NCBI GenBank assembly: GCA_963776275.1
Contig: CAVZMI010000023.1
Location: forward strand, 288,001 to 352,000
Length of the DNA stretch: 64,000 bases
Reading direction: 5' to 3'
Source: Ignavibacteriota bacterium
GTDB lineage: Bacteria; Bacteroidota; Ignavibacteria; UBA10030; CAVZMI01
Shown: piece by piece, positions 1 through 64,000 of the stretch
Position numbering within the stretch: position 1 is the stretch's first letter
Layout: each line of letters begins with the position of its first letter
Program-made: the position numbers and the translations under genes
The notes under the pieces: model-generated
Told to the model about the DNA's origin: nothing
What the model saw: the letters and a program-made list of their open reading frames with translations, nothing else
The model's database searches: none

Positions 1-79
1 CTCTTGCCGAATTTCGTTATTTTAATCAGGGTTTGTCATTTTAACGGTAAACGAAACATTGAGAAAGAAGGAGCATTTC

Positions 80-1459
80 ATGAAAAAATCAATCATACTC
101 GTTGCGGTGCTTGCACTGGTGTGCGGTCTGATGTCCGTCGGTTTTCAGTGTTCGTCCGCTGAACATACGAGTGCAAAGCTGTACATGCAACGGAATGACT
201 GGAATAACGCAGAAAAAAGTCTTTTAATTGAGTTACAGAGAAATCCCGAGAACGAGGAAGCATGGTTTTTTCTCGGCCAGGTTCGGAGTGAACTGAGAAA
301 ATACGACGGGATGAACGAAGCATTTAATAAAGCTTTATCCCTCTCGAAAGAACATGAAAAAGATATTACAACCATCCGGATGCAAAAGTGGATTGCCTCG
401 ATCAACGAGGGCGTCGAGCATTTTAATAAGGGAAAAGATGACCCTCAACAATACGTAAAGGCAGAAGAGTTATTTAAAACTGCTATCGCGGTCATCCCCG
501 ACAGCGTGCAACCATATAAAAATATTGCATACTGTTATCTGAATACGAGCGAACCGGATAGTGCAATACCTTACCTTGAAAAAGCAATCGCGATCAGCAA
601 CGATGTCCAGTGCCCGCTAATTCTCGGCAAAATCTATTTTCAAAAAGCCTTGCAGGCCTACGAGAAGTTCGAGAGTCCGGCGAATATGCGTGAAGTGAAG
701 ATCGGCATGTCGAAGGAGGAAATACGCGGTATATGGGATAATCCGGCATCGACCAATACATCAAAGCCAAAGAATAAGAAAGTCGTTGTCGACCAATATA
801 CATATACCAATCCGCCGATGACGATGACCTTCGAGAACAATCAGCTTGTGTCGTGGGAAGAAGGCGGCCTGAAGTACAGTCTTGGAAGTAAACAATACTA
901 TATCGATTCGACAGGTTTCCGTAAAGCACAACCTATTTTTGACCAAGTAATTAAAACGGTCAAAGAAGGACTGAAACGTGATCCGACCAATAACGAGCTT
1001 AGAACACTTCTCTCCGATGCTCTGGTTGGAGCAGGGAGAGACGAAGAGGCCGAAAAAACTTATAAAGATGGAATTGAGAAAGAACCGCAAAACAAATATT
1101 ACCACTACAATTACGGAGTTCTGTTACTCAAGAAAGATATGTTCCAGGAAGCAATCGACCAGTTCAAAACAGCGATCGAGATAGATCCGAAATATGAAGG
1201 CGCCCTATATAATCTTGCCACTGCACATATCAACTGGGGCGTGAAACTCCGAAAGGAAGCCGGAGATGATCAGACAAAACTTGCTCGTTCGAGAGAGCTT
1301 TTTTTAAAGGCCGTGCCGCTGATTCAGAGGGTCATCGATCTGAAACCGGATAATGCCGACATGTTCGAAGTTCTCGGCCGCCTTCAGACAAACCTTGGAA
1401 TGTCAAAAGAAGCAGAAGCATCATATATGAAGGCCGATGAGATTCGGAAAAAGAAATAA
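80..1459 (+). CDS. Tetratricopeptide-repeat protein with N-terminal signal peptide
   Basis: Multiple TPR-like repeats (AWFFLGQV, YHYNYGVLL, ALYNLATAH); ATG at 80 follows AAGGAG RBS. Confidence 0.85.
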   Translation: MKKSIILVAVLALVCGLMSVGFQCSSAEHTSAKLYMQRNDWNNAEKSLLIELQRNPENEEAWFFLGQVRSELRKYDGMNEAFNKALSLSKEHEKDITTIRMQKWIASINEGVEHFNKGKDDPQQYVKAEELFKTAIAVIPDSVQPYKNIAYCYLNTSEPDSAIPYLEKAIAISNDVQCPLILGKIYFQKALQAYEKFESPANMREVKIGMSKEEIRGIWDNPASTNTSKPKNKKVVVDQYTYTNPPMTMTFENNQLVSWEEGGLKYSLGSKQYYIDSTGFRKAQPIFDQVIKTVKEGLKRDPTNNELRTLLSDALVGAGRDEEAEKTYKDGIEKEPQNKYYHYNYGVLLLKKDMFQEAIDQFKTAIEIDPKYEGALYNLATAHINWGVKLRKEAGDDQTKLARSRELFLKAVPLIQRVIDLKPDNADMFEVLGRLQTNLGMSKEAEASYMKADEIRKKK

Positions 1460-1545
1460 TTACTAGCCGCATTACTTGAAAGCCTGCTTTCGTTTTCATG
1501 GACATGAGATGAGGCAGGCTTTCCATTTCTACGAAAGGATTCTGT

Positions 1546-1878
1546 ATGCCAGAGGAACAGCAATCTCAGCAGATCAATATTGAGCTTGGTGAAAAGGAAG
1601 CTGAAGGGATTTATTCAAATCTTGCCATCATCACGCATTCACCGGCCGAATTTGTCATCGATTTTACGCGAGTCCTTCCTGGTGTTCCGAAAGCGAAGGT
1701 ACTTGCACGTATAATTATGACACCACAACATGCAAAGCTATTTCTCGGTGCACTCAAGGAGAATATCGAGAAATATGAATTAAAATTCGGTGAGGTGAAA
1801 ATTCATGGTGAAGGTCCGGCCAGTCCCGGTGGTTTTGGTTTTCAACCCATCGTGAAAAAAGATCCAAGCATCCACTGA
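1546..1878 (+). CDS. DUF3467 family protein
   Basis: Signature GIYSNLAIITHSPAEFVIDF...RIIMTPQHAK. Confidence 0.85.
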   Translation: MPEEQQSQQINIELGEKEAEGIYSNLAIITHSPAEFVIDFTRVLPGVPKAKVLARIIMTPQHAKLFLGALKENIEKYELKFGEVKIHGEGPASPGGFGFQPIVKKDPSIH

Positions 1879-1931
1879 AGAAGAGTAGGTAAAGGTTGAG
1901 TCTAAGGTAAAGAAAAAAGGGAATTGACATA

Positions 1932-3679
1932 ATGGGACAAAAACCGTCACCTCAGTACGGCAGCTTTGTGCTTGTACTGCATTCTCATCTCCCCTATGTT
2001 GTCACACACGGGCGATGGCCGCATGGAGCAGACTGGTTGAATGAAGCCGCAGCTGAGACGTACGTTCCGCTCCTCAACGTCCTTCACGAACTTCAAAATG
2101 AGAATGCCCATCCACGTCTGACAATCGGTATTACACCTGTTCTTTCAGAACAGCTTGCCGACGAAACGTTCGTCGAGGAATTTGATCATTATCTAAAATC
2201 AAAGATCAAAGCTGCAAAACAGGATAAGGACGAATTCATACGCACCGGTCAGTCTCATCTCGCCTCTCTTGCCGTCTACTGGGAAGAGTGGTTCAAAGGT
2301 ATTCATGCCGCATTTCTCGATCGCTATCACGCGAACATCCCGGCAGCATTTCGAAAACTTCAGGATAAGGGTGTGGTCGATATCATTACATGCGGCGCGA
2401 CACATGGATACTTTCCGCTTCTCGGACTCGATACGAGCATTCAGGCGCAGGTAAAGGTTGCAGTCGAGACACATGTACGGCACTATGGACGCCGGCCGCG
2501 CGGCATCTGGCTGCCGGAGTGTGCGTATAGGCCTTCGTACCGGTGGAAGCCGCCGGTCGATTCGGAACCGACAATTGCAGAATATGAACGCAAAGGAGTG
2601 GAAGAGTTTCTTTCTGAAAACGGCATTGAGTACTTCATGGTTGATTCGGCGCTTCTCAAAGGAGGGAAACCTATCGGCGTCTATCTCGACCGGTTCAAGG
2701 CGCTCCGGAAAGCATGGGATCAATTCGACGAACATGCGCAAAGGTTTAAAGAGGATTTCACAAAAACCCCCTATGAATTATATCTGGTGGGTTCCGGAGG
2801 CAAACCAGAGAAACAGCCTGTTGCGATTTTTACGCGCGATCCGAAAACAGCACTTCAGGTATGGAGCGGCGAGCATGGATATCCCGGCGATGGATGGTAT
2901 CTCGATTTTCATAAAAAACGTTTCCCGGGCGGCCATCGGTACTGGCGCGTAACGCAGGTAAAAGCAGATATGGCCGATAAACTTGAATATGAACCGGAGA
3001 AAGTGAACGAGCGGCTCGATGAAAATGCATCCCACTTCGTCGATCTCATCGCCGCGACATTGAAAGAACATTATCAAGAAACAGGAGAATCCGGGCTTAT
3101 CACTGCACCGTATGATGCCGAGCTTTTCGGACACTGGTGGTTCGAGGGTCCGCAGTTTATTAAAAAGTATTCCAGAAGTTGAACGAGCGCACGGATGTGA
3201 ATGCCGCTACGGCAAGCGAAAAGCTCGATGAGCTCCGGCCGGCACGTGTCGTCCATCTCCCGGAGGGTTCGTGGGGCGAGGGAGGACATCACTACATCTG
3301 GCTCAATAAAGATACAGAGTGGACATGGAAACACATTTATCCTGCAGAAATTCGAATGCAGGAGCTAGCACAAAAATATGGAAATACTTCAAATCGAAAA
3401 TTAAGGAAAATTATCGAGCAGGCTGCCCGTGAGCTGCTTCTGCTAGAGTCGTCGGATTGGCAATTCCTTATCACCACGGTGGCGGCGAAGGACTATGCCG
3501 AACTGCGGTTTGCCAACCATAACAGTGACTTTCAACGTCTTGCACAAATGGCAGAAGATTATGTGACGCACGGCAAACTTCCAGAAGAGGATTGGACATA
3601 TCTTCAGGAGAGTCAGGAACGCGATTCGCTCTTTCGATCAATCGATCTTCGATGGTGGAGTGAATTGGAATTTCCATAA
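1932..3679 (+). CDS. GH57 1,4-alpha-glucan branching enzyme (DUF1957 C-terminus), split by a frameshift near 3175
   Basis: HSHLPYV, WLPECAY, PYDAELFGHWWFEG in ORF 1932-3182; GSWGEGG and LLESSDWQF in ORF 3179-3679. Confidence 0.9.
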
Positions 3680-5732
3680 TCAAGGTCCCGGGAAATATCT
3701 TGTGAGATTAAATTTCCTTTATTTGTGCTGCATCGGAATCGTCCTTATATCGGGATGCTTCGAATCGTTCAATCCTGTCGCCCCATCGTGGGATGTCACA
3801 TTAAACCTGCCGCTTGTGAATCATACCTATACTATACAGGATATTATACAAAACAACCCGACGCTTTTTAAAACCGATCAAAATGGGATACTCCTCTATA
3901 CGACATCTGCCGTTATCAAGCCGACAACGGTCGGAGATTCTCTTACAATCTCCGATGATAGTATTGCCTTCCAATCGGTAATCGGAAAGTTTTCGTTAAA
4001 AGATGCCTCCACAACGTCGGATACTATTACGCTTGGCCAGATAGCTACTGAGCTTGCGTCGGCCAACGGAAGTTCCGCTTTAATCCCGCAGACTCCATTT
4101 GATAAATCATCGATACCGATGGATACAATTCGCCAATTCCGGGAAATAACGATTGACCGTGGGACGTTGATCGTAAAAGTCAAAAATAATCTACCGACGG
4201 CGATTGATCATCTTACACTCACTTTTTTCGATCAATTCGAGAAAGAATCCGGGGAGATTTTGACGGCTTCGTTTCCGAATCCAATTCCGTCGAAAGGTTC
4301 AGATAGCCTGTCGTGTCCTTTGCCGGCAAGAAGGATAGGCAATCTCATTTCATTCAATGTGAGCGGAATATTACTATCGAGCGACAGTGCCGTTCAGATC
4401 GACACAAGCTCGGGTTTCCTGGTCGGTCTTCATTTCAAGGATTTGAAAGTAACGCAAGCCGAGGCACGTATTCCTGAAGTTACATTCATCACGCAGAATA
4501 CATTCCCGCTTACTGATTCATCATCGATCAGCTCGGCCGAGATTAAATCGGGACATATGTCACTCAAAGCGGCCATGCCCTATCATGCATCGGGCAACAT
4601 AAACATAAAGATTCCAAATCTTACATTACCGGATGGCAGTCCTTTTCATCCTACAATTCCTGTGACGAAGAAGCAATCGAAAATTGATACGACGTTTCTT
4701 CTGAATGGATATTTTTTCTCGGCGCCGCAGCGACAAATAAATTACACTATTGATACCCGCATCGACGATTCGGGAGCTGATTATGTAATCCTCAATGCGA
4801 CGGATTCTGTCAGCGGTACAGTTACCTTCTCGAAAATTATCCTGAAATCGCTTACAGGTATTGTCAAACCAATTACGATTACGGTAAAGCATACGGTTTC
4901 ACTTGACACTAAATCGATTAATAAGCTCATATCCGGTACAGTGCGATTTAACGACGCATCTCTTATCGCGCGATTGGGGACTCCGCCGCAGGGATTTGAC
5001 TATGATGTCGATGGTTTCATCATCGGCTGGAATCGTAAAACAGGCCGAAAAGATTCATTGCCCATCCCTCCGGACCAACGATACATCCATGCCGGTACCG
5101 ATTCCATAGTTTTTAGAAAAACTGATGTAACGAATTTCTTGAATAGTTTCACTCCGAATCTTCCGGACAGTATCGCGCTGAATGCAGTCGCGCTGGTTAA
5201 TCCGACAGGAACACAGGAGAAAACTATCTACGATACAGACAGTATTTCCGGTACCGTAAGTTTTGAGCTGCCCTTTAATCTCAGTATTGCCGGTGGAGTG
5301 TATCAGGATACGGTTTCGTCCAACGATACAAACGACTACCGGAAATCGGATATCTCGGATGGCAATGGTCGAAATATTAACAGTGCCAGGGTGGATATTG
5401 AACTCGAGAACTCGCTGCCGGTTGCCCTCGGAATCGATACACTAAAATTTCTCGATAAGGCACACAGGAGGCTGTTTGTTATTCCAAAACAGGGACAACC
5501 GCAAATTCTTGTTCAGAGTGGTGTGGTGATCGGAGGTGTCGTGACGCAGACGACTAAAAGTATATCATACATCGAATTGACGCACTCCGATGCCACCCAG
5601 CTCGATTCGGCCGACTACGTCGTGATGTCCCTCCATCTTGAAACGCCGACAACAGAGGCGGTACGCTTTCGATCGACCGACTGGGTAAAAGTGAAAATAA
5701 CATCAGCGATGAGTTATCGTGCGAACCAGTAA
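3660..5732 (+). CDS. Large beta-rich hypothetical lipoprotein (true start possibly GTG near 3702)
   Basis: Lipobox-like LISGC followed by PSWDVTLNLPL; S/T-rich beta-strand composition. Confidence 0.65.
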   Translation: MNWNFHNQGPGKYLVRLNFLYLCCIGIVLISGCFESFNPVAPSWDVTLNLPLVNHTYTIQDIIQNNPTLFKTDQNGILLYTTSAVIKPTTVGDSLTISDDSIAFQSVIGKFSLKDASTTSDTITLGQIATELASANGSSALIPQTPFDKSSIPMDTIRQFREITIDRGTLIVKVKNNLPTAIDHLTLTFFDQFEKESGEILTASFPNPIPSKGSDSLSCPLPARRIGNLISFNVSGILLSSDSAVQIDTSSGFLVGLHFKDLKVTQAEARIPEVTFITQNTFPLTDSSSISSAEIKSGHMSLKAAMPYHASGNINIKIPNLTLPDGSPFHPTIPVTKKQSKIDTTFLLNGYFFSAPQRQINYTIDTRIDDSGADYVILNATDSVSGTVTFSKIILKSLTGIVKPITITVKHTVSLDTKSINKLISGTVRFNDASLIARLGTPPQGFDYDVDGFIIGWNRKTGRKDSLPIPPDQRYIHAGTDSIVFRKTDVTNFLNSFTPNLPDSIALNAVALVNPTGTQEKTIYDTDSISGTVSFELPFNLSIAGGVYQDTVSSNDTNDYRKSDISDGNGRNINSARVDIELENSLPVALGIDTLKFLDKAHRRLFVIPKQGQPQILVQSGVVIGGVVTQTTKSISYIELTHSDATQLDSADYVVMSLHLETPTTEAVRFRSTDWVKVKITSAMSYRANQ

Positions 5733-7122
5733 TTTCATAAAAATCACACTCGTAAGCGCGGGTATGATTGCGGTGATTACGCAGTCTCCCGCACAGTCGG
5801 TTGAATTTGCAAACGCGCGCTCGATGGGAATGGCGCGCGCTTCGATGGTTTCGGCCCGTGGAATTGATGCGATCGGATTAAATCCGGCAAATCTTGGGTT
5901 GGCCGATCGATCGCCCTTCAGTGTGAGCATTTTTCCGCTTGGAGTTCATATCGGAACGAACTTCATCACGTATGAGAGGTACAAAGCATATTTTACCGGC
6001 ACGCAAACCGACAGCGGAAAAGTTGGGAGGTATTTATCCGAGTCCGACAAGGAAGACATCTTGAATTATTTCCCGGAAGGAATGGGAAAAATGGCGTCCG
6101 GGGGTGCAATCACGCTATTTGCAATGACTTATATCGATGAAAATTTGGGAGGATTTGCATTTACGGTGAACGAGCGCTTCGGCGCGTCGGCGTCGATTCC
6201 CCGCGATTATCTCAGATTATTATTGTATGGAAATCCGCTCGGATCGACATATGATTTTTCTGGGACGGAAGCAAATGGAGAGTGGTTGAGGGAATATGCG
6301 ATCTGTTATGGTCGGCAGCTACCGTCGTTCTGGCAGCACACATCGGTCTCGGTCGGTGTTTCACTGAAACTCCTCCATGGTTTTGCTTTCGGCAGCGTCG
6401 ATGAATTCTCGGCTACGGTGACGACGGATCCCAGCAGTGCTCTGACGGGTACGGCCAGGTATCGCGGCCGCCGCGCGACAATCGATGCAATCAACGATAC
6501 AACGCATTCAGGTTTTGTCCTTTTCCCTGCACCGGCAGGTACCGGCTTCGGTTTCGACCTGGGTGCAACGGCACATATTGGCCAGGCATTCTGGTTTAGC
6601 GTGAGTGTGACCGATGTCGGCAGTATGACATGGACACGAAACACCAGGGAATATCGGGGCGATACAAGTGTGACGATTACCGATCTGACGACACAGGCGA
6701 AGCGCGACAGTATTACAGACACGTTCAAATCAAAAGAATATCCAGTCACATCATTTAATACATCGCTTCCGAGCGTTCTCAGGTGCGGCGTCGCGGTCGA
6801 TGTTCAGCAGCTTCCGTTTATGAAGGCGATGCCGGGTCAGATGGTTGTGGAGCTCGATTATATTCAGGGTTTGAATTCATTGGTTGGAAATACAACTTCT
6901 CCACGTTTCGCGCTCGGCGTCGATTATCATCTGCTCCGCTGGCTGCCGGTACGAACCGGACTCGCCTTCGGCGGCAGCGAGCGCGTCCACTGGGGACTGG
7001 GCAGCGGAGTGAATCTCGATAGTTTCGATTTTGAGATAGGAACAGAGGATATCATTGCAATTCTTGCTCCGTCTGTGATGTCGACGGCTTCGCTTGCCAT
7101 AGGGATGCGTCTGCGATTCTAA
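5719..7122 (+). CDS. Outer-membrane beta-barrel protein (DUF5723-like)
   Basis: Signal peptide, ARSMGMA...NPANLG N-terminal motif of FadL/PorV-like barrels, GFGFDLG, C-terminal Phe. Confidence 0.7.
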   Translation: MRTSNFIKITLVSAGMIAVITQSPAQSVEFANARSMGMARASMVSARGIDAIGLNPANLGLADRSPFSVSIFPLGVHIGTNFITYERYKAYFTGTQTDSGKVGRYLSESDKEDILNYFPEGMGKMASGGAITLFAMTYIDENLGGFAFTVNERFGASASIPRDYLRLLLYGNPLGSTYDFSGTEANGEWLREYAICYGRQLPSFWQHTSVSVGVSLKLLHGFAFGSVDEFSATVTTDPSSALTGTARYRGRRATIDAINDTTHSGFVLFPAPAGTGFGFDLGATAHIGQAFWFSVSVTDVGSMTWTRNTREYRGDTSVTITDLTTQAKRDSITDTFKSKEYPVTSFNTSLPSVLRCGVAVDVQQLPFMKAMPGQMVVELDYIQGLNSLVGNTTSPRFALGVDYHLLRWLPVRTGLAFGGSERVHWGLGSGVNLDSFDFEIGTEDIIAILAPSVMSTASLAIGMRLRF

Positions 7123-7206
7123 GGCGTTCATGTAAAAACATTCAATATCACCACAAACTTGCTTCTCTTTCATTTGAGCCTGTGGTCTAAAACAATCTGT
7201 ATTTTC

Positions 7207-7347
7207 TGAATTGCCACGAGCTTTAGCTCGTGGGAAATAAGAGGAGAAAAATGAGGGGTTTTAACCCCACATTAATTGATGTAGGGCTAAAGCCCGTAAA
7301 GATTTTTTGGATTTAAAAATCCACGCACTAAAGTACTTGGCCATTCA
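7207..7347. repeat. REP/REPIN-like inverted palindrome cluster
   Basis: CCACGAGC-TTTA-GCTCGTGG (7214-7233), GGGGTTTTAACCCC, GGGC-TAAA-GCCC, and an inverted degenerate copy at 7321-7347. Confidence 0.75.
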
Positions 7348-7429
7348 TTCGGCATTCATTTTTCTCCAACCGGATATGTTATTCAGAGGTCTCTAATTAT
7401 TTGATAATTTAAGAAAAGCATTAAAACCC

Positions 7430-7458
7430 TTGACAAAACCGTAGGAATTTTCTATGTT
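7430..7458 (+). promoter_or_regulatory. Sigma70 promoter (Pc-like) upstream of cassette array 1
   Basis: TTGACA-N17-TATGTT. Confidence 0.6.
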
Positions 7459-7631
7459 GAATGAAAAATAGCGTCTCTTATCAACTTATAATGAATAATA
7501 TCAGGAAACCGTATAAGACGCAGAAAGATGACCTCGAAGGATGCAACACCTTAAAATTTCGAGTTTTATAAAATATTGCAGAATCGGTATTATGAGGAAG
7601 CAGGGAGAAATACTGGTTATATATGGAAACA

Positions 7632-7651
7632 GTATAAATAATAGTTAGAAC
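7632..7651 (+). other. attI-like site of cassette array 1
   Basis: GTATAAA-TAATA-GTTAGAAC has the same L/5-bp spacer/R geometry as attI1 (CCCTAAA-ACAAA-GTTRRRY); 11 bp before the first cassette ATG. Confidence 0.5.
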
Positions 7652-7661
7652 ACAAACTTTT

Positions 7662-7931
7662 ATGAAAACACTAGACAAAAAAACACTGACATTAAAAGAA
7701 AAAGTGGAGAATTGGATAGCCCAAGAAGGTTATCCTCTTGAATTTCAAACTGCCCACGTTTTTCGTAATTCTGGCTTTTGGGTTCTCCAGGGTCATTACG
7801 TTAAAGACGAGAAAAATAATCAAGTGCGTGAAATTGATGTTTTGGCAATCTCTGACAAGGATTTAAATGGAATTTTGCTTAGGATTGAACATATTATAGA
7901 ATGCAAATGGATATTAAAGAAAGAAAATTAG
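7662..7931 (+). pseudogene. Truncated PD-(D/E)xK restriction-endonuclease-like cassette gene
   Basis: GYPLE...REIDVLA...IIECK motif; ends right after ECKW. Confidence 0.6.
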
Positions 7932-7934
7932 AAT

Positions 7935-8756
7935 TTGTTGATCATTACAGGCGTGCTGCCAATGGACCTTAGGTCTTCAAAATTACATTCGGTAGGCTGG
8001 CAACCTGTTTACATGGAGCTCATATGGTCATTGGAACATTTGCTTCGCCAGATAGCCAGTGATGTAAAGATGGAAGTTGGTGAACGATGGACATTGGGAC
8101 ATTTCAGACATCAAATTGGCGAACAGAAGCTTATGCCGCCAGTTCTTTTCAAGTCCTTAGATGTCCTCATTTCACATCGTAACATGCTGGCTCACGCACG
8201 CATATCTTACGAATCTGATGCAAGCGACTATCTACCAGATTTGGATGCAATCAGAAATCTAATTCTTTGGTATCTCTCGGACTTCGTGTCTGGTCCTCGA
8301 ATTCCAAGAAGTGAGGCCGTAAATCTGCTAGATGATGGCTTAACGGTTATTGGAAAAAGAGGAAGAACTATTTTCATCTCATATGCGAGAGAGGATGAGA
8401 AAAAGGCAGCGGAGGTATATGATGCACTCATTGGCAGAGGGCACATGCCATGGATGGATAAGAAAGAGCTAGTTGCAGGACAGGATTGGAAACTTAAAAT
8501 ACGCAAAGCTATTGAGAAGTCACAGTATTTTGTTGCATTGATGTCCGAACAGTCGGTAACCAAGAAAGGATTTGTCCAAAAAGAACTACGCTTTGCTTTG
8601 GATGTTCTCGGTGAGATTCCTCCTGGCCAAATATACTTTATACCTGTGCGCCTTGAAGAGTGTGAGGTACCAGATGCCATAAGAAGTTTGCACTGGATCG
8701 ACCTTCGGAGAAAAGAAGACTTAGAGCATCTATTTCGAGCAGTCGAGTATGAATAG
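7935..8756 (+). CDS. HEPN-like domain fused to a TIR domain (candidate defence protein); start uncertain
   Basis: RNMLAH (RxxxxH) followed by TIR: IFISYARED, WMDK..L..GQDW, GFVQKEL, IPVRLE. Confidence 0.75.
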   Translation: MLIITGVLPMDLRSSKLHSVGWQPVYMELIWSLEHLLRQIASDVKMEVGERWTLGHFRHQIGEQKLMPPVLFKSLDVLISHRNMLAHARISYESDASDYLPDLDAIRNLILWYLSDFVSGPRIPRSEAVNLLDDGLTVIGKRGRTIFISYAREDEKKAAEVYDALIGRGHMPWMDKKELVAGQDWKLKIRKAIEKSQYFVALMSEQSVTKKGFVQKELRFALDVLGEIPPGQIYFIPVRLEECEVPDAIRSLHWIDLRRKEDLEHLFRAVEYE

Positions 8757-8767
8757 ATAAAACAACG

Positions 8768-8842
8768 CCATAACAAGCGGTTGAAGAAGGATTGGTAAAT
8801 CCGCTTCGCTCCTTTACCAACCTCTTAACCGCAGCGTTAGGC
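8768..8842 (+). repeat. attC site (75 bp, canonical size)
   Basis: CCATAAC...GTTAGGC with internal palindrome GCGGTTGAAGAAGGATTGGTAAA / TTTACCAACCTCTTAACCGC. Confidence 0.9.
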
Positions 8843-8856
8843 CGCTTAACAAAAAT

Positions 8857-9693
8857 ATGCTTCCAAAAATATCATTACATCAATATTTAGATTCTGTTGT
8901 ACAGAATTATAATAAGTTCAAGGAATCATTCCCAAAGGCATTTCATACTGCAGAGGAGCTTAATGATTTGTTTTGGCAATTATATGAAACAGATATTGCA
9001 TCACAACCCGAAATATTATGGCAACAAATGTCGCACGAAATGATGTTCGGCTGTCTTATAAGTTGGTTAAATTCATTTGTGAATGCTGTGTCAGGTCTTG
9101 ATGAACTCGCTCAAACATCTGCTAGACGTGCAATCGAATTTGTTTGTTATATTAATAAAATTCGTAATTCTGACGAGAGGGCAGATTTATGGATGAGACA
9201 ACGCAAAAGTGATGATTCTCGGAAACAATTTATACGCGAATTTAGCGTACCTAGATGTTATTTTTCTAAAGAATATTCACATTTAGAAAAACTTTTACTT
9301 ATGTATGACCATTATTCAGACTTTGGAACTCATGCAAACTTATCTATGCTTGCAATGAAAAAAAAGGAAGAAGGGCCAGCATTTACTGATATAGTATTTG
9401 ACGAGTTTAGATATATTCCAATGAATGTAAATACAAAAATCTATTTGGGGTATTTGCTTGTAGAATCAATACTGCATAGTACAAAAGAATTTACAAGAGA
9501 TAATGAAACTCTCTCTAGAAAACTCGAAGCAATTAATTCATTAGTTAGACTTGCTGATGCAGAAATAATATCATTTGAAGTGAAGTCTGGAATTGAACCA
9601 GAAATTATTAATACCTTATTAACTAACCCAACATTGCTAAAATCAAAATTTGAAAAGCTAAAACAGTCATATTCATCTCGCGATAAAAAATAA
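8857..9693 (+). CDS. Hypothetical cassette protein (helical, DUF5677/HEPN-like)
   Basis: Low GC; ARRAIEF and YDHYSDFGTH motifs; bracketed by complementary cassette ends. Confidence 0.6.
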   Translation: MLPKISLHQYLDSVVQNYNKFKESFPKAFHTAEELNDLFWQLYETDIASQPEILWQQMSHEMMFGCLISWLNSFVNAVSGLDELAQTSARRAIEFVCYINKIRNSDERADLWMRQRKSDDSRKQFIREFSVPRCYFSKEYSHLEKLLLMYDHYSDFGTHANLSMLAMKKKEEGPAFTDIVFDEFRYIPMNVNTKIYLGYLLVESILHSTKEFTRDNETLSRKLEAINSLVRLADAEIISFEVKSGIEPEIINTLLTNPTLLKSKFEKLKQSYSSRDKK

Positions 9694-9710
9694 TAGTATT
9701 CATTTAAGCG

Positions 9711-9964
9711 GCCTAACCAGCGGCTCAAGCTGACCGGATGAGCGTACTACTTTACGCATGGCTGATGGTGGGTTATTGTTTTTATTAGTATGTTCTTTGT
9801 ATCTCATGACTTTAGTATTTATTAATATTGTTTTCGGCATGAACTTGTTTCGGATAGTACATGTTGCGGGTTTGCAGTGCCGCAGCTTACTTGTCCGCCG
9901 GTTGTCGTGTTTTTCACAGTCCCACGATTTTAAGTGGGATTGGCGGAGCGCCCGTCTGTTAGGT
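9711..9964 (+). repeat. Long attC-like site (254 bp)
   Basis: GCCTAAC-CAGCGGCTCAAGCTGAC ... GCAGCTTA ... CTGTTAGGT; TTAAGCGGCCTAAC (9704-9717) is the exact reverse complement of the cassette start GTTAGGCCGCTTAA (8836-8849). Confidence 0.8.
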
Positions 9965-10003
9965 GCAATTGCTCTTAAAGACTGTGAATAAGGAGAAACA
10001 CTA

Positions 10004-12277
10004 ATGAAGAATATCTTTCGTTGTCTGCTCTTTTGCATCCTTGCAGTCCCCGTCGTTGCTCAGGCGGTTGATGGCGAACTGGGCGTTTCCGTCTTTACAA
10101 CAGCGGAGATCACAGGGGCTGTGTCAGGGAGCCCGATTACATACAGGATTCAGTATTACTATAGAGGACTCCTCCCGGGCCCGAATGTCATCCTCACCGA
10201 TGTTGGATCTCCTTTGGTAGTGTTTCAGTCGGCGAGTGTGATGCCGACACGGCAGAACGGGGACACCCTCATCTGGGACCTCGGCACGCTGGACGTGGCG
10301 TTCAACGGTGAAATTGAGGTCATAGATCGGGTGAAGGACGGTCTCACAACAGGGACGAAGATCGAGAATACAGCGCTTATCTACGGAGGAGTCATCGAAG
10401 AGGACTCCACAAATAATGTATGCACCTCCGTTGCGGAGATCGAATCGCCATTTCCGGACATGTTGGATCTAATCACCGGGATTATTGAGACACCGGGACG
10501 CAGCCCGACTTCGATGGCGGAAGAGGGAATGCCCGTAACACTTATTGTCCAGTACTTCAACGACTCCTACTATGATGCGTCGGGCGTTTCTATCACCGAT
10601 ACGCTGTCGCCGAACCTGCAATTCATCTCCGCGGATCCTCCGCCGATATCCGTTTCTGGTCAGGTAGTCACGTGGGACGTAGGAGACGTCCCTTCACTGC
10701 AATTAGGTCAGGTGAAGTTCCTGGTGCGTCCCGTAAGAAGCGGAGAAGCACGTATCATTGCTGGCGTGTACAGCATCTCCGGTGACCGCGACAGTTCCAA
10801 CAATGTCGTCGACTATACATTCGACGTTGTTCCCGTCCTTGAGCCACTCGTCACGAGCCCGGCAGTTACTCCCGGCGAAAGCCGCGACACGTTGGTAACG
10901 ACAGGGAATCCCGTGTTCGAAGGGTTTGCCAGGGCAGGGGCGACGGTGTCGTTATACGAAATAGATAGCGCCGGCTGCAGCGACCCGCTCCTGCAATGCA
11001 ACCCGGTGCTTCTCGGTCAGGGAGTTGCGGATGCAACTCGGCGCTGGAAAATCACTCCTGTGGGAATTACCAACCCCGGCGCGCATCACCTCTGTCTGCA
11101 GGCTGCCTATCAGGGAAGCGTCTCCGTTCCTCTCAATGGGTTCTGGGTCCCATTCATCGTGTATATCGATTCGACGCTTGATTCCGGGGGCTATGACATG
11201 AGCAGCTACACAATTACCGTGGGACACTTCACCTACCATCCTGGCGGATTCGGCGGAAATGTCAGACTTCTTCCCAATCAACCGATCACGATTAGTCTTC
11301 GTGTGAATGTGCCTCCGTTGATAGCGGCGGATACTGCAATATGGAGGTACTACCCACTCCACCTTACGATTTGGAGGTCGGGAGATGTTATAGAAGATAC
11401 GTTATACCCGTCGATAGAACCGGTGGGTCTGCCGCGTGCCGCGCCGAGAGGTGGTTCAGGAAGAGATGCCCTCCTTGTAGTCTTTGACTTTCATTGGCAT
11501 CTGCCATTCCTCAACAATGGTGACGAAGATACAATCGATCCGCCCCCTCCTCCAAAGCCTGGTTGCCCCGGGTGTACGCCCATTCCCCGGCCTCGTCCGA
11601 GACCCACACCGATTGACCCTGCAGGATTTGTCTATGATCTTGATCTTGCGCGAACGGAGTACAAATGGCCCGCTGTTCCCCCTGCTGGAACTCTGATTAC
11701 CACCGCAACCGTGACAGCGTATGAACGCACGGGGGATTCGACGTTCGTGCATTGGCCTGCAGAAGACTGGATGCAGGTCAATCCCCAGATAACCGATGCC
11801 AGTACGGAAGACAGCGTTAAGGTCGAGGGGTACTTCTCGTTCCTTGTCCCGTCAGGACAATACCGCATCAGTTCACAGGCGCCGGGATACTTCGATGGCT
11901 CCAGTGGGATACTCACCGTGATCAACAATCCGATCTACTACAATATCGGCATGCGGCAGGTACCAAAAGGCTCCACCGGGATCCGTAGTGATAGACTGCA
12001 GAGCAATCAGGTACGTAACTATGAGCTTTTCCAGAACTACCCCAACCCCTTTAATCCGAGTACAACAATCCGCTACGAGTTGCCGAAGGCAATTCATGTC
12101 ACTCTCACGGTGTACGATATACTCGGTAGAAAAGTCGCAACACTTGTGAACGGTGTCGAAGAACCTGGATACAAGTCGGTGCACTGGGATGCAAGTGAAA
12201 TGGCCAGCGGAGTCTACTTCTACCGTTTGCAGGCTGGTAATTTAGTTAAGACAAAAAAACTTATTTTACTTAAATAG
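10004..12277 (+). CDS. Secreted protein: two DUF11/Ig-like repeats, Pro-rich linker, carboxypeptidase-regulatory-like domain, T9SS type-A C-terminal domain
   Basis: Signal peptide; ITDTLSPNLQFISA...WDVG repeats; PIDPAGFVYD; LFQNYPNPFNPSTTIRY...KKLILLK. Confidence 0.8.
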   Translation: MKNIFRCLLFCILAVPVVAQAVDGELGVSVFTTAEITGAVSGSPITYRIQYYYRGLLPGPNVILTDVGSPLVVFQSASVMPTRQNGDTLIWDLGTLDVAFNGEIEVIDRVKDGLTTGTKIENTALIYGGVIEEDSTNNVCTSVAEIESPFPDMLDLITGIIETPGRSPTSMAEEGMPVTLIVQYFNDSYYDASGVSITDTLSPNLQFISADPPPISVSGQVVTWDVGDVPSLQLGQVKFLVRPVRSGEARIIAGVYSISGDRDSSNNVVDYTFDVVPVLEPLVTSPAVTPGESRDTLVTTGNPVFEGFARAGATVSLYEIDSAGCSDPLLQCNPVLLGQGVADATRRWKITPVGITNPGAHHLCLQAAYQGSVSVPLNGFWVPFIVYIDSTLDSGGYDMSSYTITVGHFTYHPGGFGGNVRLLPNQPITISLRVNVPPLIAADTAIWRYYPLHLTIWRSGDVIEDTLYPSIEPVGLPRAAPRGGSGRDALLVVFDFHWHLPFLNNGDEDTIDPPPPPKPGCPGCTPIPRPRPRPTPIDPAGFVYDLDLARTEYKWPAVPPAGTLITTATVTAYERTGDSTFVHWPAEDWMQVNPQITDASTEDSVKVEGYFSFLVPSGQYRISSQAPGYFDGSSGILTVINNPIYYNIGMRQVPKGSTGIRSDRLQSNQVRNYELFQNYPNPFNPSTTIRYELPKAIHVTLTVYDILGRKVATLVNGVEEPGYKSVHWDASEMASGVYFYRLQAGNLVKTKKLILLK

Positions 12278-13972
12278 TATCAGATGATACCTACTGTAGG
12301 CTGTAAATAAATTAGTATAACAGACCTCAAGAGTCAAGAGGTAGAAGGTCGATGTACTGCTTGACGACTGAGGGAGTAAGACGAATGATGCGAGATATGA
12401 CATCAGCGTCATCAAATTTAGTAGAAAGTAATTTCACTGATTCAAAATCACGGATATAGCGTTCGACAGCTTCTTTTGAGTGATTAGTTTTCTGACAGAT
12501 GGTCGGAACGAGGTATCCTTTGAGGTAAAGAGCGATAATTTGTTTTTTATGTGTTTGTCCACTGCCAATGAGTTGAATGTTCCCGCGGGTTGGCAGAGGC
12601 CGATTGTAAAGGTTTTGATATTCACGGACATACTCGCCAGCAGTAAGGTCGGTCATGGTCAGAAGTACGGCAAGATCAAGTTGAGAAAGCAAGGCACCCT
12701 GATCGAAGGCTTGTGTGGTCCACCGTTCGATTTTTTTAAGGCGCAACTCACGGTGATGGATCGGAGTGCATAGATCTTCGATGTCAGAATCTGTGATAAT
12801 ATCGAGAATGATTGGTTGCAGTTTGGTCTGGGCCATGGATTTACCCTTTTTCGGATATTCATCGATAGGGACGGCATGCCAGGCCATTTGACCTTGTTTG
12901 AGGAAAGAGTTATCGGTATAGCGGTAGTAGTGCTCAATGAGGGCGAGCAAGTCATCGATAATAGCGGAGGCTGTGATGGTCCCTTTATCATAGCCGTAGT
13001 GATTAAGAAATCGATCTAGGAGAATATGTTTGAGGGATTTGCCTTTGATGCGTTTGTATTTACGCTCAGCAATAACACTGGCAGAGAAGTAGCGGGTATC
13101 GCGGGGTAAGAACTGCAAGTTCTTGGCAATCATAGCGTTAAGCTCCTTTTTTTTCGGTTGTTGGAGCAGCCGTTTCAGTTGAGAGCTTGACGCATGGTGT
13201 TTGAGGAGTTGCAGGTATTCACCAATCAGACGGTGTGAGAATCCGGTAGAGATCCGGATTTGATCGACAGAGAAGTCTTTTTTTCTCAGGAGAATAACCC
13301 GGGCAAAATCTTGGATGTAACGTTTGATGGCAGACTCTGAGTGTTTAGTACGGCGTTCGATATCGGAAAACTGATGACCGGAGAGATAGAGGGCAAGAAT
13401 CTGTGCTTTGTGCGTTTGTCCGCGCCCCATCTCATGGCGCCAGCCCCGGGAAGGAAGGATGATCCCTTTCTTTTTCATCTGGCTCATATCGCGTTTGATG
13501 GTGACGACGCTGCAGGTGAGAATGAAAGCGATATCTTCGTAGGACAGGGCACCGCCTTGATCGATAGCTTCATTTGTGATACGGACGATCTTATGGTGGC
13601 GGAGACCTCGAAGACCTGATTTTTTGTAGACGGGGAGATCTTCCTCAGGCTTATGCAGAGTAAGCTTGACGGAGACCTTTTTACAAAGCGCTAGTGGTTT
13701 ACCGGCGGGTTCGTTCTCATCGACTGCCAGGTAATGAAGTTGACCGGCATGAAGTTCTACTTCTGCATGATTGAGAAAATACTCGCTGATCTGTGTGAAA
13801 TACGCTTCAGCGAGGATCGGGGTGAGATTAAAGTCGCGAGCGATACTTGCAACGATCGACTGCTTAACTGATTTAGACTGTAATCGATTGCTGAGTTGTT
13901 GGTCGTGCATGTGATACCTCCGGCGTATGAATGATGAATGTAACCTTTTTTTGCCTTGGTATCACCTGATAC
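12277..13972 (-). mobile_element. Putative mobile element carrying a DUF1670-like gene pair with palindromic inverted termini
   Basis: GTATCAGATGATACC (12277-12291) and GGTATCACCTGATAC (13958-13972) are 14/15 inverted matches tightly flanking the ORF. Confidence 0.55.
12327..13910 (-). CDS. Tandem DUF1670-like domains; probably two genes (13910-13138 and 13133-12327) joined at an A8 run
   Basis: Two paralogous halves, each with A.DQG..LS..D.A, P(S/T)RG, G.GQTHK, LYL.G, T.HS..A..RYI.DF; internal AAGGAG RBS before ATG at 13133. Family recognised from memory. Confidence 0.7.
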   Translation of the reverse strand: MHDQQLSNRLQSKSVKQSIVASIARDFNLTPILAEAYFTQISEYFLNHAEVELHAGQLHYLAVDENEPAGKPLALCKKVSVKLTLHKPEEDLPVYKKSGLRGLRHHKIVRITNEAIDQGGALSYEDIAFILTCSVVTIKRDMSQMKKKGIILPSRGWRHEMGRGQTHKAQILALYLSGHQFSDIERRTKHSESAIKRYIQDFARVILLRKKDFSVDQIRISTGFSHRLIGEYLQLLKHHASSSQLKRLLQQPKKKELNAMIAKNLQFLPRDTRYFSASVIAERKYKRIKGKSLKHILLDRFLNHYGYDKGTITASAIIDDLLALIEHYYRYTDNSFLKQGQMAWHAVPIDEYPKKGKSMAQTKLQPIILDIITDSDIEDLCTPIHHRELRLKKIERWTTQAFDQGALLSQLDLAVLLTMTDLTAGEYVREYQNLYNRPLPTRGNIQLIGSGQTHKKQIIALYLKGYLVPTICQKTNHSKEAVERYIRDFESVKLLSTKFDDADVISRIIRLTPSVVKQYIDLLPLDS

Positions 13973-14036
13973 AAACTATAAATAACTTCAGCATCCACCG
14001 TATGTCGGGTGAGTGCGGCACACGAATCTGAAAACG

Positions 14037-14068
14037 AAACCGCCGATAGAAATATCGACGGTTTTTTT
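14037..14068. terminator. Intrinsic terminator hairpin
   Basis: AAACCGCCGATA-GAAA-TATCGACGGTTTTTTT. Confidence 0.55.
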
Positions 14069-14135
14069 ATTAGCAATCATTAGCAAAAGTTTCCCACCCT
14101 CTGAACAACTACAAGGTGATGGTCACCACGGACTG

Positions 14136-14789
14136 TCATAAGACGCGGAACTTCACACCACAACCTGCATAGATGTTTATGATACGCCAGCTTACATCCG
14201 ATTGTACTTTTGTTAGTCCGTATGCAAATGTCACCTGAGGAGTAAGATCGATATCCCTTGCTATAGGAATCTCATACCCTGCTCCCACTTTTAATGCAAA
14301 CCGCGCCTGCATATCTTTTAATGAGCCTTTTTGTTTACCATAATCCTGACCCTGGATCGTTGTCGAAACCTCGTATGAACCCTCGACATTGATACCAAAC
14401 GATGGTCCAGCAATAAAATACAATCCACTGCGCTGTAGTTTTAATCTGAATAAAGCGTCGATAGTAAAATATCCTACACTTGATGAGTAATCTTGTGAGT
14501 AGTTACCATAATAAGGATCAGTCCCGCTTTTTGAATAGGAACCGCTCATATTATCGTAAAAAATTAGGCGAGTTAAAATTCCAATTGTTGGCGAAAATGA
14601 CATATCTGCTTCTCCGCCTATCATAAATCCTAAACCTGTACCTGTCTCCTGTATATCAGATCCGGAATGAATGTTGAAATTAAATCCCGTCACAGGTCCT
14701 ATAGCCATGTGGAATTGGGCTAAGCTTGGTGTTGCCGCCATGCACAAGCCAATAAGCAGAGCTAGAACAAATAGTGTAATTTTTTTCAT
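14136..14789 (-). CDS. Outer-membrane beta-barrel (PorT/OmpA-like) protein
   Basis: Signal peptide, alternating beta strands, YFIAGPSFG, GAGYE, GVKF near the C-terminus. Confidence 0.75.
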   Translation of the reverse strand: MKKITLFVLALLIGLCMAATPSLAQFHMAIGPVTGFNFNIHSGSDIQETGTGLGFMIGGEADMSFSPTIGILTRLIFYDNMSGSYSKSGTDPYYGNYSQDYSSSVGYFTIDALFRLKLQRSGLYFIAGPSFGINVEGSYEVSTTIQGQDYGKQKGSLKDMQARFALKVGAGYEIPIARDIDLTPQVTFAYGLTKVQSDVSWRIINIYAGCGVKFRVL

Positions 14790-15063
14790 AATAGGGTTCC
14801 TCTCGGTTATTGAATGGGTACTATGTTCGTTAAGTATGACATCGTTGATGATGCTTTGGTGGTAGGATCTTCAACTCTTTAATAAAATTATCGGCAGTAT
14901 ATAGGATATACTTTAGATAGCCTTACCCGTCTAAGAGCAATATTACAAAACGAAATTGGAAGAAACAAGAGAATATTAAACTATTAAGAGAGAAAAATTG
15001 TATAAAAAAAGCCGAATATTGTAAGAATATCCGGCTAATAAAAAACTTCAAGAGATGATTCTC

Positions 15064-17202
15064 CTACTTCATCAGGACCATCTTCCTCGTAACGGCCATT
15101 TCCGGTGCCCCTTTCTGTGCGATTACCAAACGATAAAAATAGATACCGCTTGATACATTATTGCCATTCCGATCCATTCCATTCGACCGTATAATTCCCG
15201 GGAACAAGATCGCCGTCGGCAAGTGACGTTACAAATTCACCCAGAACGTTGAAGACATCAAGATTTACCTTTGCAGCACGCGGGAGTGAGAACCTGATAT
15301 TCGTCGATTGATTGAACGGATTGGGGTAGTTCTGGTTCAATTCGAACGATCCCGGTACTTCCTGATCGGCCATCTTAATTCCTGTCAAAGTAGTCAGAGA
15401 TGCCCGGAGGATTGCAACGGCATACTTCGCGTTATGAATACCCATGCTGCCATCATTCTTTACAAAGTAGTAGTTCCAGATTGCGGGATAGTTGTTCGGA
15501 TTGCTTTTTATGTTCATCGAATCTTTCTTGAAATCAGCCAGCAATGTCACCGGTTCACCATCGGCACCCTTTGGCAAGATCGCTTTTAGCTGATCTAGTA
15601 GACCCTGAATCTCAGCCTGAACGCTCTCTATTTTTCCGTTGCCATCGTAATCATATCCTGCCCGTATATCTTCGAACGACTGGATATTTCCATGGCATTG
15701 ACGGCATGCCGTGATCTTATCGACTCCGGCACTATCCATCGACATTTCGTGGTCAGAATTCGTTGCCCTGTAAGCCATGTGACATGTGACGCAGCCATTC
15801 TCCAATCCTTGATGTGTTCCCAAACCTGTGAGGTCGAGTCCAAATTCATATGCATTTGCACCTAGGTACATGTCGGCCTGTGTTCCATAATGAGGATAGA
15901 AACGATCGCGCCATGTTTGTTGCTGACTTGCGATTCGGGTCATTGCATTTTCACGGCCGCGGTGACAGTTCATGCAGAGTCGACCCGTTCCCCCAATACC
16001 GGCCGGCGGCACATAACCGTTTGCAAGAGAATCAAGAGAGACAGTCCGTAACTGTACCGGATTCGCCCCACTATGCGGATCATGACATACCTGGCAGGAG
16101 ATCGATTCCGTTACAACGACTCTGGAATAATCGGGAGATTTTTTGTTCGCAGCATACGCGATAAAAGACGACGGATTATGACAAGGATAACAGCTTGAGC
16201 GTGATGCCTCCTCGCTACTCAACGGCATCGTCGCATGTGTGGAGGCCTTCCAGTATTGTCCGATATTGTGATGCGGCGGCGCATCATGGCATTGCATACA
16301 GACACTCGCGTCCATGGATGCTTCTATATACTTTTTGTTGCCGGTCCTCTTATGATCATTAGCCGTCCGTGGCAACTTTCGCATCCGATTTTAGCGACCG
16401 GTAGTAATTGTGGATAATTTGTGTTGAGGTTACTCCAGACAGTCGTATCACCATTATGAATGAGAAACTCACCACCCCCCGCACTTCTCAAGCCTTTATA
16501 CCATGTGGTATCCCAGCCGGATATTTTTGCCAGATATCCAAAGTTTCCATTATCCGCATCTTTATTATACCCGGTCGTGTGACAACTGATGCAAAATGGT
16601 GCATAGACTCCATCACCAAAGGCATTGACTTCGATTTGACCCGTCAGAGCCCTATGGAACATCGTTGCATGAGCGGTTTGAGGATACGCCTGTAACTTTC
16701 CATCCGGATAGATGTAGTTATGGCAGATACATGTATACTCATCGACGAATCCGGAATATATACTCGCATATAATGTATCTGAAGCCGAAATCGAGCCATT
16801 AACGGTGACGGTTACAATGTATCTACCAACGACATCCGCTGTAAAACCGGTGTTCATCTGGTTTGTATTATCAAGGGTAACGGCAGATCCGACCGGTCCG
16901 GATATCATCCATGCAAACGATGTTGCCGCTGTTGCTCCAGAACCAGTCGTATCGACCGACAAATATGCTTTTTCGCCCTTCCCTATAGCATGCAACCCTC
17001 TCGATGTCGGAGCCGATGAGGTCAACCCAAGGCTCGCCTTATTGCCGGGTGTGACACCGATCCTCTTAACCTTTACCGTCTGGGCCATGACACTTCCCAT
17101 CAAACAACCCAAGAGGAAGAAAGTACAAACCGGTACCCCTCTTCTCATATTAATTCCTACTGTCGCTTTGAATTTACTAATCCCACGGCCGCCCACACTC
17201 AA
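15064..17202 (-). CDS. Multiheme c-type cytochrome with PKD-like N-terminus and T9SS/FlgD-type C-terminal domain; two frameshifts (near 16360 and 15170)
   Basis: Eight CxxCH motifs (CISCH, CESCH, CMQCH, CYPCH, CQVCH, CMNCH, CVTCH, CRQCH) plus one CICH; LNQNYPNPFN; shifted tail NVSSGIYFYRL...RKMVLMK ends at 15064. Confidence 0.8.
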
Positions 17203-17344
17203 ATCTCCTCACAAGTGACGGTATAGCTGGCCACCCTCAATTAAATAAATCCCATGCCAAGGAAATCCATTGAAATACCGGTAAAAAAGAACTGATCCTC
17301 CTAATTTTTCTTAAAAGTAATAACTTTTTCCCGTAATTAGGATG

Positions 17345-18268
17345 CTATTGAAATCGCGGGTTGTCTCCGAAATGATATCCCTTCAAGAATTCGGTTGTAT
17401 GAAGGCGCTTTTTCCCCTCTTGCTGCAACTCAAGCACTTCAAGCACACCTTTGCCTGTAAAAACTTTTATGAATTCATTTTCAACAACAATCCGGCCCGG
17501 GATTCCTGTCTCCTCCTCTGAATAAATTCTGGTGCGATAAATCTTCAACGACTTTCCGGTATGGTGAGTAAATGCCCCTGGAATCGGAGAGAGTCCACGG
17601 ATGAAATTATGGACCTGCTGCACCGGTTTTGTCCAATCGATCGCGCATTGTTCACGAAATATTTTCGGAGCCGGAGTAGCATCTTTTTCGTTCTGAGGCT
17701 GCGGATTTATCTTTCTCTGTTCTATGAGACGGATCGTCGAAAGAACTGCCTCGGCCCCCAGAATCATCAAGCGATCATAGAGTTCACCGGCCGTTTCATT
17801 TTCCCCCACATTGATTCTGGCCTGAAGAATAACATTCCCCGTGTCAATTTTTTCCTGAAGGAAGAATGTCGTGACGCCGGTTTCCCGCTCACCGTTGATC
17901 AGCGCCCACTGTATCGGAGCGGCGCCGCGATACTTTGGTAAAAGCGACGCATGCAGGTTAAAGGCACCGAGTTTAGGAATAGTGAAAATCTCGGGAGGGA
18001 GAATCCGGAATCCGACAACGACGATACAGTCGGGAGCAAGTTGGTAAACAGTCTTCACAAACGACGGTTCCCTCAGGGCATCGGGCTGGAGGACCGGGAG
18101 CGAATGTTCTACGGCAAATTTCTTCACGGGAGTAAATGAGATTTCGCGTCCACGACCGCGCGGTTTGTCGGTTGCGGTAACGACAGCCTTGATCGTATAT
18201 CCATGATCGAAAAGGATTGTAAGACTGGGAACTGCAAACTCCGGAGTTCCCATAAAAATGATGTCCAT
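17345..18268 (-). CDS. fmt: Methionyl-tRNA formyltransferase
   Basis: IFMGTPEFA, NLHASLLPKYRGAAPIQ. Confidence 0.97.
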   Translation of the reverse strand: MDIIFMGTPEFAVPSLTILFDHGYTIKAVVTATDKPRGRGREISFTPVKKFAVEHSLPVLQPDALREPSFVKTVYQLAPDCIVVVGFRILPPEIFTIPKLGAFNLHASLLPKYRGAAPIQWALINGERETGVTTFFLQEKIDTGNVILQARINVGENETAGELYDRLMILGAEAVLSTIRLIEQRKINPQPQNEKDATPAPKIFREQCAIDWTKPVQQVHNFIRGLSPIPGAFTHHTGKSLKIYRTRIYSEEETGIPGRIVVENEFIKVFTGKGVLEVLELQQEGKKRLHTTEFLKGYHFGDNPRFQ

Positions 18269-18286
18269 TCCTGTTTATCTATATAG

Positions 18287-18838
18287 TTATAATTTAACGC
18301 CCGCCGCAACCGGGTACGACGTCTCGGTTTCCCCCTTTTTGATCTTTACGAACTTCCCTTTCATCTGTCGTCGCCTGGTTGGGTTCAAGTGGTCTGTAAA
18401 AAGAATACCGTCCAGGTGATCTATCTCATGAAGGATTACACGTGCAAGCAGCCCGTGCGCATCTATTTCATGTTCATGAAAATTAATATCCCGGAAGCCA
18501 AGACGAATCGATGCGGCACGTGTCACCTCTTCCCGGATATCGGGGACACTCAGACACCCCTCTTCCATAACCCATTCACCGTCTTCTTTAATGACTTCCG
18601 GGTTGATCAGTACCAAAGGCTTTGTCCCTTTTCCTTCGTCGGTATCTGAAATATCGATGGTGATTATTCTCTGCAGCACGCCTACTTGATTTGCAGCAAG
18701 TCCGATGCCGTTGGCATTGCGCATTGTATCAAACATATCATATACCAGTGTAATTATCGAGTTATCAACGCTCTTTGCAGGTTTCGCTTTCTGACGAAGC
18801 ACATCTGCACCGAAAACATATATAGATAGAATCGACAC
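18287..18838 (-). CDS. def: Peptide deformylase
   Basis: GIGLAANQVG, EGCLS, HEIDHLDG. Confidence 0.97.
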   Translation of the reverse strand: MSILSIYVFGADVLRQKAKPAKSVDNSIITLVYDMFDTMRNANGIGLAANQVGVLQRIITIDISDTDEGKGTKPLVLINPEVIKEDGEWVMEEGCLSVPDIREEVTRAASIRLGFRDINFHEHEIDAHGLLARVILHEIDHLDGILFTDHLNPTRRRQMKGKFVKIKKGETETSYPVAAGVKL

Positions 18839-18844
18839 CGGTAT

Positions 18845-19765
18845 TTATCCTCCTTGTGCGTGAACCGTATTCTCTTCAACGGAAGGGAAAATGACCTCAG
18901 CGTGGACTTCCTTCCATAACGCGAGCTGACTCGCATAAAACAACATTCGCAGCCAGATTCTTGCACCAATGTATATCTGATGTAACACAAAAACAAGAAA
19001 AATCATTCCGTACGATGAGACAGGTTGGAAAATATCTTCAAGAAAATAGTATATTCCAAAAATCCCAACTCCAAATATAAAAAGAAGCACAAACAGACCG
19101 ATCGTCGTTCCTGCATTCGAAACTGTAAATTTCACGGCACCCCACCACTCTTTCATGACTTTCCTTTCTTCGCGAACCACGATGCTTATTTTTGCGTAAT
19201 CAAAAATAATATTCAGGAAAAAGAATATCAATGCGAGAAGAATATATCGAACAACAATGACCGAGATGCGAAGTATTTCCGATTCGGAAGCACCGAGCAG
19301 ATTTTCCGTTGCAGCTGTCCCCCAACGATTGACGAAAAAAAGTCCCAGATAAAAAAGCATTGAAAGAAGAAGAATTTTGAAGAAACGAAAGAAATACCTG
19401 ACTCCGCCGTAAAAAAAGTCTATGAAGAGCGTTTTTCTCTCACTGGAATGTAATACTGAAAGTAATCCGCCCAGGAGAAAGGTTTGAATCAGAATGTAGA
19501 TTGATCCGACGATAATCAGCGTGTTGGTAAACATTTCCAGCGTCGTCTGGTATTTAAAGAAGAATTCCTGATACCAGCGATATTCGAATCCCTGGAGCAA
19601 TGAATCGCCGACAAGACTTCCACTGAGATCCGTATTTAGGAGACGGAATAAAGTCATCGAGAGGATCATTGCAAAGGCAATGTTTATTATCCAAAGAAGA
19701 CCGATGAAGTGAAGATTGTTGTTCACTTTTTTCAGCCCCGACCGTATTGCCTCAAGAATTGCCAT
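18845..19765 (-). CDS. Hypothetical multi-pass membrane protein
   Basis: About six hydrophobic segments; co-oriented within the peptidase-def operon. Confidence 0.7.
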   Translation of the reverse strand: MAILEAIRSGLKKVNNNLHFIGLLWIINIAFAMILSMTLFRLLNTDLSGSLVGDSLLQGFEYRWYQEFFFKYQTTLEMFTNTLIIVGSIYILIQTFLLGGLLSVLHSSERKTLFIDFFYGGVRYFFRFFKILLLSMLFYLGLFFVNRWGTAATENLLGASESEILRISVIVVRYILLALIFFFLNIIFDYAKISIVVREERKVMKEWWGAVKFTVSNAGTTIGLFVLLFIFGVGIFGIYYFLEDIFQPVSSYGMIFLVFVLHQIYIGARIWLRMLFYASQLALWKEVHAEVIFPSVEENTVHAQGG

Positions 19766-19774
19766 AATAGGTAA

Positions 19775-21736
19775 TCAGCATAGACAGCTGAGAAATTGAA
19801 GGAGATGCTGCATCCAGAAAAGCCACTTGGATGTCCAGTTCAGCACCGCCCGATGGTCTGTATCGGCTTTTTTACTATTATTTGCAATACTGATATCAAG
19901 AACAAGTTTGTTCTCGGGATCAACCTGTGCCAGAGATGCGGCTGATGTTGTGATATAGATTTTCTTCACCCATTGATCATTTCCATCCCATGTATCATTG
20001 ATACATTCGCCATTTTCACACGTGAGCCGGATATCGATCGGTACACACGCTTCACCATATCTTCGTATTATCACCTCATTATAATATTTTCCATCCTTCT
20101 TGCTACTCTTAAGGCTCTCAACCCCGTAATCTAGAACAAATGTCTCATCAACAAACTGACGGAAGAACCATCCCATATCTCGTCCGCTGACTTCATTTAC
20201 TAAGACATAAAAATTCTGCGGCGTAGGATGTCGGAAACGATAGCGCTGGAAATACGTCCGCATGATCGCATTCATTGTATTTTCACCGAGAAATTTCTCA
20301 AGCGTCCAGAGCATCAATGCTGGTTTATCATAGGCATTGATGATATAAGTTTCACGGTCGTACTGTTTGAATCCCCATTTTGCGATTGGATCGTTACGCA
20401 TATTTCGTAAAAACATGATTCGTCCATAATAGAGATAGTCGACGCGCACCTTATCTATCACTGCAATGAGCGGGAACCCATCAAGCGTCAGTAGCTGGAC
20501 ACCGTACAGAGGAATACCTCCGGCAATCCGGAAGGAACCTAAATTGTACCCATAAACCTTCTGCATAATCCGCATTTCCGAATAGGAGGTGAATCCCTCA
20601 TCAAGCCACGGATCTTCAAATTCATTGCTGGCAACCATTCCGTACCAGTACTGATGACCAAATTCATGGATCGTTACATCCTCTGGGTCCAGTAACGCTG
20701 CCGGCGAGATCCGGCGTGCCCGGCCTGTGATGAGAGTCGGGTATTCCATAGCTCCAGCATTGCTTGTACGTGGAGGATCGATTATGGTAATTGTCTTGTA
20801 GGGATATTCACCATACCATTCACCAAAATATTTCAGTGCATTGGTGACGGCGGTGAGATAGCGGTCACGAAGACCGAGATGTTCGGGTTGAAGGAGCAGA
20901 ATAATTTCCGTCGATGGAAGAGTTGGATGAGCGAATGTTTTGTGGAATTCAAGAAAACGCGGTGAAGCAGTCCATGCAAAATCATGAATATCTGCCTGAT
21001 GATAGGCGACAGTGATCGTTCCATCGGAATTTTCTTTCAACGATTCCCTTACTCCTGTCGCACCGACGATATAATCACGAGGTACGGTTAAAGTCACCCC
21101 ATATTCACCAAAATCGGCAAAGAACTCCGTATTTTGATGAAATTGGTGGGCATTCCACTCGTACCCATGACCGCGGGTCTGCTGGTACACCGCCATTTTC
21201 GGAAACCATTGCGCTACGAAATAGAATTCGCATCCCTCTGCAGCGTTACTCCGACCGAGAGCGAGCGGAAGTCTGGTTGAAAACGTCACACGTAATTGAA
21301 TCGACTCGGACGGTTTTAGAGATCGGGGAAGCGGAACGCAAAGTACAGTCTTATCATCGGCGTTATCATCGTCCGGATGGACAAACGATGAATTCTGAAG
21401 AAGATCGATCCCATCGATTGTTTTGAGAGTATGAATATCAATCCCACCCGCATTTTCAGGAGTTATATTCGTGCCATCTTCCACGGCAAACGTGCTCTTC
21501 TTGTCGCGATATGCATTCAGATACAAATGGAGATAAATATTGTTCACCTCATCAGGCGAATCGTTCAGCCATGTGATAATTTCGTCTCCCTCCACGGATC
21601 TTTTTGTAACATCGAGCCTTGCAGTAATGGTATAATTTGAGATATGTTTACTCAGTTGGGCGTAGAGAAGGACCGGCCCCGTATAAAGAAGAAACAGCTC
21701 AACAAATAATGCGATTACGAAACGCGTTGATTTCAT
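19775..21736 (-). CDS. M1 family metalloaminopeptidase
   Basis: GAMEYP, HEFGHQYW, WLDEG (HExxH-x18-E). Confidence 0.92.
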   Translation of the reverse strand: MKSTRFVIALFVELFLLYTGPVLLYAQLSKHISNYTITARLDVTKRSVEGDEIITWLNDSPDEVNNIYLHLYLNAYRDKKSTFAVEDGTNITPENAGGIDIHTLKTIDGIDLLQNSSFVHPDDDNADDKTVLCVPLPRSLKPSESIQLRVTFSTRLPLALGRSNAAEGCEFYFVAQWFPKMAVYQQTRGHGYEWNAHQFHQNTEFFADFGEYGVTLTVPRDYIVGATGVRESLKENSDGTITVAYHQADIHDFAWTASPRFLEFHKTFAHPTLPSTEIILLLQPEHLGLRDRYLTAVTNALKYFGEWYGEYPYKTITIIDPPRTSNAGAMEYPTLITGRARRISPAALLDPEDVTIHEFGHQYWYGMVASNEFEDPWLDEGFTSYSEMRIMQKVYGYNLGSFRIAGGIPLYGVQLLTLDGFPLIAVIDKVRVDYLYYGRIMFLRNMRNDPIAKWGFKQYDRETYIINAYDKPALMLWTLEKFLGENTMNAIMRTYFQRYRFRHPTPQNFYVLVNEVSGRDMGWFFRQFVDETFVLDYGVESLKSSKKDGKYYNEVIIRRYGEACVPIDIRLTCENGECINDTWDGNDQWVKKIYITTSAASLAQVDPENKLVLDISIANNSKKADTDHRAVLNWTSKWLFWMQHLLQFLSCLC

Positions 21737-21827
21737 GATCGATACTACAATAAAGAATTGTATTCAAGGAAGGTATATTGAAATATAGATAGAATTCGTA
21801 ATGAAATCAAGGATGCTTCAGTCATCA

Positions 21828-23933
21828 TTATTGTTTTGTATCATGTGCTCTCTTTGCAGCTTTTCGATGAGCAGCAGTGATCGGTTTCGAATCTGCAGAC
21901 GACCTGATTCCAATCTGAAATTGCGTTATCAGACGCTGCAGCTGATTGGTCAACTGGCTTAAATCTTCTGCTGCACGTGCAATCTGTTGTGTTCCCGAAG
22001 CCGACTCATGTGTCACGCTGCTGATCCCATCGATGTTCTTTGATATTTGTTCGGCTGCATCTGATTGCTGTTCACTGGCCGTCGCGATTTGTGTTGCCAT
22101 ATCTGTCAATTCCGAGACCACCGAGACAATTTCTTTTAATGATGATCCTGCCCGTTCAGCCAGTTCTATCCCCTTGTCGACCTCCTGGGTTCCTTCCTCC
22201 ATCGACTTCACCGCTCCAATTGTGTCTGCCTGGATTTTCTTGATCATCTGTGCTATCTCTTTTGTTGCCTTCGTGGTTCGCTCCGCCAGCTTTCGCACCT
22301 CATCAGCCACGACTGCGAATCCTCGTCCCTGTTCTCCAGCACGCGCCGCTTCAATCGCAGCATTCAAAGCCAGCAGATTCGTCTGATCGGCAATATCATC
22401 GATCACCTGGATAATTTCGCCGATCTGGTTGCTCGATTTGCCAAGCGCCTGGACTGTCCCTGCCGATTTCTTCACTACATCAGCGATCCGATTCATCCCG
22501 TAAACGGTTTCATGGACGACATTTCCCCCCTCTTCCGCCACCTGCCGGGCTTTTCTAGCCGTTTCCAGTGCCTGTTTGGCGTTCTTTGAATTCTCGAGGA
22601 TGGTCGATGCCATTTCTTCTATCGCGCTGGCTACTTCGGTCGTCTGCGAGTTCTGTTCCTGCGCACCCGCCGCCATTTCTTCTGTACTCGATGAAATCTC
22701 GGCGCTTGCGTTGGCGGTTGCCGTAATCACTTCCGAAACATCCCTTAATGCGGCGCTGAGCGATTCCGCTAATGTATTGACGCTATTTTTAACAAGCTGA
22801 TGATCCCCCTTATATTCTCCCTTCATCCCTACGGTCAAATCACCTGTCGCCATAGCCGACAGGGCATCCGAACTTTCCTGAATCGGAGTAACAACAGCAT
22901 CTAGTGTCTTATTCATTCCGTCGATGATATCCCGGAATCCGCCGATGAACTTATTCGGGTTACCACGGATACCTAACTTACCTTCACGAGCGGCAAGCGT
23001 CAGACCATTCGTTTCGTCAAGTAGAGATCTGAGAATCTCAACCACTTTATTTCTGCTTTTTGCAAGAATATCGACATCCGAACGTTGTCTTACATCAACA
23101 TTAAAGTTACCAAGAGCAATTTGTTCAGCTTCATGCGCCTGATCTTTCATATTTTTAGCTAGACTGTTGAATGAAGAGCTCAGTTTTCCTATTTCATCCG
23201 AAGTGGCTACCTCGATCACAACATTTACGTCGCCCGAGGCAAGAGCCTCGGCACCGGCGACGAGTGCGGTTATAGGTTTACTGATAGCAGAAGCAATGAT
23301 AAATCCGCCCACACCGGCGATAGAAAGGCCGACAATAACAAGAACGATGAGTATCACCATCATTGATTGGGATATTGTCTCTCCTTTGGAATTGATTTTC
23401 TCTGCATCATGATCTGTGAATCGTATCAAATCTGTCAGCTCTTGCTGGCATTCGGTCAATTCGCTATCGACTTCTCCATTGTTTAAGGCTTTTGGTATAT
23501 TGTTCTGATTCCCTTGCGCAATATTTATGGTACGTGATGCGGCAAGTTTCAACCGATCCCATGAGGTGTTGAATTTTTCAAGAAGAGGTTTTATTTCATC
23601 CGACGATGCGGAGCTGCCATATTGAACTATTATCTGATCGATCTTTTGTATCTTTTTTTGAATCTCGCGGGCAAATGGTTGTCGTTCTGATGCCGACGTC
23701 TTAAGGAAGAGGTTCGCAAAATCACCACGAACTGACACAATCGAGGCATGAGCATCTGCAAGTCGGACGAGTGGGATATAATCGTTGGCGTATAGATCGT
23801 CCTGTGCCTGTTTCTCTGCTCTCATTCCGATATACCCGACGACACCTATGACAGCGGCTATAAAGACGAGAGTTCCGAATGTCCAGAGAAGCTTAGCCTG
23901 AATATTGAGATTTATAAACCACTTCATGACCAT
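21828..23933 (-). CDS. Methyl-accepting chemotaxis protein (four-helix sensor, HAMP, signalling domain)
   Basis: [38 protein letters not shown]; two TM helices. Confidence 0.95.
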
Positions 23934-24138
23934 CCTCCTGAAACGGTGTATATTCCTTTTGGTGAAAAGAAGAACTCAATCCACCAAACTATAATAGATT
24001 ATCGGCTAAAACCTCATGAATCTTGAATAAAATCACTGGGATGTAACCTCCAAGAAAATAACGGGTTACAATGAAGCGTTCTGTTAATTTGTCTACAGAT
24101 CGAGAACCAGGGGATATAATACGAATTGGTCAGATTTT

Positions 24139-24675
24139 CTATTCAATTACTCTGCGGGCACCGATATATCGCTGTTGATAATATGGAGTAGAAAGCGAGG
24201 AGATTGTGACACCTTCATTGACACTTGTATGAGCGAAGAGTCCATCGCCGATGTAAATACCCACATGTGACGGAGTGCGTCCCGCTGTACTGAAGAAGAC
24301 AAGATCTCCCCGGGAGAGATTTTTTTTTCGAATTTTTTTCCCTGTCCGATATTGCTCTTCCGTCGAGCGAGGAAGGGTAAGCATAAAGGCCTTTTCGAAC
24401 ACCGATCGTGTGAAAGCCGAGCAATCGATTCCGTCGGCAGACTCTCCACCATGTTTATACGGCACGCCGAGGTATTCACTGATAGTGCGCATCAGCAATG
24501 TCGAGTCGAGCGAGGGTGAAACAGTATCCGACGCGGCCGCATTGGTATCGTACAGTTCTTCTTCACCATCGTTCCAGGCAGAGCACGAAGATGAAAAACG
24601 GGGCGATGAAGAAGCGCACCCTGTGATATTAATAATGATTATTGTGAGAATAAGAAATCGGAGAAGTGCCATCAC
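24139..24675 (-). CDS. NlpC/P60 (C40) peptidoglycan endopeptidase lipoprotein
   Basis: YLGVPYKHGG...IDCSAF, HVGIYIG; lipobox ITGC. Confidence 0.92.
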   Translation of the reverse strand: MMALLRFLILTIIIINITGCASSSPRFSSSCSAWNDGEEELYDTNAAASDTVSPSLDSTLLMRTISEYLGVPYKHGGESADGIDCSAFTRSVFEKAFMLTLPRSTEEQYRTGKKIRKKNLSRGDLVFFSTAGRTPSHVGIYIGDGLFAHTSVNEGVTISSLSTPYYQQRYIGARRVIE

Positions 24676-24689
24676 CGCTATATGCAGTT

Positions 24690-25547
24690 TTATCCGAGGT
24701 ATGCGCGTAATGCTTTACTGCGCGATGCATGACGCAAACGGCGAATTGCTTTTTCCTTGATCTGTCGTACACGTTCTCGTGTGAGATTAAACTTCTCGCC
24801 GATTTCTTCGAGCGTCAACGAGTGTTCCCGGCCGAGTCCGAAATATAAGCGAATAACTTCTGCTTCCCGTTCGCTTAATGTAGAGAGTGCACGCTCAACC
24901 TCGCGGCTTAATGACTCCTTCATCAGGTCGCTGTCGGGCATTGGAGTCCGCTCATCCTGGATGACATCGAGCAACCGATTATCTTCACCCTGAGCAAACG
25001 GAGCATCCATCGAGAGATGCCTGCCGGAAATTTTCAGAGTGTCGGCTACTTCGTAGAGCGACATATCGAGTTCTTCAGCAAGCTCACTTGCGCTCGGTTC
25101 GCGTTCGAATTCCTGTTCGAGGGTGCTGAAGGCCTTTCCGATTTTATTCAATGCACCCACACGATTCAACGGGAGCCGGACGATGCGTGATTGTTCCGCC
25201 AGTGCCTGAAGAATCGACTGACGAATCCACCATACCGCATAGGAGATAAATTTGAAACCGCGCGTCTCATCGAAACGCTTTGCTGCTTTTATCAGTCCCA
25301 GGTTACCTTCATTAATAAGGTCTCCGAGGGAGAGGCCCTGATTCTGATATTGTTTTGCTACACTCACGACAAATCGGAGATTTGCTTTAGTCAGCTTTTC
25401 CAGTGCTTTTTGATCTTGCTTCTTAATTCGTCGTGCGAGCTCAATCTCTTCTTCTGCGGTCAACAGTTCAACCTTCCCGATCTCCTGAAGGTATTTATCG
25501 AGAGATTGACTTTCGCGGTTTGTATATTGCTTGCTGACTTTGACCAT
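24690..25547 (-). CDS. rpoD: RNA polymerase sigma factor, RpoD/SigA family (short Bacteroidota type)
   Basis: [43 protein letters not shown]. Confidence 0.9.
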
Positions 25548-25659
25548 TGTAATTCCTTTTGAATTCTCGCATCACACTCTTTAACAATTCCTCGCAGTCA
25601 AGCGTTTCCTTGATACGAAGAAGTCGGGTGTCAAAGTATTCAAGAGTCTATGAAAATCC

Positions 25660-26121
25660 AAAGAGCACATATATGTATAGACGGCTGGAAATCCCATTCG
25701 GCAGTGTACATCCACCAATACATTGAAAATTGCAGTGCATGATACCGGGATATTCCTCACGATATCTTGGCGGCCGGCGACTTCCGGAAATGTGGTAACG
25801 ATATTTTCCGCGAATCCATTGAGATAGAGTGGATACATTTTTTCGCTTATCGGTCCGGCCGATCCCCAATGACTTACTGCACTCTCTTTTTCCTGCAAGT
25901 GCTCGGAAAGCTTTTCATAGCATACATTTAACGACGGCGGTTGTTTCATGCCTACATGCAATGAAATGGCCCCCGGTCCTGAATGTTCAAGATGCGGGAC
26001 CGACGGCCTGTGCAAGGTTTCCGAAAGTATAACTCCTCTGGTCGTTATATAGTACAGCGTCGGTGAGTTCGCCAATCCCGACGCCATCAAGGATAATGCA
26101 GATGACAGTTCGTGGGTACAC
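25660..26121 (-). pseudogene. deoB: Degraded phosphopentomutase 5' fragment
   Basis: RTVICIILDGVGIGELTDA...TFGNLAQAVG in one frame; YEKLSE...SHWGSAG...YLNGFAENI...PAVYT in another. Confidence 0.75.
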
Positions 26122-26174
26122 TGGGAATTGGGAATTGTCATTTCCTCATGATGGAGGACAACCGCTCATGCAAT

Positions 26175-26366
26175 TTATGCGTATAACTCCTTCTCATTAC
26201 ACTTGCATACTTGCACCCGGCGCTGGGTATATTTCATCGAACCACTTGGAGCTTTCTCTGAAGCGATGACCAATGTTGGCACTTTCAGCTGACCGCACTT
26301 ATCACATTTGGCACCATGTTGTGCAAGTTTCGCTGCTTTATCAGCAAACGTTTGTTGTTTTGCCAT
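26175..26366 (-). CDS. Small basic Cys-containing protein (CxxC...CxC)
   Basis: MAKQQTFADK...CDKC...CKCNEKE; GGAG RBS upstream. Confidence 0.7.
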   Translation of the reverse strand: MAKQQTFADKAAKLAQHGAKCDKCGQLKVPTLVIASEKAPSGSMKYTQRRVQVCKCNEKELYA

Positions 26367-26381
26367 TATTCTTACTCCATA

Positions 26382-28067
26382 TTAAAACACTCGTACGATA
26401 TTTCCGCCCGTCTCGATGCATTTTTGCAGTACCTGTGTTGCATTCTGGATGAGCTCATCGCGATCCATATGTTCGCCAAGTCCGCAAATTCCGATACTGA
26501 TAGTGATTGAAATTTTCTTTTCGTCGACGGTCAGCACTGTGGCAGCAATTGCTTTCCGTATTTTCTCGGCCCAAAGGTACGCTTCATTTGGCGTTATTTG
26601 AACCAGCAGGAGACCGAACCGGTTGAAATCAAGCCGACCGACAACATCATACAGGCGCACACTCCGGCGGAGCACTTTTGCCACACTGTATAGAATAAAA
26701 TCGAAACCATCTTTTCCATACCGGCTGATCAGCTCATTCATCGAATCTAGCGCAACAACCATCAAACAAAGCTCCGTGCCGAAATCGACGGCACGCGCAA
26801 GTTCCTGGTCAAGTATTTGCACAAATTGCTTTCGTGTGAGCGACCGGGTCGATTCATCAACTACAACATACTCTTTGACAATATCATTCAGATACAGGAT
26901 CTCCAAAGCAGCTGCCGTGTTTTCGGCAAGCCGTGCCAGGATATCAATGTCTTTCTGTCCAAAATTCTTTTTTGTACGGCTCTCGATGCTCACGGCCCCA
27001 TAACATTTGTTCATCGAGTTGATCGGAACACAAAGGAACGATCCTTCGTTTCGAATTTTTTCACCTGTGACAAAGCGAACCACACTTTCTGTTCCAAGAT
27101 CTTCAATCTTCTGTAGCTGGGAATATCGGATTACACTGCCTACGATACTCGTCGCAAAATCAATCACCTGATTTGTAATAGCATATCCTTCAGGCGTACG
27201 ATTCACCACTTTCCGGATCATCCAGCTGTGTTGCTGTTCATCGTAGAGCGTGATCGATAAAAAATCGAAGTTTATTAGCTTTTGAATTTCATCTGCAATC
27301 ACATCCACAATCGAACGGACGCTCAGATCGAGCTTCCATCGCTCCTGCATCCGACGAACCGACGCGAGCACCTCGGAATCGAGCAGAAGATCATATTTCG
27401 CCGTATAACTTTTTATTAATGCTGAGATTAGTTTTGTACACTGCCCTATCAGGGAAATAGTCTCAACACCGTAAGCATCTTCCGCTTTACTGTCAACCGC
27501 GAGTACACCGACAACGGTTTGTTCACCGCTGACTGTCTCATAGAACACCGGAGCGCCGATAAACGCCTTGACAAAATCAACCCCCTCGTAATAGCGGAGG
27601 AGTTCCTTCTCCGAAACCGGATTCACCCGACTTATGATTTCCGGTTTACCGGTTTGTGCGATCTGGCTTACCAGGTCGTGTCCCATCGGATAGCGACGTT
27701 CTTTCATGAATACATCGCTGTCGGTGATTTTCGTCTCGCACACCATTGTCTGTTTCTCACGATTCGCCCAGAAGAACGCCACCGTGTGAGCGAAAAGAAC
27801 TTCCTTGATAACGGCGAGGACTTTCACGAGCAGAAAATCAAACTCTGCTCTCGGTTCAGTTTCCGGTTGAGAGAGCTCTGAATTCAAATCGAAAAAATCT
27901 GCCACCTGAAACTCCACGGTCGGTTGCTCTTGCGGTTTCGGTGATGCGACGGATGTCAGTGATGTTGACGGCTTATCGGAGACAGTATCCACCCCTTCAT
28001 ACAACACATACTTCTCCCCTCCCTGTAGATCATCAAATACTAATACTTTTCTTTTTATAGAATCCAC
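26382..28067 (-). CDS. GAF-GAF-GGDEF-like protein with a degenerate active site
   Basis: Two GAF domains; RLYDVVGRLDFNRF replaces RxxDxxxRxGGDEF; ITISIG. Confidence 0.8.
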   Translation of the reverse strand: MDSIKRKVLVFDDLQGGEKYVLYEGVDTVSDKPSTSLTSVASPKPQEQPTVEFQVADFFDLNSELSQPETEPRAEFDFLLVKVLAVIKEVLFAHTVAFFWANREKQTMVCETKITDSDVFMKERRYPMGHDLVSQIAQTGKPEIISRVNPVSEKELLRYYEGVDFVKAFIGAPVFYETVSGEQTVVGVLAVDSKAEDAYGVETISLIGQCTKLISALIKSYTAKYDLLLDSEVLASVRRMQERWKLDLSVRSIVDVIADEIQKLINFDFLSITLYDEQQHSWMIRKVVNRTPEGYAITNQVIDFATSIVGSVIRYSQLQKIEDLGTESVVRFVTGEKIRNEGSFLCVPINSMNKCYGAVSIESRTKKNFGQKDIDILARLAENTAAALEILYLNDIVKEYVVVDESTRSLTRKQFVQILDQELARAVDFGTELCLMVVALDSMNELISRYGKDGFDFILYSVAKVLRRSVRLYDVVGRLDFNRFGLLLVQITPNEAYLWAEKIRKAIAATVLTVDEKKISITISIGICGLGEHMDRDELIQNATQVLQKCIETGGNIVRVF

Positions 28068-28499
28068 TCGTCGTTTATATACAGTGAGTTCCTTTATACG
28101 AGCTTGTCTTCCCCATACCAGCTTACTATATTGGAAGTTATGTCAAGTTAACTCATTTTCCACACAAAGTCAAGCTAAATTTTGCTTTGAATTTCACTCG
28201 GTTACGCTTCTTTCCGTTGACATTCCACCCTTTTTTTTGTACCATGACATTAGGTATTGTACGGCCGGCATCTGGAAAAGTTGTGTTCCACAGCCGGCTT
28301 CTGGCATACCGAAACCACGACTTCTCCAACGTCAGATTCTCACAGAGCGTGATCATACAAAAATGCAGGGATATTGAAATAAATCGTCGATGAGGAACAT
28401 CAAATAGTATCTACCTGTTATTTATAGATGATGCTATACACTTCGCCGTCTGAAGAATAGCCATCGGAAGAGAACAAAACGTATTTTTAGGGAGTCATC

Positions 28500-30582
28500 A
28501 TGAATCTTTCACATAAGATTCTCTCAGAGCATCTTGTTCAGGGCGAGCTTATTGCGGGGAATGAGATTTCAATTCGGATCGATCAGACACTGACACAGGA
28601 TGCGACCGGAACGATGGCATATCTTCAATTTGAAGCAATGGGAATACCGCGCGTCCGCACAAAACTCTCTGTAAGCTATGTCGACCATAATATGCTTCAG
28701 CAGGACTTTATGAATGCGGATGACCATCAATATCTTCAATCCGTCGCTGCAAAATATGGAATATTTTTCTCCCGGCCCGGAAATGGAATTTGTCATCAGG
28801 TGCATCGTGAACGGTTCGGCGTTCCCGGAGAAACGCTCATCGGTTCCGACTCCCACACACCGACAAGCGGCGGTCTTGGAATGATTGCCATCGGCGCCGG
28901 CGGACTCGATGTCGCACTCGCAATGGCCGGCGAACCCTGTGTTATTACAATGCCGAAAATCCTTGGCGTTAAACTCACGGGAGCGCTTCAGGATTGGGTT
29001 TCGGGGAAAGACGTCATTCTCGAAATGCTCCGTCGTCTAACAACCAAAGGAGGTATCAATAGCATTATCGAATATCACGGACCCGGCGTCGCCTCACTTT
29101 CCATGGGCGACCGGTTCACCATAACCAACATGGGAGCCGAACTCGGCGCAACAACATCGATCTTCCCGAGCGACGGCATCACCCGCGCATATCTCAAAGC
29201 ACAGGGACGGGAAAAGGCCTGGACCGAACAACATACCGATGCGGGATCATCCTACGATTGCATCACTATTCGACTCCACGCCGAAAAAGATGCACGTGCG
29301 ATTGCAGCATTACAGGAAGGCGGATCAATAAACCTTAAGATCTCGAAACCGGACACGTCTAATTTTGTGAATGTTGAATTTGATGGAATCGAAATCGATC
29401 TCGATAAGCTGGAACCGCTCATTGCACAACCTCACTCTCCCGATAATGTCGTTCGCGTGCGGGAACTTGAAGCACGCAGCATTAAGGCCGACCAGGCCTG
29501 CATTGGTTCCTGTACAAATTCTTCGTATTACGATTTACGCATTGCGGCACACATGCTGAAAGGGCAATCGGTTCATCCGAATACTTCATTCACGCTCACA
29601 CCCGGTTCGAAACAGGTATTTGAAATGATCGCACGATACGGGCAATTGCCCGATATCATTGCGAGCGGCGCTCGCATTCTCGAGTCTGCCTGTGGTCCGT
29701 GCATCGGCATGGGACAGGCACCACCATCAGGCGGTGTGTCGGTTCGCTCGTTCAACAGAAATTTCGAAGGGCGGAGCGGAACAATAGATGCAAAAGTCTA
29801 TCTCTCTTCACCCGAGACCGCAACGGCAACGGCGCTTACAGGAATAATATCCGATCCGCGCACGGTTGCAAAAAAGTTCGGCATCGCTTTCCCGCAAAGA
29901 ACCGAACCGGAAAAGTATATCACAAACGATTCAATGATCATACCTCCCTCCACAACGCCCGAAAAAATCGCGGTCGTTCGTGAGACCCAACATCAAACCG
30001 ATTCCGCAATTTGACGGCATGCCCGAGACACTGGCTGGCCGCGTACTGCTGAAGACAGGCGACAATATCTCGACCGACCATATTTCACCGGCCGGAGCAA
30101 AAGTACTCCCGCTTCGTTCAAATATCCCGGCTATTTCTGAATTTACTTTCACCCGGATTGACAAGGAATTCACGAACCGTGCAAAAGAATGGGGCGGCGG
30201 TTTTGTGATCGGCGGGGATAATTACGGACAGGGTTCTTCACGCGAACATGCCGCATTATCACCCCGGTTCCTCGGCGTGAAAGCGGTCATTGTAAAGCAG
30301 TTTAATAGAATTCACCGCTCGAATCTCATAAATTTCGGCATCCTTCCCCTGACGTTTGTCAATCCCGGAGACTATGAGAAGATCGATTTCGGCGATGAAC
30401 TAGAGATACCCGACGTACGGCAGCAAATGGAAATATCCACCGCACAGAACGGCACACTGACACTGGTCAATAAAACGAAAAATATCCCGATTGTGGCGGC
30501 GTTTGATCTGACAGCCAGGCAGAAACTCATTCTGCGAATGGGTGGACTTCTCAATGTCGTACGTAATGCAAAGGAAAAATAG
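28500..30582 (+). CDS. acnA: Aconitate hydratase, frameshift near 29985
   Basis: TQDATGT, GSDSHT, IGSCTNS, CGPCIGMG, NRNFEGR; swivel domain STDHISPAG, NYGQGSSREHAA. Confidence 0.9.
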
Positions 30583-30672
30583 AATTCCGGCTCGTGTTTG
30601 CCAATACAATGAAGTGCAAATTTATTTTTCAATGCAAGAAGTGTTAAAAACTCTGGCTTACGGAGAAAATGT

Positions 30673-31927
30673 ATGCCATCATATGAGAAATTAGTGCCTC
30701 CGTCAAAAGGGGATCATATTGCATTCATAAATGGAACTCTATCTGTTCCTGAACATCCAATAATTCCCTTCATAGAGGGAGATGGAACCGGACCCGATAT
30801 CTGGCGCGCTTCCCGGAAAGTATTCGACGCGGCTGTGCAGAAAGCATATGGAGGAAAACGTTCGATCGAATGGTTTGAACTTTTTGCCGGCGAGAAAGCC
30901 AACACAGTCTACGGCCCGAACACATGGCTCCATGACGATACACTTGAGGCAATCAAAGAATATCGAATCGCGATTAAAGGTCCGCTAACGACACCGGTCG
31001 GCGGTGGAATTCGCTCGATTAATGTCGCTCTGCGTCAAATGCTCGATCTCTACACCTGTCTGCGTCCCATACGGTATTTTCAGGGAGTCCCTTCGCCGGT
31101 CAAGCATCCGGAATTAATCAATATGGTAATCTTTCGTGAGAACACCGAAGACATCTATGCCGGTATTGAATGGAAGGCGGGCACGCCCGAAGTGAAAAAG
31201 GTGATCGAGTGGCTCCAGAATGAAATGGGTGTGAAAAAAATCCGGTTCCCGAAAACTTCGAGCCTGGGCATCAAGCCGGTGTCGGAAGAAGGAACGAAGC
31301 GACTGGTACGGGCTGCAATACGCTATGCGATCGGGAACAAACGAAAATCGGTTACACTCGTCCATAAAGGCAACATCATGAAATTCACCGAAGGCGGATT
31401 CCGCGACTGGGGCTATCAGCTCGCGAAGGAAGAATTTTCCAAACAGGTGATCGCCTGGGAAGATTGCGGAGGGAATGTCCCCCCCGGAAAAATCCTCATC
31501 AAAGATGCGATCGCCGATTCGTTCCTACAGCAAATTTTGACACGGCCTGCTGAGTACGATGTGATCTCGACGCTGAATCTCAACGGCGATTACATCAGCG
31601 ATGCTCTTGCAGCGCAGGTCGGCGGTATCGGAATGGCTCCGGGTGCGAACATTAATTATGAAACGGGCCATGCGGTTTTTGAAGCGACACATGGAACTGC
31701 ACCGAAGTATACAGGTCTTGATAAAGTGAATCCGGGTTCGTTGATTTTGAGCGGCGAGTTGATGCTCCGTCATTTGGGATGGACACGAAGCCGCCGATCT
31801 CGTCATCAAAGGACTTGAAAAATCAATTGCTGCAAAAACCGTTACGTACGATCTCGCACGGTTGATGGAGGGAGCGAAAGAAATCAAGTGTTCGGAATTC
31901 GGCGATGCGATCGCGGCAAATATGTGA
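30673..31927 (+). CDS. icd: NADP-dependent isocitrate dehydrogenase, frameshift near 31785
   Basis: [43 protein letters not shown]; tail [12 protein letters not shown]...VTYDLAR ends at 31927. Confidence 0.95.
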
Positions 31928-32040
31928 CAGATCCGAGGGAGATGCGCTCGCGAGGCCAGGTAAGACGGTAGCGCTTTATTCCACATCATCAGTCAGGGGC
32001 AGAGGCTGGGATTTAGAAAGCGAGTATTCGCTCCTGATTA

Positions 32041-32170
32041 GATTCCGATATTCCGCCTACGTCCTGCTTTCCCTCGACCCCTCGATACCCTTCGACAAGC
32101 TCAGGGTTCACTCGGGGCAAGCAAGCTCGAGGATTCCGCAGGACTTCGGCGGACAGGCGGTCGGAATGAC
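32041..32170. repeat. Nested REP-like palindromic element
   Basis: Core CCCTTCGACAAGCTCAGGG inside layers CCTCGA/TCGAGG, GTCCTGC/GCAGGAC, TCCGCC/GGCGGA, ATTCCGA/TCGGAAT. Confidence 0.75.
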
Positions 32171-32286
32171 AAAGATATAATTTGGTCAAGCTGCATTGTT
32201 TGACTTGAAATAATGCCCCTGTTTTTGTATACTAAAGTCCCGTCTTTCCTTCCGGAAAACGGGGCTTTTTATTACTATATTGATGT

Positions 32287-32574
32287 ATGACTGACGAGAA
32301 TATAAAACCGGTACTTGAAATCGACGACGATACTACCACTCATACCGATGAGCCGACACGCGCCATTCTTTTCAACGACGAGATCCATACCTTTGATGAA
32401 GTGATTGCGCAGATCAAAAAAGCAACGGGATGTGGTCAGGCAAAGGCTGAAACCCTGACGTGGGAGGTTCATTCCAAAGGAAAAGCGTGCGTGTGGGAAG
32501 GAACGATGGAGCGCTGCATCCAGGTCGTCATTGTCCTGGAGGAAATCCAGCTCCATACACAAATTGAAATGTGA
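32287..32574 (+). CDS. clpS: ATP-dependent Clp protease adaptor ClpS
   Basis: ILFNDEIHTFDEV, EVHSKGKA. Confidence 0.88.
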   Translation: MTDENIKPVLEIDDDTTTHTDEPTRAILFNDEIHTFDEVIAQIKKATGCGQAKAETLTWEVHSKGKACVWEGTMERCIQVVIVLEEIQLHTQIEM

Positions 32575-32590
32575 GTGAGAAAAAACCATT

Positions 32591-35465
32591 ATGACCTCTC
32601 GGGAAATTCGGGCAAGCTTTTTGAAATACTTTGAGTCGAAGCAGCACCGCATCGTGCCCAGCGCCCCCGTCATACCCCACGGCGATCCTACACTCCTCTT
32701 TACCAATGCCGGGATGAACCAGTTCAAGGAGGTATTTCTAGGAACCGGAAAACGCGACTATACCCGCGCCGCAGATACACAAAAATGCATCCGCGTCAGT
32801 GGAAAACATAACGATCTCGAAGAGGTCGGACGCGATACATACCACCACACGTTTTTCGAAATGCTCGGCAACTGGTCGTTCGGCGATTACTATAAAAAAG
32901 AAGCAATCCAATGGGCTTGGGAGCTTCTAACAGACGTATGGAAACTTCCAAAAAAGCGGCTCTGGGCAACCGTCTACCGGACCGACGACGAATCGTTCGA
33001 TCTCTGGAAATCGGCCACCGATATCGATCTGAGCCACATTCTCCGGTTCGGCGAGAAAGATAATTTTTGGGAAATGGGTGAAACCGGACCGATGCGGTCC
33101 TTGCTCCGAGATTCATATCGATCTCACACCGGGCGCCGATGCTCCGGCATCGCTCGTCAATGCCGGCTCTCCTCTTTTAATCGAAATCTGGAACCTGGTC
33201 TTTATCCAGAATAATCGTAATGATCGCGGTGAGCTGGAAGAACTACCTGCAAAACATGTCGATACCGGTATGGGATTCGAACGTGTCTGTGGCATCATGG
33301 AGGCTATCAAATATAATTTTCAGCGCCCGCCGTCGAACTACGACTCGGATGTCTTCACACCTCTTTTAACCATGATCTCGAAAATATCCGGACTCCCGTA
33401 TGGTAAAGAGAGAGAACACGACATAGCAATGCGCGTCATCTCCGATCATATCCGTGCCCTGACGTTTGCAATCGCCGACGGCGCGATACCGTCGAACGAA
33501 GGACGCGGATATGTACTGCGGAGAATTCTCCGCCGCGCGGCACGGTTCGGACGTACACTCGGATTGCGTGAACCTTTTCTCTATCAACTTGTCGGTACCT
33601 TGGTCGATACGATGTCGGATATCTTTCCAGAAATAAAAGAACATCAAAAACACATCGAACGCGTGATCAAGAGTGAAGAAGAAGGATTCAACCAGACACT
33701 TGACCGGGGACTGGCAATTTTCGAAAACGCTGTGCAGGCAATTAGAAATTCTAGGGTCTTCCCGGGTGAAATAGCGTTCAAGCTCTATGACACATATGGT
33801 TTTCCGCTCGACCTCACACAACTACTAGGCGGCGAACGCGGATTAAGTGTTGACACGGAGACATTCACTAAATTGATGGAAAGACAAAAAGAGCAAGCTC
33901 GGGAAGTGAATAAGAGAAAAATTGGTGAAGAACTTCTCGAAGATTATGGTATCAAACCAAGATCAAAAGATTCTACAAGAGCCGAAGAAATCGAAATGCT
34001 AACCGATTATGGATACGACTTAAAGGAATTAGATAATTATAGCACGCGGTTTCTCGGTTATGATTATGATCACTTAGAATCTGAGGCCACTCTGCAACGA
34101 GTTATACCTGGAAGAACTCGACTCATACTTATTCTTAACCAAAGTCCATTTTATGCTGAAGCAGGCGGGCAAGTTGGCGATCAAGGGAAAATCGAGCTAG
34201 GTGAGACAACTTTTAAAGTCATCGATACTCAGAAGAACATAAATGCGTATCTTCATATCGTTGAGAAATCAGATACCTGGGATCCAAAGCAACACCTCGT
34301 AATCGCTAAAGTCGATAAACCGCGCCGGCTCTCTATTATGCGCAATCATAGTGCTACGCATCTGTTGCATGCGGCACTGCGAAAAATCCTCGGCACGCAT
34401 GTCCACCAATCCGGCTCTCTGGTCGATCCCGATCATCTTCGGTTCGACTTCGCACATTTCAGTAAAGTCACTGAGGCCGAGCTTAATGCAATTGAAAACC
34501 TCGTGAACGAAAAAATCGTCGAGAGCATTCCGCTACAGCATTACCGCGATATCCCGTTTGAGCGGGCGAAGCAAATGGGCGCATTGATGTTTTTCGGCGA
34601 TAAATACGGCGACCGGGTCAATGTATGTCAATTCGGCGATTTCAGCATGGAATTTTGTGGCGGGACGCATGTGCTGAATACGAAAGAGATCGGCTTTTTC
34701 AAGTTCCGGTTTGAAGGAAGTATTGCAAGCGGCATACGCCGTGTGGAAGCGCTCACGCACGATCATGCCCTCGAATTCCTTGCTCTCCAGAACAAGTCGT
34801 ACTTCGAGCGAATAGAATACGGATATACAATTCTAACCGATATTGAATCGCTTGTACAGAACCTCGGCGCGGCGGGAATCAAAGTAACAACTGATCCGGG
34901 GGTAATCGAAAATCAATTGAAGCTGTATGAGAATATTCCCGGACTTCCCTCTTCGATAATTCCTGCCGATATGAAACGGGCATTTGAAGAACAAAGGATA
35001 AGGTTCCGGAAACTCGAAGATACAATTCTGGAGCTTGCCGATGTGAAGAAAAAGCTCGAAAAAGAGCTCAGCCGCCGAAAAATACAATCTTCGGCAGCCG
35101 ACATCGATACACTTATTCAAAAGGCAACTGTGACAAACGGGATCAAGATTATTGCGTCGAAAATCGATGCAAGCGACATGGAGTCCTTGAAATCCATCGG
35201 CGATACACTGCGCGCAAAGCTTGGCACCGGCATCGGCATATTGGCGGCTATAACAGAAGAAAAAGTGGCTCTTGTATGTGTTGTAACTGACGATCTTGTC
35301 GCACAAAAAAAATTAAGTGCCGGAAAAATCGTCGGTGAAGTGGCAAAACTTCTGGGCGGAGGCGGAGGCGGACGTCCTCACATGGCAACCGCCGGAGGAA
35401 AAGACATAGCAAAGCTCGATGATGCACTCCAGAAAGTGACATCAATTGTACAGTCGATGCTCTAA
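32591..35465 (+). CDS. alaS: Alanyl-tRNA synthetase, frameshift near 33090
   Basis: [59 protein letters not shown]. Confidence 0.97.
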
Positions 35466-35507
35466 TGAGCATCCGTCAGATATGACCAGTTGAAGGAGAA
35501 CTAAATT

Positions 35508-36113
35508 ATGGCTCATCTCCCATTGACAATCGCCTATCGGCAGAAATTTATTAAGGACTCGCTTGTCGAGAGCGCCGAGACGAAGAAGAAGATCGCCGAG
35601 CAATGCACGGGCGATATCAGCAAAGTCATCGATATGATCGTCGATGCGCTCAACAAGAAGAAAAAAGTTCTCCTGTGCGGCAACGGCGGGAGTGCAGCCG
35701 ATGCGCAGCATCTTGCCGCGGAGTTTGTCATACGATTGAACCACAACATCAAGCGTCCGGGCATTCCTGCGCTATCACTCTCAACAGATGTTTCGAATCT
35801 TACTGCCGGTTCGAATGATTTCGGTTATGATAATGTTTTCGCCCGGAATGTGGAAGCGCTGGGAAATACGGGCGATATCCTGATAGGTATCAGCACGAGC
35901 GGCAATTCGGAGAGTGTAAACCGCGCATTTCAGAAGGCCCGTGAGAAGGGCATGAAAACGATAGGCTTCCTTGGAAAAGACGGCGGTAAATCGAAAGGTC
36001 TCTGCGATCTGCCGATTATTATTCCCTCCAACGATATCCAGCGAATCCAGGAAGGCCATATTACCATCGGCCACATAATATTCTGGCAAGTTGAACAAGA
36101 GATGTATGGTTGA
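35508..36113 (+). CDS. gmhA: D-sedoheptulose 7-phosphate isomerase
   Basis: CGNGGSAADAQHLAAE, ISTSGNS, IQEGH. Confidence 0.93.
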   Translation: MAHLPLTIAYRQKFIKDSLVESAETKKKIAEQCTGDISKVIDMIVDALNKKKKVLLCGNGGSAADAQHLAAEFVIRLNHNIKRPGIPALSLSTDVSNLTAGSNDFGYDNVFARNVEALGNTGDILIGISTSGNSESVNRAFQKAREKGMKTIGFLGKDGGKSKGLCDLPIIIPSNDIQRIQEGHITIGHIIFWQVEQEMYG

Positions 36114-37539
36114 TATGGCACAGCCGCGACGAAACGATATCCTTGTCCCGCTCTTCACACTCGTCTGTGATGCCGTTGCGATTGAATCGGCGTTTCTTCT
36201 TTCTTACTGGATTCGATTTTTCTCACCGTTTACATCGATTGTCGAGGTCATGACCGAGATCCCGCCACTTCGTGCTTATATCGAAGGGACACTGTTCATC
36301 ATTCCTGCATGGCTTTTAATTTTTCAATCGCGCCGGATGTACGCTGTCCGGCGAAACACATATATCACCGATGAGTTCTTCGCCATTGTAAAAGTCGTCA
36401 CGATCGGCATGTTAATTGTCATGAGCGCGGCATTTTTTTATCGGGCATTTTCTTATTCGCGTGTCGTGTTCGGTTTAATGTGGCTGCTTTCGATCATCCT
36501 GTTATCCATGGGGCGATTTTCCACAATTGCGTTTGAACGTGCTCTTTATCGGCGCGGAAAAGAGCTTCGAAACGTAGCGCTTATCGGTTCTGGAGAAACG
36601 GCGCTTAGAGTTCTCCGCGCACTCGCAAAGGCTCCTTTTCTCGGGTACAATATTGCAGGTTATGCTGCCGATAAGAAAAGCCCGCTTCCCGGTTTCCCGG
36701 ATTTTCGCTTCCTGGGACAGATTGCCGGAATAAGCGATATTTTCAAGCGCGAAGAAATCGAGCTTGTGCTGATTGCGCTTCCCTATTCCGATCACCCAAA
36801 GATCGTGCAACTTGCCCGGGAATGCGAGGGATATAATATTGAGGTGATGTTCGTTCCTGATATGCTCGAAATAATTACAAGCCGGCTGCGCGATGAGAGA
36901 GATTGAAGGAATCCCTTTTATCACCATCAAAGCGAGTGGCAATGTCGAACTGGGGAGGAATTTTTAAGCAGATATTCGATCTCGTTTGTTTCATCTCCTG
37001 CTTCTCATTCTCCTTCTCCCGTTATTTATCCTTATTACGTTTATCATCAAGCTCGATTCGCCACGGTCCGGTTTTTTATCTTCAGGAGCGCGATGGGATT
37101 CGACGGTAAACATTTCCGGATGATAAAGTTCAGATCAATGAAAACAGGAGCGGAAACGGCCCAACAGGAGATTCGATTGGGAATAAAGAATGATCCACGG
37201 CGAACAGGGGTCGGTATCTTCTTGAGAAAAACAAGCCTTGATGAACTTCCACAACTTATCAATGTTCTTAAAGGGGAAATGAGCCTTGTAGGCCCCCGCC
37301 CGGAACGAACCGACTATGTCGAACAATTTAAAAAAGTCATTCCAAAATACCTCGACAGGCACCGTGTGAAAACCGGTATGACCGGTTGGGCGCAGGTCAA
37401 TGGCTTTCGGGGTGATACTTCATTAGAAGATCGAATCTCATATGATCTGTACTACATCGAACATTGGTCATTCACGTTTGATCTTAAAATTTTACTTCGT
37501 ACAATCCGTGAATTACTGTGGAGCCGTTCAGCAGAATAA
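36106..37539 (+). CDS. wcaJ: Undecaprenyl-phosphate glucose phosphotransferase (WcaJ-type), several frameshifts at 36890-37095
   Basis: N-terminal TM helices, Rossmann-like [44 protein letters not shown]. Confidence 0.85.
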
Positions 37540-37542
37540 CTA

Positions 37543-37657
37543 GTGTCGAGTACCAAAAATAACTTTAATGATCAAAAGCCTACTTTCAGCTTTAAACTGC
37601 TGGAAATGGCAATAGAATCAGTTATGACTTATTAAAGTTATTTTTGAATCGAGACAC
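37543..37657. mobile_element. MITE-like element with terminal inverted repeats
   Basis: Perfect 16-bp IR CAAAAATAACTTTAAT (37554-37569) / ATTAAAGTTATTTTTG (37631-37646), extended by GTGTC/GACAC ends. Confidence 0.65.
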
Positions 37658-37675
37658 CCGATGGAGTAATTATCA

Positions 37676-37996
37676 ATGATCGAAGTCGCTGTGTTTTACC
37701 TTCACGCAATCGCTGCCATTGCCGCTTTTACAAAACGCTGGCAGGATGAAGGATTTGGTGAAGGAATTCTCGGCGTGGCATTTATGGCACTGATTTTTTC
37801 AGTGGGATGGACAATTACAACGTTCCTGATACGTTTGCTTACTCCCGAAAAGGGATTCAGCCGTATATTCGATCGGGATGCACTTTCATTACTTCTGCTG
37901 ACAATCAGTGAGGGAATTTTTTATTATTTCTATTTGAAAGGATCAATAAAACTTCACTCCCCTCCTGTGGAAGGAACGGATATAAAAAAACCGTAG
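37676..37996 (+). CDS. Small membrane protein
   Basis: Three hydrophobic segments; GGAG RBS. Confidence 0.7.
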   Translation: MIEVAVFYLHAIAAIAAFTKRWQDEGFGEGILGVAFMALIFSVGWTITTFLIRLLTPEKGFSRIFDRDALSLLLLTISEGIFYYFYLKGSIKLHSPPVEGTDIKKP

Positions 37997-38177
37997 AATA
38001 TATCCACGGTTTTTCCTTCTGGAGGCAGTGGTTCTTTATAACGATCACCGCCGCCAAAAAGATGATTAAATACTTTCAATGCTCACTACAACCGATTTTC
38101 AACCCCTCCGCACAAAAAAACACTTCCGGAAGTCACTACTTCCGTTCCTTTTCACAATCACAGTACAAGTAATCCGA

Positions 38178-38801
38178 TCATTGAGCTCTAACGACGATGA
38201 CACGAGTCTCGGCATTTTCACCGAGGTGAGCAGCGACAGTTCTCGCCTCTTGCTCAGAAGCATATCGACCGACTCTCACACTCCACCGTGTGCCCGCTTT
38301 CGTTTCGGCTTTCACAACGTATGCATCAAGTCCGGCATCCCGAAGCTGTGCCACATGGACATCGGCTTTTTCCGGATCAGTCCATGAGGAAATCTGAACT
38401 GCAAATTCTCCACTTCCGGCCGGCTGCACAGGCGGCAATTCTTTCTTCGTTATCGGTTCTTTTACGGCTTGTCCTTTTTTCGATTCGCCTTTTTTCGATC
38501 CGATTTTCTTTGATTCGAGCGATGCGACCTCTGGTTTCGCCGTATCTTTTGCTGCCATTGCTGTTGTATCGACTGGAGGTGGAGGTGCAATCCTCTTCAC
38601 CGTTAGCTTTGGACCCCACAGTTTGATGATACCTGCGTTATTCAGGAAAAACAGTGCGCCTCCAAGCACAACTAAAATCAAGACGATATAGAGAACCATG
38701 ACCATCGATTTATTGTGAGGTCCTTCATCCCGTCTTCGTAGTCGTGGAGTCATCGGTTCTTCATGAACAATCTCATCATCTTTGAGATTCAGATTTGGCA
38801 T
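38178..38801 (-). CDS. SPOR-domain protein
   Basis: TM anchor, Pro/Lys linker, FAVQISSW...WSVRVGRY. Confidence 0.85.
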   Translation of the reverse strand: MPNLNLKDDEIVHEEPMTPRLRRRDEGPHNKSMVMVLYIVLILVVLGGALFFLNNAGIIKLWGPKLTVKRIAPPPPVDTTAMAAKDTAKPEVASLESKKIGSKKGESKKGQAVKEPITKKELPPVQPAGSGEFAVQISSWTDPEKADVHVAQLRDAGLDAYVVKAETKAGTRWSVRVGRYASEQEARTVAAHLGENAETRVIVVRAQ

Positions 38802-39163
38802 GACATTGGCCTCCTTTGTGATTACTTACTATACTGTTATCTGAGAAGATTGTCGATATTCATTAAAAGTGCAAGAACTTTTTTATTTTTTCTTCGATCC
38901 TAGAATGACAGTCCCTACCCCTCTTTTCTGTATTTCGTTCAATATAAGAAATTGCCATATCATTTGCAGTTTTTTCAGAGCGAGGACGGTTTTTCTGTGA
39001 TTATCACACCCCCAACCTTGCAGCAGACCCCGGAACCGGAAAAACAGCTAATTTCTTGAAAATAAAGCAGTAAACGGCACTTTCCTTGGGAATTCTGGCA
39101 ACAAATTATCCTGCATCAGATAAAGACTATACTATCCGGCAATTCAGAGAGACTATCATTGAT

Positions 39164-39955
39164 TCAACTGAAAACCATAAGTAAAAGGAACGCGGAGACA
39201 GCACCACAGATTGATGCACAGAAATTGACACCATCATTTGTGAGCAGACGGATCCCCTCATAATATTCTGTTGGTATATTATCGCAGTGTCGAGGTCGTT
39301 CCGTAATATGGTGACATACAGGACAATGGTAACGTACCTGTAGAGTTGCACCGAGGAGACTATCAAAAAGGTTGGCTACGAGTCCGGAACCGCAAATTAT
39401 ATAAAATGATTGAAAATGAAATCTGAACCACGGCGTCATGCTTAGAAAAATACAGACACATCCGGCAAAACCCGCGGCAATTCCTTTCGGTGTCAATCCA
39501 CCCGATGTCCCGTGCGGAACTTTCCGGCCGTTGTGTATGCTGCGCGGTTCACTGTGCGAGAGTAATCCGATTTCGGTAGACCATGTATCGGATGTCACCG
39601 ACGCTATAACTGCGCCGTAGACGAGATACCATCTATCTTGAGGGAAAAAGATCGAAACAAGAATCAGAATACCTGCTACTCCCCCATTTGCTATAACCTG
39701 GTGCAGACGGCGTTTGGGTTTGATGTCACTGATATATTCAAACTTTTGTTTTTTCTCCCGCCCATATCGTGTCATCAGTACGGATGAAAAAAAGAAAACG
39801 AGCAGCGGGACCGACTATTGAATTCCACAGAACCCGAAAACCAGAGCACCGAGAATGAATGCGCCGATCGCAGCGGGAAGTGTTAACCAACCATATCATC
39901 TGGCAAGAGAGACAACAAGGAATGCAAGAACAACACCTAAAAAGAATTCTATCAT
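39164..39955 (-). pseudogene. DUF92 (TMEM19-like) membrane protein with two in-frame stops
   Basis: QVIANGG, SDTWSTEIG, GTSGG, DSLLGATLQ, NDGVN; the frame continues upstream to ATG 39955 through TAG (39815-39817) and TGA (39896-39898). Confidence 0.75.
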
Positions 39956-39975
39956 CAAATAAAAAACTCCGTCAC

Positions 39976-40938
39976 TTAATGAATTCGCTGCCGCTTGCTG
40001 AGATATTCGGTCAATGCACTATCGAATGGAGTCGTCGTATCCAAAAGCACATAATCGATATTATGCTCCCTGCATTCGCTGCGATAGCGATCGAGGAATT
40101 GTCTCATCGCCGTCTGATACGAACGCTGAATATGCCAGGGGTGCGTCATGATTTGTGCGCCGGTTTCCATATCTTTAAACACAGCGTCATTCCCAAAGGC
40201 GAACGAACGTTCGAGCGGATCGAGTACGTGCATGACGATGACTTCGTTTTTTGTATGACGAAAATGTTTGAGTGCTACCATCACTGCATCGGGATCGTCA
40301 AATAAGTCGCTGATCACGATCACAAGACCCCGGCGCTTGATCCGGTCGGCAATCTCATGCAAAGACGGAGCCGTGTTGGTTTTATTCCCCGGCGCGATGG
40401 CAGTCAATTCTTTGAGCAGCTGCTGTAAATAAGAATGCGTCGATCGGGGCGGCAGATACGATCTGATTTTCTCGTCGAATACCGCCAGTCCGACAGCATC
40501 CCGCTGTTGAATCATAAGATACGACAGCGCAGCGGCAAGATATGATCCGTAGGCGAGTTTTGTTATTGTTTTTTCCGATGCATACCCCATCGAAGAGCTT
40601 GCATCAAGTATGATGGTGGCTTTGAGATTTGTTTCTTCTTCGAATTGTTTTATGAAATAACGATCCGTCTTTCCGTAGATTTTCCAATCAATATGCCGGA
40701 TTTCATCTCCCGGCATATACTGGCGGTGTTCGGCAAACTCGACACTAAAACCATGATAGGGGGATTTATGAAGTCCGGTAATGAATCCTTCTACAACCAG
40801 ACGCGCGACAATCTCCATATTCGAGAGTCGAGCAATGACACTGGGTGTAAGGTATTTTCGATATTCCTCGATCGTTTTTCTATCGCCCCTTCTTCGCAGT
40901 GCTTTTACTCTTGGGCTGCAGAAACACTTCGTTGGCAT
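39976..40938 (-). CDS. DUF58 (vWA-associated) protein; start uncertain
   Basis: GLHKSPYHGFSVEFAEHRQYMPGDEIRHIDWK, LDASSSM, VISDLFD. Confidence 0.9.
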   Translation of the reverse strand: MPTKCFCSPRVKALRRRGDRKTIEEYRKYLTPSVIARLSNMEIVARLVVEGFITGLHKSPYHGFSVEFAEHRQYMPGDEIRHIDWKIYGKTDRYFIKQFEEETNLKATIILDASSSMGYASEKTITKLAYGSYLAAALSYLMIQQRDAVGLAVFDEKIRSYLPPRSTHSYLQQLLKELTAIAPGNKTNTAPSLHEIADRIKRRGLVIVISDLFDDPDAVMVALKHFRHTKNEVIVMHVLDPLERSFAFGNDAVFKDMETGAQIMTHPWHIQRSYQTAMRQFLDRYRSECREHNIDYVLLDTTTPFDSALTEYLSKRQRIH

Positions 40939-41380
40939 CCTTCCCCAGATGCTCTAACTCAAACCTGGCTGATTCGACCATCTCATTCGTCGGATACCGA
41001 TGTATGAACTCTGTGTAATATGTACGGGCACTATCGATATTTTTCAATTCATTATTGTACAAGAATCCAGTGAGAAAGAACGCCATTGGGGCATCACGGT
41101 GATCCGGAAAACGGTTGACGAATTCCTTGTAATATTTCACAGCAGTCTCATAATCCTTTATTTCGTTACTGCAAATCCCGCCGGCTTTCCAGAGGACTTC
41201 GGGAATATGCGAGCTGTTTGGATATTTATCAATTAGAAGCTGGTAATACCGGAGGGTCTCCTTTGAATCCGATTTTCGCCTGCTTTCCTGCACTTTCGAC
41301 CATATTTCTTCCTCGGACATTCCTCCACATGATATGAACGCCGTTATAAGAATAACGACAGCGAGAATACGTGCCACCAT
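40880..41380 (-). CDS. TPR lipoprotein (BamD/YbgF-like)
   Basis: Lipobox FISC; repeated Y..(F/L)...(Y/F)P TPR units. Confidence 0.75.
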   Translation of the reverse strand: MVARILAVVILITAFISCGGMSEEEIWSKVQESRRKSDSKETLRYYQLLIDKYPNSSHIPEVLWKAGGICSNEIKDYETAVKYYKEFVNRFPDHRDAPMAFFLTGFLYNNELKNIDSARTYYTEFIHRYPTNEMVESARFELEHLGKDANEVFLQPKSKSTAKKGR

Positions 41381-41416
41381 AGTATTTCCTTTCTGCTTTA
41401 TGAACAATTTACTTCA

Positions 41417-42754
41417 TTAGCGTATACGACGAAGTGCTGCTGCGAAAAACCCGTCGGTTCCCTGAACCGAAGGCAGTAGTCGAACAACGTCACCACCGTT
41501 ACAATCCTTGATACCCCATCGGTCGAGTAACGGTTGGGGTTTTTGTATTACAATATCCGGATTTTCCTTGAGAAAATCCTCTATGACATCATCATTCTCA
41601 AGCCGGAAAAGTGAACATGTCGCATATACAACAGTTCCACCTACTTTAGCACAACGCGAATATCGTTCCAGCAGTTCTCTCTGTGTACGTGCATATTTTT
41701 TAACGTCATCGCCGGTGATGCGCCATTTGAGAAGCGGATTTCTCCGGATCGTTCCGCTGCCGCTGCAGGGAGCGTCGATAATCACAAGATCGGCCGTCGA
41801 TAAAAGATCGTCCGTGTTTCCCTTCTCACCGGTAACTAGTCGCGGGAAAATAATATTTGTACCCGCACGCTTTAAGCGCTGTGTAAGTTGCTTCAGACGC
41901 TCTTCACCGACATCGAGCGCGTGAATGATTCCCTGATTGTTCATAAGAGCCGCGAGGTGCAGCGATTTTCCTCCGCCGCCGGCACAGGCATCAATGACAA
42001 TGTCGGAGGGTTGCGGACCGGCCAGCAGCGAGATAATCTGACTCCCTTCATCCTGAATCTCGTAAAGGCCCTCTCTGTACGACATCAGCGCAGGAAAATT
42101 TACGCGTTTCGGTAACATAAGACCGAACGGCGATAACCTTGTCCGTTCTACCACAATTCCTTCATCGGCAAGCCGTTTCATGCACCCCGGTACATCTATT
42201 TTGAGAGTGTTCACCCGGATCGTCAGCGGTGACTGCTGATGAAGTGCACTGCAGAGCTTTTCGGTTTCGTCATGTCCGTACTGTGTGTTCCATGATTCCA
42301 CCATCCATCGTGGAAAGGAATATTCCACGCTGATACGCTCGACCGGATCATTGCCGATGAATTTCAGGTCTTTCTGCAGTTCGACATTCCGGCAAAATTC
42401 GAGCGGATCGATTCCGGGTTCGACAACATTCCATTGAGCTCCGATTTCCTCGACGACTTTTTCAGGCGGTTCATTCTTAATCCCGACGGCATATGCAGCA
42501 ACCATCCAGATTTTCGGATACACCGGCGGGATCGGCTTTTTTAACTGGCCGAGCATTTCCTGTATCAATCGTTCAATGCGATATGCGTGCCGGAAGAGGT
42601 CGTAGGTCGTCTCCGATATTATCCGACGGTCTCTCGAGCCAAGATACCGGCGTCCAAGAAAAAAACGTGCAACGACACGGTCTGCCGGCAACGGCGATTT
42701 CTGTATTTGATCAACAAGCTCGATAATATGTCCGATATGAGAGGAAGTTTTCAA
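41417..42754 (-). CDS. RsmB/NOP family RNA m5C methyltransferase
   Basis: IQDEGSQ, DACAGGGGKS, DAPCSGSG, YATCS, TDGFF. Confidence 0.92.
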   Translation of the reverse strand: MKTSSHIGHIIELVDQIQKSPLPADRVVARFFLGRRYLGSRDRRIISETTYDLFRHAYRIERLIQEMLGQLKKPIPPVYPKIWMVAAYAVGIKNEPPEKVVEEIGAQWNVVEPGIDPLEFCRNVELQKDLKFIGNDPVERISVEYSFPRWMVESWNTQYGHDETEKLCSALHQQSPLTIRVNTLKIDVPGCMKRLADEGIVVERTRLSPFGLMLPKRVNFPALMSYREGLYEIQDEGSQIISLLAGPQPSDIVIDACAGGGGKSLHLAALMNNQGIIHALDVGEERLKQLTQRLKRAGTNIIFPRLVTGEKGNTDDLLSTADLVIIDAPCSGSGTIRRNPLLKWRITGDDVKKYARTQRELLERYSRCAKVGGTVVYATCSLFRLENDDVIEDFLKENPDIVIQKPQPLLDRWGIKDCNGGDVVRLLPSVQGTDGFFAAALRRIR

Positions 42755-43653
42755 ATCGCCACGACAGGTTTTTTCATTTTTGCGGTCATATACGCATGTG
42801 CCATTCGCGGTGTATTGAACGCCAGTCCCACCTCTCCTTTTCTATTAAGAGCGATCACACCACCGGTACCATTTACTTTCTTTTTGAGAATTCCGATTCC
42901 GTGTTTGGCAGCTGCATCAGGATTTCCACCATTACATGCCATTGAATCGATCACAGCTTTCGCCATGACAATCGTAATTATACCTTCTCCCCACCCCGAT
43001 GCAGATACTCCGCCAATATCATTTTCAGCATAGACACCGGAGCCTATGAGCGGAGAATCGCCAACACGGCCGGGATGCTTATGGGGAGTTCCCCCCGTCG
43101 ATGTACCTGCAACAATTACACCTTTTTTATCCATTGCCACCGCACCCACGGTATCGCCATAATATTCCAGAGAATTCTTTTTCGGGGGAGTAGAATTCCC
43201 GGCATATAATACCTTCCATCGCTTCAGTTCGCGGGAGACAACCAATGTATCTGCCGGGCAGACCTTAAAACCATGTTCACGGGCAAACCGGGCAGCACCT
43301 ACTCCTGCAAGAAGAATGTACTCACTCTCCTCCATAATTTTTCTCGCAATCGAAATGGGGTGCAGAAAGTTTTGCAGGCATGCGACTGCACCTGCACGTA
43401 AGGTTTTCCCATTCATAATTCCTGCATCAAGCTCGATATGACCGAGGGCATTCATGACCGATCCGTATCCGGCATTGAAGGTAGGATCGTCTTCAAGTAC
43501 CATGATGGCACTTTCGACCGCATCGACCGCACTCCCTCCTATTTTCAGGACTTTCCACCCTTTTTTCAGGGCCTGTCGTACACCATGAAGATGAGCATCG
43601 ACCATTTCATCAGGAATGTCCCACGCCCCACCCTGTACTGCAATAGAAATCAT
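42751..43653 (-). CDS. Isoaspartyl peptidase / L-asparaginase (Ntn hydrolase)
   Basis: LEDDPTFNAGYG, DTVGAVA, TSTGG, GRVGDSP. Confidence 0.92.
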   Translation of the reverse strand: MISIAVQGGAWDIPDEMVDAHLHGVRQALKKGWKVLKIGGSAVDAVESAIMVLEDDPTFNAGYGSVMNALGHIELDAGIMNGKTLRAGAVACLQNFLHPISIARKIMEESEYILLAGVGAARFAREHGFKVCPADTLVVSRELKRWKVLYAGNSTPPKKNSLEYYGDTVGAVAMDKKGVIVAGTSTGGTPHKHPGRVGDSPLIGSGVYAENDIGGVSASGWGEGIITIVMAKAVIDSMACNGGNPDAAAKHGIGILKKKVNGTGGVIALNRKGEVGLAFNTPRMAHAYMTAKMKKPVVAI

Positions 43654-43786
43654 TGACGCGATACCTCAAAATTAAGCCTAGTATACAAAAACTCGCAGCA
43701 AGAATCAATCCGACGTTCAGCTTTTTACTGCTTGATTATCCTTTCCCTGTTTTGTAATTTATTTATCGTATTTCCACACCAGTCAC

Positions 43787-44830
43787 ATGTCAAAATTGCT
43801 TCTTTGTATTGAGCAAGAACCGGTGATCATTGCCGAGGGAGCCGTCATAGAACGGCTGCGAAGAACACCCGGAATTTCCCTCGACCCCCACCTGCTCAAT
43901 TCCGCTCTATTGTATAATGATGAAGGAAAGAAATATCTTGAAGAGATCTATCGTCAATACATCGACTGTGCATATCGCCGAAATCTTCCGATGATCGTTC
44001 TCACTCCTACCTGGCGCGCAAATCCCGAACGAATCTCGCGGGCAGGTTTGCCTACCCGCCAGAGTTCAAAGGATGTCGGCGGGCGTGCCCATGATGTTAA
44101 TAAAGATTGTTACGATTTCCTTGCAGAAATACGATCCGGCTATGGTGAATATGCCAAAAAAATATTTATCGGCGGACTCATGGGCTGTTATGGTGACGCG
44201 TATAAACCCGAAGAGGCATTACCTTCCGGGACAGCACATTTTTTCCACCGGGAACAGGTCCGAGCACTTGCGTCGTCCGGCGTCGATTTTCTTTTAGGGT
44301 CGACACTGCCGGCTTTCAGCGAAGCACTTGGGATGGCACAGGCAATGGCCGATTCGGGGTGTCCGTATATCCTGAGTTTTGTCATTCGTGCAAATTGTAG
44401 ACTCCTTGACGGCACGCTTCTCCCGGATGCGATTAACAATATCGATTCAACAGTATCACCTAAGCCAGCAGGATATATGATCAATTGTGTTCATCCGGAA
44501 ATATTTAGGAAGGCGGTGATGAATGCAGGTCAAGATCAATCCTTCGACTCCCCCTCGACTCATCCCACTACGCGGGACTTGCTCGGGGTCGCTCAGGACA
44601 AGGGTCTAGGTCGAGGGTTGATACATAGTAGAATCCTTGGACTCCAGGCGAACACGTCGCTCAGAAGTCCGGAAGAACTTGACGGCCGGGAAGAGCTCGA
44701 CGTGGAAAATCCGGACAGATTTGGCGAAATGATGGCATCGCTTCATAAAGATTTTTCACTCAAAATACTCGGTGGATGCTGCGGCACGGATGAGCGGCAC
44801 ATAGAGTCCATTGTCAGCTCGCTTACCTAA
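43787..44830 (+). CDS. Homocysteine S-methyltransferase family protein
   Basis: TPTWRAN, INCVHP, ILGGCCGTD. Confidence 0.88.
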   Translation: MSKLLLCIEQEPVIIAEGAVIERLRRTPGISLDPHLLNSALLYNDEGKKYLEEIYRQYIDCAYRRNLPMIVLTPTWRANPERISRAGLPTRQSSKDVGGRAHDVNKDCYDFLAEIRSGYGEYAKKIFIGGLMGCYGDAYKPEEALPSGTAHFFHREQVRALASSGVDFLLGSTLPAFSEALGMAQAMADSGCPYILSFVIRANCRLLDGTLLPDAINNIDSTVSPKPAGYMINCVHPEIFRKAVMNAGQDQSFDSPSTHPTTRDLLGVAQDKGLGRGLIHSRILGLQANTSLRSPEELDGREELDVENPDRFGEMMASLHKDFSLKILGGCCGTDERHIESIVSSLT

Positions 44831-44831
44831 C

Positions 44832-44859
44832 TTGACATTTCGTTAATAATTGTTATTAT
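44832..44859 (+). promoter_or_regulatory. Sigma70 promoter (Pc-like) upstream of cassette array 2
   Basis: TTGACA-N16-TATTAT with TG extension. Confidence 0.6.
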
Positions 44860-44974
44860 ACGATAAAAGCGTTATTCTTTTTCCTCCAGAATCATCAGGA
44901 TAATGCATCGGCTTTTTTAAGAATGGAGCGTGAGATGCTCCACAGTATTTCAGAAACTATGGTTGACTGAGTCA

Positions 44975-44997
44975 ACCTAATCATAAGTTAGAACGCA
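44975..44997 (+). other. attI-like site of cassette array 2
   Basis: ACCTAAT-CATAA-GTTAGAACGCA; the last 11 bp are the exact reverse complement of TGCGTTCTAAC (46210-46220), which closes the cassette. Confidence 0.65.
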
Positions 44998-45031
44998 CCG
45001 ATATACATTCACAAATTCGGAGGATATCGAG

Positions 45032-45745
45032 ATGATCAATGACCTTCATGAACATACTATCGGCATCGCCCTAGGTGTTCGATTCAGGGCTAATTTTTCC
45101 ATTGAAGACCAATTGGGTGGAATAATCGATAAGATCCTATACTCGAAGGACTCATATTTCGGACCAAAAGTCTTCCCACTCGTCTACAACAACCCGAATG
45201 AAAAGGTCCTAATAAACGAGAACACCTTTGACAAACTGATTATCAACAACTCGAACATAATTCTCGAGGCAAACTTACTGGACTCGTTCAAAGGCGAGAC
45301 CATAGAAACGATACTCTCGAAATTCAACTCTCAAATTATAGACGGTGTCTTAAGGAACTACCGAGTCACCGAAATAAACCGCATTGGATTCATCCACAGA
45401 TACTTGTTTAAAATAGAGGATCTTGCTAAAACTTTTGTAAATAAAACGATCGGTGCTACTATCGAGGGAATTAACGACATAAATGTTCGCTTTACAAAAA
45501 AAATCCCGCTACCCGAGGCTATGGTAAAAAAGGACGTCAGTGATTACTTGAACGTCATCTTCAACGTTATCAAGCAGGCAGACCGAAACGAACTATTTGT
45601 ATCGGTTGACTTCCAGAAGTTATTCGATCCTTTCCTGACTTCTTCTTCTCAAATCGACTTTGATGATTTCACTAAGTTAGCACGCTCTTTCAATTCCAAG
45701 AGTTTCTTGGGTTGGTTCAATCAAAACTATGGGGTACTCAAATGA
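45032..45745 (+). CDS. Hypothetical cassette protein (TIGR04255-like fold suspected)
   Basis: GGAGG RBS; INRIGFIHRY and FVSVDFQ strands; first gene of a two-gene cassette. Confidence 0.65.
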   Translation: MINDLHEHTIGIALGVRFRANFSIEDQLGGIIDKILYSKDSYFGPKVFPLVYNNPNEKVLINENTFDKLIINNSNIILEANLLDSFKGETIETILSKFNSQIIDGVLRNYRVTEINRIGFIHRYLFKIEDLAKTFVNKTIGATIEGINDINVRFTKKIPLPEAMVKKDVSDYLNVIFNVIKQADRNELFVSVDFQKLFDPFLTSSSQIDFDDFTKLARSFNSKSFLGWFNQNYGVLK

Positions 45746-46182
45746 AATCAAGAAGCAGCCATACCGGTAAATCCATCGCGGACAAAGATTACTATGCAAG
45801 AGCCATCAGGAAGATGGAAGCCGAGCCCACCGTGGATGAAGCAGTTACTTTCTCTCAGACTGACGATACGCATCGAGATTTTAGCGTTCCCACGTCACGA
45901 AACAGAAGACCAGAGCCTGTTTTTTATCAGATTTCAGAGCACTTCAGAGAGAACTGGGTGAAATGGGTTCTCGCTGTTGCTGGGTTTGCATTGATGTATT
46001 TAATGGGCGATTCAAGAGCAACAATCACAGGCATCGACACCAAAGTGCAATATATTCAGGAGGACATAAAAGATCTAAAACAATCCAACCGCGAGAATTT
46101 ACAAAAGATTCAGAATCAGGAACTCCAAGTTCAAAAAAGCGAAATGCGCATCGAAAATCTCGAGAAGAAAAAGAGACCATAG
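45742..46182 (+). CDS. Hypothetical single-TM coiled-coil protein
   Basis: ATGA overlap with the upstream gene; WVKWVLAVAGFALMYLM followed by heptad repeats. Confidence 0.65.
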   Translation: MKSRSSHTGKSIADKDYYARAIRKMEAEPTVDEAVTFSQTDDTHRDFSVPTSRNRRPEPVFYQISEHFRENWVKWVLAVAGFALMYLMGDSRATITGIDTKVQYIQEDIKDLKQSNRENLQKIQNQELQVQKSEMRIENLEKKKRP

Positions 46183-46213
46183 CCATCACACGAAACAACT
46201 TTTCGCCGTTGCG

Positions 46214-46433
46214 TTCTAACCGGTCGCTCAAGCTGACGTAATGAGCGCCCGCCTTCGTTATAAAACAAACTACAGCGGGCAGGTGGTTAAGCATGGCGCG
46301 CATAGGTCTTGTACAAAATTGAAAGCGCAGTAAATGAACTTGGTTCTTGTAGTACATTTTGAAAGTTATCGTTGCGGCTGCTCGTTTTTTGCGTCCCGCG
46401 CTTTTTGCGGGGCTTAGCCGCCATCCGTTAGTT
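46214..46433 (+). repeat. Long attC-like site (220 bp)
   Basis: TTCTAAC-CGGTCGCTCAAGCTGAC ... GCTTAGCCGCCATCC-GTTAGTT. Confidence 0.85.
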
Positions 46434-46469
46434 GGTGCCCATTCCATCATTTACATAAGGAGGACACTG

Positions 46470-46913
46470 ATGCCCCATCCCAAGAATCAACTCTATGTCT
46501 ACCTTTTCAATCGTATTGATAGCTCAATCGATAAAGGATATTTCCTTGAGTCTTCTTGGATTGCATATGCTATCATTGAAGACAGGTTAGATTCCATTCT
46601 TGTCAAGGTCACAAATTATAAGGGGCGTTTGATAAGTCGCAAATTGGAATACTTATCCCGCATTTCAAATCCATTTGTTCGCACCGAGTTCCCAGCTGAT
46701 TTTATTAAGAGAATTAACAATTGGACAAACCGCAGAAATAATCTGACACATGAGATGGCGAATGCACGCCTTTCAATTCAACAAATCACTGATCGCTCAA
46801 AGCAGATCGCACTTGAAGGAGAAAAGCTTGCGCATGACGTGTCAAGTGCCGTAATGCGGGCGAAAAAGCATCTGAAGAAAAAAAGTCGCCAGCCAACCAA
46901 CGACTCAAGCTAA
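46470..46913 (+). CDS. Small HEPN-like protein
   Basis: AAGGAGG RBS; YAIIEDRL and RRNNLTH (RxxxxH). Confidence 0.7.
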   Translation: MPHPKNQLYVYLFNRIDSSIDKGYFLESSWIAYAIIEDRLDSILVKVTNYKGRLISRKLEYLSRISNPFVRTEFPADFIKRINNWTNRRNNLTHEMANARLSIQQITDRSKQIALEGEKLAHDVSSAVMRAKKHLKKKSRQPTNDSS

Positions 46914-47072
46914 CCGAATGAGTCCCGCAAAAAATACAAGGCAAGCTGTGCGCGCAAAATTAATGGCGCTCAAAGGTCTGGTGTAATTTGAGAGTCATCT
47001 TCGTAAAACTCGGTTTGTGTAGTACATTATTCTTAAATTTCATTGTGGCAAATTAGCCATCATCTGTTAGGC
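46891..47072 (+). repeat. Long attC-like site (182 bp)
   Basis: AGCCAAC-CAACGACTCAAGCTAAC ... TTAGCCATCATCT-GTTAGGC. Confidence 0.75.
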
Positions 47073-47094
47073 GGCTGATATTCTGGAAGAATAT

Positions 47095-48141
47095 ATGGCA
47101 TCTCAATATGAAAACAGAACTAGTCCTGCATATGCCGATGTAATGCGCGGGTTAGTCAAGCCCTCTATGGCAAACAATCGGTTTATCTTAAAATGGTGGA
47201 CAACAAAACATGATGAACTTATCAAACAACAAATGTCAAAGTGGCAATGGTATTGGTTCCACTATATAAAGGATGAAGTTATCCTGCACACAGATTCTTC
47301 AATTATCGAGCATTGGAAGCGCGAAGATCCTGCATGCCGACGCGGTATAGGGACAGGTGCATGGTATAACGTCCTTGAATTTTTTGCATATGCGCGTGCT
47401 GAACAGATGAATCTAATAGGTTTAGTACGAGAACCAAAATGGAAATTGTGTCCATTATGTAATAACAAGTTCTTGGAAAATTCTCTCCCTGAACCACTTG
47501 CCAAAAAGCTTGGAGTAGATGGACTTGATTTTTGCGCTCCTTGTCTTACACCCAAAATTTTGCAAAGTACGGGAAACGACATTTTGACAAAAGAAGAGGT
47601 AAAGGAATATTTAAGGAAGTTATCCTCCATAATTCAAGCGATACCACACCAAGGATTTGGTGAAGGAGAGGAGGATATATTATACTTGAATTATGAACAA
47701 CGACTAGCAGCCCTGCAATTAATGTCGAATAAGCCATCAACGAAACACGTTAAGAAATTGTTTCTTTCTTGGCTTCATGCGTTGATAGAATCTGATATAC
47801 TCGAGGATGGAACGAGAAAAACAAGTCGAGGAACGATGTGTTTAGCAAAAGATGGTCATGCATGCCGCTCTCTCGCGGAGAAAACATTAGATGATTTTCT
47901 CTTTAATCATAGTGTCCCACATACACGCGAACCGTATTATCCAAATTCCAATTATCGTGCAGACTTCGATGTTAAAGGCGTGTATATAGAATACTTCGGA
48001 TTAATGGGAAATTATTTATATGACCAAAAGATCCAAGAGAAAAAGAAAATCGCTAAAGAAGTTGGTATTCGAATGATTCCTATTTATCCAAAGAACCTAT
48101 TAAATACCGTCTGGCTGAGTGAGACACTTCTTTCTATATGA
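47095..48141 (+). CDS. Zn-finger plus PD-(D/E)xK nuclease-like protein
   Basis: CPLC...CAPC; F.SW..AL repeat-like motif; RSLAEK.LDDFL...RADF...IEYFG. Confidence 0.7.
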   Translation: MASQYENRTSPAYADVMRGLVKPSMANNRFILKWWTTKHDELIKQQMSKWQWYWFHYIKDEVILHTDSSIIEHWKREDPACRRGIGTGAWYNVLEFFAYARAEQMNLIGLVREPKWKLCPLCNNKFLENSLPEPLAKKLGVDGLDFCAPCLTPKILQSTGNDILTKEEVKEYLRKLSSIIQAIPHQGFGEGEEDILYLNYEQRLAALQLMSNKPSTKHVKKLFLSWLHALIESDILEDGTRKTSRGTMCLAKDGHACRSLAEKTLDDFLFNHSVPHTREPYYPNSNYRADFDVKGVYIEYFGLMGNYLYDQKIQEKKKIAKEVGIRMIPIYPKNLLNTVWLSETLLSI

Positions 48142-48150
48142 TTTGTTTTG

Positions 48151-48292
48151 CAGCCGCCTCCTAAGTAACTCATGAGTAGGAGTGCGTGGGCAGTGGTACA
48201 TGTTAAGTTATCGCCTGCTCGCCGGCCTGTCCGCCGTAGTGAAACGAAGGCGGAAGTGTTATTCACGTAGGCGTAGCGACCATCCATTAGTT
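48151..48292 (+). repeat. Degenerate attC with REP insert
   Basis: CAGCCGCCT is complementary to the cassette start AGGCGGCTG (47069-47077); ends CCATCC-ATTAGTT (GTT changed to ATT). Confidence 0.6.
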
Positions 48293-48304
48293 AACAAGGG
48301 AAAA

Positions 48305-48769
48305 ATGAAAAAGAAATTATTATATTTTACACTACTTGCATTCTCAATATTTATTTTAATATGCGGATGCAATAAGAAAGAAATTAATTCACCCAATTCT
48401 ATGTCAATTGAATATCTTTCTTTTCAAGGCAATGGTTGTACTTCTTCAAATGTTTTATCAAAAACTAATGACGAAGCAGTTTTGAATTGGCAGTACGTGA
48501 ATGGCGTTCTTCAAATAGGCGTATTATTTAGTGCTCAATGTGTTGCTTCTATGAAGGATAGTGTTCTGGTATCAAATAATATCATTGATATATACCTTTC
48601 GGATACAAGTAGTGTTAGAGCTAAATGTAATTGTCCCTACAAAGTGATATTTAATTTTAGAGTAGAAGGAAATAATGAAATAAAAATATCATTTTATTAT
48701 AAACCTCAATCAGAATATTATTTGTTAGCTGATACAACCTTGATATTAATTGATTTACATGTTCGTTAG
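48305..48769 (+). CDS. Hypothetical lipoprotein
   Basis: MKKKLLYF...ICGC lipobox; low GC. Confidence 0.7.
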   Translation: MKKKLLYFTLLAFSIFILICGCNKKEINSPNSMSIEYLSFQGNGCTSSNVLSKTNDEAVLNWQYVNGVLQIGVLFSAQCVASMKDSVLVSNNIIDIYLSDTSSVRAKCNCPYKVIFNFRVEGNNEIKISFYYKPQSEYYLLADTTLILIDLHVR

Positions 48770-48794
48770 GGTTTTCACTTTTTATTATTTTGCG

Positions 48795-48918
48795 GTATAA
48801 CCAGCGGCTCCCCGCAAACAATACGGGGTTTCACACAAAACGTTCAACAAGCTGACCCCGACCAAGAGTGTGTCGGAGCGGCCCGCCACAAAACTGGCGG
48901 GTAAACCATCCGTCAGAT
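48795..48918 (+). repeat. Degenerate attC with a 38-nt insert
   Basis: GTATAAC-CAGCGGCT[38 nt]CAAGCTGAC ... CCATCC-GTCAGAT. Confidence 0.65.
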
Positions 48919-48944
48919 GTAAAAGGAAATTAGCAGGAGGAAAT

Positions 48945-49682
48945 ATGAAATATTTAATTCTTCTTTTAACTTCTCTTTTGTTTTTATCTTGTTCAGATGA
49001 ACAAATAGTAAATCCAATTTTATTCCCAATTGATGAAGCAACAATTGGCGTCAGGAGCAAAATATTCTATCCTTCACTGGAATCGAATCAGATATTAAGC
49101 ATAGAGGATTTTGAATATAATATTAATGGTCAATTACAAAAAAAGATTTATTATAGCGGTAATAGGGAAATGATTTCACATTACGAGCTTTTCAACTATG
49201 ATAACAATGGAAAGCTTATATACAAATTGAATTTTCACAATAACATAAATTCTCCGACGGGATTTATTCTTCTGGATTCTACTATTTATTTATATTCTGC
49301 AAATTTACTTACTACAGAAAAAATAACTTATCCTTATGCAAGTTACGATATACTATACAACTTTGAATATGATGGAAAATATCTTATAAAAAAAACAAAA
49401 TATCATAACGAGGAATTAGAATCGTACATTATTTATAATTATAAAGATGGTATAATTCACAAGGAAATAATTTACTATAAGAATAATAGCATAACTGAAT
49501 CAAAAGAATATAAATATAAAAATGCAGTTTTAGTGGAAACAGTTTACTATGCCTCGAATAATGAAGCGAAGAGAAGAATAAGCTATAGTTACAATAATAA
49601 TGGAAAAATAGTAATAGAAAAAGTCGATGAACTTTTCGCTTATAGTTCGTCATTACCATACGTGGTAAAATATGAGTATTAA
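48945..49682 (+). CDS. Tyr-rich repeat (YD-like) lipoprotein
   Basis: GGAGG RBS; LFLSC lipobox; repeated Y.Y..NG.L. Confidence 0.7.
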   Translation: MKYLILLLTSLLFLSCSDEQIVNPILFPIDEATIGVRSKIFYPSLESNQILSIEDFEYNINGQLQKKIYYSGNREMISHYELFNYDNNGKLIYKLNFHNNINSPTGFILLDSTIYLYSANLLTTEKITYPYASYDILYNFEYDGKYLIKKTKYHNEELESYIIYNYKDGIIHKEIIYYKNNSITESKEYKYKNAVLVETVYYASNNEAKRRISYSYNNNGKIVIEKVDELFAYSSSLPYVVKYEY

Positions 49683-49730
49683 AACGTATTGGTGCCGTAG
49701 TCCTAAAGGACTGCTATGCTGAGGTTAACC

Positions 49731-49789
49731 GCTCTATCCGCCAGAGTGTTATTCACGTAGGCGGAGCGGCCATCCGTTAGGCGGCAATT
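49731..49789 (+). repeat. Right half of an attC with REP insert
   Basis: GCGGCCATCC-GTTAGGCGGCAATT; shares AGTGTTATTCACGTAGGCG with the site near 48256. Confidence 0.65.
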
Positions 49790-49844
49790 CATAAATCCTG
49801 GCGGTTACATGACAAATAAAATCAACAATCTCGAAGGACGTACA

Positions 49845-50486
49845 ATGAAAGCTCGCATTCTTCTTCTTATAATTATCACGTTCTTTTTTGTCCTGATTTC
49901 TGAAGCACAAATCAGAGTTGGCCTACAGACAGGTCTGAATTTGGGGAGCTTAACATTACCAGACAATCTTGCCTCTAATGCTACAAGGAAAAATCTTACC
50001 GGTTTCACTATTGGAGGCGTTGGTGAACTTGCTCTTACAAATTCAATTTATCTTCAAATTGAACCTCGCTATATACAAAAAGGCTTCAAATCAGAGATTA
50101 CAGATGCTACAGGCACGGCAAAGGGAACTGAGACTATCAATTATTTTGAGTTGCCCATCCTAATCAAAGTAGAGTTTGGAGGGTCTTACTTACGGTCATT
50201 TGTTCTTGCAGGACCAAATATTGGCTTTTTGCTTTCAGCCTCTGAGGAAGTTATTGATTTTAGTGGACAGTCATTTCCTGTGCTCGACACTAAATCAAAT
50301 TACAAATCATACGATGTTGCTCTTGATTTCGGTGCAGGCGTAGAATACAGAATAACATCAACTCTTTCCTTGTTTTCTTCCGGACGATATTCTCTCGGTC
50401 TTGTAAATGTCTATGATGTTCCTGGTTATTCAGGAGAAACACGCGGTATCCAAATATATATTGGTGCGTTATTTAGTCTGGATTAA
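49845..50486 (+). CDS. Outer-membrane beta-barrel (PorT-like) protein
   Basis: Signal peptide; EPRYIQKG, YFELPILIK, AGPNIG, GAGVEY. Confidence 0.8.
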   Translation: MKARILLLIIITFFFVLISEAQIRVGLQTGLNLGSLTLPDNLASNATRKNLTGFTIGGVGELALTNSIYLQIEPRYIQKGFKSEITDATGTAKGTETINYFELPILIKVEFGGSYLRSFVLAGPNIGFLLSASEEVIDFSGQSFPVLDTKSNYKSYDVALDFGAGVEYRITSTLSLFSSGRYSLGLVNVYDVPGYSGETRGIQIYIGALFSLD

Positions 50487-50515
50487 TTGCCGCCTATCCA
50501 ACGTATCAAGCTGAT
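50485..50515 (+). repeat. Left half of an attC (truncated)
   Basis: AATTGCCGCCTATC is 13/14 complementary to the cassette start at 49776-49789, followed by TCAAGCTGA. Confidence 0.65.
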
Positions 50516-50561
50516 GTAAGGAGCTGGGATACTTTAAGCATGGCAATCTTAGGAGGAATCT

Positions 50562-51482
50562 ATGAAGCATCATTCAGGAAAGAGGATAAACATAAACCTA
50601 GTCAAATATTCCATAATCGGTCTCGCAATAATACTGGTCTTTGTATTCTTATCTTTCTTCGCAAAGCAATTCTCAAAAACTAATCTGACAGTTGGTTGGG
50701 GCGACAGGAAAATATCGATTGAGACGGCCGGTCTAACAAATGCGGTGACTGCATCAAAAGAGACTTATATTGACTCGGAAATAGGATTTGCTTTTACTAA
50801 ACCAGAAAATATTTCCATAAGGATTGAACCGCCACTTATCGGGATTCGAAGTTATCTTAACTCTGATGGCGGAAACGTGAGTGAAAAGGAGTTTACTCAA
50901 ATTATCTCGGATGCCGGTGGATACTATGGCAAAGGAGAAATAGGTAATATGCTTGAAAACATGAAATGCTTTAGGTTCATTGTTGGTGAACCTATCTCGG
51001 TTGAACTGACTGATCAATCAACAAGCGACTATCTTGAATGGGTAATCCCAGGACTTGTGCAACAAAATAAGCTGCAAAAGAAAGATATTCCAAACTTTAG
51101 AAAGCAACAATTCGGAAATATGCCTGCCACTTTATCGAATTCCTTCTCAATTACAGTATTTAAAAAGAGCTATTTAGAAAGTCTTCCTTTTAAATATAAT
51201 ATTGTCCGGCTTGTCCTTGAAAGTAGTCATTCGATGCGAGCCTGGGTGAAAAGCATCGCGGCGGATGATAGGGCTACGCTTACTGCGCTAACCGTAGACA
51301 TAAAGAACATAAAGGTGAACGGATTAATCAAGGATTTGCAAATTGAAAAAATGTCTTTGTACACAGAGAATAGTAAATATTTCTTCCACGTAGAGTCTTC
51401 ATATTCCCCTCAAACAAACAGTCCCGAAATCGTTTGGAAAGTGCTGGAAGAAATGATTCATTCGTTTCGGGCAGCGATTTAG
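50562..51482 (+). CDS. Hypothetical membrane-anchored protein
   Basis: AGGAGG RBS; N-terminal TM helix. Confidence 0.7.
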   Translation: MKHHSGKRININLVKYSIIGLAIILVFVFLSFFAKQFSKTNLTVGWGDRKISIETAGLTNAVTASKETYIDSEIGFAFTKPENISIRIEPPLIGIRSYLNSDGGNVSEKEFTQIISDAGGYYGKGEIGNMLENMKCFRFIVGEPISVELTDQSTSDYLEWVIPGLVQQNKLQKKDIPNFRKQQFGNMPATLSNSFSITVFKKSYLESLPFKYNIVRLVLESSHSMRAWVKSIAADDRATLTALTVDIKNIKVNGLIKDLQIEKMSLYTENSKYFFHVESSYSPQTNSPEIVWKVLEEMIHSFRAAI

Positions 51483-51676
51483 GGATGGCTGAGCGGCTAC
51501 CTCTGCGCGATGAATAAAAGCATCGGCTGACGGGCAAAGCTGTCCCAATAAACGCTCCGTTGAAAAGCACATGGTAAATTGTTACATTTAGCATGGCGAG
51601 TATATGTACATTGCAGATTAATCTTAAGAGCAGATGATCGAGTTTTTTGAAAAAAAATAAAAGAAAGGGTAATGCC

Positions 51677-52915
51677 ATGTGCCTCAATACGATAAGAAAC
51701 AAATTATCAAGCCTTATATTGATAGTATTTGCTTTGGTGGCGGCAGGTTGTTGCCCATCTCCCACCGGACCATCAGAAATACCGGGCGCAGCGACCATTG
51801 ATTTAAACGTCCCTCAGCAGCTTATCAGGGGCTTTGGCGGCGTAAATATGCCCGGATGGATTCCCGATTTGACTTCTAATCAAGTCCAGACGGCTTTTGG
51901 CACCGGGACCGGTCAAATTGGTCTGACCATACTGCGCATTCGCGTCTCTTACGATTCGATGGAATTTAATCTGGAAGTTCCCACTGCACTGCTGGCAAAA
52001 TCGCTCGGAGCAACAATATTTGCATCACCCTGGACACCTCCGGCTTCAATGAAAACAAACAATAATATCGCAGGAGGCGCTCTCGATACTAATTATTATG
52101 CGGCTTATGCGGCCCATTTAAAATCTTTCGCCGATTATATGTCAAACAACGGCGTTCCTTTATATGCCGTATCGGTTCAGAACGAACCAGATTACTCGGC
52201 AACATATGAAACCTGCGTTTGGACCCCATCACAATTGCTCAAGTTTGTCAAAAATAATGTGCAGACAATCGGCACCAGAATCATCGTACCCGAAGTGGGA
52301 AATTTCGATCATGCATTTTCCGACCCTATACTCAACGATCCTGTCGCCGCAGCGAATGTATCCATCATCGGCGGACACATTTACGGAGGAGGGCTCACAA
52401 GTTATCCTCTGGCCATCAGCAAAGGTAAAGAGGTATGGATGACCGAACATTGTGATACTGCCAGAACATGGACTGCTATTCTCGGAACAGCCAAAGAAAT
52501 TAATGATTGTATGAATGCGGACATGAACGCTTACGTGTGGTGGTATATCAGAAGGTTTTACGGCCTGATCGACGACAACAGTAACATCACCAAACGAGGT
52601 TATGTAATGTCTCAATATGCTAAATTCATTCGTCCGGGATTCTATAGGGTAAGTGCTACAGCCAATCCTCAGACAAATGTCGATGTCACTGCATATAAAA
52701 AAGGCTCCAAGGTGGTCATCGTTGCTTTAAACAGAAATTCATCTTCAACCGATCAAACATTTACGATCTGGAACGGGGCACCATATATGACGTTTACGCC
52801 CTATATCACATCAAGTACTAAGAATTGTGCACAGGGAAGTGATATTGCCGTACCAAACGGTAGTTTTACCGTTACTCTTGATTCATCTAGTGTGACGACT
52901 TTCGTGTTGAACTAA
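51677..52915 (+). CDS. GH30 (subfamily 8-like) glucuronoarabinoxylan endo-xylanase lipoprotein, copy 1
   Basis: IRGFGG, ASPWTPP, SVQNEPD (acid/base), WMTEH (nucleophile), AYVWWYIRR; lipobox AAGC. Confidence 0.9.
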   Translation: MCLNTIRNKLSSLILIVFALVAAGCCPSPTGPSEIPGAATIDLNVPQQLIRGFGGVNMPGWIPDLTSNQVQTAFGTGTGQIGLTILRIRVSYDSMEFNLEVPTALLAKSLGATIFASPWTPPASMKTNNNIAGGALDTNYYAAYAAHLKSFADYMSNNGVPLYAVSVQNEPDYSATYETCVWTPSQLLKFVKNNVQTIGTRIIVPEVGNFDHAFSDPILNDPVAAANVSIIGGHIYGGGLTSYPLAISKGKEVWMTEHCDTARTWTAILGTAKEINDCMNADMNAYVWWYIRRFYGLIDDNSNITKRGYVMSQYAKFIRPGFYRVSATANPQTNVDVTAYKKGSKVVIVALNRNSSSTDQTFTIWNGAPYMTFTPYITSSTKNCAQGSDIAVPNGSFTVTLDSSSVTTFVLN

Positions 52916-52952
52916 AAGTTAAGACAATACGTTTGTGTTGTTTCGATAAATC

Positions 52953-52983
52953 ATCTCCTTGCTTTATCCAAAGGCAAGGAGAT
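52953..52983 (+). terminator. Hairpin after GH30 copy 1 (repeated at 54594-54624)
   Basis: ATCTCCTTGC...GCAAGGAGAT. Confidence 0.55.
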
Positions 52984-53182
52984 TCTGTCCTCTACGGTAG
53001 TTAGACTTCCGTGTAGAAGATTCTGTGGCCGGCGGATGCTTTATAGTAAGAGTCAATGATCAGACTGGAGAAGCACAAGTCATATAGGGACATGAAATAT
53101 TTGCCGCTTAGCCAGTCCCTCCCCACAAATAACACGTGATTCCACATAAAACGTTCAACAAGCTAACGGAATGAACGCCTAA

Positions 53183-53211
53183 TTGAAAAGCACGGTGAAA
53201 ATGTTTACATT
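53183..53211 (+). promoter_or_regulatory. Sigma70 promoter of GH30 copy 2 (homologous promoter at 51560-51588)
   Basis: TTGAAA-N17-TACATT in both copies. Confidence 0.6.
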
Positions 53212-53299
53212 TTGCATAACGAGCATAGGTGCAGTCCAGATTTATCTAAAGAGAAGATGATCAGGTATTTTGAAAAAAATCAAATGAAAGGGTAAAGTT

Positions 53300-54556
53300 A
53301 TGTGCCTTAATACGATAAGAAACAATTTATTAAACCTTATACTAGTATTTACTTTGATGGCGGCAGGTTGTTCAAAGAAAGACACAATTAACGGACCTTC
53401 AGATGAATCGGGGACTGCCTCCGTTGATTTAGCTAATACCCACCAGGTGATAAGGGGCTTTGGTGCTGCGAACATACTTCCCTGGCGTCCTGATATGACT
53501 GTTGATCAAATCAACACGGCTTTTAGTACCGGAACAGGACAATTAGGTTTCACCATACTTCGCCTGCGCGTACCGCCTGACACATCTCAGTTCGCCATTC
53601 AGGTTGCTACTGCTCAGTTAGCACATGCTCAGGGAGTGACAATCATAGCTTCTCCCTGGACTCCACCTGCTTCGATGAAGACCAACAATAATATCGTTGG
53701 AGGCGAACTCAAGACTGATTCTTATGCAGCCTATGCGGCGCATCTGAAAGCGTTTGGCGATTATATGTCGAGCAACGGTGTTCCGTTGTATGCTGTATCC
53801 GTTCAAAACGAACCCGATGTAACGGTCACCTATGAGTCCTGCTATTGGAATGCAACACAAATGGTTAACTTTGTGAAGAACAATGTGCCCTCTATCGGAA
53901 TCAATATCATCGCAGATGAGTCAATGAATTTCAGCCACACCATTACAGATGCGATATTGAATGATCCTGTTGCCGCTGCGAACCTTTCCATTGTCGGTGG
54001 TCATCTGTACGGAGGAGGGCTAGTGAGTTATCCCCTAGCTATGAGCAAAGGGAAAGATTTATGGATGACCGAATATCTTGATACTATTACTACTTGGTCT
54101 CATGTTCTTGCCACAGGCAAACAAATTAATGATTGTATGAATGCGAGTATGAATGCGTATATCTGGTGGTATATTGTTCGCTTCTACGGACCGATCGATG
54201 ATGGTGAAAGAGGAGGTACTAAAGGAAACGTAACCAAACGAGGTTATGTCATGTCGCAGTACGCCAGATTCGTTCGTCCGGGATACTATAGGGTAAGTGC
54301 CACAGCCAGCCCTCAGACAAATGTTGATGTAACTGCATATAAAAACGGCTCCAAGGTGGTCATTGTCGTTTTGAACAGAAATTCATCTTCAATCGATCAA
54401 ACATTTACGATCCAGAACGGGACAGTCACGACGTTTACGCCCTATGTCACATCAAGTAGTAAGAATTGTGTACAGGGAAGTGATATTACTGTATCAAACG
54501 GTAGTTTTACCGTTACTCTTGATTCATCGAGTGTGACGACTTTCGTGTCGAACTAA
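53300..54556 (+). CDS. GH30 (subfamily 8-like) xylanase lipoprotein, copy 2
   Basis: SVQNEPD, WMTEY, AYIWWYIVR; lipobox AAGC. Confidence 0.9.
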   Translation: MCLNTIRNNLLNLILVFTLMAAGCSKKDTINGPSDESGTASVDLANTHQVIRGFGAANILPWRPDMTVDQINTAFSTGTGQLGFTILRLRVPPDTSQFAIQVATAQLAHAQGVTIIASPWTPPASMKTNNNIVGGELKTDSYAAYAAHLKAFGDYMSSNGVPLYAVSVQNEPDVTVTYESCYWNATQMVNFVKNNVPSIGINIIADESMNFSHTITDAILNDPVAAANLSIVGGHLYGGGLVSYPLAMSKGKDLWMTEYLDTITTWSHVLATGKQINDCMNASMNAYIWWYIVRFYGPIDDGERGGTKGNVTKRGYVMSQYARFVRPGYYRVSATASPQTNVDVTAYKNGSKVVIVVLNRNSSSIDQTFTIQNGTVTTFTPYVTSSSKNCVQGSDITVSNGSFTVTLDSSSVTTFVSN

Positions 54557-54888
54557 AAGTTAAGACAATACGTTTGTCTTGCTTCGATAAATCATCTCCT
54601 TGCTTTATCCAAAGGCAAGGAGATTCTATCCTCAACGATAGTTAAACTTCCGGGATAAGAATCCCCAGCCGGCGGACGCAGCCGTGCTCCATTATTTTTG
54701 AAACGTAAAATATCTCTTAGCTGCAGCGATAAAGAATAACTCGATAGAGAAAATCCGGTAACTTATGGAAAGATGATAGCGTCGCTTCGTAGAGGTTTTT
54801 TGACTCAAAATACTCGGAGGACTCTGTGGGACGGATGAACGCCATATAGAATTAATCGTTCACTCACTCTAACAACAGGGAGAGTACC

Positions 54889-55563
54889 ATGAAAAATTTC
54901 ATCATTTACACTATCATTTCATTAAGTATGATCTCTCTCGTCCATGCACAGGATATCGATATTTCTTCGAAGAGCGCAAAAGCCAGGATCGGAGATATCG
55001 ACATCTCGGTGAAAAAAGCGCCTTTTATTCAGGGAGACTGGGAACTCTCGATGTCCGGAGCGCTCGGACAATATACGACGAAAACTACCACCTCTATGAA
55101 TTCCTGGAATTATGGTAATGAATCAAAAGAAAATTTCGCCACCATCTCTCTTACAGCCGGATACTATTTTATCGATTGGCTGTCGCTTGAACCGGAAGTG
55201 AACCTCTTTGCATATGAGGGAGGACGGCCGGGAGAATCGGTCCTATTAAATCTTTCGTTCACATATCCGCTAGAACACTCTATCGTGGCTCCTTTCATTC
55301 GGGGAGGGTTTGGACTTGGTAATGCCGGCTTTATTACGGGAAATCTTCCATTTTCCTCTTTTGTTTCTGATAAATTCGATGTGAAAACATTCAATGCAGG
55401 TGCCGGAGTAAAACTTCTGATCGCTCAAAGTGTCGCGCTTAAGATAGAGCTGAATTATCGATATCAAACCTATACAGAAAATTATACCGGCTGTATCTTA
55501 TATTCAGTCAATAATAAAAATTCAATGATCAGACTCTTTGTCGGGTTTTCTGTTCTATTGTAA
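54889..55563 (+). CDS. Outer-membrane beta-barrel protein
   Basis: Signal peptide; LSLEPE, PFIRGGFG, GAGVK, ELNYRY. Confidence 0.75.
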   Translation: MKNFIIYTIISLSMISLVHAQDIDISSKSAKARIGDIDISVKKAPFIQGDWELSMSGALGQYTTKTTTSMNSWNYGNESKENFATISLTAGYYFIDWLSLEPEVNLFAYEGGRPGESVLLNLSFTYPLEHSIVAPFIRGGFGLGNAGFITGNLPFSSFVSDKFDVKTFNAGAGVKLLIAQSVALKIELNYRYQTYTENYTGCILYSVNNKNSMIRLFVGFSVLL

Positions 55564-55597
55564 TACCATCATAAGCTGTAAGTGACACCGAAAACAG

Positions 55598-55627
55598 AAA
55601 GGGAGCCTCCATTAAGGGGCTCCCTTC
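55598..55627. terminator. Bidirectional terminator between convergent genes
   Basis: AAAGGGAGCCTC-CATTAA-GGGGCTCCCTT. Confidence 0.65.
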
Positions 55628-55652
55628 TATTATTGAGGCATCAATTTTTTTA

Positions 55653-57008
55653 TTAAATATCCTTACCCTGGACGATAGGAATAAATCGAAACGATCCATC
55701 CGTACCAACATCGACAGAGATCGTATTCCCTTCGGCAATTTCTCCTGCAAGAATTTTTTCAGATAATTTATTCACGACATGTTTTTGAATTATCCGTTTA
55801 AGCGGACGGGCACCAAACTGCAGATCGTATCCCGCCTTTGCAAGCCACGTCTTTGCCGAATCGGTGAAATTGAGTATGATATTCTTTGCTTTCACCAATA
55901 CCTGTAGATTACGGAGCTGCAAATCAACAATTTGAACTATATCGTCGCGTGTAAGAGTTTTAAACATGATGATTTCATCGACACGATTAAGGAACTCCGG
56001 ACGGATCGTCTGTTTGAGCAGGTCGAATAGTTTAATCCTGACAGCCTCCATGACCTCATTGCGGTTTACATCGGTCATGTTCTGCGTCCACTCCATGATG
56101 ATATTCGATCCGAGGTTCGAGGTCATGATGATGATCGTATTCCGGAAATTAACAGTCCGTCCTTTGCTGTCGGTCAGCCGGCCTTCATCCAACACCTGCA
56201 GAAGCACATTGAACACCTCCGGATGCGCCTTTTCGATTTCATCAAGCAGCACAACGGAATAAGGTTTCCGCCGGACTGACTCGGTAAGCTGTCCGCCTTC
56301 CTCGTAACCGACATAACCGGGCGGCGCACCGATGAGACGTGATACGGAGAATTTTTCCATATACTCGCTCATGTCAATGCGCACCATTGCATTTTCATCG
56401 TTGAAGAGCGACTCGGCAAGTGCACGGGCAAGTTCGGTCTTTCCGACTCCGGTCGAGCCAAGAAAAATAAATGATCCGATCGGTCTTCGCTCATCCTGCA
56501 ATCCCGCTCGCGCACGACGCACGGCATCGCTCACTGCCTGGACTGCCTCGACCTGATCGACCAACCGTTCGTGTATCCGTTCTTCAAGATGCAGTAATTT
56601 CGACCGCTCGCTTTCGAGCATGCGGCTGACCGGGATACCGGTCCATTTTGCCACGATCTCTGCAACGTCCTCGGCATCGACTTCTTCCTTCAACATTTTC
56701 CGATTTTTCTGAACTACTGCGAGCTCTTGTGTTGCGGCTTTCAGTCTTTTTTCGAGGTTAGCAATTACTCCATAGCGCAGTTCGGCGACTTTTGCAAGAT
56801 CGCCTTCGCGTTCTTTCTTTTCAGCCTCGTTTCGCGCTTTCTCGATCTCGGATTTCATTGTCCGTATAGATTGTATGAGATTCTTCTCATTCTGCCAGTG
56901 TGTTTTCAGCTGAGTGCGGACTTCGTTGAGATCTGCAATTTCTTTTTCAATCTCATAGAGTCGCTTTTTTGTCGTTTCCTGCATTTTCTCTTGTGTAAAT
57001 TCAGTCAT
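55653..57008 (-). CDS. clpB: ClpB C-terminal part (rest of the M domain plus NBD2)
   Basis: [45 protein letters not shown]. Confidence 0.92.
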
Positions 57009-57024
57009 TGTTCCTCACATCCTT

Positions 57025-58338
57025 TTATGCCTGTAATTCGCGTTTCAACGCTTCACGTTCGATTTCCAATTGTTTGATTTTTCTCTCAATTTCATCGAGT
57101 TCTTCCGGCATTGAATCGATTTCAATCCGCAGTTTTGAGGCGGCTTCATCGATCAGGTCTATCGCCTTATCGGGAAGGAATCGATCCGAGATGTACCGAT
57201 GACTCAGTTGTGCTGCTGCGACAATCGCACCGTCGGTAATACGCACGCCGTGGTGGATTTCATATCGTTCTTTTAATCCTCGCAGAATCGAAACCGTATC
57301 CTCGACTGTCGGCTCATCGACAAGAACCGGCTGGAACCGGCGTTCCAGAGCCGCATCTTTCTCAACATGCTTCCGATATTCATCGATCGTTGTGGCGCCT
57401 ATAGCCCGGAGGTCACCGCGTGCCAGTGCGGGTTTTAGCATATTCGCGGCATCGACAGCTCCCTGTGCGGCTCCGGCACCTACGAGCGTATGAAGTTCAT
57501 CAATGAATAGAATAATTTCGCCGTTGGATTGAATTACTTCGTTTAACACGGCTTTCAATCGCTCTTCAAATTGTCCACGAAAGCTCGTCCCTGCGACAAG
57601 CGTTCCCATATCGAGCGCAACAATCCGCTTGGTTCGTAAAGACTCCGGCACATCGCCGTTAACAATTCTCTGAGCAATTCCTTCGGCGATTGCAGTTTTT
57701 CCGACGCCGGGTTCACCGATTAGAACAGGGTTATTTTTCGTACGCCGTGAAAGAACCTGAAGGACTCTTCGGATTTCATCATCGCGTCCGATAACCGGGT
57801 CGAGTTTACCGCGCCGGGCAAGATCGTTCAGATCGCGTCCGAATTTTTGCAATGCCTGATATTTATCTTCAGCATTTTGATCTGTCACGCGCTGGCTGCC
57901 GCGGATTTCTTTAAGGACTTTATATACATCCTCTTTTTTGACTCCCTGATCAATCAGGAGTTTTGCTCCTTTATTTTGCTTTTCTTCAATAAGTCCAAGG
58001 AGCAGATGTTCGGTACTGACATATTCGTCTTTAAGCTGGTTCGCTTCCTTGAGTGCCGTTTCGAATACCTGCCCGAGTGATTGTGAGACAAACTGGTTCC
58101 CAAGCTCGGCACCCGATATTTTGGGGAGTTTCTCAATCGCTTCATTGATCTTGATTTTGATATAATTCACATTGGCTCCGACCTTCTGTAGAATCGGAAC
58201 AGTAATCCCGGCCGCATCCTGGATAAGCGCAGCAAGGAGATGTTCCGGCTCTATAGACTGACTGCCATAACTGGTTGCAATCTCCTGAGCATTTTGAACA
58301 GCTTCCTGCGCTTTAATTGTAAATTTATTAAAATTCAT
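57025..58338 (-). CDS. clpB: ClpB N-terminal part (N domain, NBD1, first M-domain helix)
   Basis: [41 protein letters not shown]. Confidence 0.92.
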
Positions 58339-58532
58339 AACTTCTTAATCCTTATCTAAAATGAAGATTATTTATATGGCTTTTCCTAAGTAAAAAGTAA
58401 ATCCCTCAACGCGCTCGGGACGAGAATTAAAAAGGGAAAAATTCATACCGAGCCTGCCGGAATCATATTACCTTTTTTACTTTTTTAATTTTTCCTTTTT
58501 CCTTATAACCAGCATTATTAACTATATCATGG

Positions 58533-58560
58533 AAAAGGCGAGGTGGAATTCCTCGCCTTC
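58533..58560 (-). terminator. Terminator after dnaK
   Basis: AAGGCGAGG...CCTCGCCTT with a T-tract on the minus strand. Confidence 0.6.
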
Positions 58561-58581
58561 TCAATTCCACTATGATTACGG

Positions 58582-60509
58582 TTATTTATCTTTATCATCT
58601 ACAACTTCAAAGTCGGCGTCCTCGACAGCTTTCCCATCGGGTTTCTTTTGCTCGCCGGCTGGCTGCTGTTGTCCGCTCTGTTGAGTACCGGCGGCCTGTT
58701 GTTGAGTCGCCTGCTGGTACATTTGTGTCGAGACTTCATTCCAGGCGGCATTGAGTCCATCCATTGCAGTCTTGATATCGGCCGAGACTCCCGTCTTAAT
58801 CGCGTCTTTGAGTTTGCTGTTTGCGCCCTCAATTTTCGATTTCATTTCGGGCGTCATTTTATCACCGAGATCTTTTAATTGTTTGTCAGTCTGGAACGAC
58901 AGTGTATCGGCCTGGTTTTTCATGTCGATTTCTTCTTTGCGCTTTTTATCTTCAGCGGCATGGGCCGTTGCATCAGTCTTCATCTTTTCGATTTCTTCCT
59001 TCGTCAAACCAGACGATGAGGTAATCCGTATACTCTGTTCCTTGTTGGTTCCTTTATCCTTAGCCGATACGTGCAAAATACCGTTCGCATCGATATCAAA
59101 TGTAACTTCGATCTGAGGTATTCCGCGCGGAGCCGGTGGAATTCCATCGAGATGGAACCGGCCGAGCGTACGGTTATCGACGGCCATCGGACGTTCACCC
59201 TGCAGGATATGTATTTCGACAGATGTCTGACTGTCCGACGCTGTCGAAAAGATCTCGCTTTTCTTTGTCGGGATCGTCGTGTTCGCTGTGATGAGCGTTG
59301 TCATGACTCCGCCAAGAGTTTCGATACCGAGTGAAAGCGGCGTAACATCGAGCAAGTAGAACATCCGTAACATCTCCCGCAAGAACGCCTCCCTGAATTG
59401 CAGCACCGACAGCGACTACTTCATCAGGGATTGACACCTTTATGTCCTTCTCTCCCAAAAATATCCTTAACAAGCTGTTGTACCCGCGGCATACGGGTCA
59501 TACCACCGACAAGAATCACTTCATCGATCTGGTTTGGCTGCAGGTTTGCATCATGAAGAGCTTTTTCAACCGGCGAAATACATCGCTTCACAAGATCATC
59601 GACGAGCTGCTCAAATTTTGCGCGTGTGATCGACATATTCAGATGTTTCGGACCTTCCTGTGTTGCGGTAATAAACGGCAGATTGATTTCGGTCTGCATC
59701 ATTGTCGAAAGCTCCATTTTTGCTTTCTCTGATGCTTCGCGAAGACGCTGAAGTGACATTGGATCTTTCCGTAGATCGACCCCTTCCTGTTTCTGGAACT
59801 CGTCGGCAACATAATCGAGCAATCTCTGGTCGAAGTTATCTCCACCGAGATGGGTATCGCCATTCGTCGATTTTACCTCGAAAACTCCTTCACCAAGTTC
59901 GAGAATCGATATATCAAAAGTGCCGCCGCCGAGGTCAAAGACTGCAACTTTTGAATCCTTGTGTTTTTTATCGAGGCCATAGGCGAGTGCGGCTGCTGTT
60001 GGCTCATTGATGATACGCCGGACATTCAAACCTGCAATTTCTCCTGCTTCTTTTGTCGCCTGTCGCTGTGCATCGTTGAAATATGCCGGGACTGTAATTA
60101 CGGCTTCCGTCACTTTCTGACCTAAATAATCTTCTGCAGTCTGTTTCATCTTCTGCAGAATCATTGCGCTGACTTCGGGTGGTGAATATACACGGTCTCC
60201 GATCTGGACGCGTGCCGTGTTATTATCGCCATGCACCACCTTATAAGGGACAAGCTTCATTTCTTCATTGACCTCATCATAAAATCGTCCCATGAAACGC
60301 TTGATCGAGAATACAGTGTTTTGAGAATTTGTAACAGCCTGACGTTTTGCAGCCTGCCCGACAAGCCGCTCGCCATTTTTCGCAAAGCCGACCACTGATG
60401 GAGTCGTTCGTCCACCTTCGGAATTTGCAATGACGGCCGGTTCGTTTCCTTCCATAACGGCAACAACCGAGTTGGTGGTGCCGAGGTCGATTCCGATAAT
60501 TTTACTCAT
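58582..60509 (-). CDS. dnaK: Chaperone DnaK, two frameshifts at about 59355-59430
   Basis: [56 protein letters not shown]. Confidence 0.97.
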
Positions 60510-60593
60510 TGATTATTACTCTCCTTCAGAAAAATAAACTCTCTTCCTATTGTCTGGAAGAGATAATTTCCTTCAATTTCTTATTAAATATTA

Positions 60594-60610
60594 ACCAATT
60601 CCTGTGCCAA
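60594..60610 (-). promoter_or_regulatory. Possible sigma54 promoter of dnaK
   Basis: TTGGCAC-AGGAA-TTGGT versus consensus TGGCAC-N5-TTGC (one mismatch). Confidence 0.4.
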
Positions 60611-60831
60611 TTCCTAACCCTTTATTTCGATTGATTTTAAGGGATTCTTAGGATAATAAAAAGGACTTCTCAGAACAATTATGCAATCTTGGCAGAGGAA
60701 TATGCATGAATGGCATCAATCAAATAAAACCTGCAAGTATGTCATAGAAACCAGATGGATTGACTTTTGAAATGATTTTTCATAGAATGGTAAGTACTTG
60801 TCAAAACAGGAGTATCTGATATTCACTCTCA

Positions 60832-61614
60832 ATGATTTCACAAGCGCAAATACGTCGAGATCTGGGGACAAAAACTTTTGGGAAGAAGGTATTCACCTTC
60901 GATACACTCGACTCCACGAATAACTGTGTGAAGGTTTTGGCAAATGCCGGATTAGAAGAAGGACTTGTTGTCTATTCGGAATATCAGAGCGCCGGCCGCG
61001 GTCGTGTAGGACGAACCTGGGAATCCGAGGAAGCTAAAAACGTGCTCTTTTCATTGCTTCTTCGACCGCCGGAGACAATCGCCCAGATCAACCTCCTTAC
61101 ATTTTATGTTGCAGCGAGTATTTCTGAAGCAGTTGAAACAGTAACGGGGCTCACCGTCGAATGTAAATGGCCGAACGATCTCACACATGAAGGTAAGAAG
61201 TTTTGCGGTATCCTTCTTGAGGCGTCATCCCAGCAAACATCAACGGATTTCGTAGTTGTCGGTGTCGGACTGAATGTCAATCAAACCAAGTTCAGCAGCA
61301 CCTTACAGGGGAAAGCAACTTCACTAAAGAACCAATGCAGGAAAGAAATCAACCGGGTTGCTCTTATACAGGAATGCATCCGCTGTCTTGAAAAACACTA
61401 TATGAATCTATCGACCAACGGATTTGCCGACATTCTTGAAGCCTGGAAATCACGATGTATTATGTTCAATAAAACAATCCGTGTGGATCATCACGGGATG
61501 TTTATCAGCGGTCTTGTAAAACGACTCGACCCGGATGGCGCTCTTGTCGTCGTATCTCATAACAAAGAAATCCGCCTACTTGCAGGCGATGTCACAGTAA
61601 TCGAAACCTTATAA
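60832..61614 (+). CDS. birA: Biotin--[acetyl-CoA-carboxylase] ligase (no HTH)
   Basis: DSTN, QSAGRGRVGRTW, KWPND, KFCGIL. Confidence 0.93.
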   Translation: MISQAQIRRDLGTKTFGKKVFTFDTLDSTNNCVKVLANAGLEEGLVVYSEYQSAGRGRVGRTWESEEAKNVLFSLLLRPPETIAQINLLTFYVAASISEAVETVTGLTVECKWPNDLTHEGKKFCGILLEASSQQTSTDFVVVGVGLNVNQTKFSSTLQGKATSLKNQCRKEINRVALIQECIRCLEKHYMNLSTNGFADILEAWKSRCIMFNKTIRVDHHGMFISGLVKRLDPDGALVVVSHNKEIRLLAGDVTVIETL

Positions 61615-61627
61615 ACGGGATCATATT

Positions 61628-62392
61628 ATGTTACTCGCAATCGATATTGGAAATACTCACACCGTTATCGGGGTGTTTGAACGAGACCGGCTAATTGGCG
61701 ACTGGCGGATTACGAGCGGTATTGCACGCACGGAAGATGAGATCGGAATATTTGTGAAATCATTCTGTAAAAACTCCTCTATTGATCCCGAACTGATCGT
61801 CCGGTCGGGAATATCATCGGTCGTCCCGAATCTTACACCGATCTATCAAAAAATGACAAAGAAATACTTCGACATTGAACCAACCATTATCTCACCCGCG
61901 CTCAATTTAGGGATTACCATCCTGTATGAAGATCCTTCAGCAGTTGGTACCGACCGTCTGTGCAACGCCGTGGCAGGATACACACAATATGGCGGTCATC
62001 TGATTATCATTGATTTCGGCACGGCAACGACCTATGACGTAATCTCAGAACAGGGTGAATATCTTGGAGGGGTCATCGCACCCGGAGTCGAGACTTCCTC
62101 GGCAGAGCTGCATCGCCGGGCGGCAAAGCTCCCGAAGATCGATACGGTATTTCCGGAGAAAGCAATAGGAAGAACGACCATCACAAGCATGCAGTCGGGA
62201 ATCTTATTTGGTGCTGTAGATTCTCTCGAGGGAATGGTAAAACGTATCAGCGCGGAATTGGGGAAAAAACCGACCGTGATCGGTACAGGGGGATTATCGG
62301 GAATGATCAGTCTGCAAACAACAGTAATCGATTTTGTCGTACCTTCGCTCGTTCTCGACGGGGTGCGGATTATTGTTGATCGTCAGAAATAA
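61628..62392 (+). CDS. coaX: Type III pantothenate kinase
   Basis: AIDIGNT, VGTDR, IDFGTATT, GGVIAPG. Confidence 0.95.
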   Translation: MLLAIDIGNTHTVIGVFERDRLIGDWRITSGIARTEDEIGIFVKSFCKNSSIDPELIVRSGISSVVPNLTPIYQKMTKKYFDIEPTIISPALNLGITILYEDPSAVGTDRLCNAVAGYTQYGGHLIIIDFGTATTYDVISEQGEYLGGVIAPGVETSSAELHRRAAKLPKIDTVFPEKAIGRTTITSMQSGILFGAVDSLEGMVKRISAELGKKPTVIGTGGLSGMISLQTTVIDFVVPSLVLDGVRIIVDRQK

Positions 62393-62495
62393 AAAAGCCT
62401 GTAAAAATATTCAAATACATTTCCGGTTTCCGATTTATAATTACCGGTTTATAATTTCGGCGTTTGGTATAAGCCTATGGCCGGTGAGGGTGTTT

Positions 62496-64000
62496 CTACT
62501 CTGCCGCTTCCAATACCAGTTCAGCAATATCCTTTATCCGTACTTTTTCTCCTGCTTCTTTTTCTTTAACACCGTCAACCAGCATGGTCATGCAGAACGG
62601 GCAAGCAGTTCCGATGATGTCCGGATTGACGGCCAGAGCTTCCTCGGTTCGTTCAATATTCACTCTTTTACCGGTATTTTCTTCCATAAACATGCGCCCG
62701 CCACCCCCCCCGCAGCAAAATCCCCGGTCGTGCGTGCGGTTCATTTCGTCAATGCGTACTCCCTGGATGCATCGAATGACGTTCCTCGGAGCGTCATACG
62801 TCCCGTTATACCGGCCGAGGTAACACGAATCATGGAACGTAATGCGTGTCTCACCTGCAGGCGATGTGTTACCGTCGATTCCTTTTTTCAATTTTAGCTT
62901 TCCTTCAGCAATTAGCTGTTCAAGGAATACGGAATGGTGTACAACTTCATATTTTCCGCCGAAATCAGGATACTCGTTTTTCAATGTATTTAGACAATGC
63001 GGACATGTAGTGACAATTTTTTGAACATGATATTTCTGGAACGTTGCGATATTTTCTTTCATAAGCATCTGTGCAAGATATTCGTTCCCCATACGACGGG
63101 CAGGATCGCCGGTACATTTCTCTTCTGTCCCGAGTATCGCAAAATCGACTCCTGCCATCTGCATCAACCGGGCAAACGATTGTGATACTTTTTTATAACG
63201 GGCATCGAAAGAACCGGCACATCCGACCCAGAAGAGAATTTTTGCGTCCGGATTTTCGGCGTATGTTTTTACTCCGAGACCTTCCGCCCAATCAGCCCTA
63301 CTGCTTGAACTGAAAGCCCACGGCGAGAAATTCGTTTCAAGATTCTTGAATGCACTCTGCAGTTCCTGAGGAAATTGCGATTCCATAAGAACCAACCCGC
63401 GCCGCATATCGATAATCGCATCGATATGTTCGATCATCACAGGACATTCCTGCATACAGGCCATACAGGTTGTACACGACCAGATCTCCTCATCTGTAAT
63501 ATGTGCATGGACGAGCGTCTTCTCCGCGATATCCTGAGGTATATCCCCTCCGGCAATCCGCGCCGGAGCTTTTTCCATCAGGCGCTCGCGGATATCCACC
63601 ACGATTTTTCGCGGTGAGAGCGGTTTCCCTGTGATGTTTGCCGGACAGACCGATGTACACCGTCCGCACTCCGTACATGTATATCCGTCGAGAAGCTGTT
63701 TCCAGGTCAGGTCATCTACATCAAGCGCGCCGAACCGCTCGAGCTTTTCATCCTCAAGATTAATCGGTTTCAATGCCGCACGAGACCGACGGTACGAGAG
63801 ATAGACATTGGGTATGGATGTCAAAACATGAAGATGCTTAGAATAGGGTAAATAATTCAGGAATCCGAGGATTAGAATAATATGTACCCACCAAAAAATT
63901 TCACTCCAGATGTGAACACTTTCTGATGAGACTCCCGAATAAAGTCCGACAAGCAGAGATGATACCGGATGATCGAACCCGGCAGCAGCTTTTCCTAAGA
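62496..64000 (-). CDS. Membrane Fe-S oxidoreductase (FadF/HdrD-like, CCG domains); 5' end lies beyond the window
   Basis: CTECGRCTSVCP, CTTCMACMQECP, HDSCYLGR, CCGGGGG; the frame stays open upstream (LPYSKHLH) to the window edge. Confidence 0.9.
   Translation of the reverse strand, partial: LGKAAAGFDHPVSSLLVGLYSGVSSESVHIWSEIFWWVHIILILGFLNYLPYSKHLHVLTSIPNVYLSYRRSRAALKPINLEDEKLERFGALDVDDLTWKQLLDGYTCTECGRCTSVCPANITGKPLSPRKIVVDIRERLMEKAPARIAGGDIPQDIAEKTLVHAHITDEEIWSCTTCMACMQECPVMIEHIDAIIDMRRGLVLMESQFPQELQSAFKNLETNFSPWAFSSSSRADWAEGLGVKTYAENPDAKILFWVGCAGSFDARYKKVSQSFARLMQMAGVDFAILGTEEKCTGDPARRMGNEYLAQMLMKENIATFQKYHVQKIVTTCPHCLNTLKNEYPDFGGKYEVVHHSVFLEQLIAEGKLKLKKGIDGNTSPAGETRITFHDSCYLGRYNGTYDAPRNVIRCIQGVRIDEMNRTHDRGFCCGGGGGRMFMEENTGKRVNIERTEEALAVNPDIIGTACPFCMTMLVDGVKEKEAGEKVRIKDIAELVLEAAE

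Follow-up and report, generated by a model that had tools for sequence, protein, structure and literature searches.

The window analyzed here is a 64,000-nucleotide stretch of an Ignavibacteriota genome, in which a compact segment of 1708 bp (12272..13979, not assigned to a strand) has as its neighbors genes for a secretion cargo protein, an outer-membrane barrel and cytochromes. The limits of this segment are set by homology to a genome of the same genus (G001), by an end architecture shared by 62 of 99 loci, and by the identity between copies. Upstream lies a type IX secretion cargo gene (gene A; 10004..12271, plus strand), which carries DUF11 and Por_Secre_tail domains (E 2.6e-10, Pfam) and whose last codon and stop are supplied by the end of the segment. 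The segment itself contains one open reading frame of 527 amino acids on the minus strand (12327..13910), and the encoded protein matches Pfam family PF07900 (DUF1670) in two stretches (E 6.7e-115, 382.5 bits against a cut-off of 25; 198 and 189 bits in a PF07900 scan of the genome). A preliminary description, made from the DNA letters alone, had reported two paralogous domains at this position; they are indeed present, as the two PF07900 stretches, but within a single ORF and not as two genes. Unit A (13134..13910, minus strand) is predicted to comprise an N-terminal domain, a winged helix and two helix-turn-helix (HTH) motifs, and unit B (12327..13133, minus strand) corresponds to the second Pfam stretch; each is normally an ORF of its own, of ~257 and ~268 amino acids, respectively. 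The two units align with each other in hhalign with a probability of 100 and 28% identity, and orthologous A/B pairs, B-type units included, occur in every lineage examined.

The junction between the units carries a run of eight adenines (13147..13154, minus strand; T8 on the plus strand), the length of which fuses both ORFs in this copy. The run varies from A5 to A10 in relatives, where ORF B is found in the -1 frame (41 elements) or the +1 frame (15), fused forms account for 3 of 59, and a public contig has one extra T at the position of the A8 run. A and B are normally separate genes, which a shorter A-run fuses here. Programmed frameshifting is not established, since 9 of 59 elements have only a short run or none at all. 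In IS1 and IS3, insertion sequences with two ORFs, an A-run separates the ORFs, and the likeness to them covers the succession of two ORFs, of which the second is in the -1 frame in most cases, the A-rich junction and the co-existence of fused and split forms. However, both DUF1670 ORFs encode DNA-binding proteins that are paralogues of each other, a DDE enzyme being encoded by neither, and the run is missing in some members.

Near the two ends of the segment are twin palindromes, GTATCA-GA-TGATAC at 12277..12290 (GTATCAGATGATAC) and GTATCA-CC-TGATAC at 13959..13972 (GTATCACCTGATAC), neither assigned to a strand. Each is 14 bp long, with 6-bp arms and a free 2-nt center, and as inverted repeats the element ends are identical at 14 of 15 positions (GTATCAG[A/G]TGATACC). 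Their coordinates and identity hold as first described, as does the start of the left site on the last stop base of the neighboring gene, G12277 being the final base of the TAG stop of ORF 10004..12277. Nothing in these data points to an integron cassette or gives grounds for the remark that an attC would be expected at this position. The pattern GTATCANNTGATAC with at most one mismatch is found just twice in the window (0.13 matches expected; two or more in 0 of 100 shuffles), and the two palindromes are two of the three exact matches in the whole 3,698,693-bp assembly. A conserved leader (13911..13958, minus strand) runs from the right palindrome to the ATG and includes a half-site, GGTATCAC (13911-13918, minus strand). 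This half-site had been placed between the ribosome-binding site and the start codon; it does lie immediately 5' of the ATG, but it overlaps the GGAGG ribosome-binding site. A GGTATCA half-site at the start codon is kept in 48 of 59 distinct elements, a position that would fit autoregulation.

The palindromes, at first taken for the boundaries of the unit, are subterminal: the true junctions are 5 nt beyond one and 7 nt beyond the other, which moves the real ends out to 12272 and 13979. On the left, homology with G001 extends as far as 12276; on the right, it restarts exactly at 13980. The terminal 5-mer AAATA (12272..12276, plus strand) together with G12277 restores the Lys codon and a TAG stop of the upstream secretion gene, the G001 orthologue of which is 97% identical and ends in AAATAA. 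At the other end, the terminal 7-mer AAACTAT (13973..13979, plus strand) is specific to the element and not part of the flank, and it is absent from gene B of G001, a gene with fn3 and Por_Secre_tail domains that ends in CTTATG directly followed by AAATAA. From 13980 onward the right flank shows a 97% match to the end of gene B and the sequence downstream of it, and its first six bases (AAATAA, 13980..13985, plus strand) are the displaced original Lys-stop of a type IX secretion gene, and thus flank rather than element. The gene B orthologue of this genome lies on contig C24, which terminates exactly at ...ATGAAATA; the local join may have arisen in assembly, by a path across a repeat that had collapsed. 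A search of this genome for extra copies returned the single assembled one.

For comparison, 98 related loci were aligned with this one (99 loci in total). Both palindromes are present in 62 of the 99, at a spacing of 1450-1800 bp and with the same 5-nt/7-nt end architecture, and flanking palindromes, which vary with the protein lineage, are a trait of the family. Read as its reverse complement, the element-side 5-mer of 54 out of 61 elements is TATTT, with TATCG, TATCT or TATTC in the remaining seven. The target 5-mer is always on the 7-mer side and conforms to YAYTT or YAYCG in 60 of 61 cases (TATTT 25, TACTT 15, CATTT 8 and CACTT 6 among the loci). The six Arg-type targets (xAxCG) are paired exclusively with elements ending in TATCG or TATCT; in 6 of 6 such cases the two 5-mers, target and element, change in concert at positions 4-5 (TT vs CG), which would fit a 2-nt crossover core of the serine-recombinase type but also other models. 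Among copies within one genome the terminal 7-mers are constant, and the displaced target 5-mers and the flanks differ. At most 2 nt are common to target and element at the junction, and the left 5-mer is unlike the element-side 5-mer in 36 of 61 cases. No target duplication was found, in agreement with the preliminary description: the flanks have no common repeat, and the G001 comparison shows no duplicated bases.

A Por_Secre_tail match was obtained for 34 of 41 flank ORFs, and the target logo reads ..AC.AAGAAg.Tg.T.cT..Tg up to the junction and AAaTAA after it, followed by random sequence; such gene ends make up just ~0.4% of the AARTAA sites in this genome. Insertion takes place in one orientation, between the penultimate codon and the final Lys codon (Arg in a sublineage) of genes with a C-terminal type IX sorting domain. 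The element 5-mer and the first palindrome base re-create Lys or Arg and a TAG stop, and therefore the host gene remains intact, with the original Lys-stop displaced beyond the other end of the element. Because the element end imitates the target and restores both the final codon and the stop, insertion is expected to be harmless and the site re-usable, which allows tandem arrays; a tandem pair of different element types does occur at a single gene end at two of the loci (L128 and L163).

Generic insertion sequences are short, have near-identical copies at different loci, sharp ends and a recognized transposase domain (DDE, DEDD, HUH, Ser or Tyr), and make direct target duplications. Near-identical copies with sharp common ends were found at several loci for the DUF1670 segment. 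Several genomes have two or three copies each; copies within one genome, 1.71 kb long, are identical at 1699 of 1711 to 1708 of 1709 positions (99.3-99.9%; G061 and G063), and in the 60 nt past the left 5-mer of such copies just 13-19 positions match. The two copies in another genome (G056), 98.4% identical over 1943 bp, lie beside two different secretion genes. The occurrence is patchy, with the element in 12 of 61 genomes from the order and in 9 of 301 from the phylum as a whole, decayed copies are known, such as one with seven stops and both ends kept (G045), and metagenome contigs with a DUF1670 gene are mostly 1-3 kb, as expected of a repeat. Clustered at 50% identity, the DUF1670 proteins in public data fall into more than 1,200 groups. 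Synteny searches yielded no unoccupied orthologous site, and a solo palindrome on contig C10, in place of the empty site with a single palindrome anticipated at first, is a truncated element remnant that retains 6 nt of the element interior. No excision product or circle junction was seen, the contigs of four public runs being without such joints. Departures from the generic type are the lack of a recognized catalytic domain in Pfam and NCBIfam (E <= 0.1) and of a target duplication. Taken together, the multi-copy comparison agrees with the first description of an undescribed mobile element with a DUF1670 pair only, bounded by twin palindromes, and we consider it likely that 12272..13979 is an insertion-sequence-like element of a large undescribed family, the only genes of which are the ancient paralogues DUF1670-A and DUF1670-B.

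We conducted domain and structure analysis of these proteins. No recombinase or transposase catalytic family was found in Pfam or NCBIfam at E <= 0.1, where HTH-type matches alone were obtained, and the PDB profile search likewise returned HTH-type matches alone; none of the 12 longer relatives scanned is fused to an enzyme domain. No paper mentioning DUF1670 was found in the literature searched. An AlphaFold model of unit A (pLDDT 88.7) has a winged helix at residues 97-162 and two HTH at residues 165-250 (Z 5-6.3), preceded by an N-terminal domain in which three helices are combined with a beta arm of two strands, the tip of the arm being a conserved Pro/Gly. HU/IHF chains top the fold lists for this N-terminal domain in two aligners, although the scores are weak (Z 4.5 at an rmsd of 15.2 A; Foldseek E 0.16). 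The N-terminal 96 residues align with the HU/IHF profile in the expected register with an hhalign probability of 19.7% over just 29 columns, and a Pfam search of the 527-aa protein gave no match to PF00216 (Bac_DNA_binding). The N-terminal domain thus looks weakly HU/IHF-like in the model. The IHF/HU (DNABII) heterodimer, which like some site-specific DNA binders of the winged-helix/HTH type serves as an architectural factor in recombination, is a paralogous pair as well, and in DUF1670 proteins a winged helix and two HTH would come after the HU/IHF-like domain; however, the scores are below significance, the profile link is weak, and DUF1670 proteins are element-encoded and element-specific. 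There is also a weak likeness to the N-terminal bipartite HTH of Tc1/mariner-IS630 transposases (NF033545 HTH part, 18 bits vs 100; HTH_Tnp_Tc3_1; HTH_23/28/29), but the DUF1670 element has no DDE domain and no TA duplication, and its palindrome-adjacent 7-mer belongs to the element.

The palindromes change together with the proteins. Other lineages have palindromes of their own (TGCCA-NN-TGGCA, GGACA-NN-TGTCC), and all six genomic palindromes of G061 are the ends of its three elements; extra solo palindromes in other genomes have no gene context. This co-variation suggests that A and B bind the palindromes. As a pseudo-symmetric pair, each with a possibly HU/IHF-like N-terminal domain, a winged helix and two HTH, they would bind and probably bend the palindromes, bring the element ends together and select the target. 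Cutting and joining of DNA would be due either to a cryptic activity of A/B or to a host enzyme recruited by A/B; the half-site over the ribosome-binding site would provide autoregulation. It is possible, and we propose it tentatively, that DUF1670-A/B represent a new class of transposase or recombinase consisting only of an IHF-like dimerization/bending domain, winged-helix and HTH modules, or else a sequence-specific IHF-like bender that reprograms a host enzyme to move the element; as a new class, they would insert DNA seamlessly, in a fixed orientation and free of duplication, at the final codon of type IX secretion genes.

A less probable explanation, which we regard as unlikely, is that the element is non-autonomous and moved in trans by a transposase or recombinase whose gene lies elsewhere (a Y1 enzyme of the HUH class, either IS200/IS605-like or REP-associated, a DEDD enzyme of IS110 type or a recombinase of the host), with A/B as end-binding, architectural or regulatory passengers. 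A/B display DNA-binding folds only, and the insertion rule is HUH-like: elements of the IS200/IS605 family (IS608 and ISDra2, for example) are small, have subterminal palindromes, and insert in a fixed orientation beside a conserved short word with no target duplication. The DUF1670 element resembles them in all these respects and also in having junctions at unequal distances outside two palindromes, and Y1_Tnp is encoded in this genome (nine matches) and in four of five multi-copy genomes. However, the 527-aa protein has no match to the HUH/Y1 transposase (PF01797), the palindromes are short (6-bp arms), their single-strand folds are no more stable than those of shuffled sequences (-1.7 to -2.5 kcal/mol, z -0.5 to +0.2), the target is ~20 nt of coding sequence plus Lys-stop instead of 4-5 nt, and the element end mimics and rebuilds it; moreover, G065, in an incomplete assembly, has elements and no Y1_Tnp match. 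The IS110/IS1111 (DEDD) group shares site-specific insertion with no or minimal duplication, and a transposase gene of the IS110 family directly follows the same gene-end junction in G001, but DUF1670 proteins lack DEDD_Tnp_IS110 and Transposase_20 and the ends are twin palindromes. Mobilization in trans is further opposed by the tie between palindrome sequence and DUF1670 lineage, by the palindromes flanking no other gene type, and by strong purifying selection on unit A (pN/pS 0.11-0.23).

Very improbable is a two-subunit tyrosine-recombinase-like enzyme formed by the two DUF1670 units, with strand exchange at the 2-nt palindrome centers. The motifs PxRG, THK and HS-x6-Y, which led the preliminary description to a XerD-like catalytic tail, do exist: across 81 sequences R155 never varies, and conservation reaches 90% or more at G156, H167, H190 and Y198. 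But the PDB profile search places PxRG on the wing of winged-helix repressors, while THK and HS-x6-Y fall in ordinary HTH, the latter in the recognition helix of the second; there is no Phage_integrase (PF00589) match at E <= 0.1, and the XerD comparison was rejected. The tyrosine recombinase family is simply not among the fold matches listed, which speaks neither for nor against it. The centers are free to vary, and in many pairs they are perfect inverted copies of each other (CC/GG 16, AA/TT 15, GG/CC 7 and TA/TA 2 of 62 pairs), but in 22 of 62 pairs they are not. It is largely the junctions, outside the palindromes and not within them as the earlier crossover model required, that refute this mechanism, and with at most 2 nt shared they also do not fit exchange inside an inverted-repeat core with a 6-8 bp overlap. 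A serine recombinase is not indicated by the domain search: no Resolvase match (PF00239) was found at E <= 0.1, and the HTH shows a weak likeness to the DNA-binding domains of resolvase and Sin (Z 5.4 and 5.1), HTH_7 reaching 20.8 bits against a cut-off of 23.8. Finally, an immobile pair of ordinary HTH regulators whose gene is flanked by operators, suggested by the regulator type of every recognizable domain and by the half-site at the start codon, is barely credible, being contradicted by near-identical copies at unrelated loci, sharp conserved boundaries and tandem insertions, and by the pseudogenized copies and patchy distribution.

With the insertion-sequence-like element as the preferred interpretation, DUF1670, a domain of unknown function, gains a biological setting as the sole cargo of a widespread element. 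Since no known catalytic domain is present, either the transposition chemistry of these elements is new or they hijack a host enzyme in a new way, and a compact site-specific insertion system would be on offer if that chemistry were worked out. The elements also explain many contig breaks in metagenome assemblies of Ignavibacteria-like bacteria. As the ~20-nt target is the conserved 3' end of a class of type IX cargo genes, roughly a hundred safe landing sites would be available per genome, and DUF1670 elements could shuffle or tag the ends of secretion genes in these bacteria.

The DUF1670 unit of the window belongs to a large family of mobile elements. The twin palindromes reported in the preliminary description were recovered at the same positions, GTATCAGATGATAC at 12277-12290 and GTATCACCTGATAC at 13959-13972. 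When GTATCANNTGATAC was searched with at most one mismatch, the window gave two matches, both of them these palindromes, where 0.13 matches are expected and at least two occurred in 0/100 shuffles; the 3.70-Mb assembly of the window's genome (G000) holds three exact palindrome matches, two of which are the window's pair. The ORF lying between them (12327..13910, minus strand) encodes 527 aa. Two paralogous domains of ~260 aa had been described here, and they do correspond to two PF07900/DUF1670 stretches (E 6.7e-115), but both are carried in this one ORF. To the left, gene A (10004..12277, plus strand) encodes a protein that combines DUF11 with the C-terminal sorting domain of type IX secretion (Por_Secre_tail, E 2.6e-10), and the last base of its TAG stop is the first base of the left palindrome. 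The right-hand neighbours are an outer-membrane beta-barrel gene, multihaem cytochromes and fmt, and none of the features identified around the element suggests an integron. An Rfam scan of 11500-14600 gave no match above threshold, and a promoter and terminator scan performed no better than on shuffles. A multihaem cytochrome ORF at 15064-16384 (minus strand) carries only the first part of Por_Secre_tail, the remainder (...SGIYFYRL...TRKMVLMK) being found in another frame at 15067-15222; this break is a frameshift or an assembly error.

Searches with the N-terminal half of the protein (P0001) recovered 377 relatives at E <= 1e-5 among 746 candidates, and an exhaustive search recovered 1259 cluster representatives at E <= 1e-3. 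Among the 120 P0001 relatives listed, almost every one is a separate protein of 257-261 aa, and the longest example of their contigs is mostly 1-3 kb. The occurrence of the element is patchy: it was found in 12/61 genomes of the same order and in 9/301 genomes of a phylum-wide sample, the latter all from the window's own class. Several genomes carry two or three copies. Three copies in genome G061 share 1699/1711 to 1707/1711 nucleotides in pairwise comparison and two in G063 share 1708/1709, with just 13-19/60 positions matching in the 60 nt outside the left boundary of these within-genome copies. G056, from a more distant lineage, has two copies on separate contigs that are 98.4% identical over 1943 bp. 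Decayed copies were also found, including one in G045 with 7 stops and both ends kept. Purifying selection acts on ORF A, with pN/pS of 0.11-0.23 in 7 pairs. One JGI record labels a close homologue 'transposase'.

In order to define the ends, we compared 99 loci, comprising the window, 80 metagenome loci and 18 GTDB loci; the GTDB set numbered 19 before L061, which matches only in part (59%), was omitted. Both palindromes are present, 1450-1800 bp apart, in 62/99, which bears out the expectation that DUF1670 pairs have conserved flanking palindromes; the remaining 37 are mostly truncated contigs or other lineages. Read in gene orientation, all 62 have the order flank - 5-mer | 7-mer - palindrome ... 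palindrome - 5-mer | flank. The 7-mer (TTAGTTA in 18, TAGGTTA in 15, ATAGTTA in 13, others in 16) is constant among copies of one genome and therefore belongs to the element. The 5-mer outside it, readable in 61 loci (TATTT 25, TACTT 15, CATTT 8, CACTT 6, TATCG 3, CATCG 2, CACCG 1, TTTCA 1), differs between copies of one genome and is flank, while the 5-mer at the opposite end is part of the element (TATTT in 54/61, TATCT in 3, TATCG in 3, TATTC in 1). On the opposite strand the invariant end AAATA and the G of the palindrome spell Lys-TAG, and the variable flank word AAATA or AAGTA followed by A is the original Lys-TAA. The lack of a target duplication, first remarked for the window, was confirmed across the junctions.

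The sister genome G001 (~97% identical) allowed us to place the junctions to the nucleotide. Its gene A orthologue matches the window through 12276 and ends AAATAA, and its gene B, which encodes fn3 and Por_Secre_tail domains, ends ...CTTATG|AAATAACTTCAGC... and is matched by the window from 13980 on, directly past the 7-mer AAACTAT. The comparison fixes both junctions, and the element therefore spans 12272-13979. G001 contig C3 holds two copies (97% and 94%) of the 63 nt at 13980-14042, which lie 3' of the displaced Lys-stop in the window, and both copies follow a sorting-domain tail; this stretch matches no Rfam family and may be a repeated 3' untranslated element.

Target choice was examined in 41 of the 61 non-window two-ended loci, after 3 exact duplicates and 17 loci with an open flank shorter than 40 aa had been dropped. 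Por_Secre_tail matched 34/41 flanks at E <= 1e-3, and 32 of these matches also exceeded the curated cut-off. Five flanks lacking a match are 43-63-aa fragments with typical tails, and 2/41 are clearly other proteins, a DUF4287-like protein ending PPLK and a TPR protein ending GLEK. Among the 17 dropped short flanks, 8 still end in a ...KK.x.LLK-like tail and 2 are tandem cases. These two insertions, in L043 and L157, lie at the ends of non-cargo genes in the downstream flanks that still finish ...LK or ...EK plus stop, and they show how little of the target suffices for recognition. A logo built from the flanks, 54 of them upstream and 52 downstream, reads ..AC.AAGAAg.Tg.T.cT..Tg|AAaTAA and then passes into random sequence. 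A crude pattern screen of G000 found ~91 sorting-domain-like gene ends, 25 of which end Lys-TAA; these are 0.4% of the 6196 AARTAA sites in the genome, and therefore site choice must also read the coding tail. The form created by the element, AAATAG, finishes 15 of the ~91 ORF ends. All 6 elements ending TATCG or TATCT are located at Arg-type targets (xAxCG) with neighbour tails ending ...LLR, and neither the 7-mer nor the sequence 5' of the far palindrome showed a DNA guide co-varying with Lys- versus Arg-type targets.

On two metagenome contigs (L128, 76-3615, and L163, 872-4460) a single secretion-gene end carries both a GTATCA-type and a GGACA-type element, arranged head to tail; the displaced original codon-stop is located beyond both, and in L163 every rebuilt codon is Arg. 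Such tandem insertions are the expected outcome if each insertion rebuilds its target. Separately, in G001 contig C2 an IS110-family transposase gene (L029, 3751-4904; DEDD_Tnp_IS110, E 8.9e-30, and Transposase_20) starts right behind the ...AAATAA end of the gene A orthologue, and a second, similar AAATGCAATTGC... end follows another gene tail in contigs of run X4. A second kind of element may also land at sorting-domain gene ends.

More distant DUF1670 pairs follow the same plan with palindromes of their own: TGCCA-NN-TGGCA in G003 and G012, (A)GGACA-TT-TGTCC(T) in L176-L182 (38% identity), and an imperfect GGCCA/GGACA palindrome in G056. Relative to the 5-mer/7-mer ends, the genes of the GGACA and G056 lineages run in the opposite direction. 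The palindrome is thus linked to the protein lineage. All six GTATCA palindromes of G061 are ends of its three elements, and no other kind of gene was found flanked by these palindromes in five genomes scanned; solo palindromes of G062, G063 and G065 have no element-like context. The third G000 palindrome, of the left type, is also solo (contig C10:46689-46736; L002, ~1473-1520), with a counterpart at G001:C8:130317-130364 (L186). It stands behind a sorting-domain tail that has decayed (...VYFYRLHAGSYTQTKKLVLLK-stop) and shares 92% identity with window 12249-12296. Besides the palindrome, the site still contains the 5-mer and 6 nt from the interior of the element, the same as in the window's copy. 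This makes it a truncated remnant rather than the empty site with a single palindrome that had been predicted, and the C10 and C8 sites look like an old truncated element common to G000 and G001.

Synteny around L048 (in 25 relatives of G061) and L050 (in 25 relatives of G063) yielded orthologues of one flank only and no clean occupied/empty pair; in G066 the L048 neighbour has an orthologue whose tail differs and finishes LILR-TAA. The closest stand-in for such a pair is the comparison with G001. Contigs, as opposed to reads, of 4 public runs covering 11600-14600 contained no joints indicating a circle or excision; their shares were small (0.28 at most), and the result therefore carries no weight against circles or excision. 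G000 contig C24:1-1463 holds an orthologue of G001 gene B (96.4% over 1463 nt) and stops exactly at ...CTTATGAAATA / ...ATGAAATA, the insertion point of the element. This hints at a second, collapsed element copy or a mixed population in G000, and the path of the window from gene A through the element to the region downstream of gene B may therefore cross a collapsed repeat or mixed population. This caveat touches the local history only and leaves the definition of the element unaffected.

The two DUF1670 units are separate ORFs in 56 of 59 distinct elements and one ORF in 3 (window, L047, L049). ORF B is in frame -1 in 41 and +1 in 15. The A-run at the junction is A7 in 23, A8 in 13, A9 in 12 and A10 in 1, and shorter or absent in others. 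G061 and G063 have fused and split copies side by side, and one public contig has an additional T at 13146-13154 that would break the ORF of the window in two; the A-run is clearly a hot spot. Programmed frameshifting is not established, because the run, although A7-A10 in 49/59, is short or absent in 9 and ORF B is in frame +1 in 15.

A and B are paralogous over their full length (hhalign probability 100, 28% identity), and orthologues of both types are present in every lineage examined. Four relatives of 930-952 aa (P0126, P0130, P0131, P0142) have three DUF1670 units per chain, and in other relatives of ~500 aa the A-type unit is seemingly second, not first. Sequence libraries including PADLOC and PHROGs gave HTH or winged-helix matches only, an enzyme domain was found in 0/12 longer relatives scanned, and the ESM Atlas search with homologue P0023 gave HTH clusters only (0.78-0.81). 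The AlphaFold model of A (pLDDT 88.7) consists of an N-domain of three helices and a two-stranded beta arm, a winged helix at residues 97-162 (similar to NiaR, LexA and DeoR, Z up to 6.3) and two HTH at 165-250 (similar to TrpR, Mu C and the DNA-binding domains of resolvase and Sin, Z 5-6). The preliminary description had pointed to conserved PxRG, THK and G-x11-HS-x6-Y, and had likened the spacing of the last to the XerD catalytic tail while allowing that it also fits an ordinary HTH. In the model, PxRG is the wing and aligns to winged-helix regulators, while THK stands at the start of the second HTH, whose recognition helix is HS-x6-Y. Foldseek with the full model returned nothing at E <= 0.001, and catalytic folds are not among the matches listed for the model and the N-domain. 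The N-domain modelled alone (pLDDT 72.9) has HU/IHF-type chains at the top of both aligners' lists at weak scores (IHF Z 4.5, rmsd 15.2 over 80 residues; HU38 E 0.16), and its profile aligns with 24 HU sequences from relatives at 19.7% probability over 29 columns in the expected helix register. We treat an IHF-like A/B heterodimer as a lead, not a finding; it would account for the fact that the A/B pair is always kept.

The junctions are precise, oriented and free of duplication, the target is defined and its codon-stop is rebuilt. A/B probably acts as a pseudo-dimer that docks on the palindromes and bends them, brings the two ends of the element together and recognises the target. Folded as single strands, the ends do no better than shuffled sequence, which favours double-strand binding sites over IS608-like hairpins. 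Two options fit the junctions: cleavage of one strand immediately 3' of the similar 5-mers, by a HUH-like logic, or exchange across a core of <=2 nt, in which 5-mer positions 4-5 co-vary. Help in trans from a Y1 HUH enzyme is possible, since Y1 HUH genes are present in G000 and in 4/5 multi-copy genomes. The junction pattern matches neither the staggered insertion of DDE enzymes nor the 6-8-bp overlap of tyrosine recombinases. A TA-duplication (Tc1/IS630-like) model was rejected because the 7-mer is missing from G001 gene B and constant among copies, and a symmetric staggered cut with 2-nt duplication because the 7-mer's first 2 nt are not repeated past the other end.

A literature search found no paper on DUF1670 or PF07900, and in searches on insertion sequences, type IX secretion and new IS families none of the titles and abstract openings returned concerned such an element. 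We rate the element as a new family-level variant of insertion sequences; that its transposition chemistry is of a new kind is less likely than not, but the probability is appreciable.

Follow-up and report, generated by a model that had tools for sequence, protein, structure and literature searches.

The locus analysed here raised the question of whether a series of co-oriented genes behind a methyltransferase gene is an integron cassette array and, if it is, where its integrase is to be found. The genes lie in the window (the whole stretch of DNA analysed, 64,000 nucleotides), which comes from an Ignavibacteriales-like MAG with a genome of 3.7 Mb (3.70 Mb searched). We consider it probable (about 0.8) that window positions 44831-54740, referred to here as array 2, are an integron cassette array which has kept an attI-type insertion site and a promoter-like leader and has no adjoining intI. 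In the terms of IntegronFinder it is quite probably a CALIN, a degraded integron with attI retained. IntI is missing from the whole assembled genome, and not only from the neighbourhood of array 2. The layout comprises a promoter-like leader, an attI-like core, six cassettes and older remnants, including two GH30 genes:

43787..44830, + strand: homocysteine S-methyltransferase, flanking gene (PF02574, E 3e-33)
44697-44830, + strand: left copy of a direct repeat, the last ~134 nt of the methyltransferase gene (alignment, blastn)
44832..44859, + strand: promoter-like site, candidate Pc equivalent (TTGACA, 16 nt, TG-TATTAT; consensus match)
44961..44991, + strand: attI-like core, palindrome GGTTGACTGAGTCAACC, then CTAATCATAA/GTTAG (motif comparison)
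44988..46427, + strand: cassette 1, ORFs 45032-45745 (237 aa) and 45742-46182 (146 aa), attC S1
46210..46431, + strand: attC S1, 216 bp from CTAAC to GTTAG, both arms intact (nhmmer, site measurement)
46428..47066, + strand: cassette 2, ORF 46470-46913 (147 aa), which extends into its own attC
46889..47070, + strand: attC S2, 178 bp, degenerate arms (repeat families, site measurement)
47067..48286, + strand: cassette 3, ORF 47095-48141 (348 aa)
48151..48290, + strand: attC S3, second site type, left R'' GCCT(CCTAAGT)AAC, right ...GGCGTAGCGACCATCCATTAG (direct reading, repeat family D13)
48287..48912, + strand: cassette 4, ORF 48305-48769 (154 aa)
48797..48916, + strand: attC S4, third site type, TATAAC-CAGCGG-CTCCCCG hairpin ... 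TTCAACAAGCTGAC ... CCATCCGTCAG (reading, family D7)
48913..49776, + strand: cassette 5, ORF 48945-49682 (245 aa, lipoprotein-like), then S5
about 49683-49780, + strand: S5, right-half site only (right arm 49759-49780, nhmmer E 9.4e-5)
49777..50560, + strand: cassette 6, outer-membrane beta-barrel ORF 49845-50486 (213 aa; PF13568, E 2.3e-21), S6
50485-about 50560, + strand: S6, left-half site only
50562..51650, + strand: ORF 50562-51482 (306 aa) and decayed attC-derived spacer (repeat family D9)
51677..54556, + strand: two diverged tandem GH30-family genes, 51677-52915 and 53300-54556 (PF02055, PF17189)
54740..54870, + strand: right copy of the direct repeat, decayed last ~130 nt of the methyltransferase gene (alignment, blastn)

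The nhmmer matches within array 2 were the left arm of S1 and the right arms of S1, S3 and S5; S2, S4 and S6 (decayed) were recognised by direct reading, repeat families D8 and D10 and a regular-expression scan.

The leader terminates in an attI-like core, CCTAATCATAA/GTTAG, in which the crossover would fall between G44987 and T44988. The motif TAATCAYA(R)GTTAG occurs only once in the 3.7-Mb genome; it is also found at the intI-adjacent attI of relatives G073, G077 and G113, and a near variant at that of G107. A 27-nt pattern taken from the core in the window and in contig L029 of a congener has an exact match in metagenome contig L050, where an intI pseudogene lies 105 nt away. Of the parts of a complete integron, an attI is therefore recognised at the head of array 2, its core CTAATCATAA/GTTAG being a putative IntI site. 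An intI adjoining the array was not found, the upstream gene being that of the methyltransferase, as the first-pass annotation had it. It speaks against our reading that the leader upstream of its last ~35 nt could not be aligned to the intI-attI spacers of the relatives. The promoter-like site at 44832-44859 is the best consensus match in 44700-55000 (11/12, sigma-70-type, with a TG extension) and is kept in congener L029; the total count of promoter-consensus matches in the region was not above that in shuffles. The site is a candidate for a Pc equivalent that may read into the cassettes.

Homology of the attC arms to those of integrase-linked integrons was observed directly. The arms of S1 are CTAAC-CGGTCG-CTCAAGCTGAC ... 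GCTTAG-CCGCCATCC-GTTAG, and the left arm CTAAC-N6-CTCAAGCTGAC and right arm GCTTAG-N9-GTTAG are those of arrays located divergently upstream of intI in G073, G113 and G107. Shared arms had been proposed earlier for the two proximal sites, and nhmmer recovered them, as did the repeat families D8 and D10; those of S2 are already degenerate (CCAAC...CTCAAGCTAAC and ATTAGCCATCATCTGTTAG). In the order as a whole, the left-arm motif is present in 91 of 151 genomes with up to 251 copies per genome (reversed control, 0-2), and IntI above the TIGR02249 cut-off in 60 of 151. Most site modules are confined to arrays. The S3 site type is also found in L029, at 11931 and 15250, and the S4 type in the C6 array.

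Cassette boundaries had been proposed from the complementarity of cassette starts and ends, and each of the pairs named could be reproduced: GTTAGAACGCA at 44987-44997 with TGCGTTCTAAC at 46210-46220 (11/11), AGGCGGCTG at 47069-47077 with CAGCCGCCT at 48151-48159 (9/9), and GTTAGGCGGCAATT at 49776-49789 with AATTGCCGCCTATC at 50485-50498 (13/14). The R'' box of S3 is broken by 7 nt (CCTAAGT) ahead of its AAC. A genome-wide scan, in which the reverse complement of each ATCYRTYAR-type seed was sought within 4 kb, gave 21 matches at 12/14 or better. Each of the four 13/14 matches falls within a cassette array; of the 17 at 12/14, 15 lie outside arrays and represent background. When the 8 nt after GTTAG were compared with the 8 nt before the next R'', at least 7/8 were complementary in 8 of 11 junction pairs of this genome, and in 8% of pairs when these were re-drawn at random; the corresponding figures for two arrays next to true intI were 39 of 43 pairs and, after re-pairing, 7-10%. 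Three of the five array 2 cassettes reach this level, namely cassette 1 (7/8 beyond the core), cassette 6 (8/8) and cassette 3 (7/8 with the 7-nt R'' insert skipped), as expected of attC sites, in which R'' (RYYYAAC) and R' (GTTRRRY) are inverse cores and R'' is complementary to the start of the cassette itself. The cassettes starting at 46427 and 48286 (2/5) show only 4/8 and 3/8, which counts against our reading.

The proximal sites had been given as 220 and 182 bp. Measured from R'' to R' they are 216 bp (46216-46431) and 178 bp (46893-47070), the difference arising because the earlier figures take in the extended R boxes. As claimed, both lie above the 57-141 bp given as the classically described attC length in PMC5371416. 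Such size is typical of the attC family of this lineage and is not special to the locus: sites beside true intI in relatives measure 145-195 bp, and those in this genome reach up to 405 bp. The attC family of the order has a large, branched central part. Sites in this genome have been lengthened further by small insertions, as in S1, and by fusions to which one site type contributes its left part and another its right (window 9713-9962, C4 and C30). S1 is colinear with a site of 183 bp in the G107 array linked to intI but has ~33 nt more, and the 405-bp site on C30 carries an inserted ~60-nt dispersed repeat. The proposed decay of sites with distance from the promoter stood in part: S1 is intact, S2 degenerate, S5 and S6 are half-sites and remnants lie beyond, but S3 and S4 belong to other site types.

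The folding data count partly against our reading. When the bottom strands of the two long sites were folded without constraint, the MFE structures lacked the R-box and L-box pairings and were no more stable than those of shuffles (z-scores -0.02 and +1.35, the latter for S2). The R-box pair probability of S1 was only 0.13-0.19, and forcing the pairing costs just +1.1 kcal/mol; arm-only cofolds had z-scores between -1.8 and +0.4, compared with -2.8 for the site of one relative. A covariance model (R1) built from 46 integrase-linked sites recognised only two left arms in the window, at 9710 and, for S1, at 46213 (E 0.0026 and 0.0031), with misplaced 3' ends, and no other array 2 site scored below E 1, which is a further point against. 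By sequence, CT-C-AAGC of S1 can pair with GCTTAG and leaves over one extra base, the additional C of L'' (top strand; G on the bottom strand). The spacer is CG versus CATCC. The L-box sequence of S1 is base-for-base homologous to that of relatives' sites, whose folds show this pairing, whereas the MFE and arm-only folds of the window sites do not. In the stem adjoining the L box a compensatory swap could be read (GGCG/CGCC in G107 versus GCGG/CCGC here). According to the first-pass annotation, its reading would fall if bottom strands did not pair the R and L boxes and gene content was invariant among relatives, both being required. The folds point weakly to the former, and gene content is clearly not invariant.

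Cassette turnover was seen directly in the comparison with congener contig L029 (G009:C3). The flanks are 94.6-96.6% identical and the leader is 84% identical up to G/TT, exactly where the two sequences diverge. No cassette is shared between the window and L029 in either direction, and only attC fragments of up to 162 nt match; cassette content at the locus is thus variable between relatives whose flanks are about 95% identical. A second array is reordered between the two congeneric genomes. Both congeners lack intI and yet have wholly different cassettes. This speaks against our reading, since either an integrase must once have been active in each of the two lines or cassettes must have been replaced through homologous exchange. 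The integron-type reading, first put forward for 44832..54680, was upheld by all homology and comparison tests run. We favour it because the arms equal those of arrays beside true intI of the same order, because the leader terminates in an attI core which in relatives adjoins intI and in L050 the intI pseudogene, and because cassette content is wholly unlike the congener's, with the break exactly at G/TT.

A search of the whole genome for intI, suggested by the first-pass annotation, was negative: none of the nine TIGR02249 matches passed the cut-off (best 137.6 bits versus 265). With a true IntI protein of the same family as query, nothing covering residues 175-231 was found in the assembly. 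Two copies of an IntI-like recombinase (C22 and C23:235.7 kb) gave two-part TIGR02249 matches which skip model positions 181-234, the IntI-specific region. The congener, a 99%-complete genome, has no IntI above the family cut-off; it has a 39-aa IntI remnant (G009:C20), divergent from another array. The L050 pseudogene has 2 in-frame stops and a ~290-nt insert. We use the label CALIN because neither this assembly nor the congener contains an IntI above the cut-off. Completeness of the assembly is 96.4% (5.3% contamination) in 38 contigs and arrays C4 and C30 run off contig ends, so that an intI could sit in an assembly gap; many intI genes of the order sit at contig ends.

The whole ~9.9-kb array is bounded by a direct repeat, the right copy of which is 77% identical to 44705-44826, contains a frameshift and stop codons in translation and is also present in L029. 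Since the array has the functional 3' end of the methyltransferase gene on one side and the decayed copy of that end on the other, it probably arrived, or was rebuilt, as one insertion; the block would have entered the 3' end of the gene before the split of the two congeners. The methyltransferase gene itself contains a GC-rich palindromic insert.

In the history that we propose, an IntI of the kind common in the order would have recombined the folded bottom-strand attC of circular cassettes with the attI core at G/TT (44987/44988), stacking cassettes behind the leader with the most recent in front. Half-sites, the 306-aa ORF and the two GH30 genes make up the distal units, which would be old cassettes whose sites decayed, so that they are now fixed. 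The intI gene appears to be in the course of loss across the lineage, with a pseudogene by the same attI core in a metagenomic relative, a 39-residue relic in the congener and none here. Most likely the array has become static and would change only with an integrase provided in trans. It is rather unlikely that the orphan attI and promoter are still a live acceptor, served by integrases visiting on mobile DNA or by transformation, with poorly folding attC of 180-400 bp being usable. If this were so, the accepted limits of attC size and folding would be extended, and 'dead' CALINs with attI would keep evolving by site-specific insertion.

It is likewise rather unlikely that array 2 is still an active part of a complete but split integron, with an intact intI, hidden in a gap of the assembly or on a replicon left unbinned, acting in trans on its attI and attC sites. 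The C4 and C30 arrays and many intI of the order do reach contig ends, S1 of the first cassette is intact, cassette turnover since the congener split has been complete and, in a post hoc cross-reading, IntI was above the cut-off in 24 of the 28 genomes with at least five motif copies. Against this, neither IntI nor a fragment of its specific region was found in 3.70 Mb, the 99%-complete congener has a relic only, the matching intI in L050 is a pseudogene, and most sites of the array are degenerate or half-sites. Maintenance of the arrays by a non-IntI recombinase is very improbable. It would fall to the IntI-like tyrosine recombinase without the extra domain (C23:235.7 kb, with a variant on C22) or to Y1 (IS200-like) proteins. 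The former, of 311 aa, reaches 135+107 bits with the IntI model, far more than the Xer-like proteins, and its identity to a true IntI is 35% in the N-terminal part and 51% in the C-terminal part; however, it lacks the IntI-specific region reportedly required for attC binding, lies ~97 kb from array 2 with no arms nearby, and is missing from the congener, whose arrays are equally varied. A Y1_Tnp-like ORF is located divergently upstream of the C23:133-kb array and another inside that array, but the matches are partial (32 and 60 residues), and arms and attI match those of integrase-linked integrons exactly.

We give hardly any credence to REP- or MITE-like intergenic palindromes unrelated to integrons, with complementarities arising by chance. 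The failure of the long sites to fold better than shuffles would suit them, as would the dispersed repeat in the 405-bp C30 site and the palindromic insert in the methyltransferase gene. This reading was already contradicted by the cassette-specific complementarity, far above re-pairing controls, by arms identical to those of intI-adjacent arrays, by the attI core beside intI and by the occurrence of most site modules only inside arrays.

Under the integron-type reading, array 2 can be set beside known systems. Orphan arrays without an integrase are already a known kind of element, and array 2 leaves the integron concept unchanged. CALINs are described as attC clusters without an integron integrase (Cury et al. 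2016, PMC4889954; IntegronFinder 2.0, PMC9024848), loss of intI being one origin proposed for them; PMC4889954 puts CALINs in genomes lacking IntI at about half of 279, and PMC9024848 reports integrons in Ignavibacteriae. Array 2 resembles them in its at least two clustered attC sites, its co-oriented cassettes and the fact that no integron integrase is nearby. It differs in keeping a recognisable attI core with a promoter-like leader and in having two sites of 178-216 bp, others in the genome reaching 405 bp. With sedentary chromosomal integrons (the Vibrio cholerae superintegron with its VCR; the G073, G113 and G107 arrays) it shares an architecture of attI followed by G/TT junctions, R''-L''...L'-R' arms, cassette-specific R-box complementarity, cassettes mostly of unknown function and a branched attC centre; VCR sites have a branched VTS (PMC5371416). 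Unlike them, array 2 is without intI, and its sites are of at least three types and in part decayed; those of the relatives hardly vary (145-149 bp). Cassettes downstream of a host gene and promoter, with no adjoining intI and a GTT junction, also recall insertion by IntI at secondary sites, but the sequence 5' of the junction in array 2 is the attI core seen by intI in relatives and L050 and not arbitrary host DNA. IntI is said to insert cassettes at such genomic sites (attG). For secondary sites, PMC4889954 refers to its refs 9, 10 and 60.

Several stages of integron decay are displayed in one lineage by the locus and its relatives, from intact integrons with hundreds of cassettes through an intI pseudogene and a 39-residue relic to an attI-bearing array without integrase. 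They also document an attC family with a normal size of 145-195 bp, above the textbook range. The default upper attC limit of IntegronFinder is 200 bp, and several sites of this genome would be missed for this reason. As derivative sites here exceed that limit, counts of cassette arrays in Ignavibacteriales and similar lineages are probably too low. The sites are natural substrates for asking up to what size, and down to what quality of fold, an attC still recombines.

As to gene content, neither cassette 1 ORF (237 and 146 aa) matches a Pfam or PADLOC family, the cassette 2 ORF (147 aa) gave nothing beyond a sub-threshold MC3 match, and no family was found for the 306-aa ORF at 50562-51482. 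For the cassette 3 ORF (348 aa), PADLOC gave a partial match, over residues 248-335, to its candidate defence family PDC-S69 (E 2.9e-9). The cassette 4 ORF (154 aa), for which no family above threshold was found, has a lipoprotein-like N-terminus ending in Cys, as read from its sequence. The two GH30 genes are old, fixed cassettes: the pair is a duplication at 71-94% identity, conserved at 96.6% in congener L029, and each gene has an attC-derived remnant before it and a 31-nt palindrome after it.

Array 2, the integrase-less cassette array at about 44831-54740 of the window, is real, and the first-pass annotation interpreted it correctly. Reading of window 44000-55500 located the three pairs of complementary cassette ends that it had quoted, at the same coordinates. 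GTTAGAACGCA (44987-44997) is complementary to TGCGTTCTAAC (46210-46220) at 11/11 positions, AGGCGGCTG (47069-47077) to CAGCCGCCT (48151-48159) at 9/9, and GTTAGGCGGCAATT (49776-49789) to AATTGCCGCCTATC (50485-50498) at 13/14. The R'' box of the site at 48151 is interrupted by 7 nt, GCCT[CCTAAGT]AAC. The arms said to be shared between sites were recovered as two repeat families, D8 (copies at 46411, 47050, 48270 and 49760) and D10 (46228, 46905, 50506 and 53158). All ORFs of the array are co-oriented on the + strand, and the gene upstream is indeed a methyltransferase, a homocysteine S-methyltransferase (PF02574).

Two controls were applied to the complementarity. For the first, every ATCYRTYAR-type seed in the source genome (G000) was taken, and a reverse-complementary match to the 14 nt that follow was sought up to 4 kb downstream. 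This gave 21 matches at 12/14 or better: all four at 13/14 lie inside cassette arrays, and 15 of the 17 at 12/14 fall outside them. In the second, the 8 nt following GTTAG were compared with the 8 nt preceding the next R'', with random re-pairing as a control. At least 7/8 positions matched in 8 of 11 junctions of the source genome, against 8% when randomly re-paired; within array 2 the figure was 3 of 5, the cassettes starting at 46427 and 48286 falling short. Cassettes of intI-linked arrays in relatives of the same order gave 39 of 43, against 7-10% upon re-pairing.

Contents of array 2.
Cassette 1: two ORFs without assigned family
Cassette 2: 147-aa ORF, sub-threshold match to ABC-3C MC3
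Cassette 3: 348-aa ORF, partial match to the defence candidate PDC-S69
Cassettes 4 and 5: lipoprotein-like ORFs, by reading
Cassette 6: outer-membrane beta-barrel protein (PF13568)
Distal part: 306-aa ORF and two diverged GH30 genes

Against PADLOC defence families, one partial candidate match was obtained among 8 cassette proteins, and an Rfam search of 44000-56000 gave no match at E values up to 1. The GH30-family genes (51544-54679) form a diverged tandem duplication of about 75% identity, rising to 88-94% over the last ~430 nt, with the 31-nt palindrome ATCTCCTTGCTTTATCCAAAGGCAAGGAGAT after either gene; their 3' parts seem to have been homogenised.

The two proximal sites, S1 and S2, are long, as had been claimed, but counted from the CTAAC-like R'' through the GTTAG-like R' they measure 216 bp (46216-46431) and 178 bp (46893-47070) rather than 220 and 182 bp. 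A search with a profile of the arms (the conserved ends of attC) was extended to the rest of the source genome, an assembly of 3.70 Mb in 38 contigs (96.4% complete, 5.3% contamination) in which the window is C23:288001-352000.

Further arm matches in the source genome.
C4, 0.3-3.9 kb: array, runs off the contig end
C30, 0.4-11.5 kb: array, runs off the contig end
C6, 149.9-152.3 kb, - strand: array
C23, 133-151 kb: array
C25: single attC-type site
Window, 9713: further arm match

The array at C23:133-151 kb has partial IS200-like Y1 transposase matches divergently upstream and inside it, with Y1-like ORFs at C23:132.3 kb (L009 6289-7203, -) and 155.3 kb (L010 9327-9665, +). Its further cargo includes a TIR-domain ORF, a DUF2971 ORF and a 1027-aa Eco57I/MmeI-type restriction-modification gene.

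The left-arm motif TAAC-N6-CTCAAGCTGAC, with one mismatch allowed, is present in 91 of 151 sampled genomes of the order, with a maximum of 251 copies in G073; the reversed motif gave 0-2 per genome. IntI above the cut-off of the family model TIGR02249 was found in 60 of the 151. Three of the relatives, G073, G113 and G107, have a dense array over the 20 kb divergently upstream of intI, and its sites have the same left arm as those of array 2. Sites of G073 and G113 are almost uniform (145-149 bp, n=46), and those of G107 measure 150-195 bp (n=6). S1 is colinear with a 183-bp G107 site, internal stretch TTAAGCATGGCG.GCATAGG...GTACATTTTGAAAGTTATC included, and differs by ~33 additional nt close to its 3' arm. 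In G018, no arms were detected in the 40 kb upstream of an intI of the same family; the contig stops 162 nt past the gene. Judged by these alignments, the window sites belong to the attC family of the true integrons of the order, and in this family it is usual for sites to exceed the 57-141 bp given for classical attC in PMC5371416. A possible Bacteroidota-type promoter was also considered for the conserved internal module (TTAAGCATGGCG..CATAGG...GTACATTTTGAAAGTTATC). This was rejected, since the G107 copies do not preserve the motif and the module belongs to the ancestral site centre.

Some sites are longer still.

Very long sites in the source genome.
Window, 9713-9962: 250 bp
C4: 284 bp
C30: 331 and 405 bp

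Three of them, at window 9713, C4:2987 and C30:3504, read like G107 sites as far as about ...GCCGCAGCT(TA), beyond which they continue as the 3' part of another type of site (...CCGCCGG...GGCGGAGCSSCCRTCYGTTAG). This second type is found whole at 48151-48290 and in L029, contig C3 of the same-genus genome G009. Such hybrids could be scars of fusion, left by deletion of the DNA between two neighbouring sites. The 250-bp site at 9713-9962 looks like a fusion of this kind between two site types. It closes a small array ("array 1", 8765-9962) consisting of a classical-looking attC of ~75 bp that ends with GTTAG at 8836-8840 and one cassette (ORF 8857-9693) with ends complementary at 8/8 positions. 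Invasion of site centres by small elements was considered and rejected: the inserted modules are mostly array-specific, and a single dispersed repeat of ~60 nt, in the 405-bp site, was found outside arrays, on C8, C20 and C32. This mini-repeat lies at 3754-3816 of L013 (C30) within the 405-bp attC-like site, occurs as tandem pairs at C8:3428-3545 and C20:91427-91531, and is single at C30:18.0 kb and C32:76.8 kb.

The arms of S1 read 5'-CTAAC CG GTCG CT-C-AAGC...GCTTAG CCGC CATCC GTTAG-3'. By reading, the R boxes have 5 pairable bp, lengthened by cassette-specific bases, the L boxes have 6 pairable bp and one extra top-strand C (bottom-strand G) in the '' arm, and the spacer is asymmetric. The short stem adjoining the L box shows a compensatory swap, GGCG/CGCC in G107 against GCGG/CCGC in the C30 and C4 sites. 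The bottom-strand folding proposed in the first-pass annotation was obtained with sites of relatives and not with the long sites of the window. In the folds of four G073 bottom strands the R stem is terminal, an internal loop leads to an L stem that bulges out a G, and the centre is branched (z -2.5 to -4.9 against 60 mononucleotide shuffles). Unconstrained minimum free energy folds of S1 (229 nt) and S2 (187 nt) showed neither R-box nor L-box pairing, with z-scores of -0.02 and +1.35; for S1, the R-box pair probability was 0.13-0.19 and forcing R pairing cost only +1.1 kcal/mol. Arm-only cofolds gave z from -1.8 to +0.4 for window sites and -2.8 for one relative's site. A covariance model (R1) built from the 46 integrase-linked sites of G073 and G113 matched left arms only, at 9710 (E 0.0026) and 46213 (E 0.0031), with misplaced 3' ends, and the remaining 37 listed matches had E of at least 0.44; R1 is therefore unsuited as a membership test for long sites. 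As the folds of these long window sites are unlike attC, membership rests on homology and the cassette signature and not on predicted thermodynamics.

The array is preceded by a leader of 156 nt (44831-44986), which opens with a promoter-like TTGACA, 16 nt, TG-TATTAT; at 11/12 positions this is the best sigma-70-type match in the region. The leader ends in a palindrome, GGTTGACTGAGTCAACC, followed by CTAATCATAA/GTTAG. The core TAATCAYA(R)GTTAG occurs once in the 3.7-Mb genome and is present at attI of G073, G077 and G113, where intI starts 200-210 nt away; G107 has a near variant, TCTAATCAGA/GTTAG. When metagenome contigs were searched with a 27-nt stretch of the core, degenerate at two positions, two of them matched: L050 and L051, the latter identical to L029. 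In L050 the core lies 105 nt from a divergent intI start, the leader is otherwise without similarity there, and the first cassette has start/end complementarity of 13/13 by reading. The L050 intI (59% and 47% identity to G018 IntI over residues 1-68 and 65-161) contains two in-frame stops and an insert of ~290 nt encoding a GIY-YIG-like ORF. On the evidence of this shared core, the head of array 2 is an attI. The CCTAA-N6-GTTAG layout is similar to that of the simple site of attI1. No convincing alignment of the window leader with the intI-attI spacers of relatives was found except over the last ~35 nt, indicating that the attI core has been separated from its integrase side.

The small GIY-YIG-type ORF that interrupts the L050 intI pseudogene (L050 636-1430) has 16-nt flanking inverted repeats. 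A related element at C22:10316-10620 of the source genome interrupts the 3' end of an IntI-like recombinase copy. The ORF may represent a mini-element directed at tyrosine-recombinase genes.

The lack of an integrase holds for the whole assembly: none of nine TIGR02249 matches in the source genome exceeded the cut-off. Best among them were the matches of a 311-aa recombinase (PF13495+PF00589; 135+107 bits) encoded at C23:235.7 kb and of a variant of it on C22 (96.5% nucleotide identity, interrupted by the GIY-YIG element). Model positions 181-234, which form the IntI-specific region, are missing from both, and no part of this region was found in the assembly; the two are 35% (N-terminal part) and 51% (C-terminal part) identical to true IntI; the 311-aa recombinase was not found in G009. 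The C22 copy was rejected as a second system because it is a variant, at 96-99% identity, of the locus at C23:235.7 kb. Segments of C23 (234.6-236.7 kb) recur on C22 at 94-99% identity with extra insertions. This points to another strain or haplotype within the bin and fits the contamination estimate of 5.3%.

G009 retains a relic of 39 residues (RKYPNANTEWEWQYIFP...; L049, contig C20 of G009, 8231-8347, - strand), with 49% identity to G018 IntI over the IntI-specific region. An attI-like core (TCTAATCAAAT/GTTGG) and one more cassette array lie divergently to this relic, and an unrelated tyrosine recombinase gene (L049 7262-8215) is inserted beside it, at the expected place of intI. In a post hoc cross-reading, 24 of 28 genomes with at least five left-arm motif copies had IntI over the cut-off; the exceptions were G000, G009, G003 (fragment only) and G090. 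The simplest reading of these sequences is that intI is being lost in the genus while arrays persist. Clusters of attC without an integrase (CALINs) are described in PMC4889954, some of them from genomes that lack IntI, with intI loss as one of their origins; PMC9024848 mentions integrons in Ignavibacteriae. Literature on attC with Ignavibacteria or Ignavibacteriae yielded no description of the length of this attC family, and the IntegronFinder supplementary tables may list such sites. The findings are of modest interest for the orphan attI, for an attC family whose ordinary size is above the textbook range and whose fused derivatives reach 405 bp, and for several stages of integrase loss in one lineage.

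Gene content at the locus differs between relatives, as had been anticipated, and it does so at the promoter-proximal end.

Comparison of the window with L029.
34334-44826, upstream flank: 94.6-95.0% identity
44832-44991, leader: 84% identity, as far as CTAATCATAR/GTTAG
44991-51544, cassettes: attC fragments only
51544-56482, GH30 pair and downstream: 96.6% identity

In L029, attI is separated from the GH30 pair by ~4.6 kb with six different ORFs and sites of its own. Coding parts of the window cassettes were not found anywhere in G009, the longest match being 162 nt of attC, nor were L029 cassettes found in the source genome. The second array (C23:133 kb) is partly common to C17 of G009, in a different order, and the shared cassettes are 98% identical against 82-95% for the flanks.

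The final ~130 nt of the methyltransferase gene (44697-44830) recur at window 54740-54870 in decayed form, 77% identical and with a frameshift and stops, so that the ~9.9-kb block is bounded by a direct repeat of the 3' end of this gene. The same arrangement in L029 indicates an origin before the two genomes diverged. Such a footprint would be expected from circular or linear DNA that brought a surrogate gene end with it when inserting into the 3' end of a gene. No integrase gene was found within the block. No empty site was found either: G018 has no methyltransferase homologue and so allows no such comparison, and the other relatives compared, at 35-47% identity, are too distant. The methyltransferase gene itself contains a GC-rich, palindrome-ended in-frame stretch (44540-44627) of 88 nt, against 16 nt in L029; the gene is open despite it and matches PF02574 end to end, and the stretch recurs as partial copies at C23:88.8 kb and on C30 and C20.
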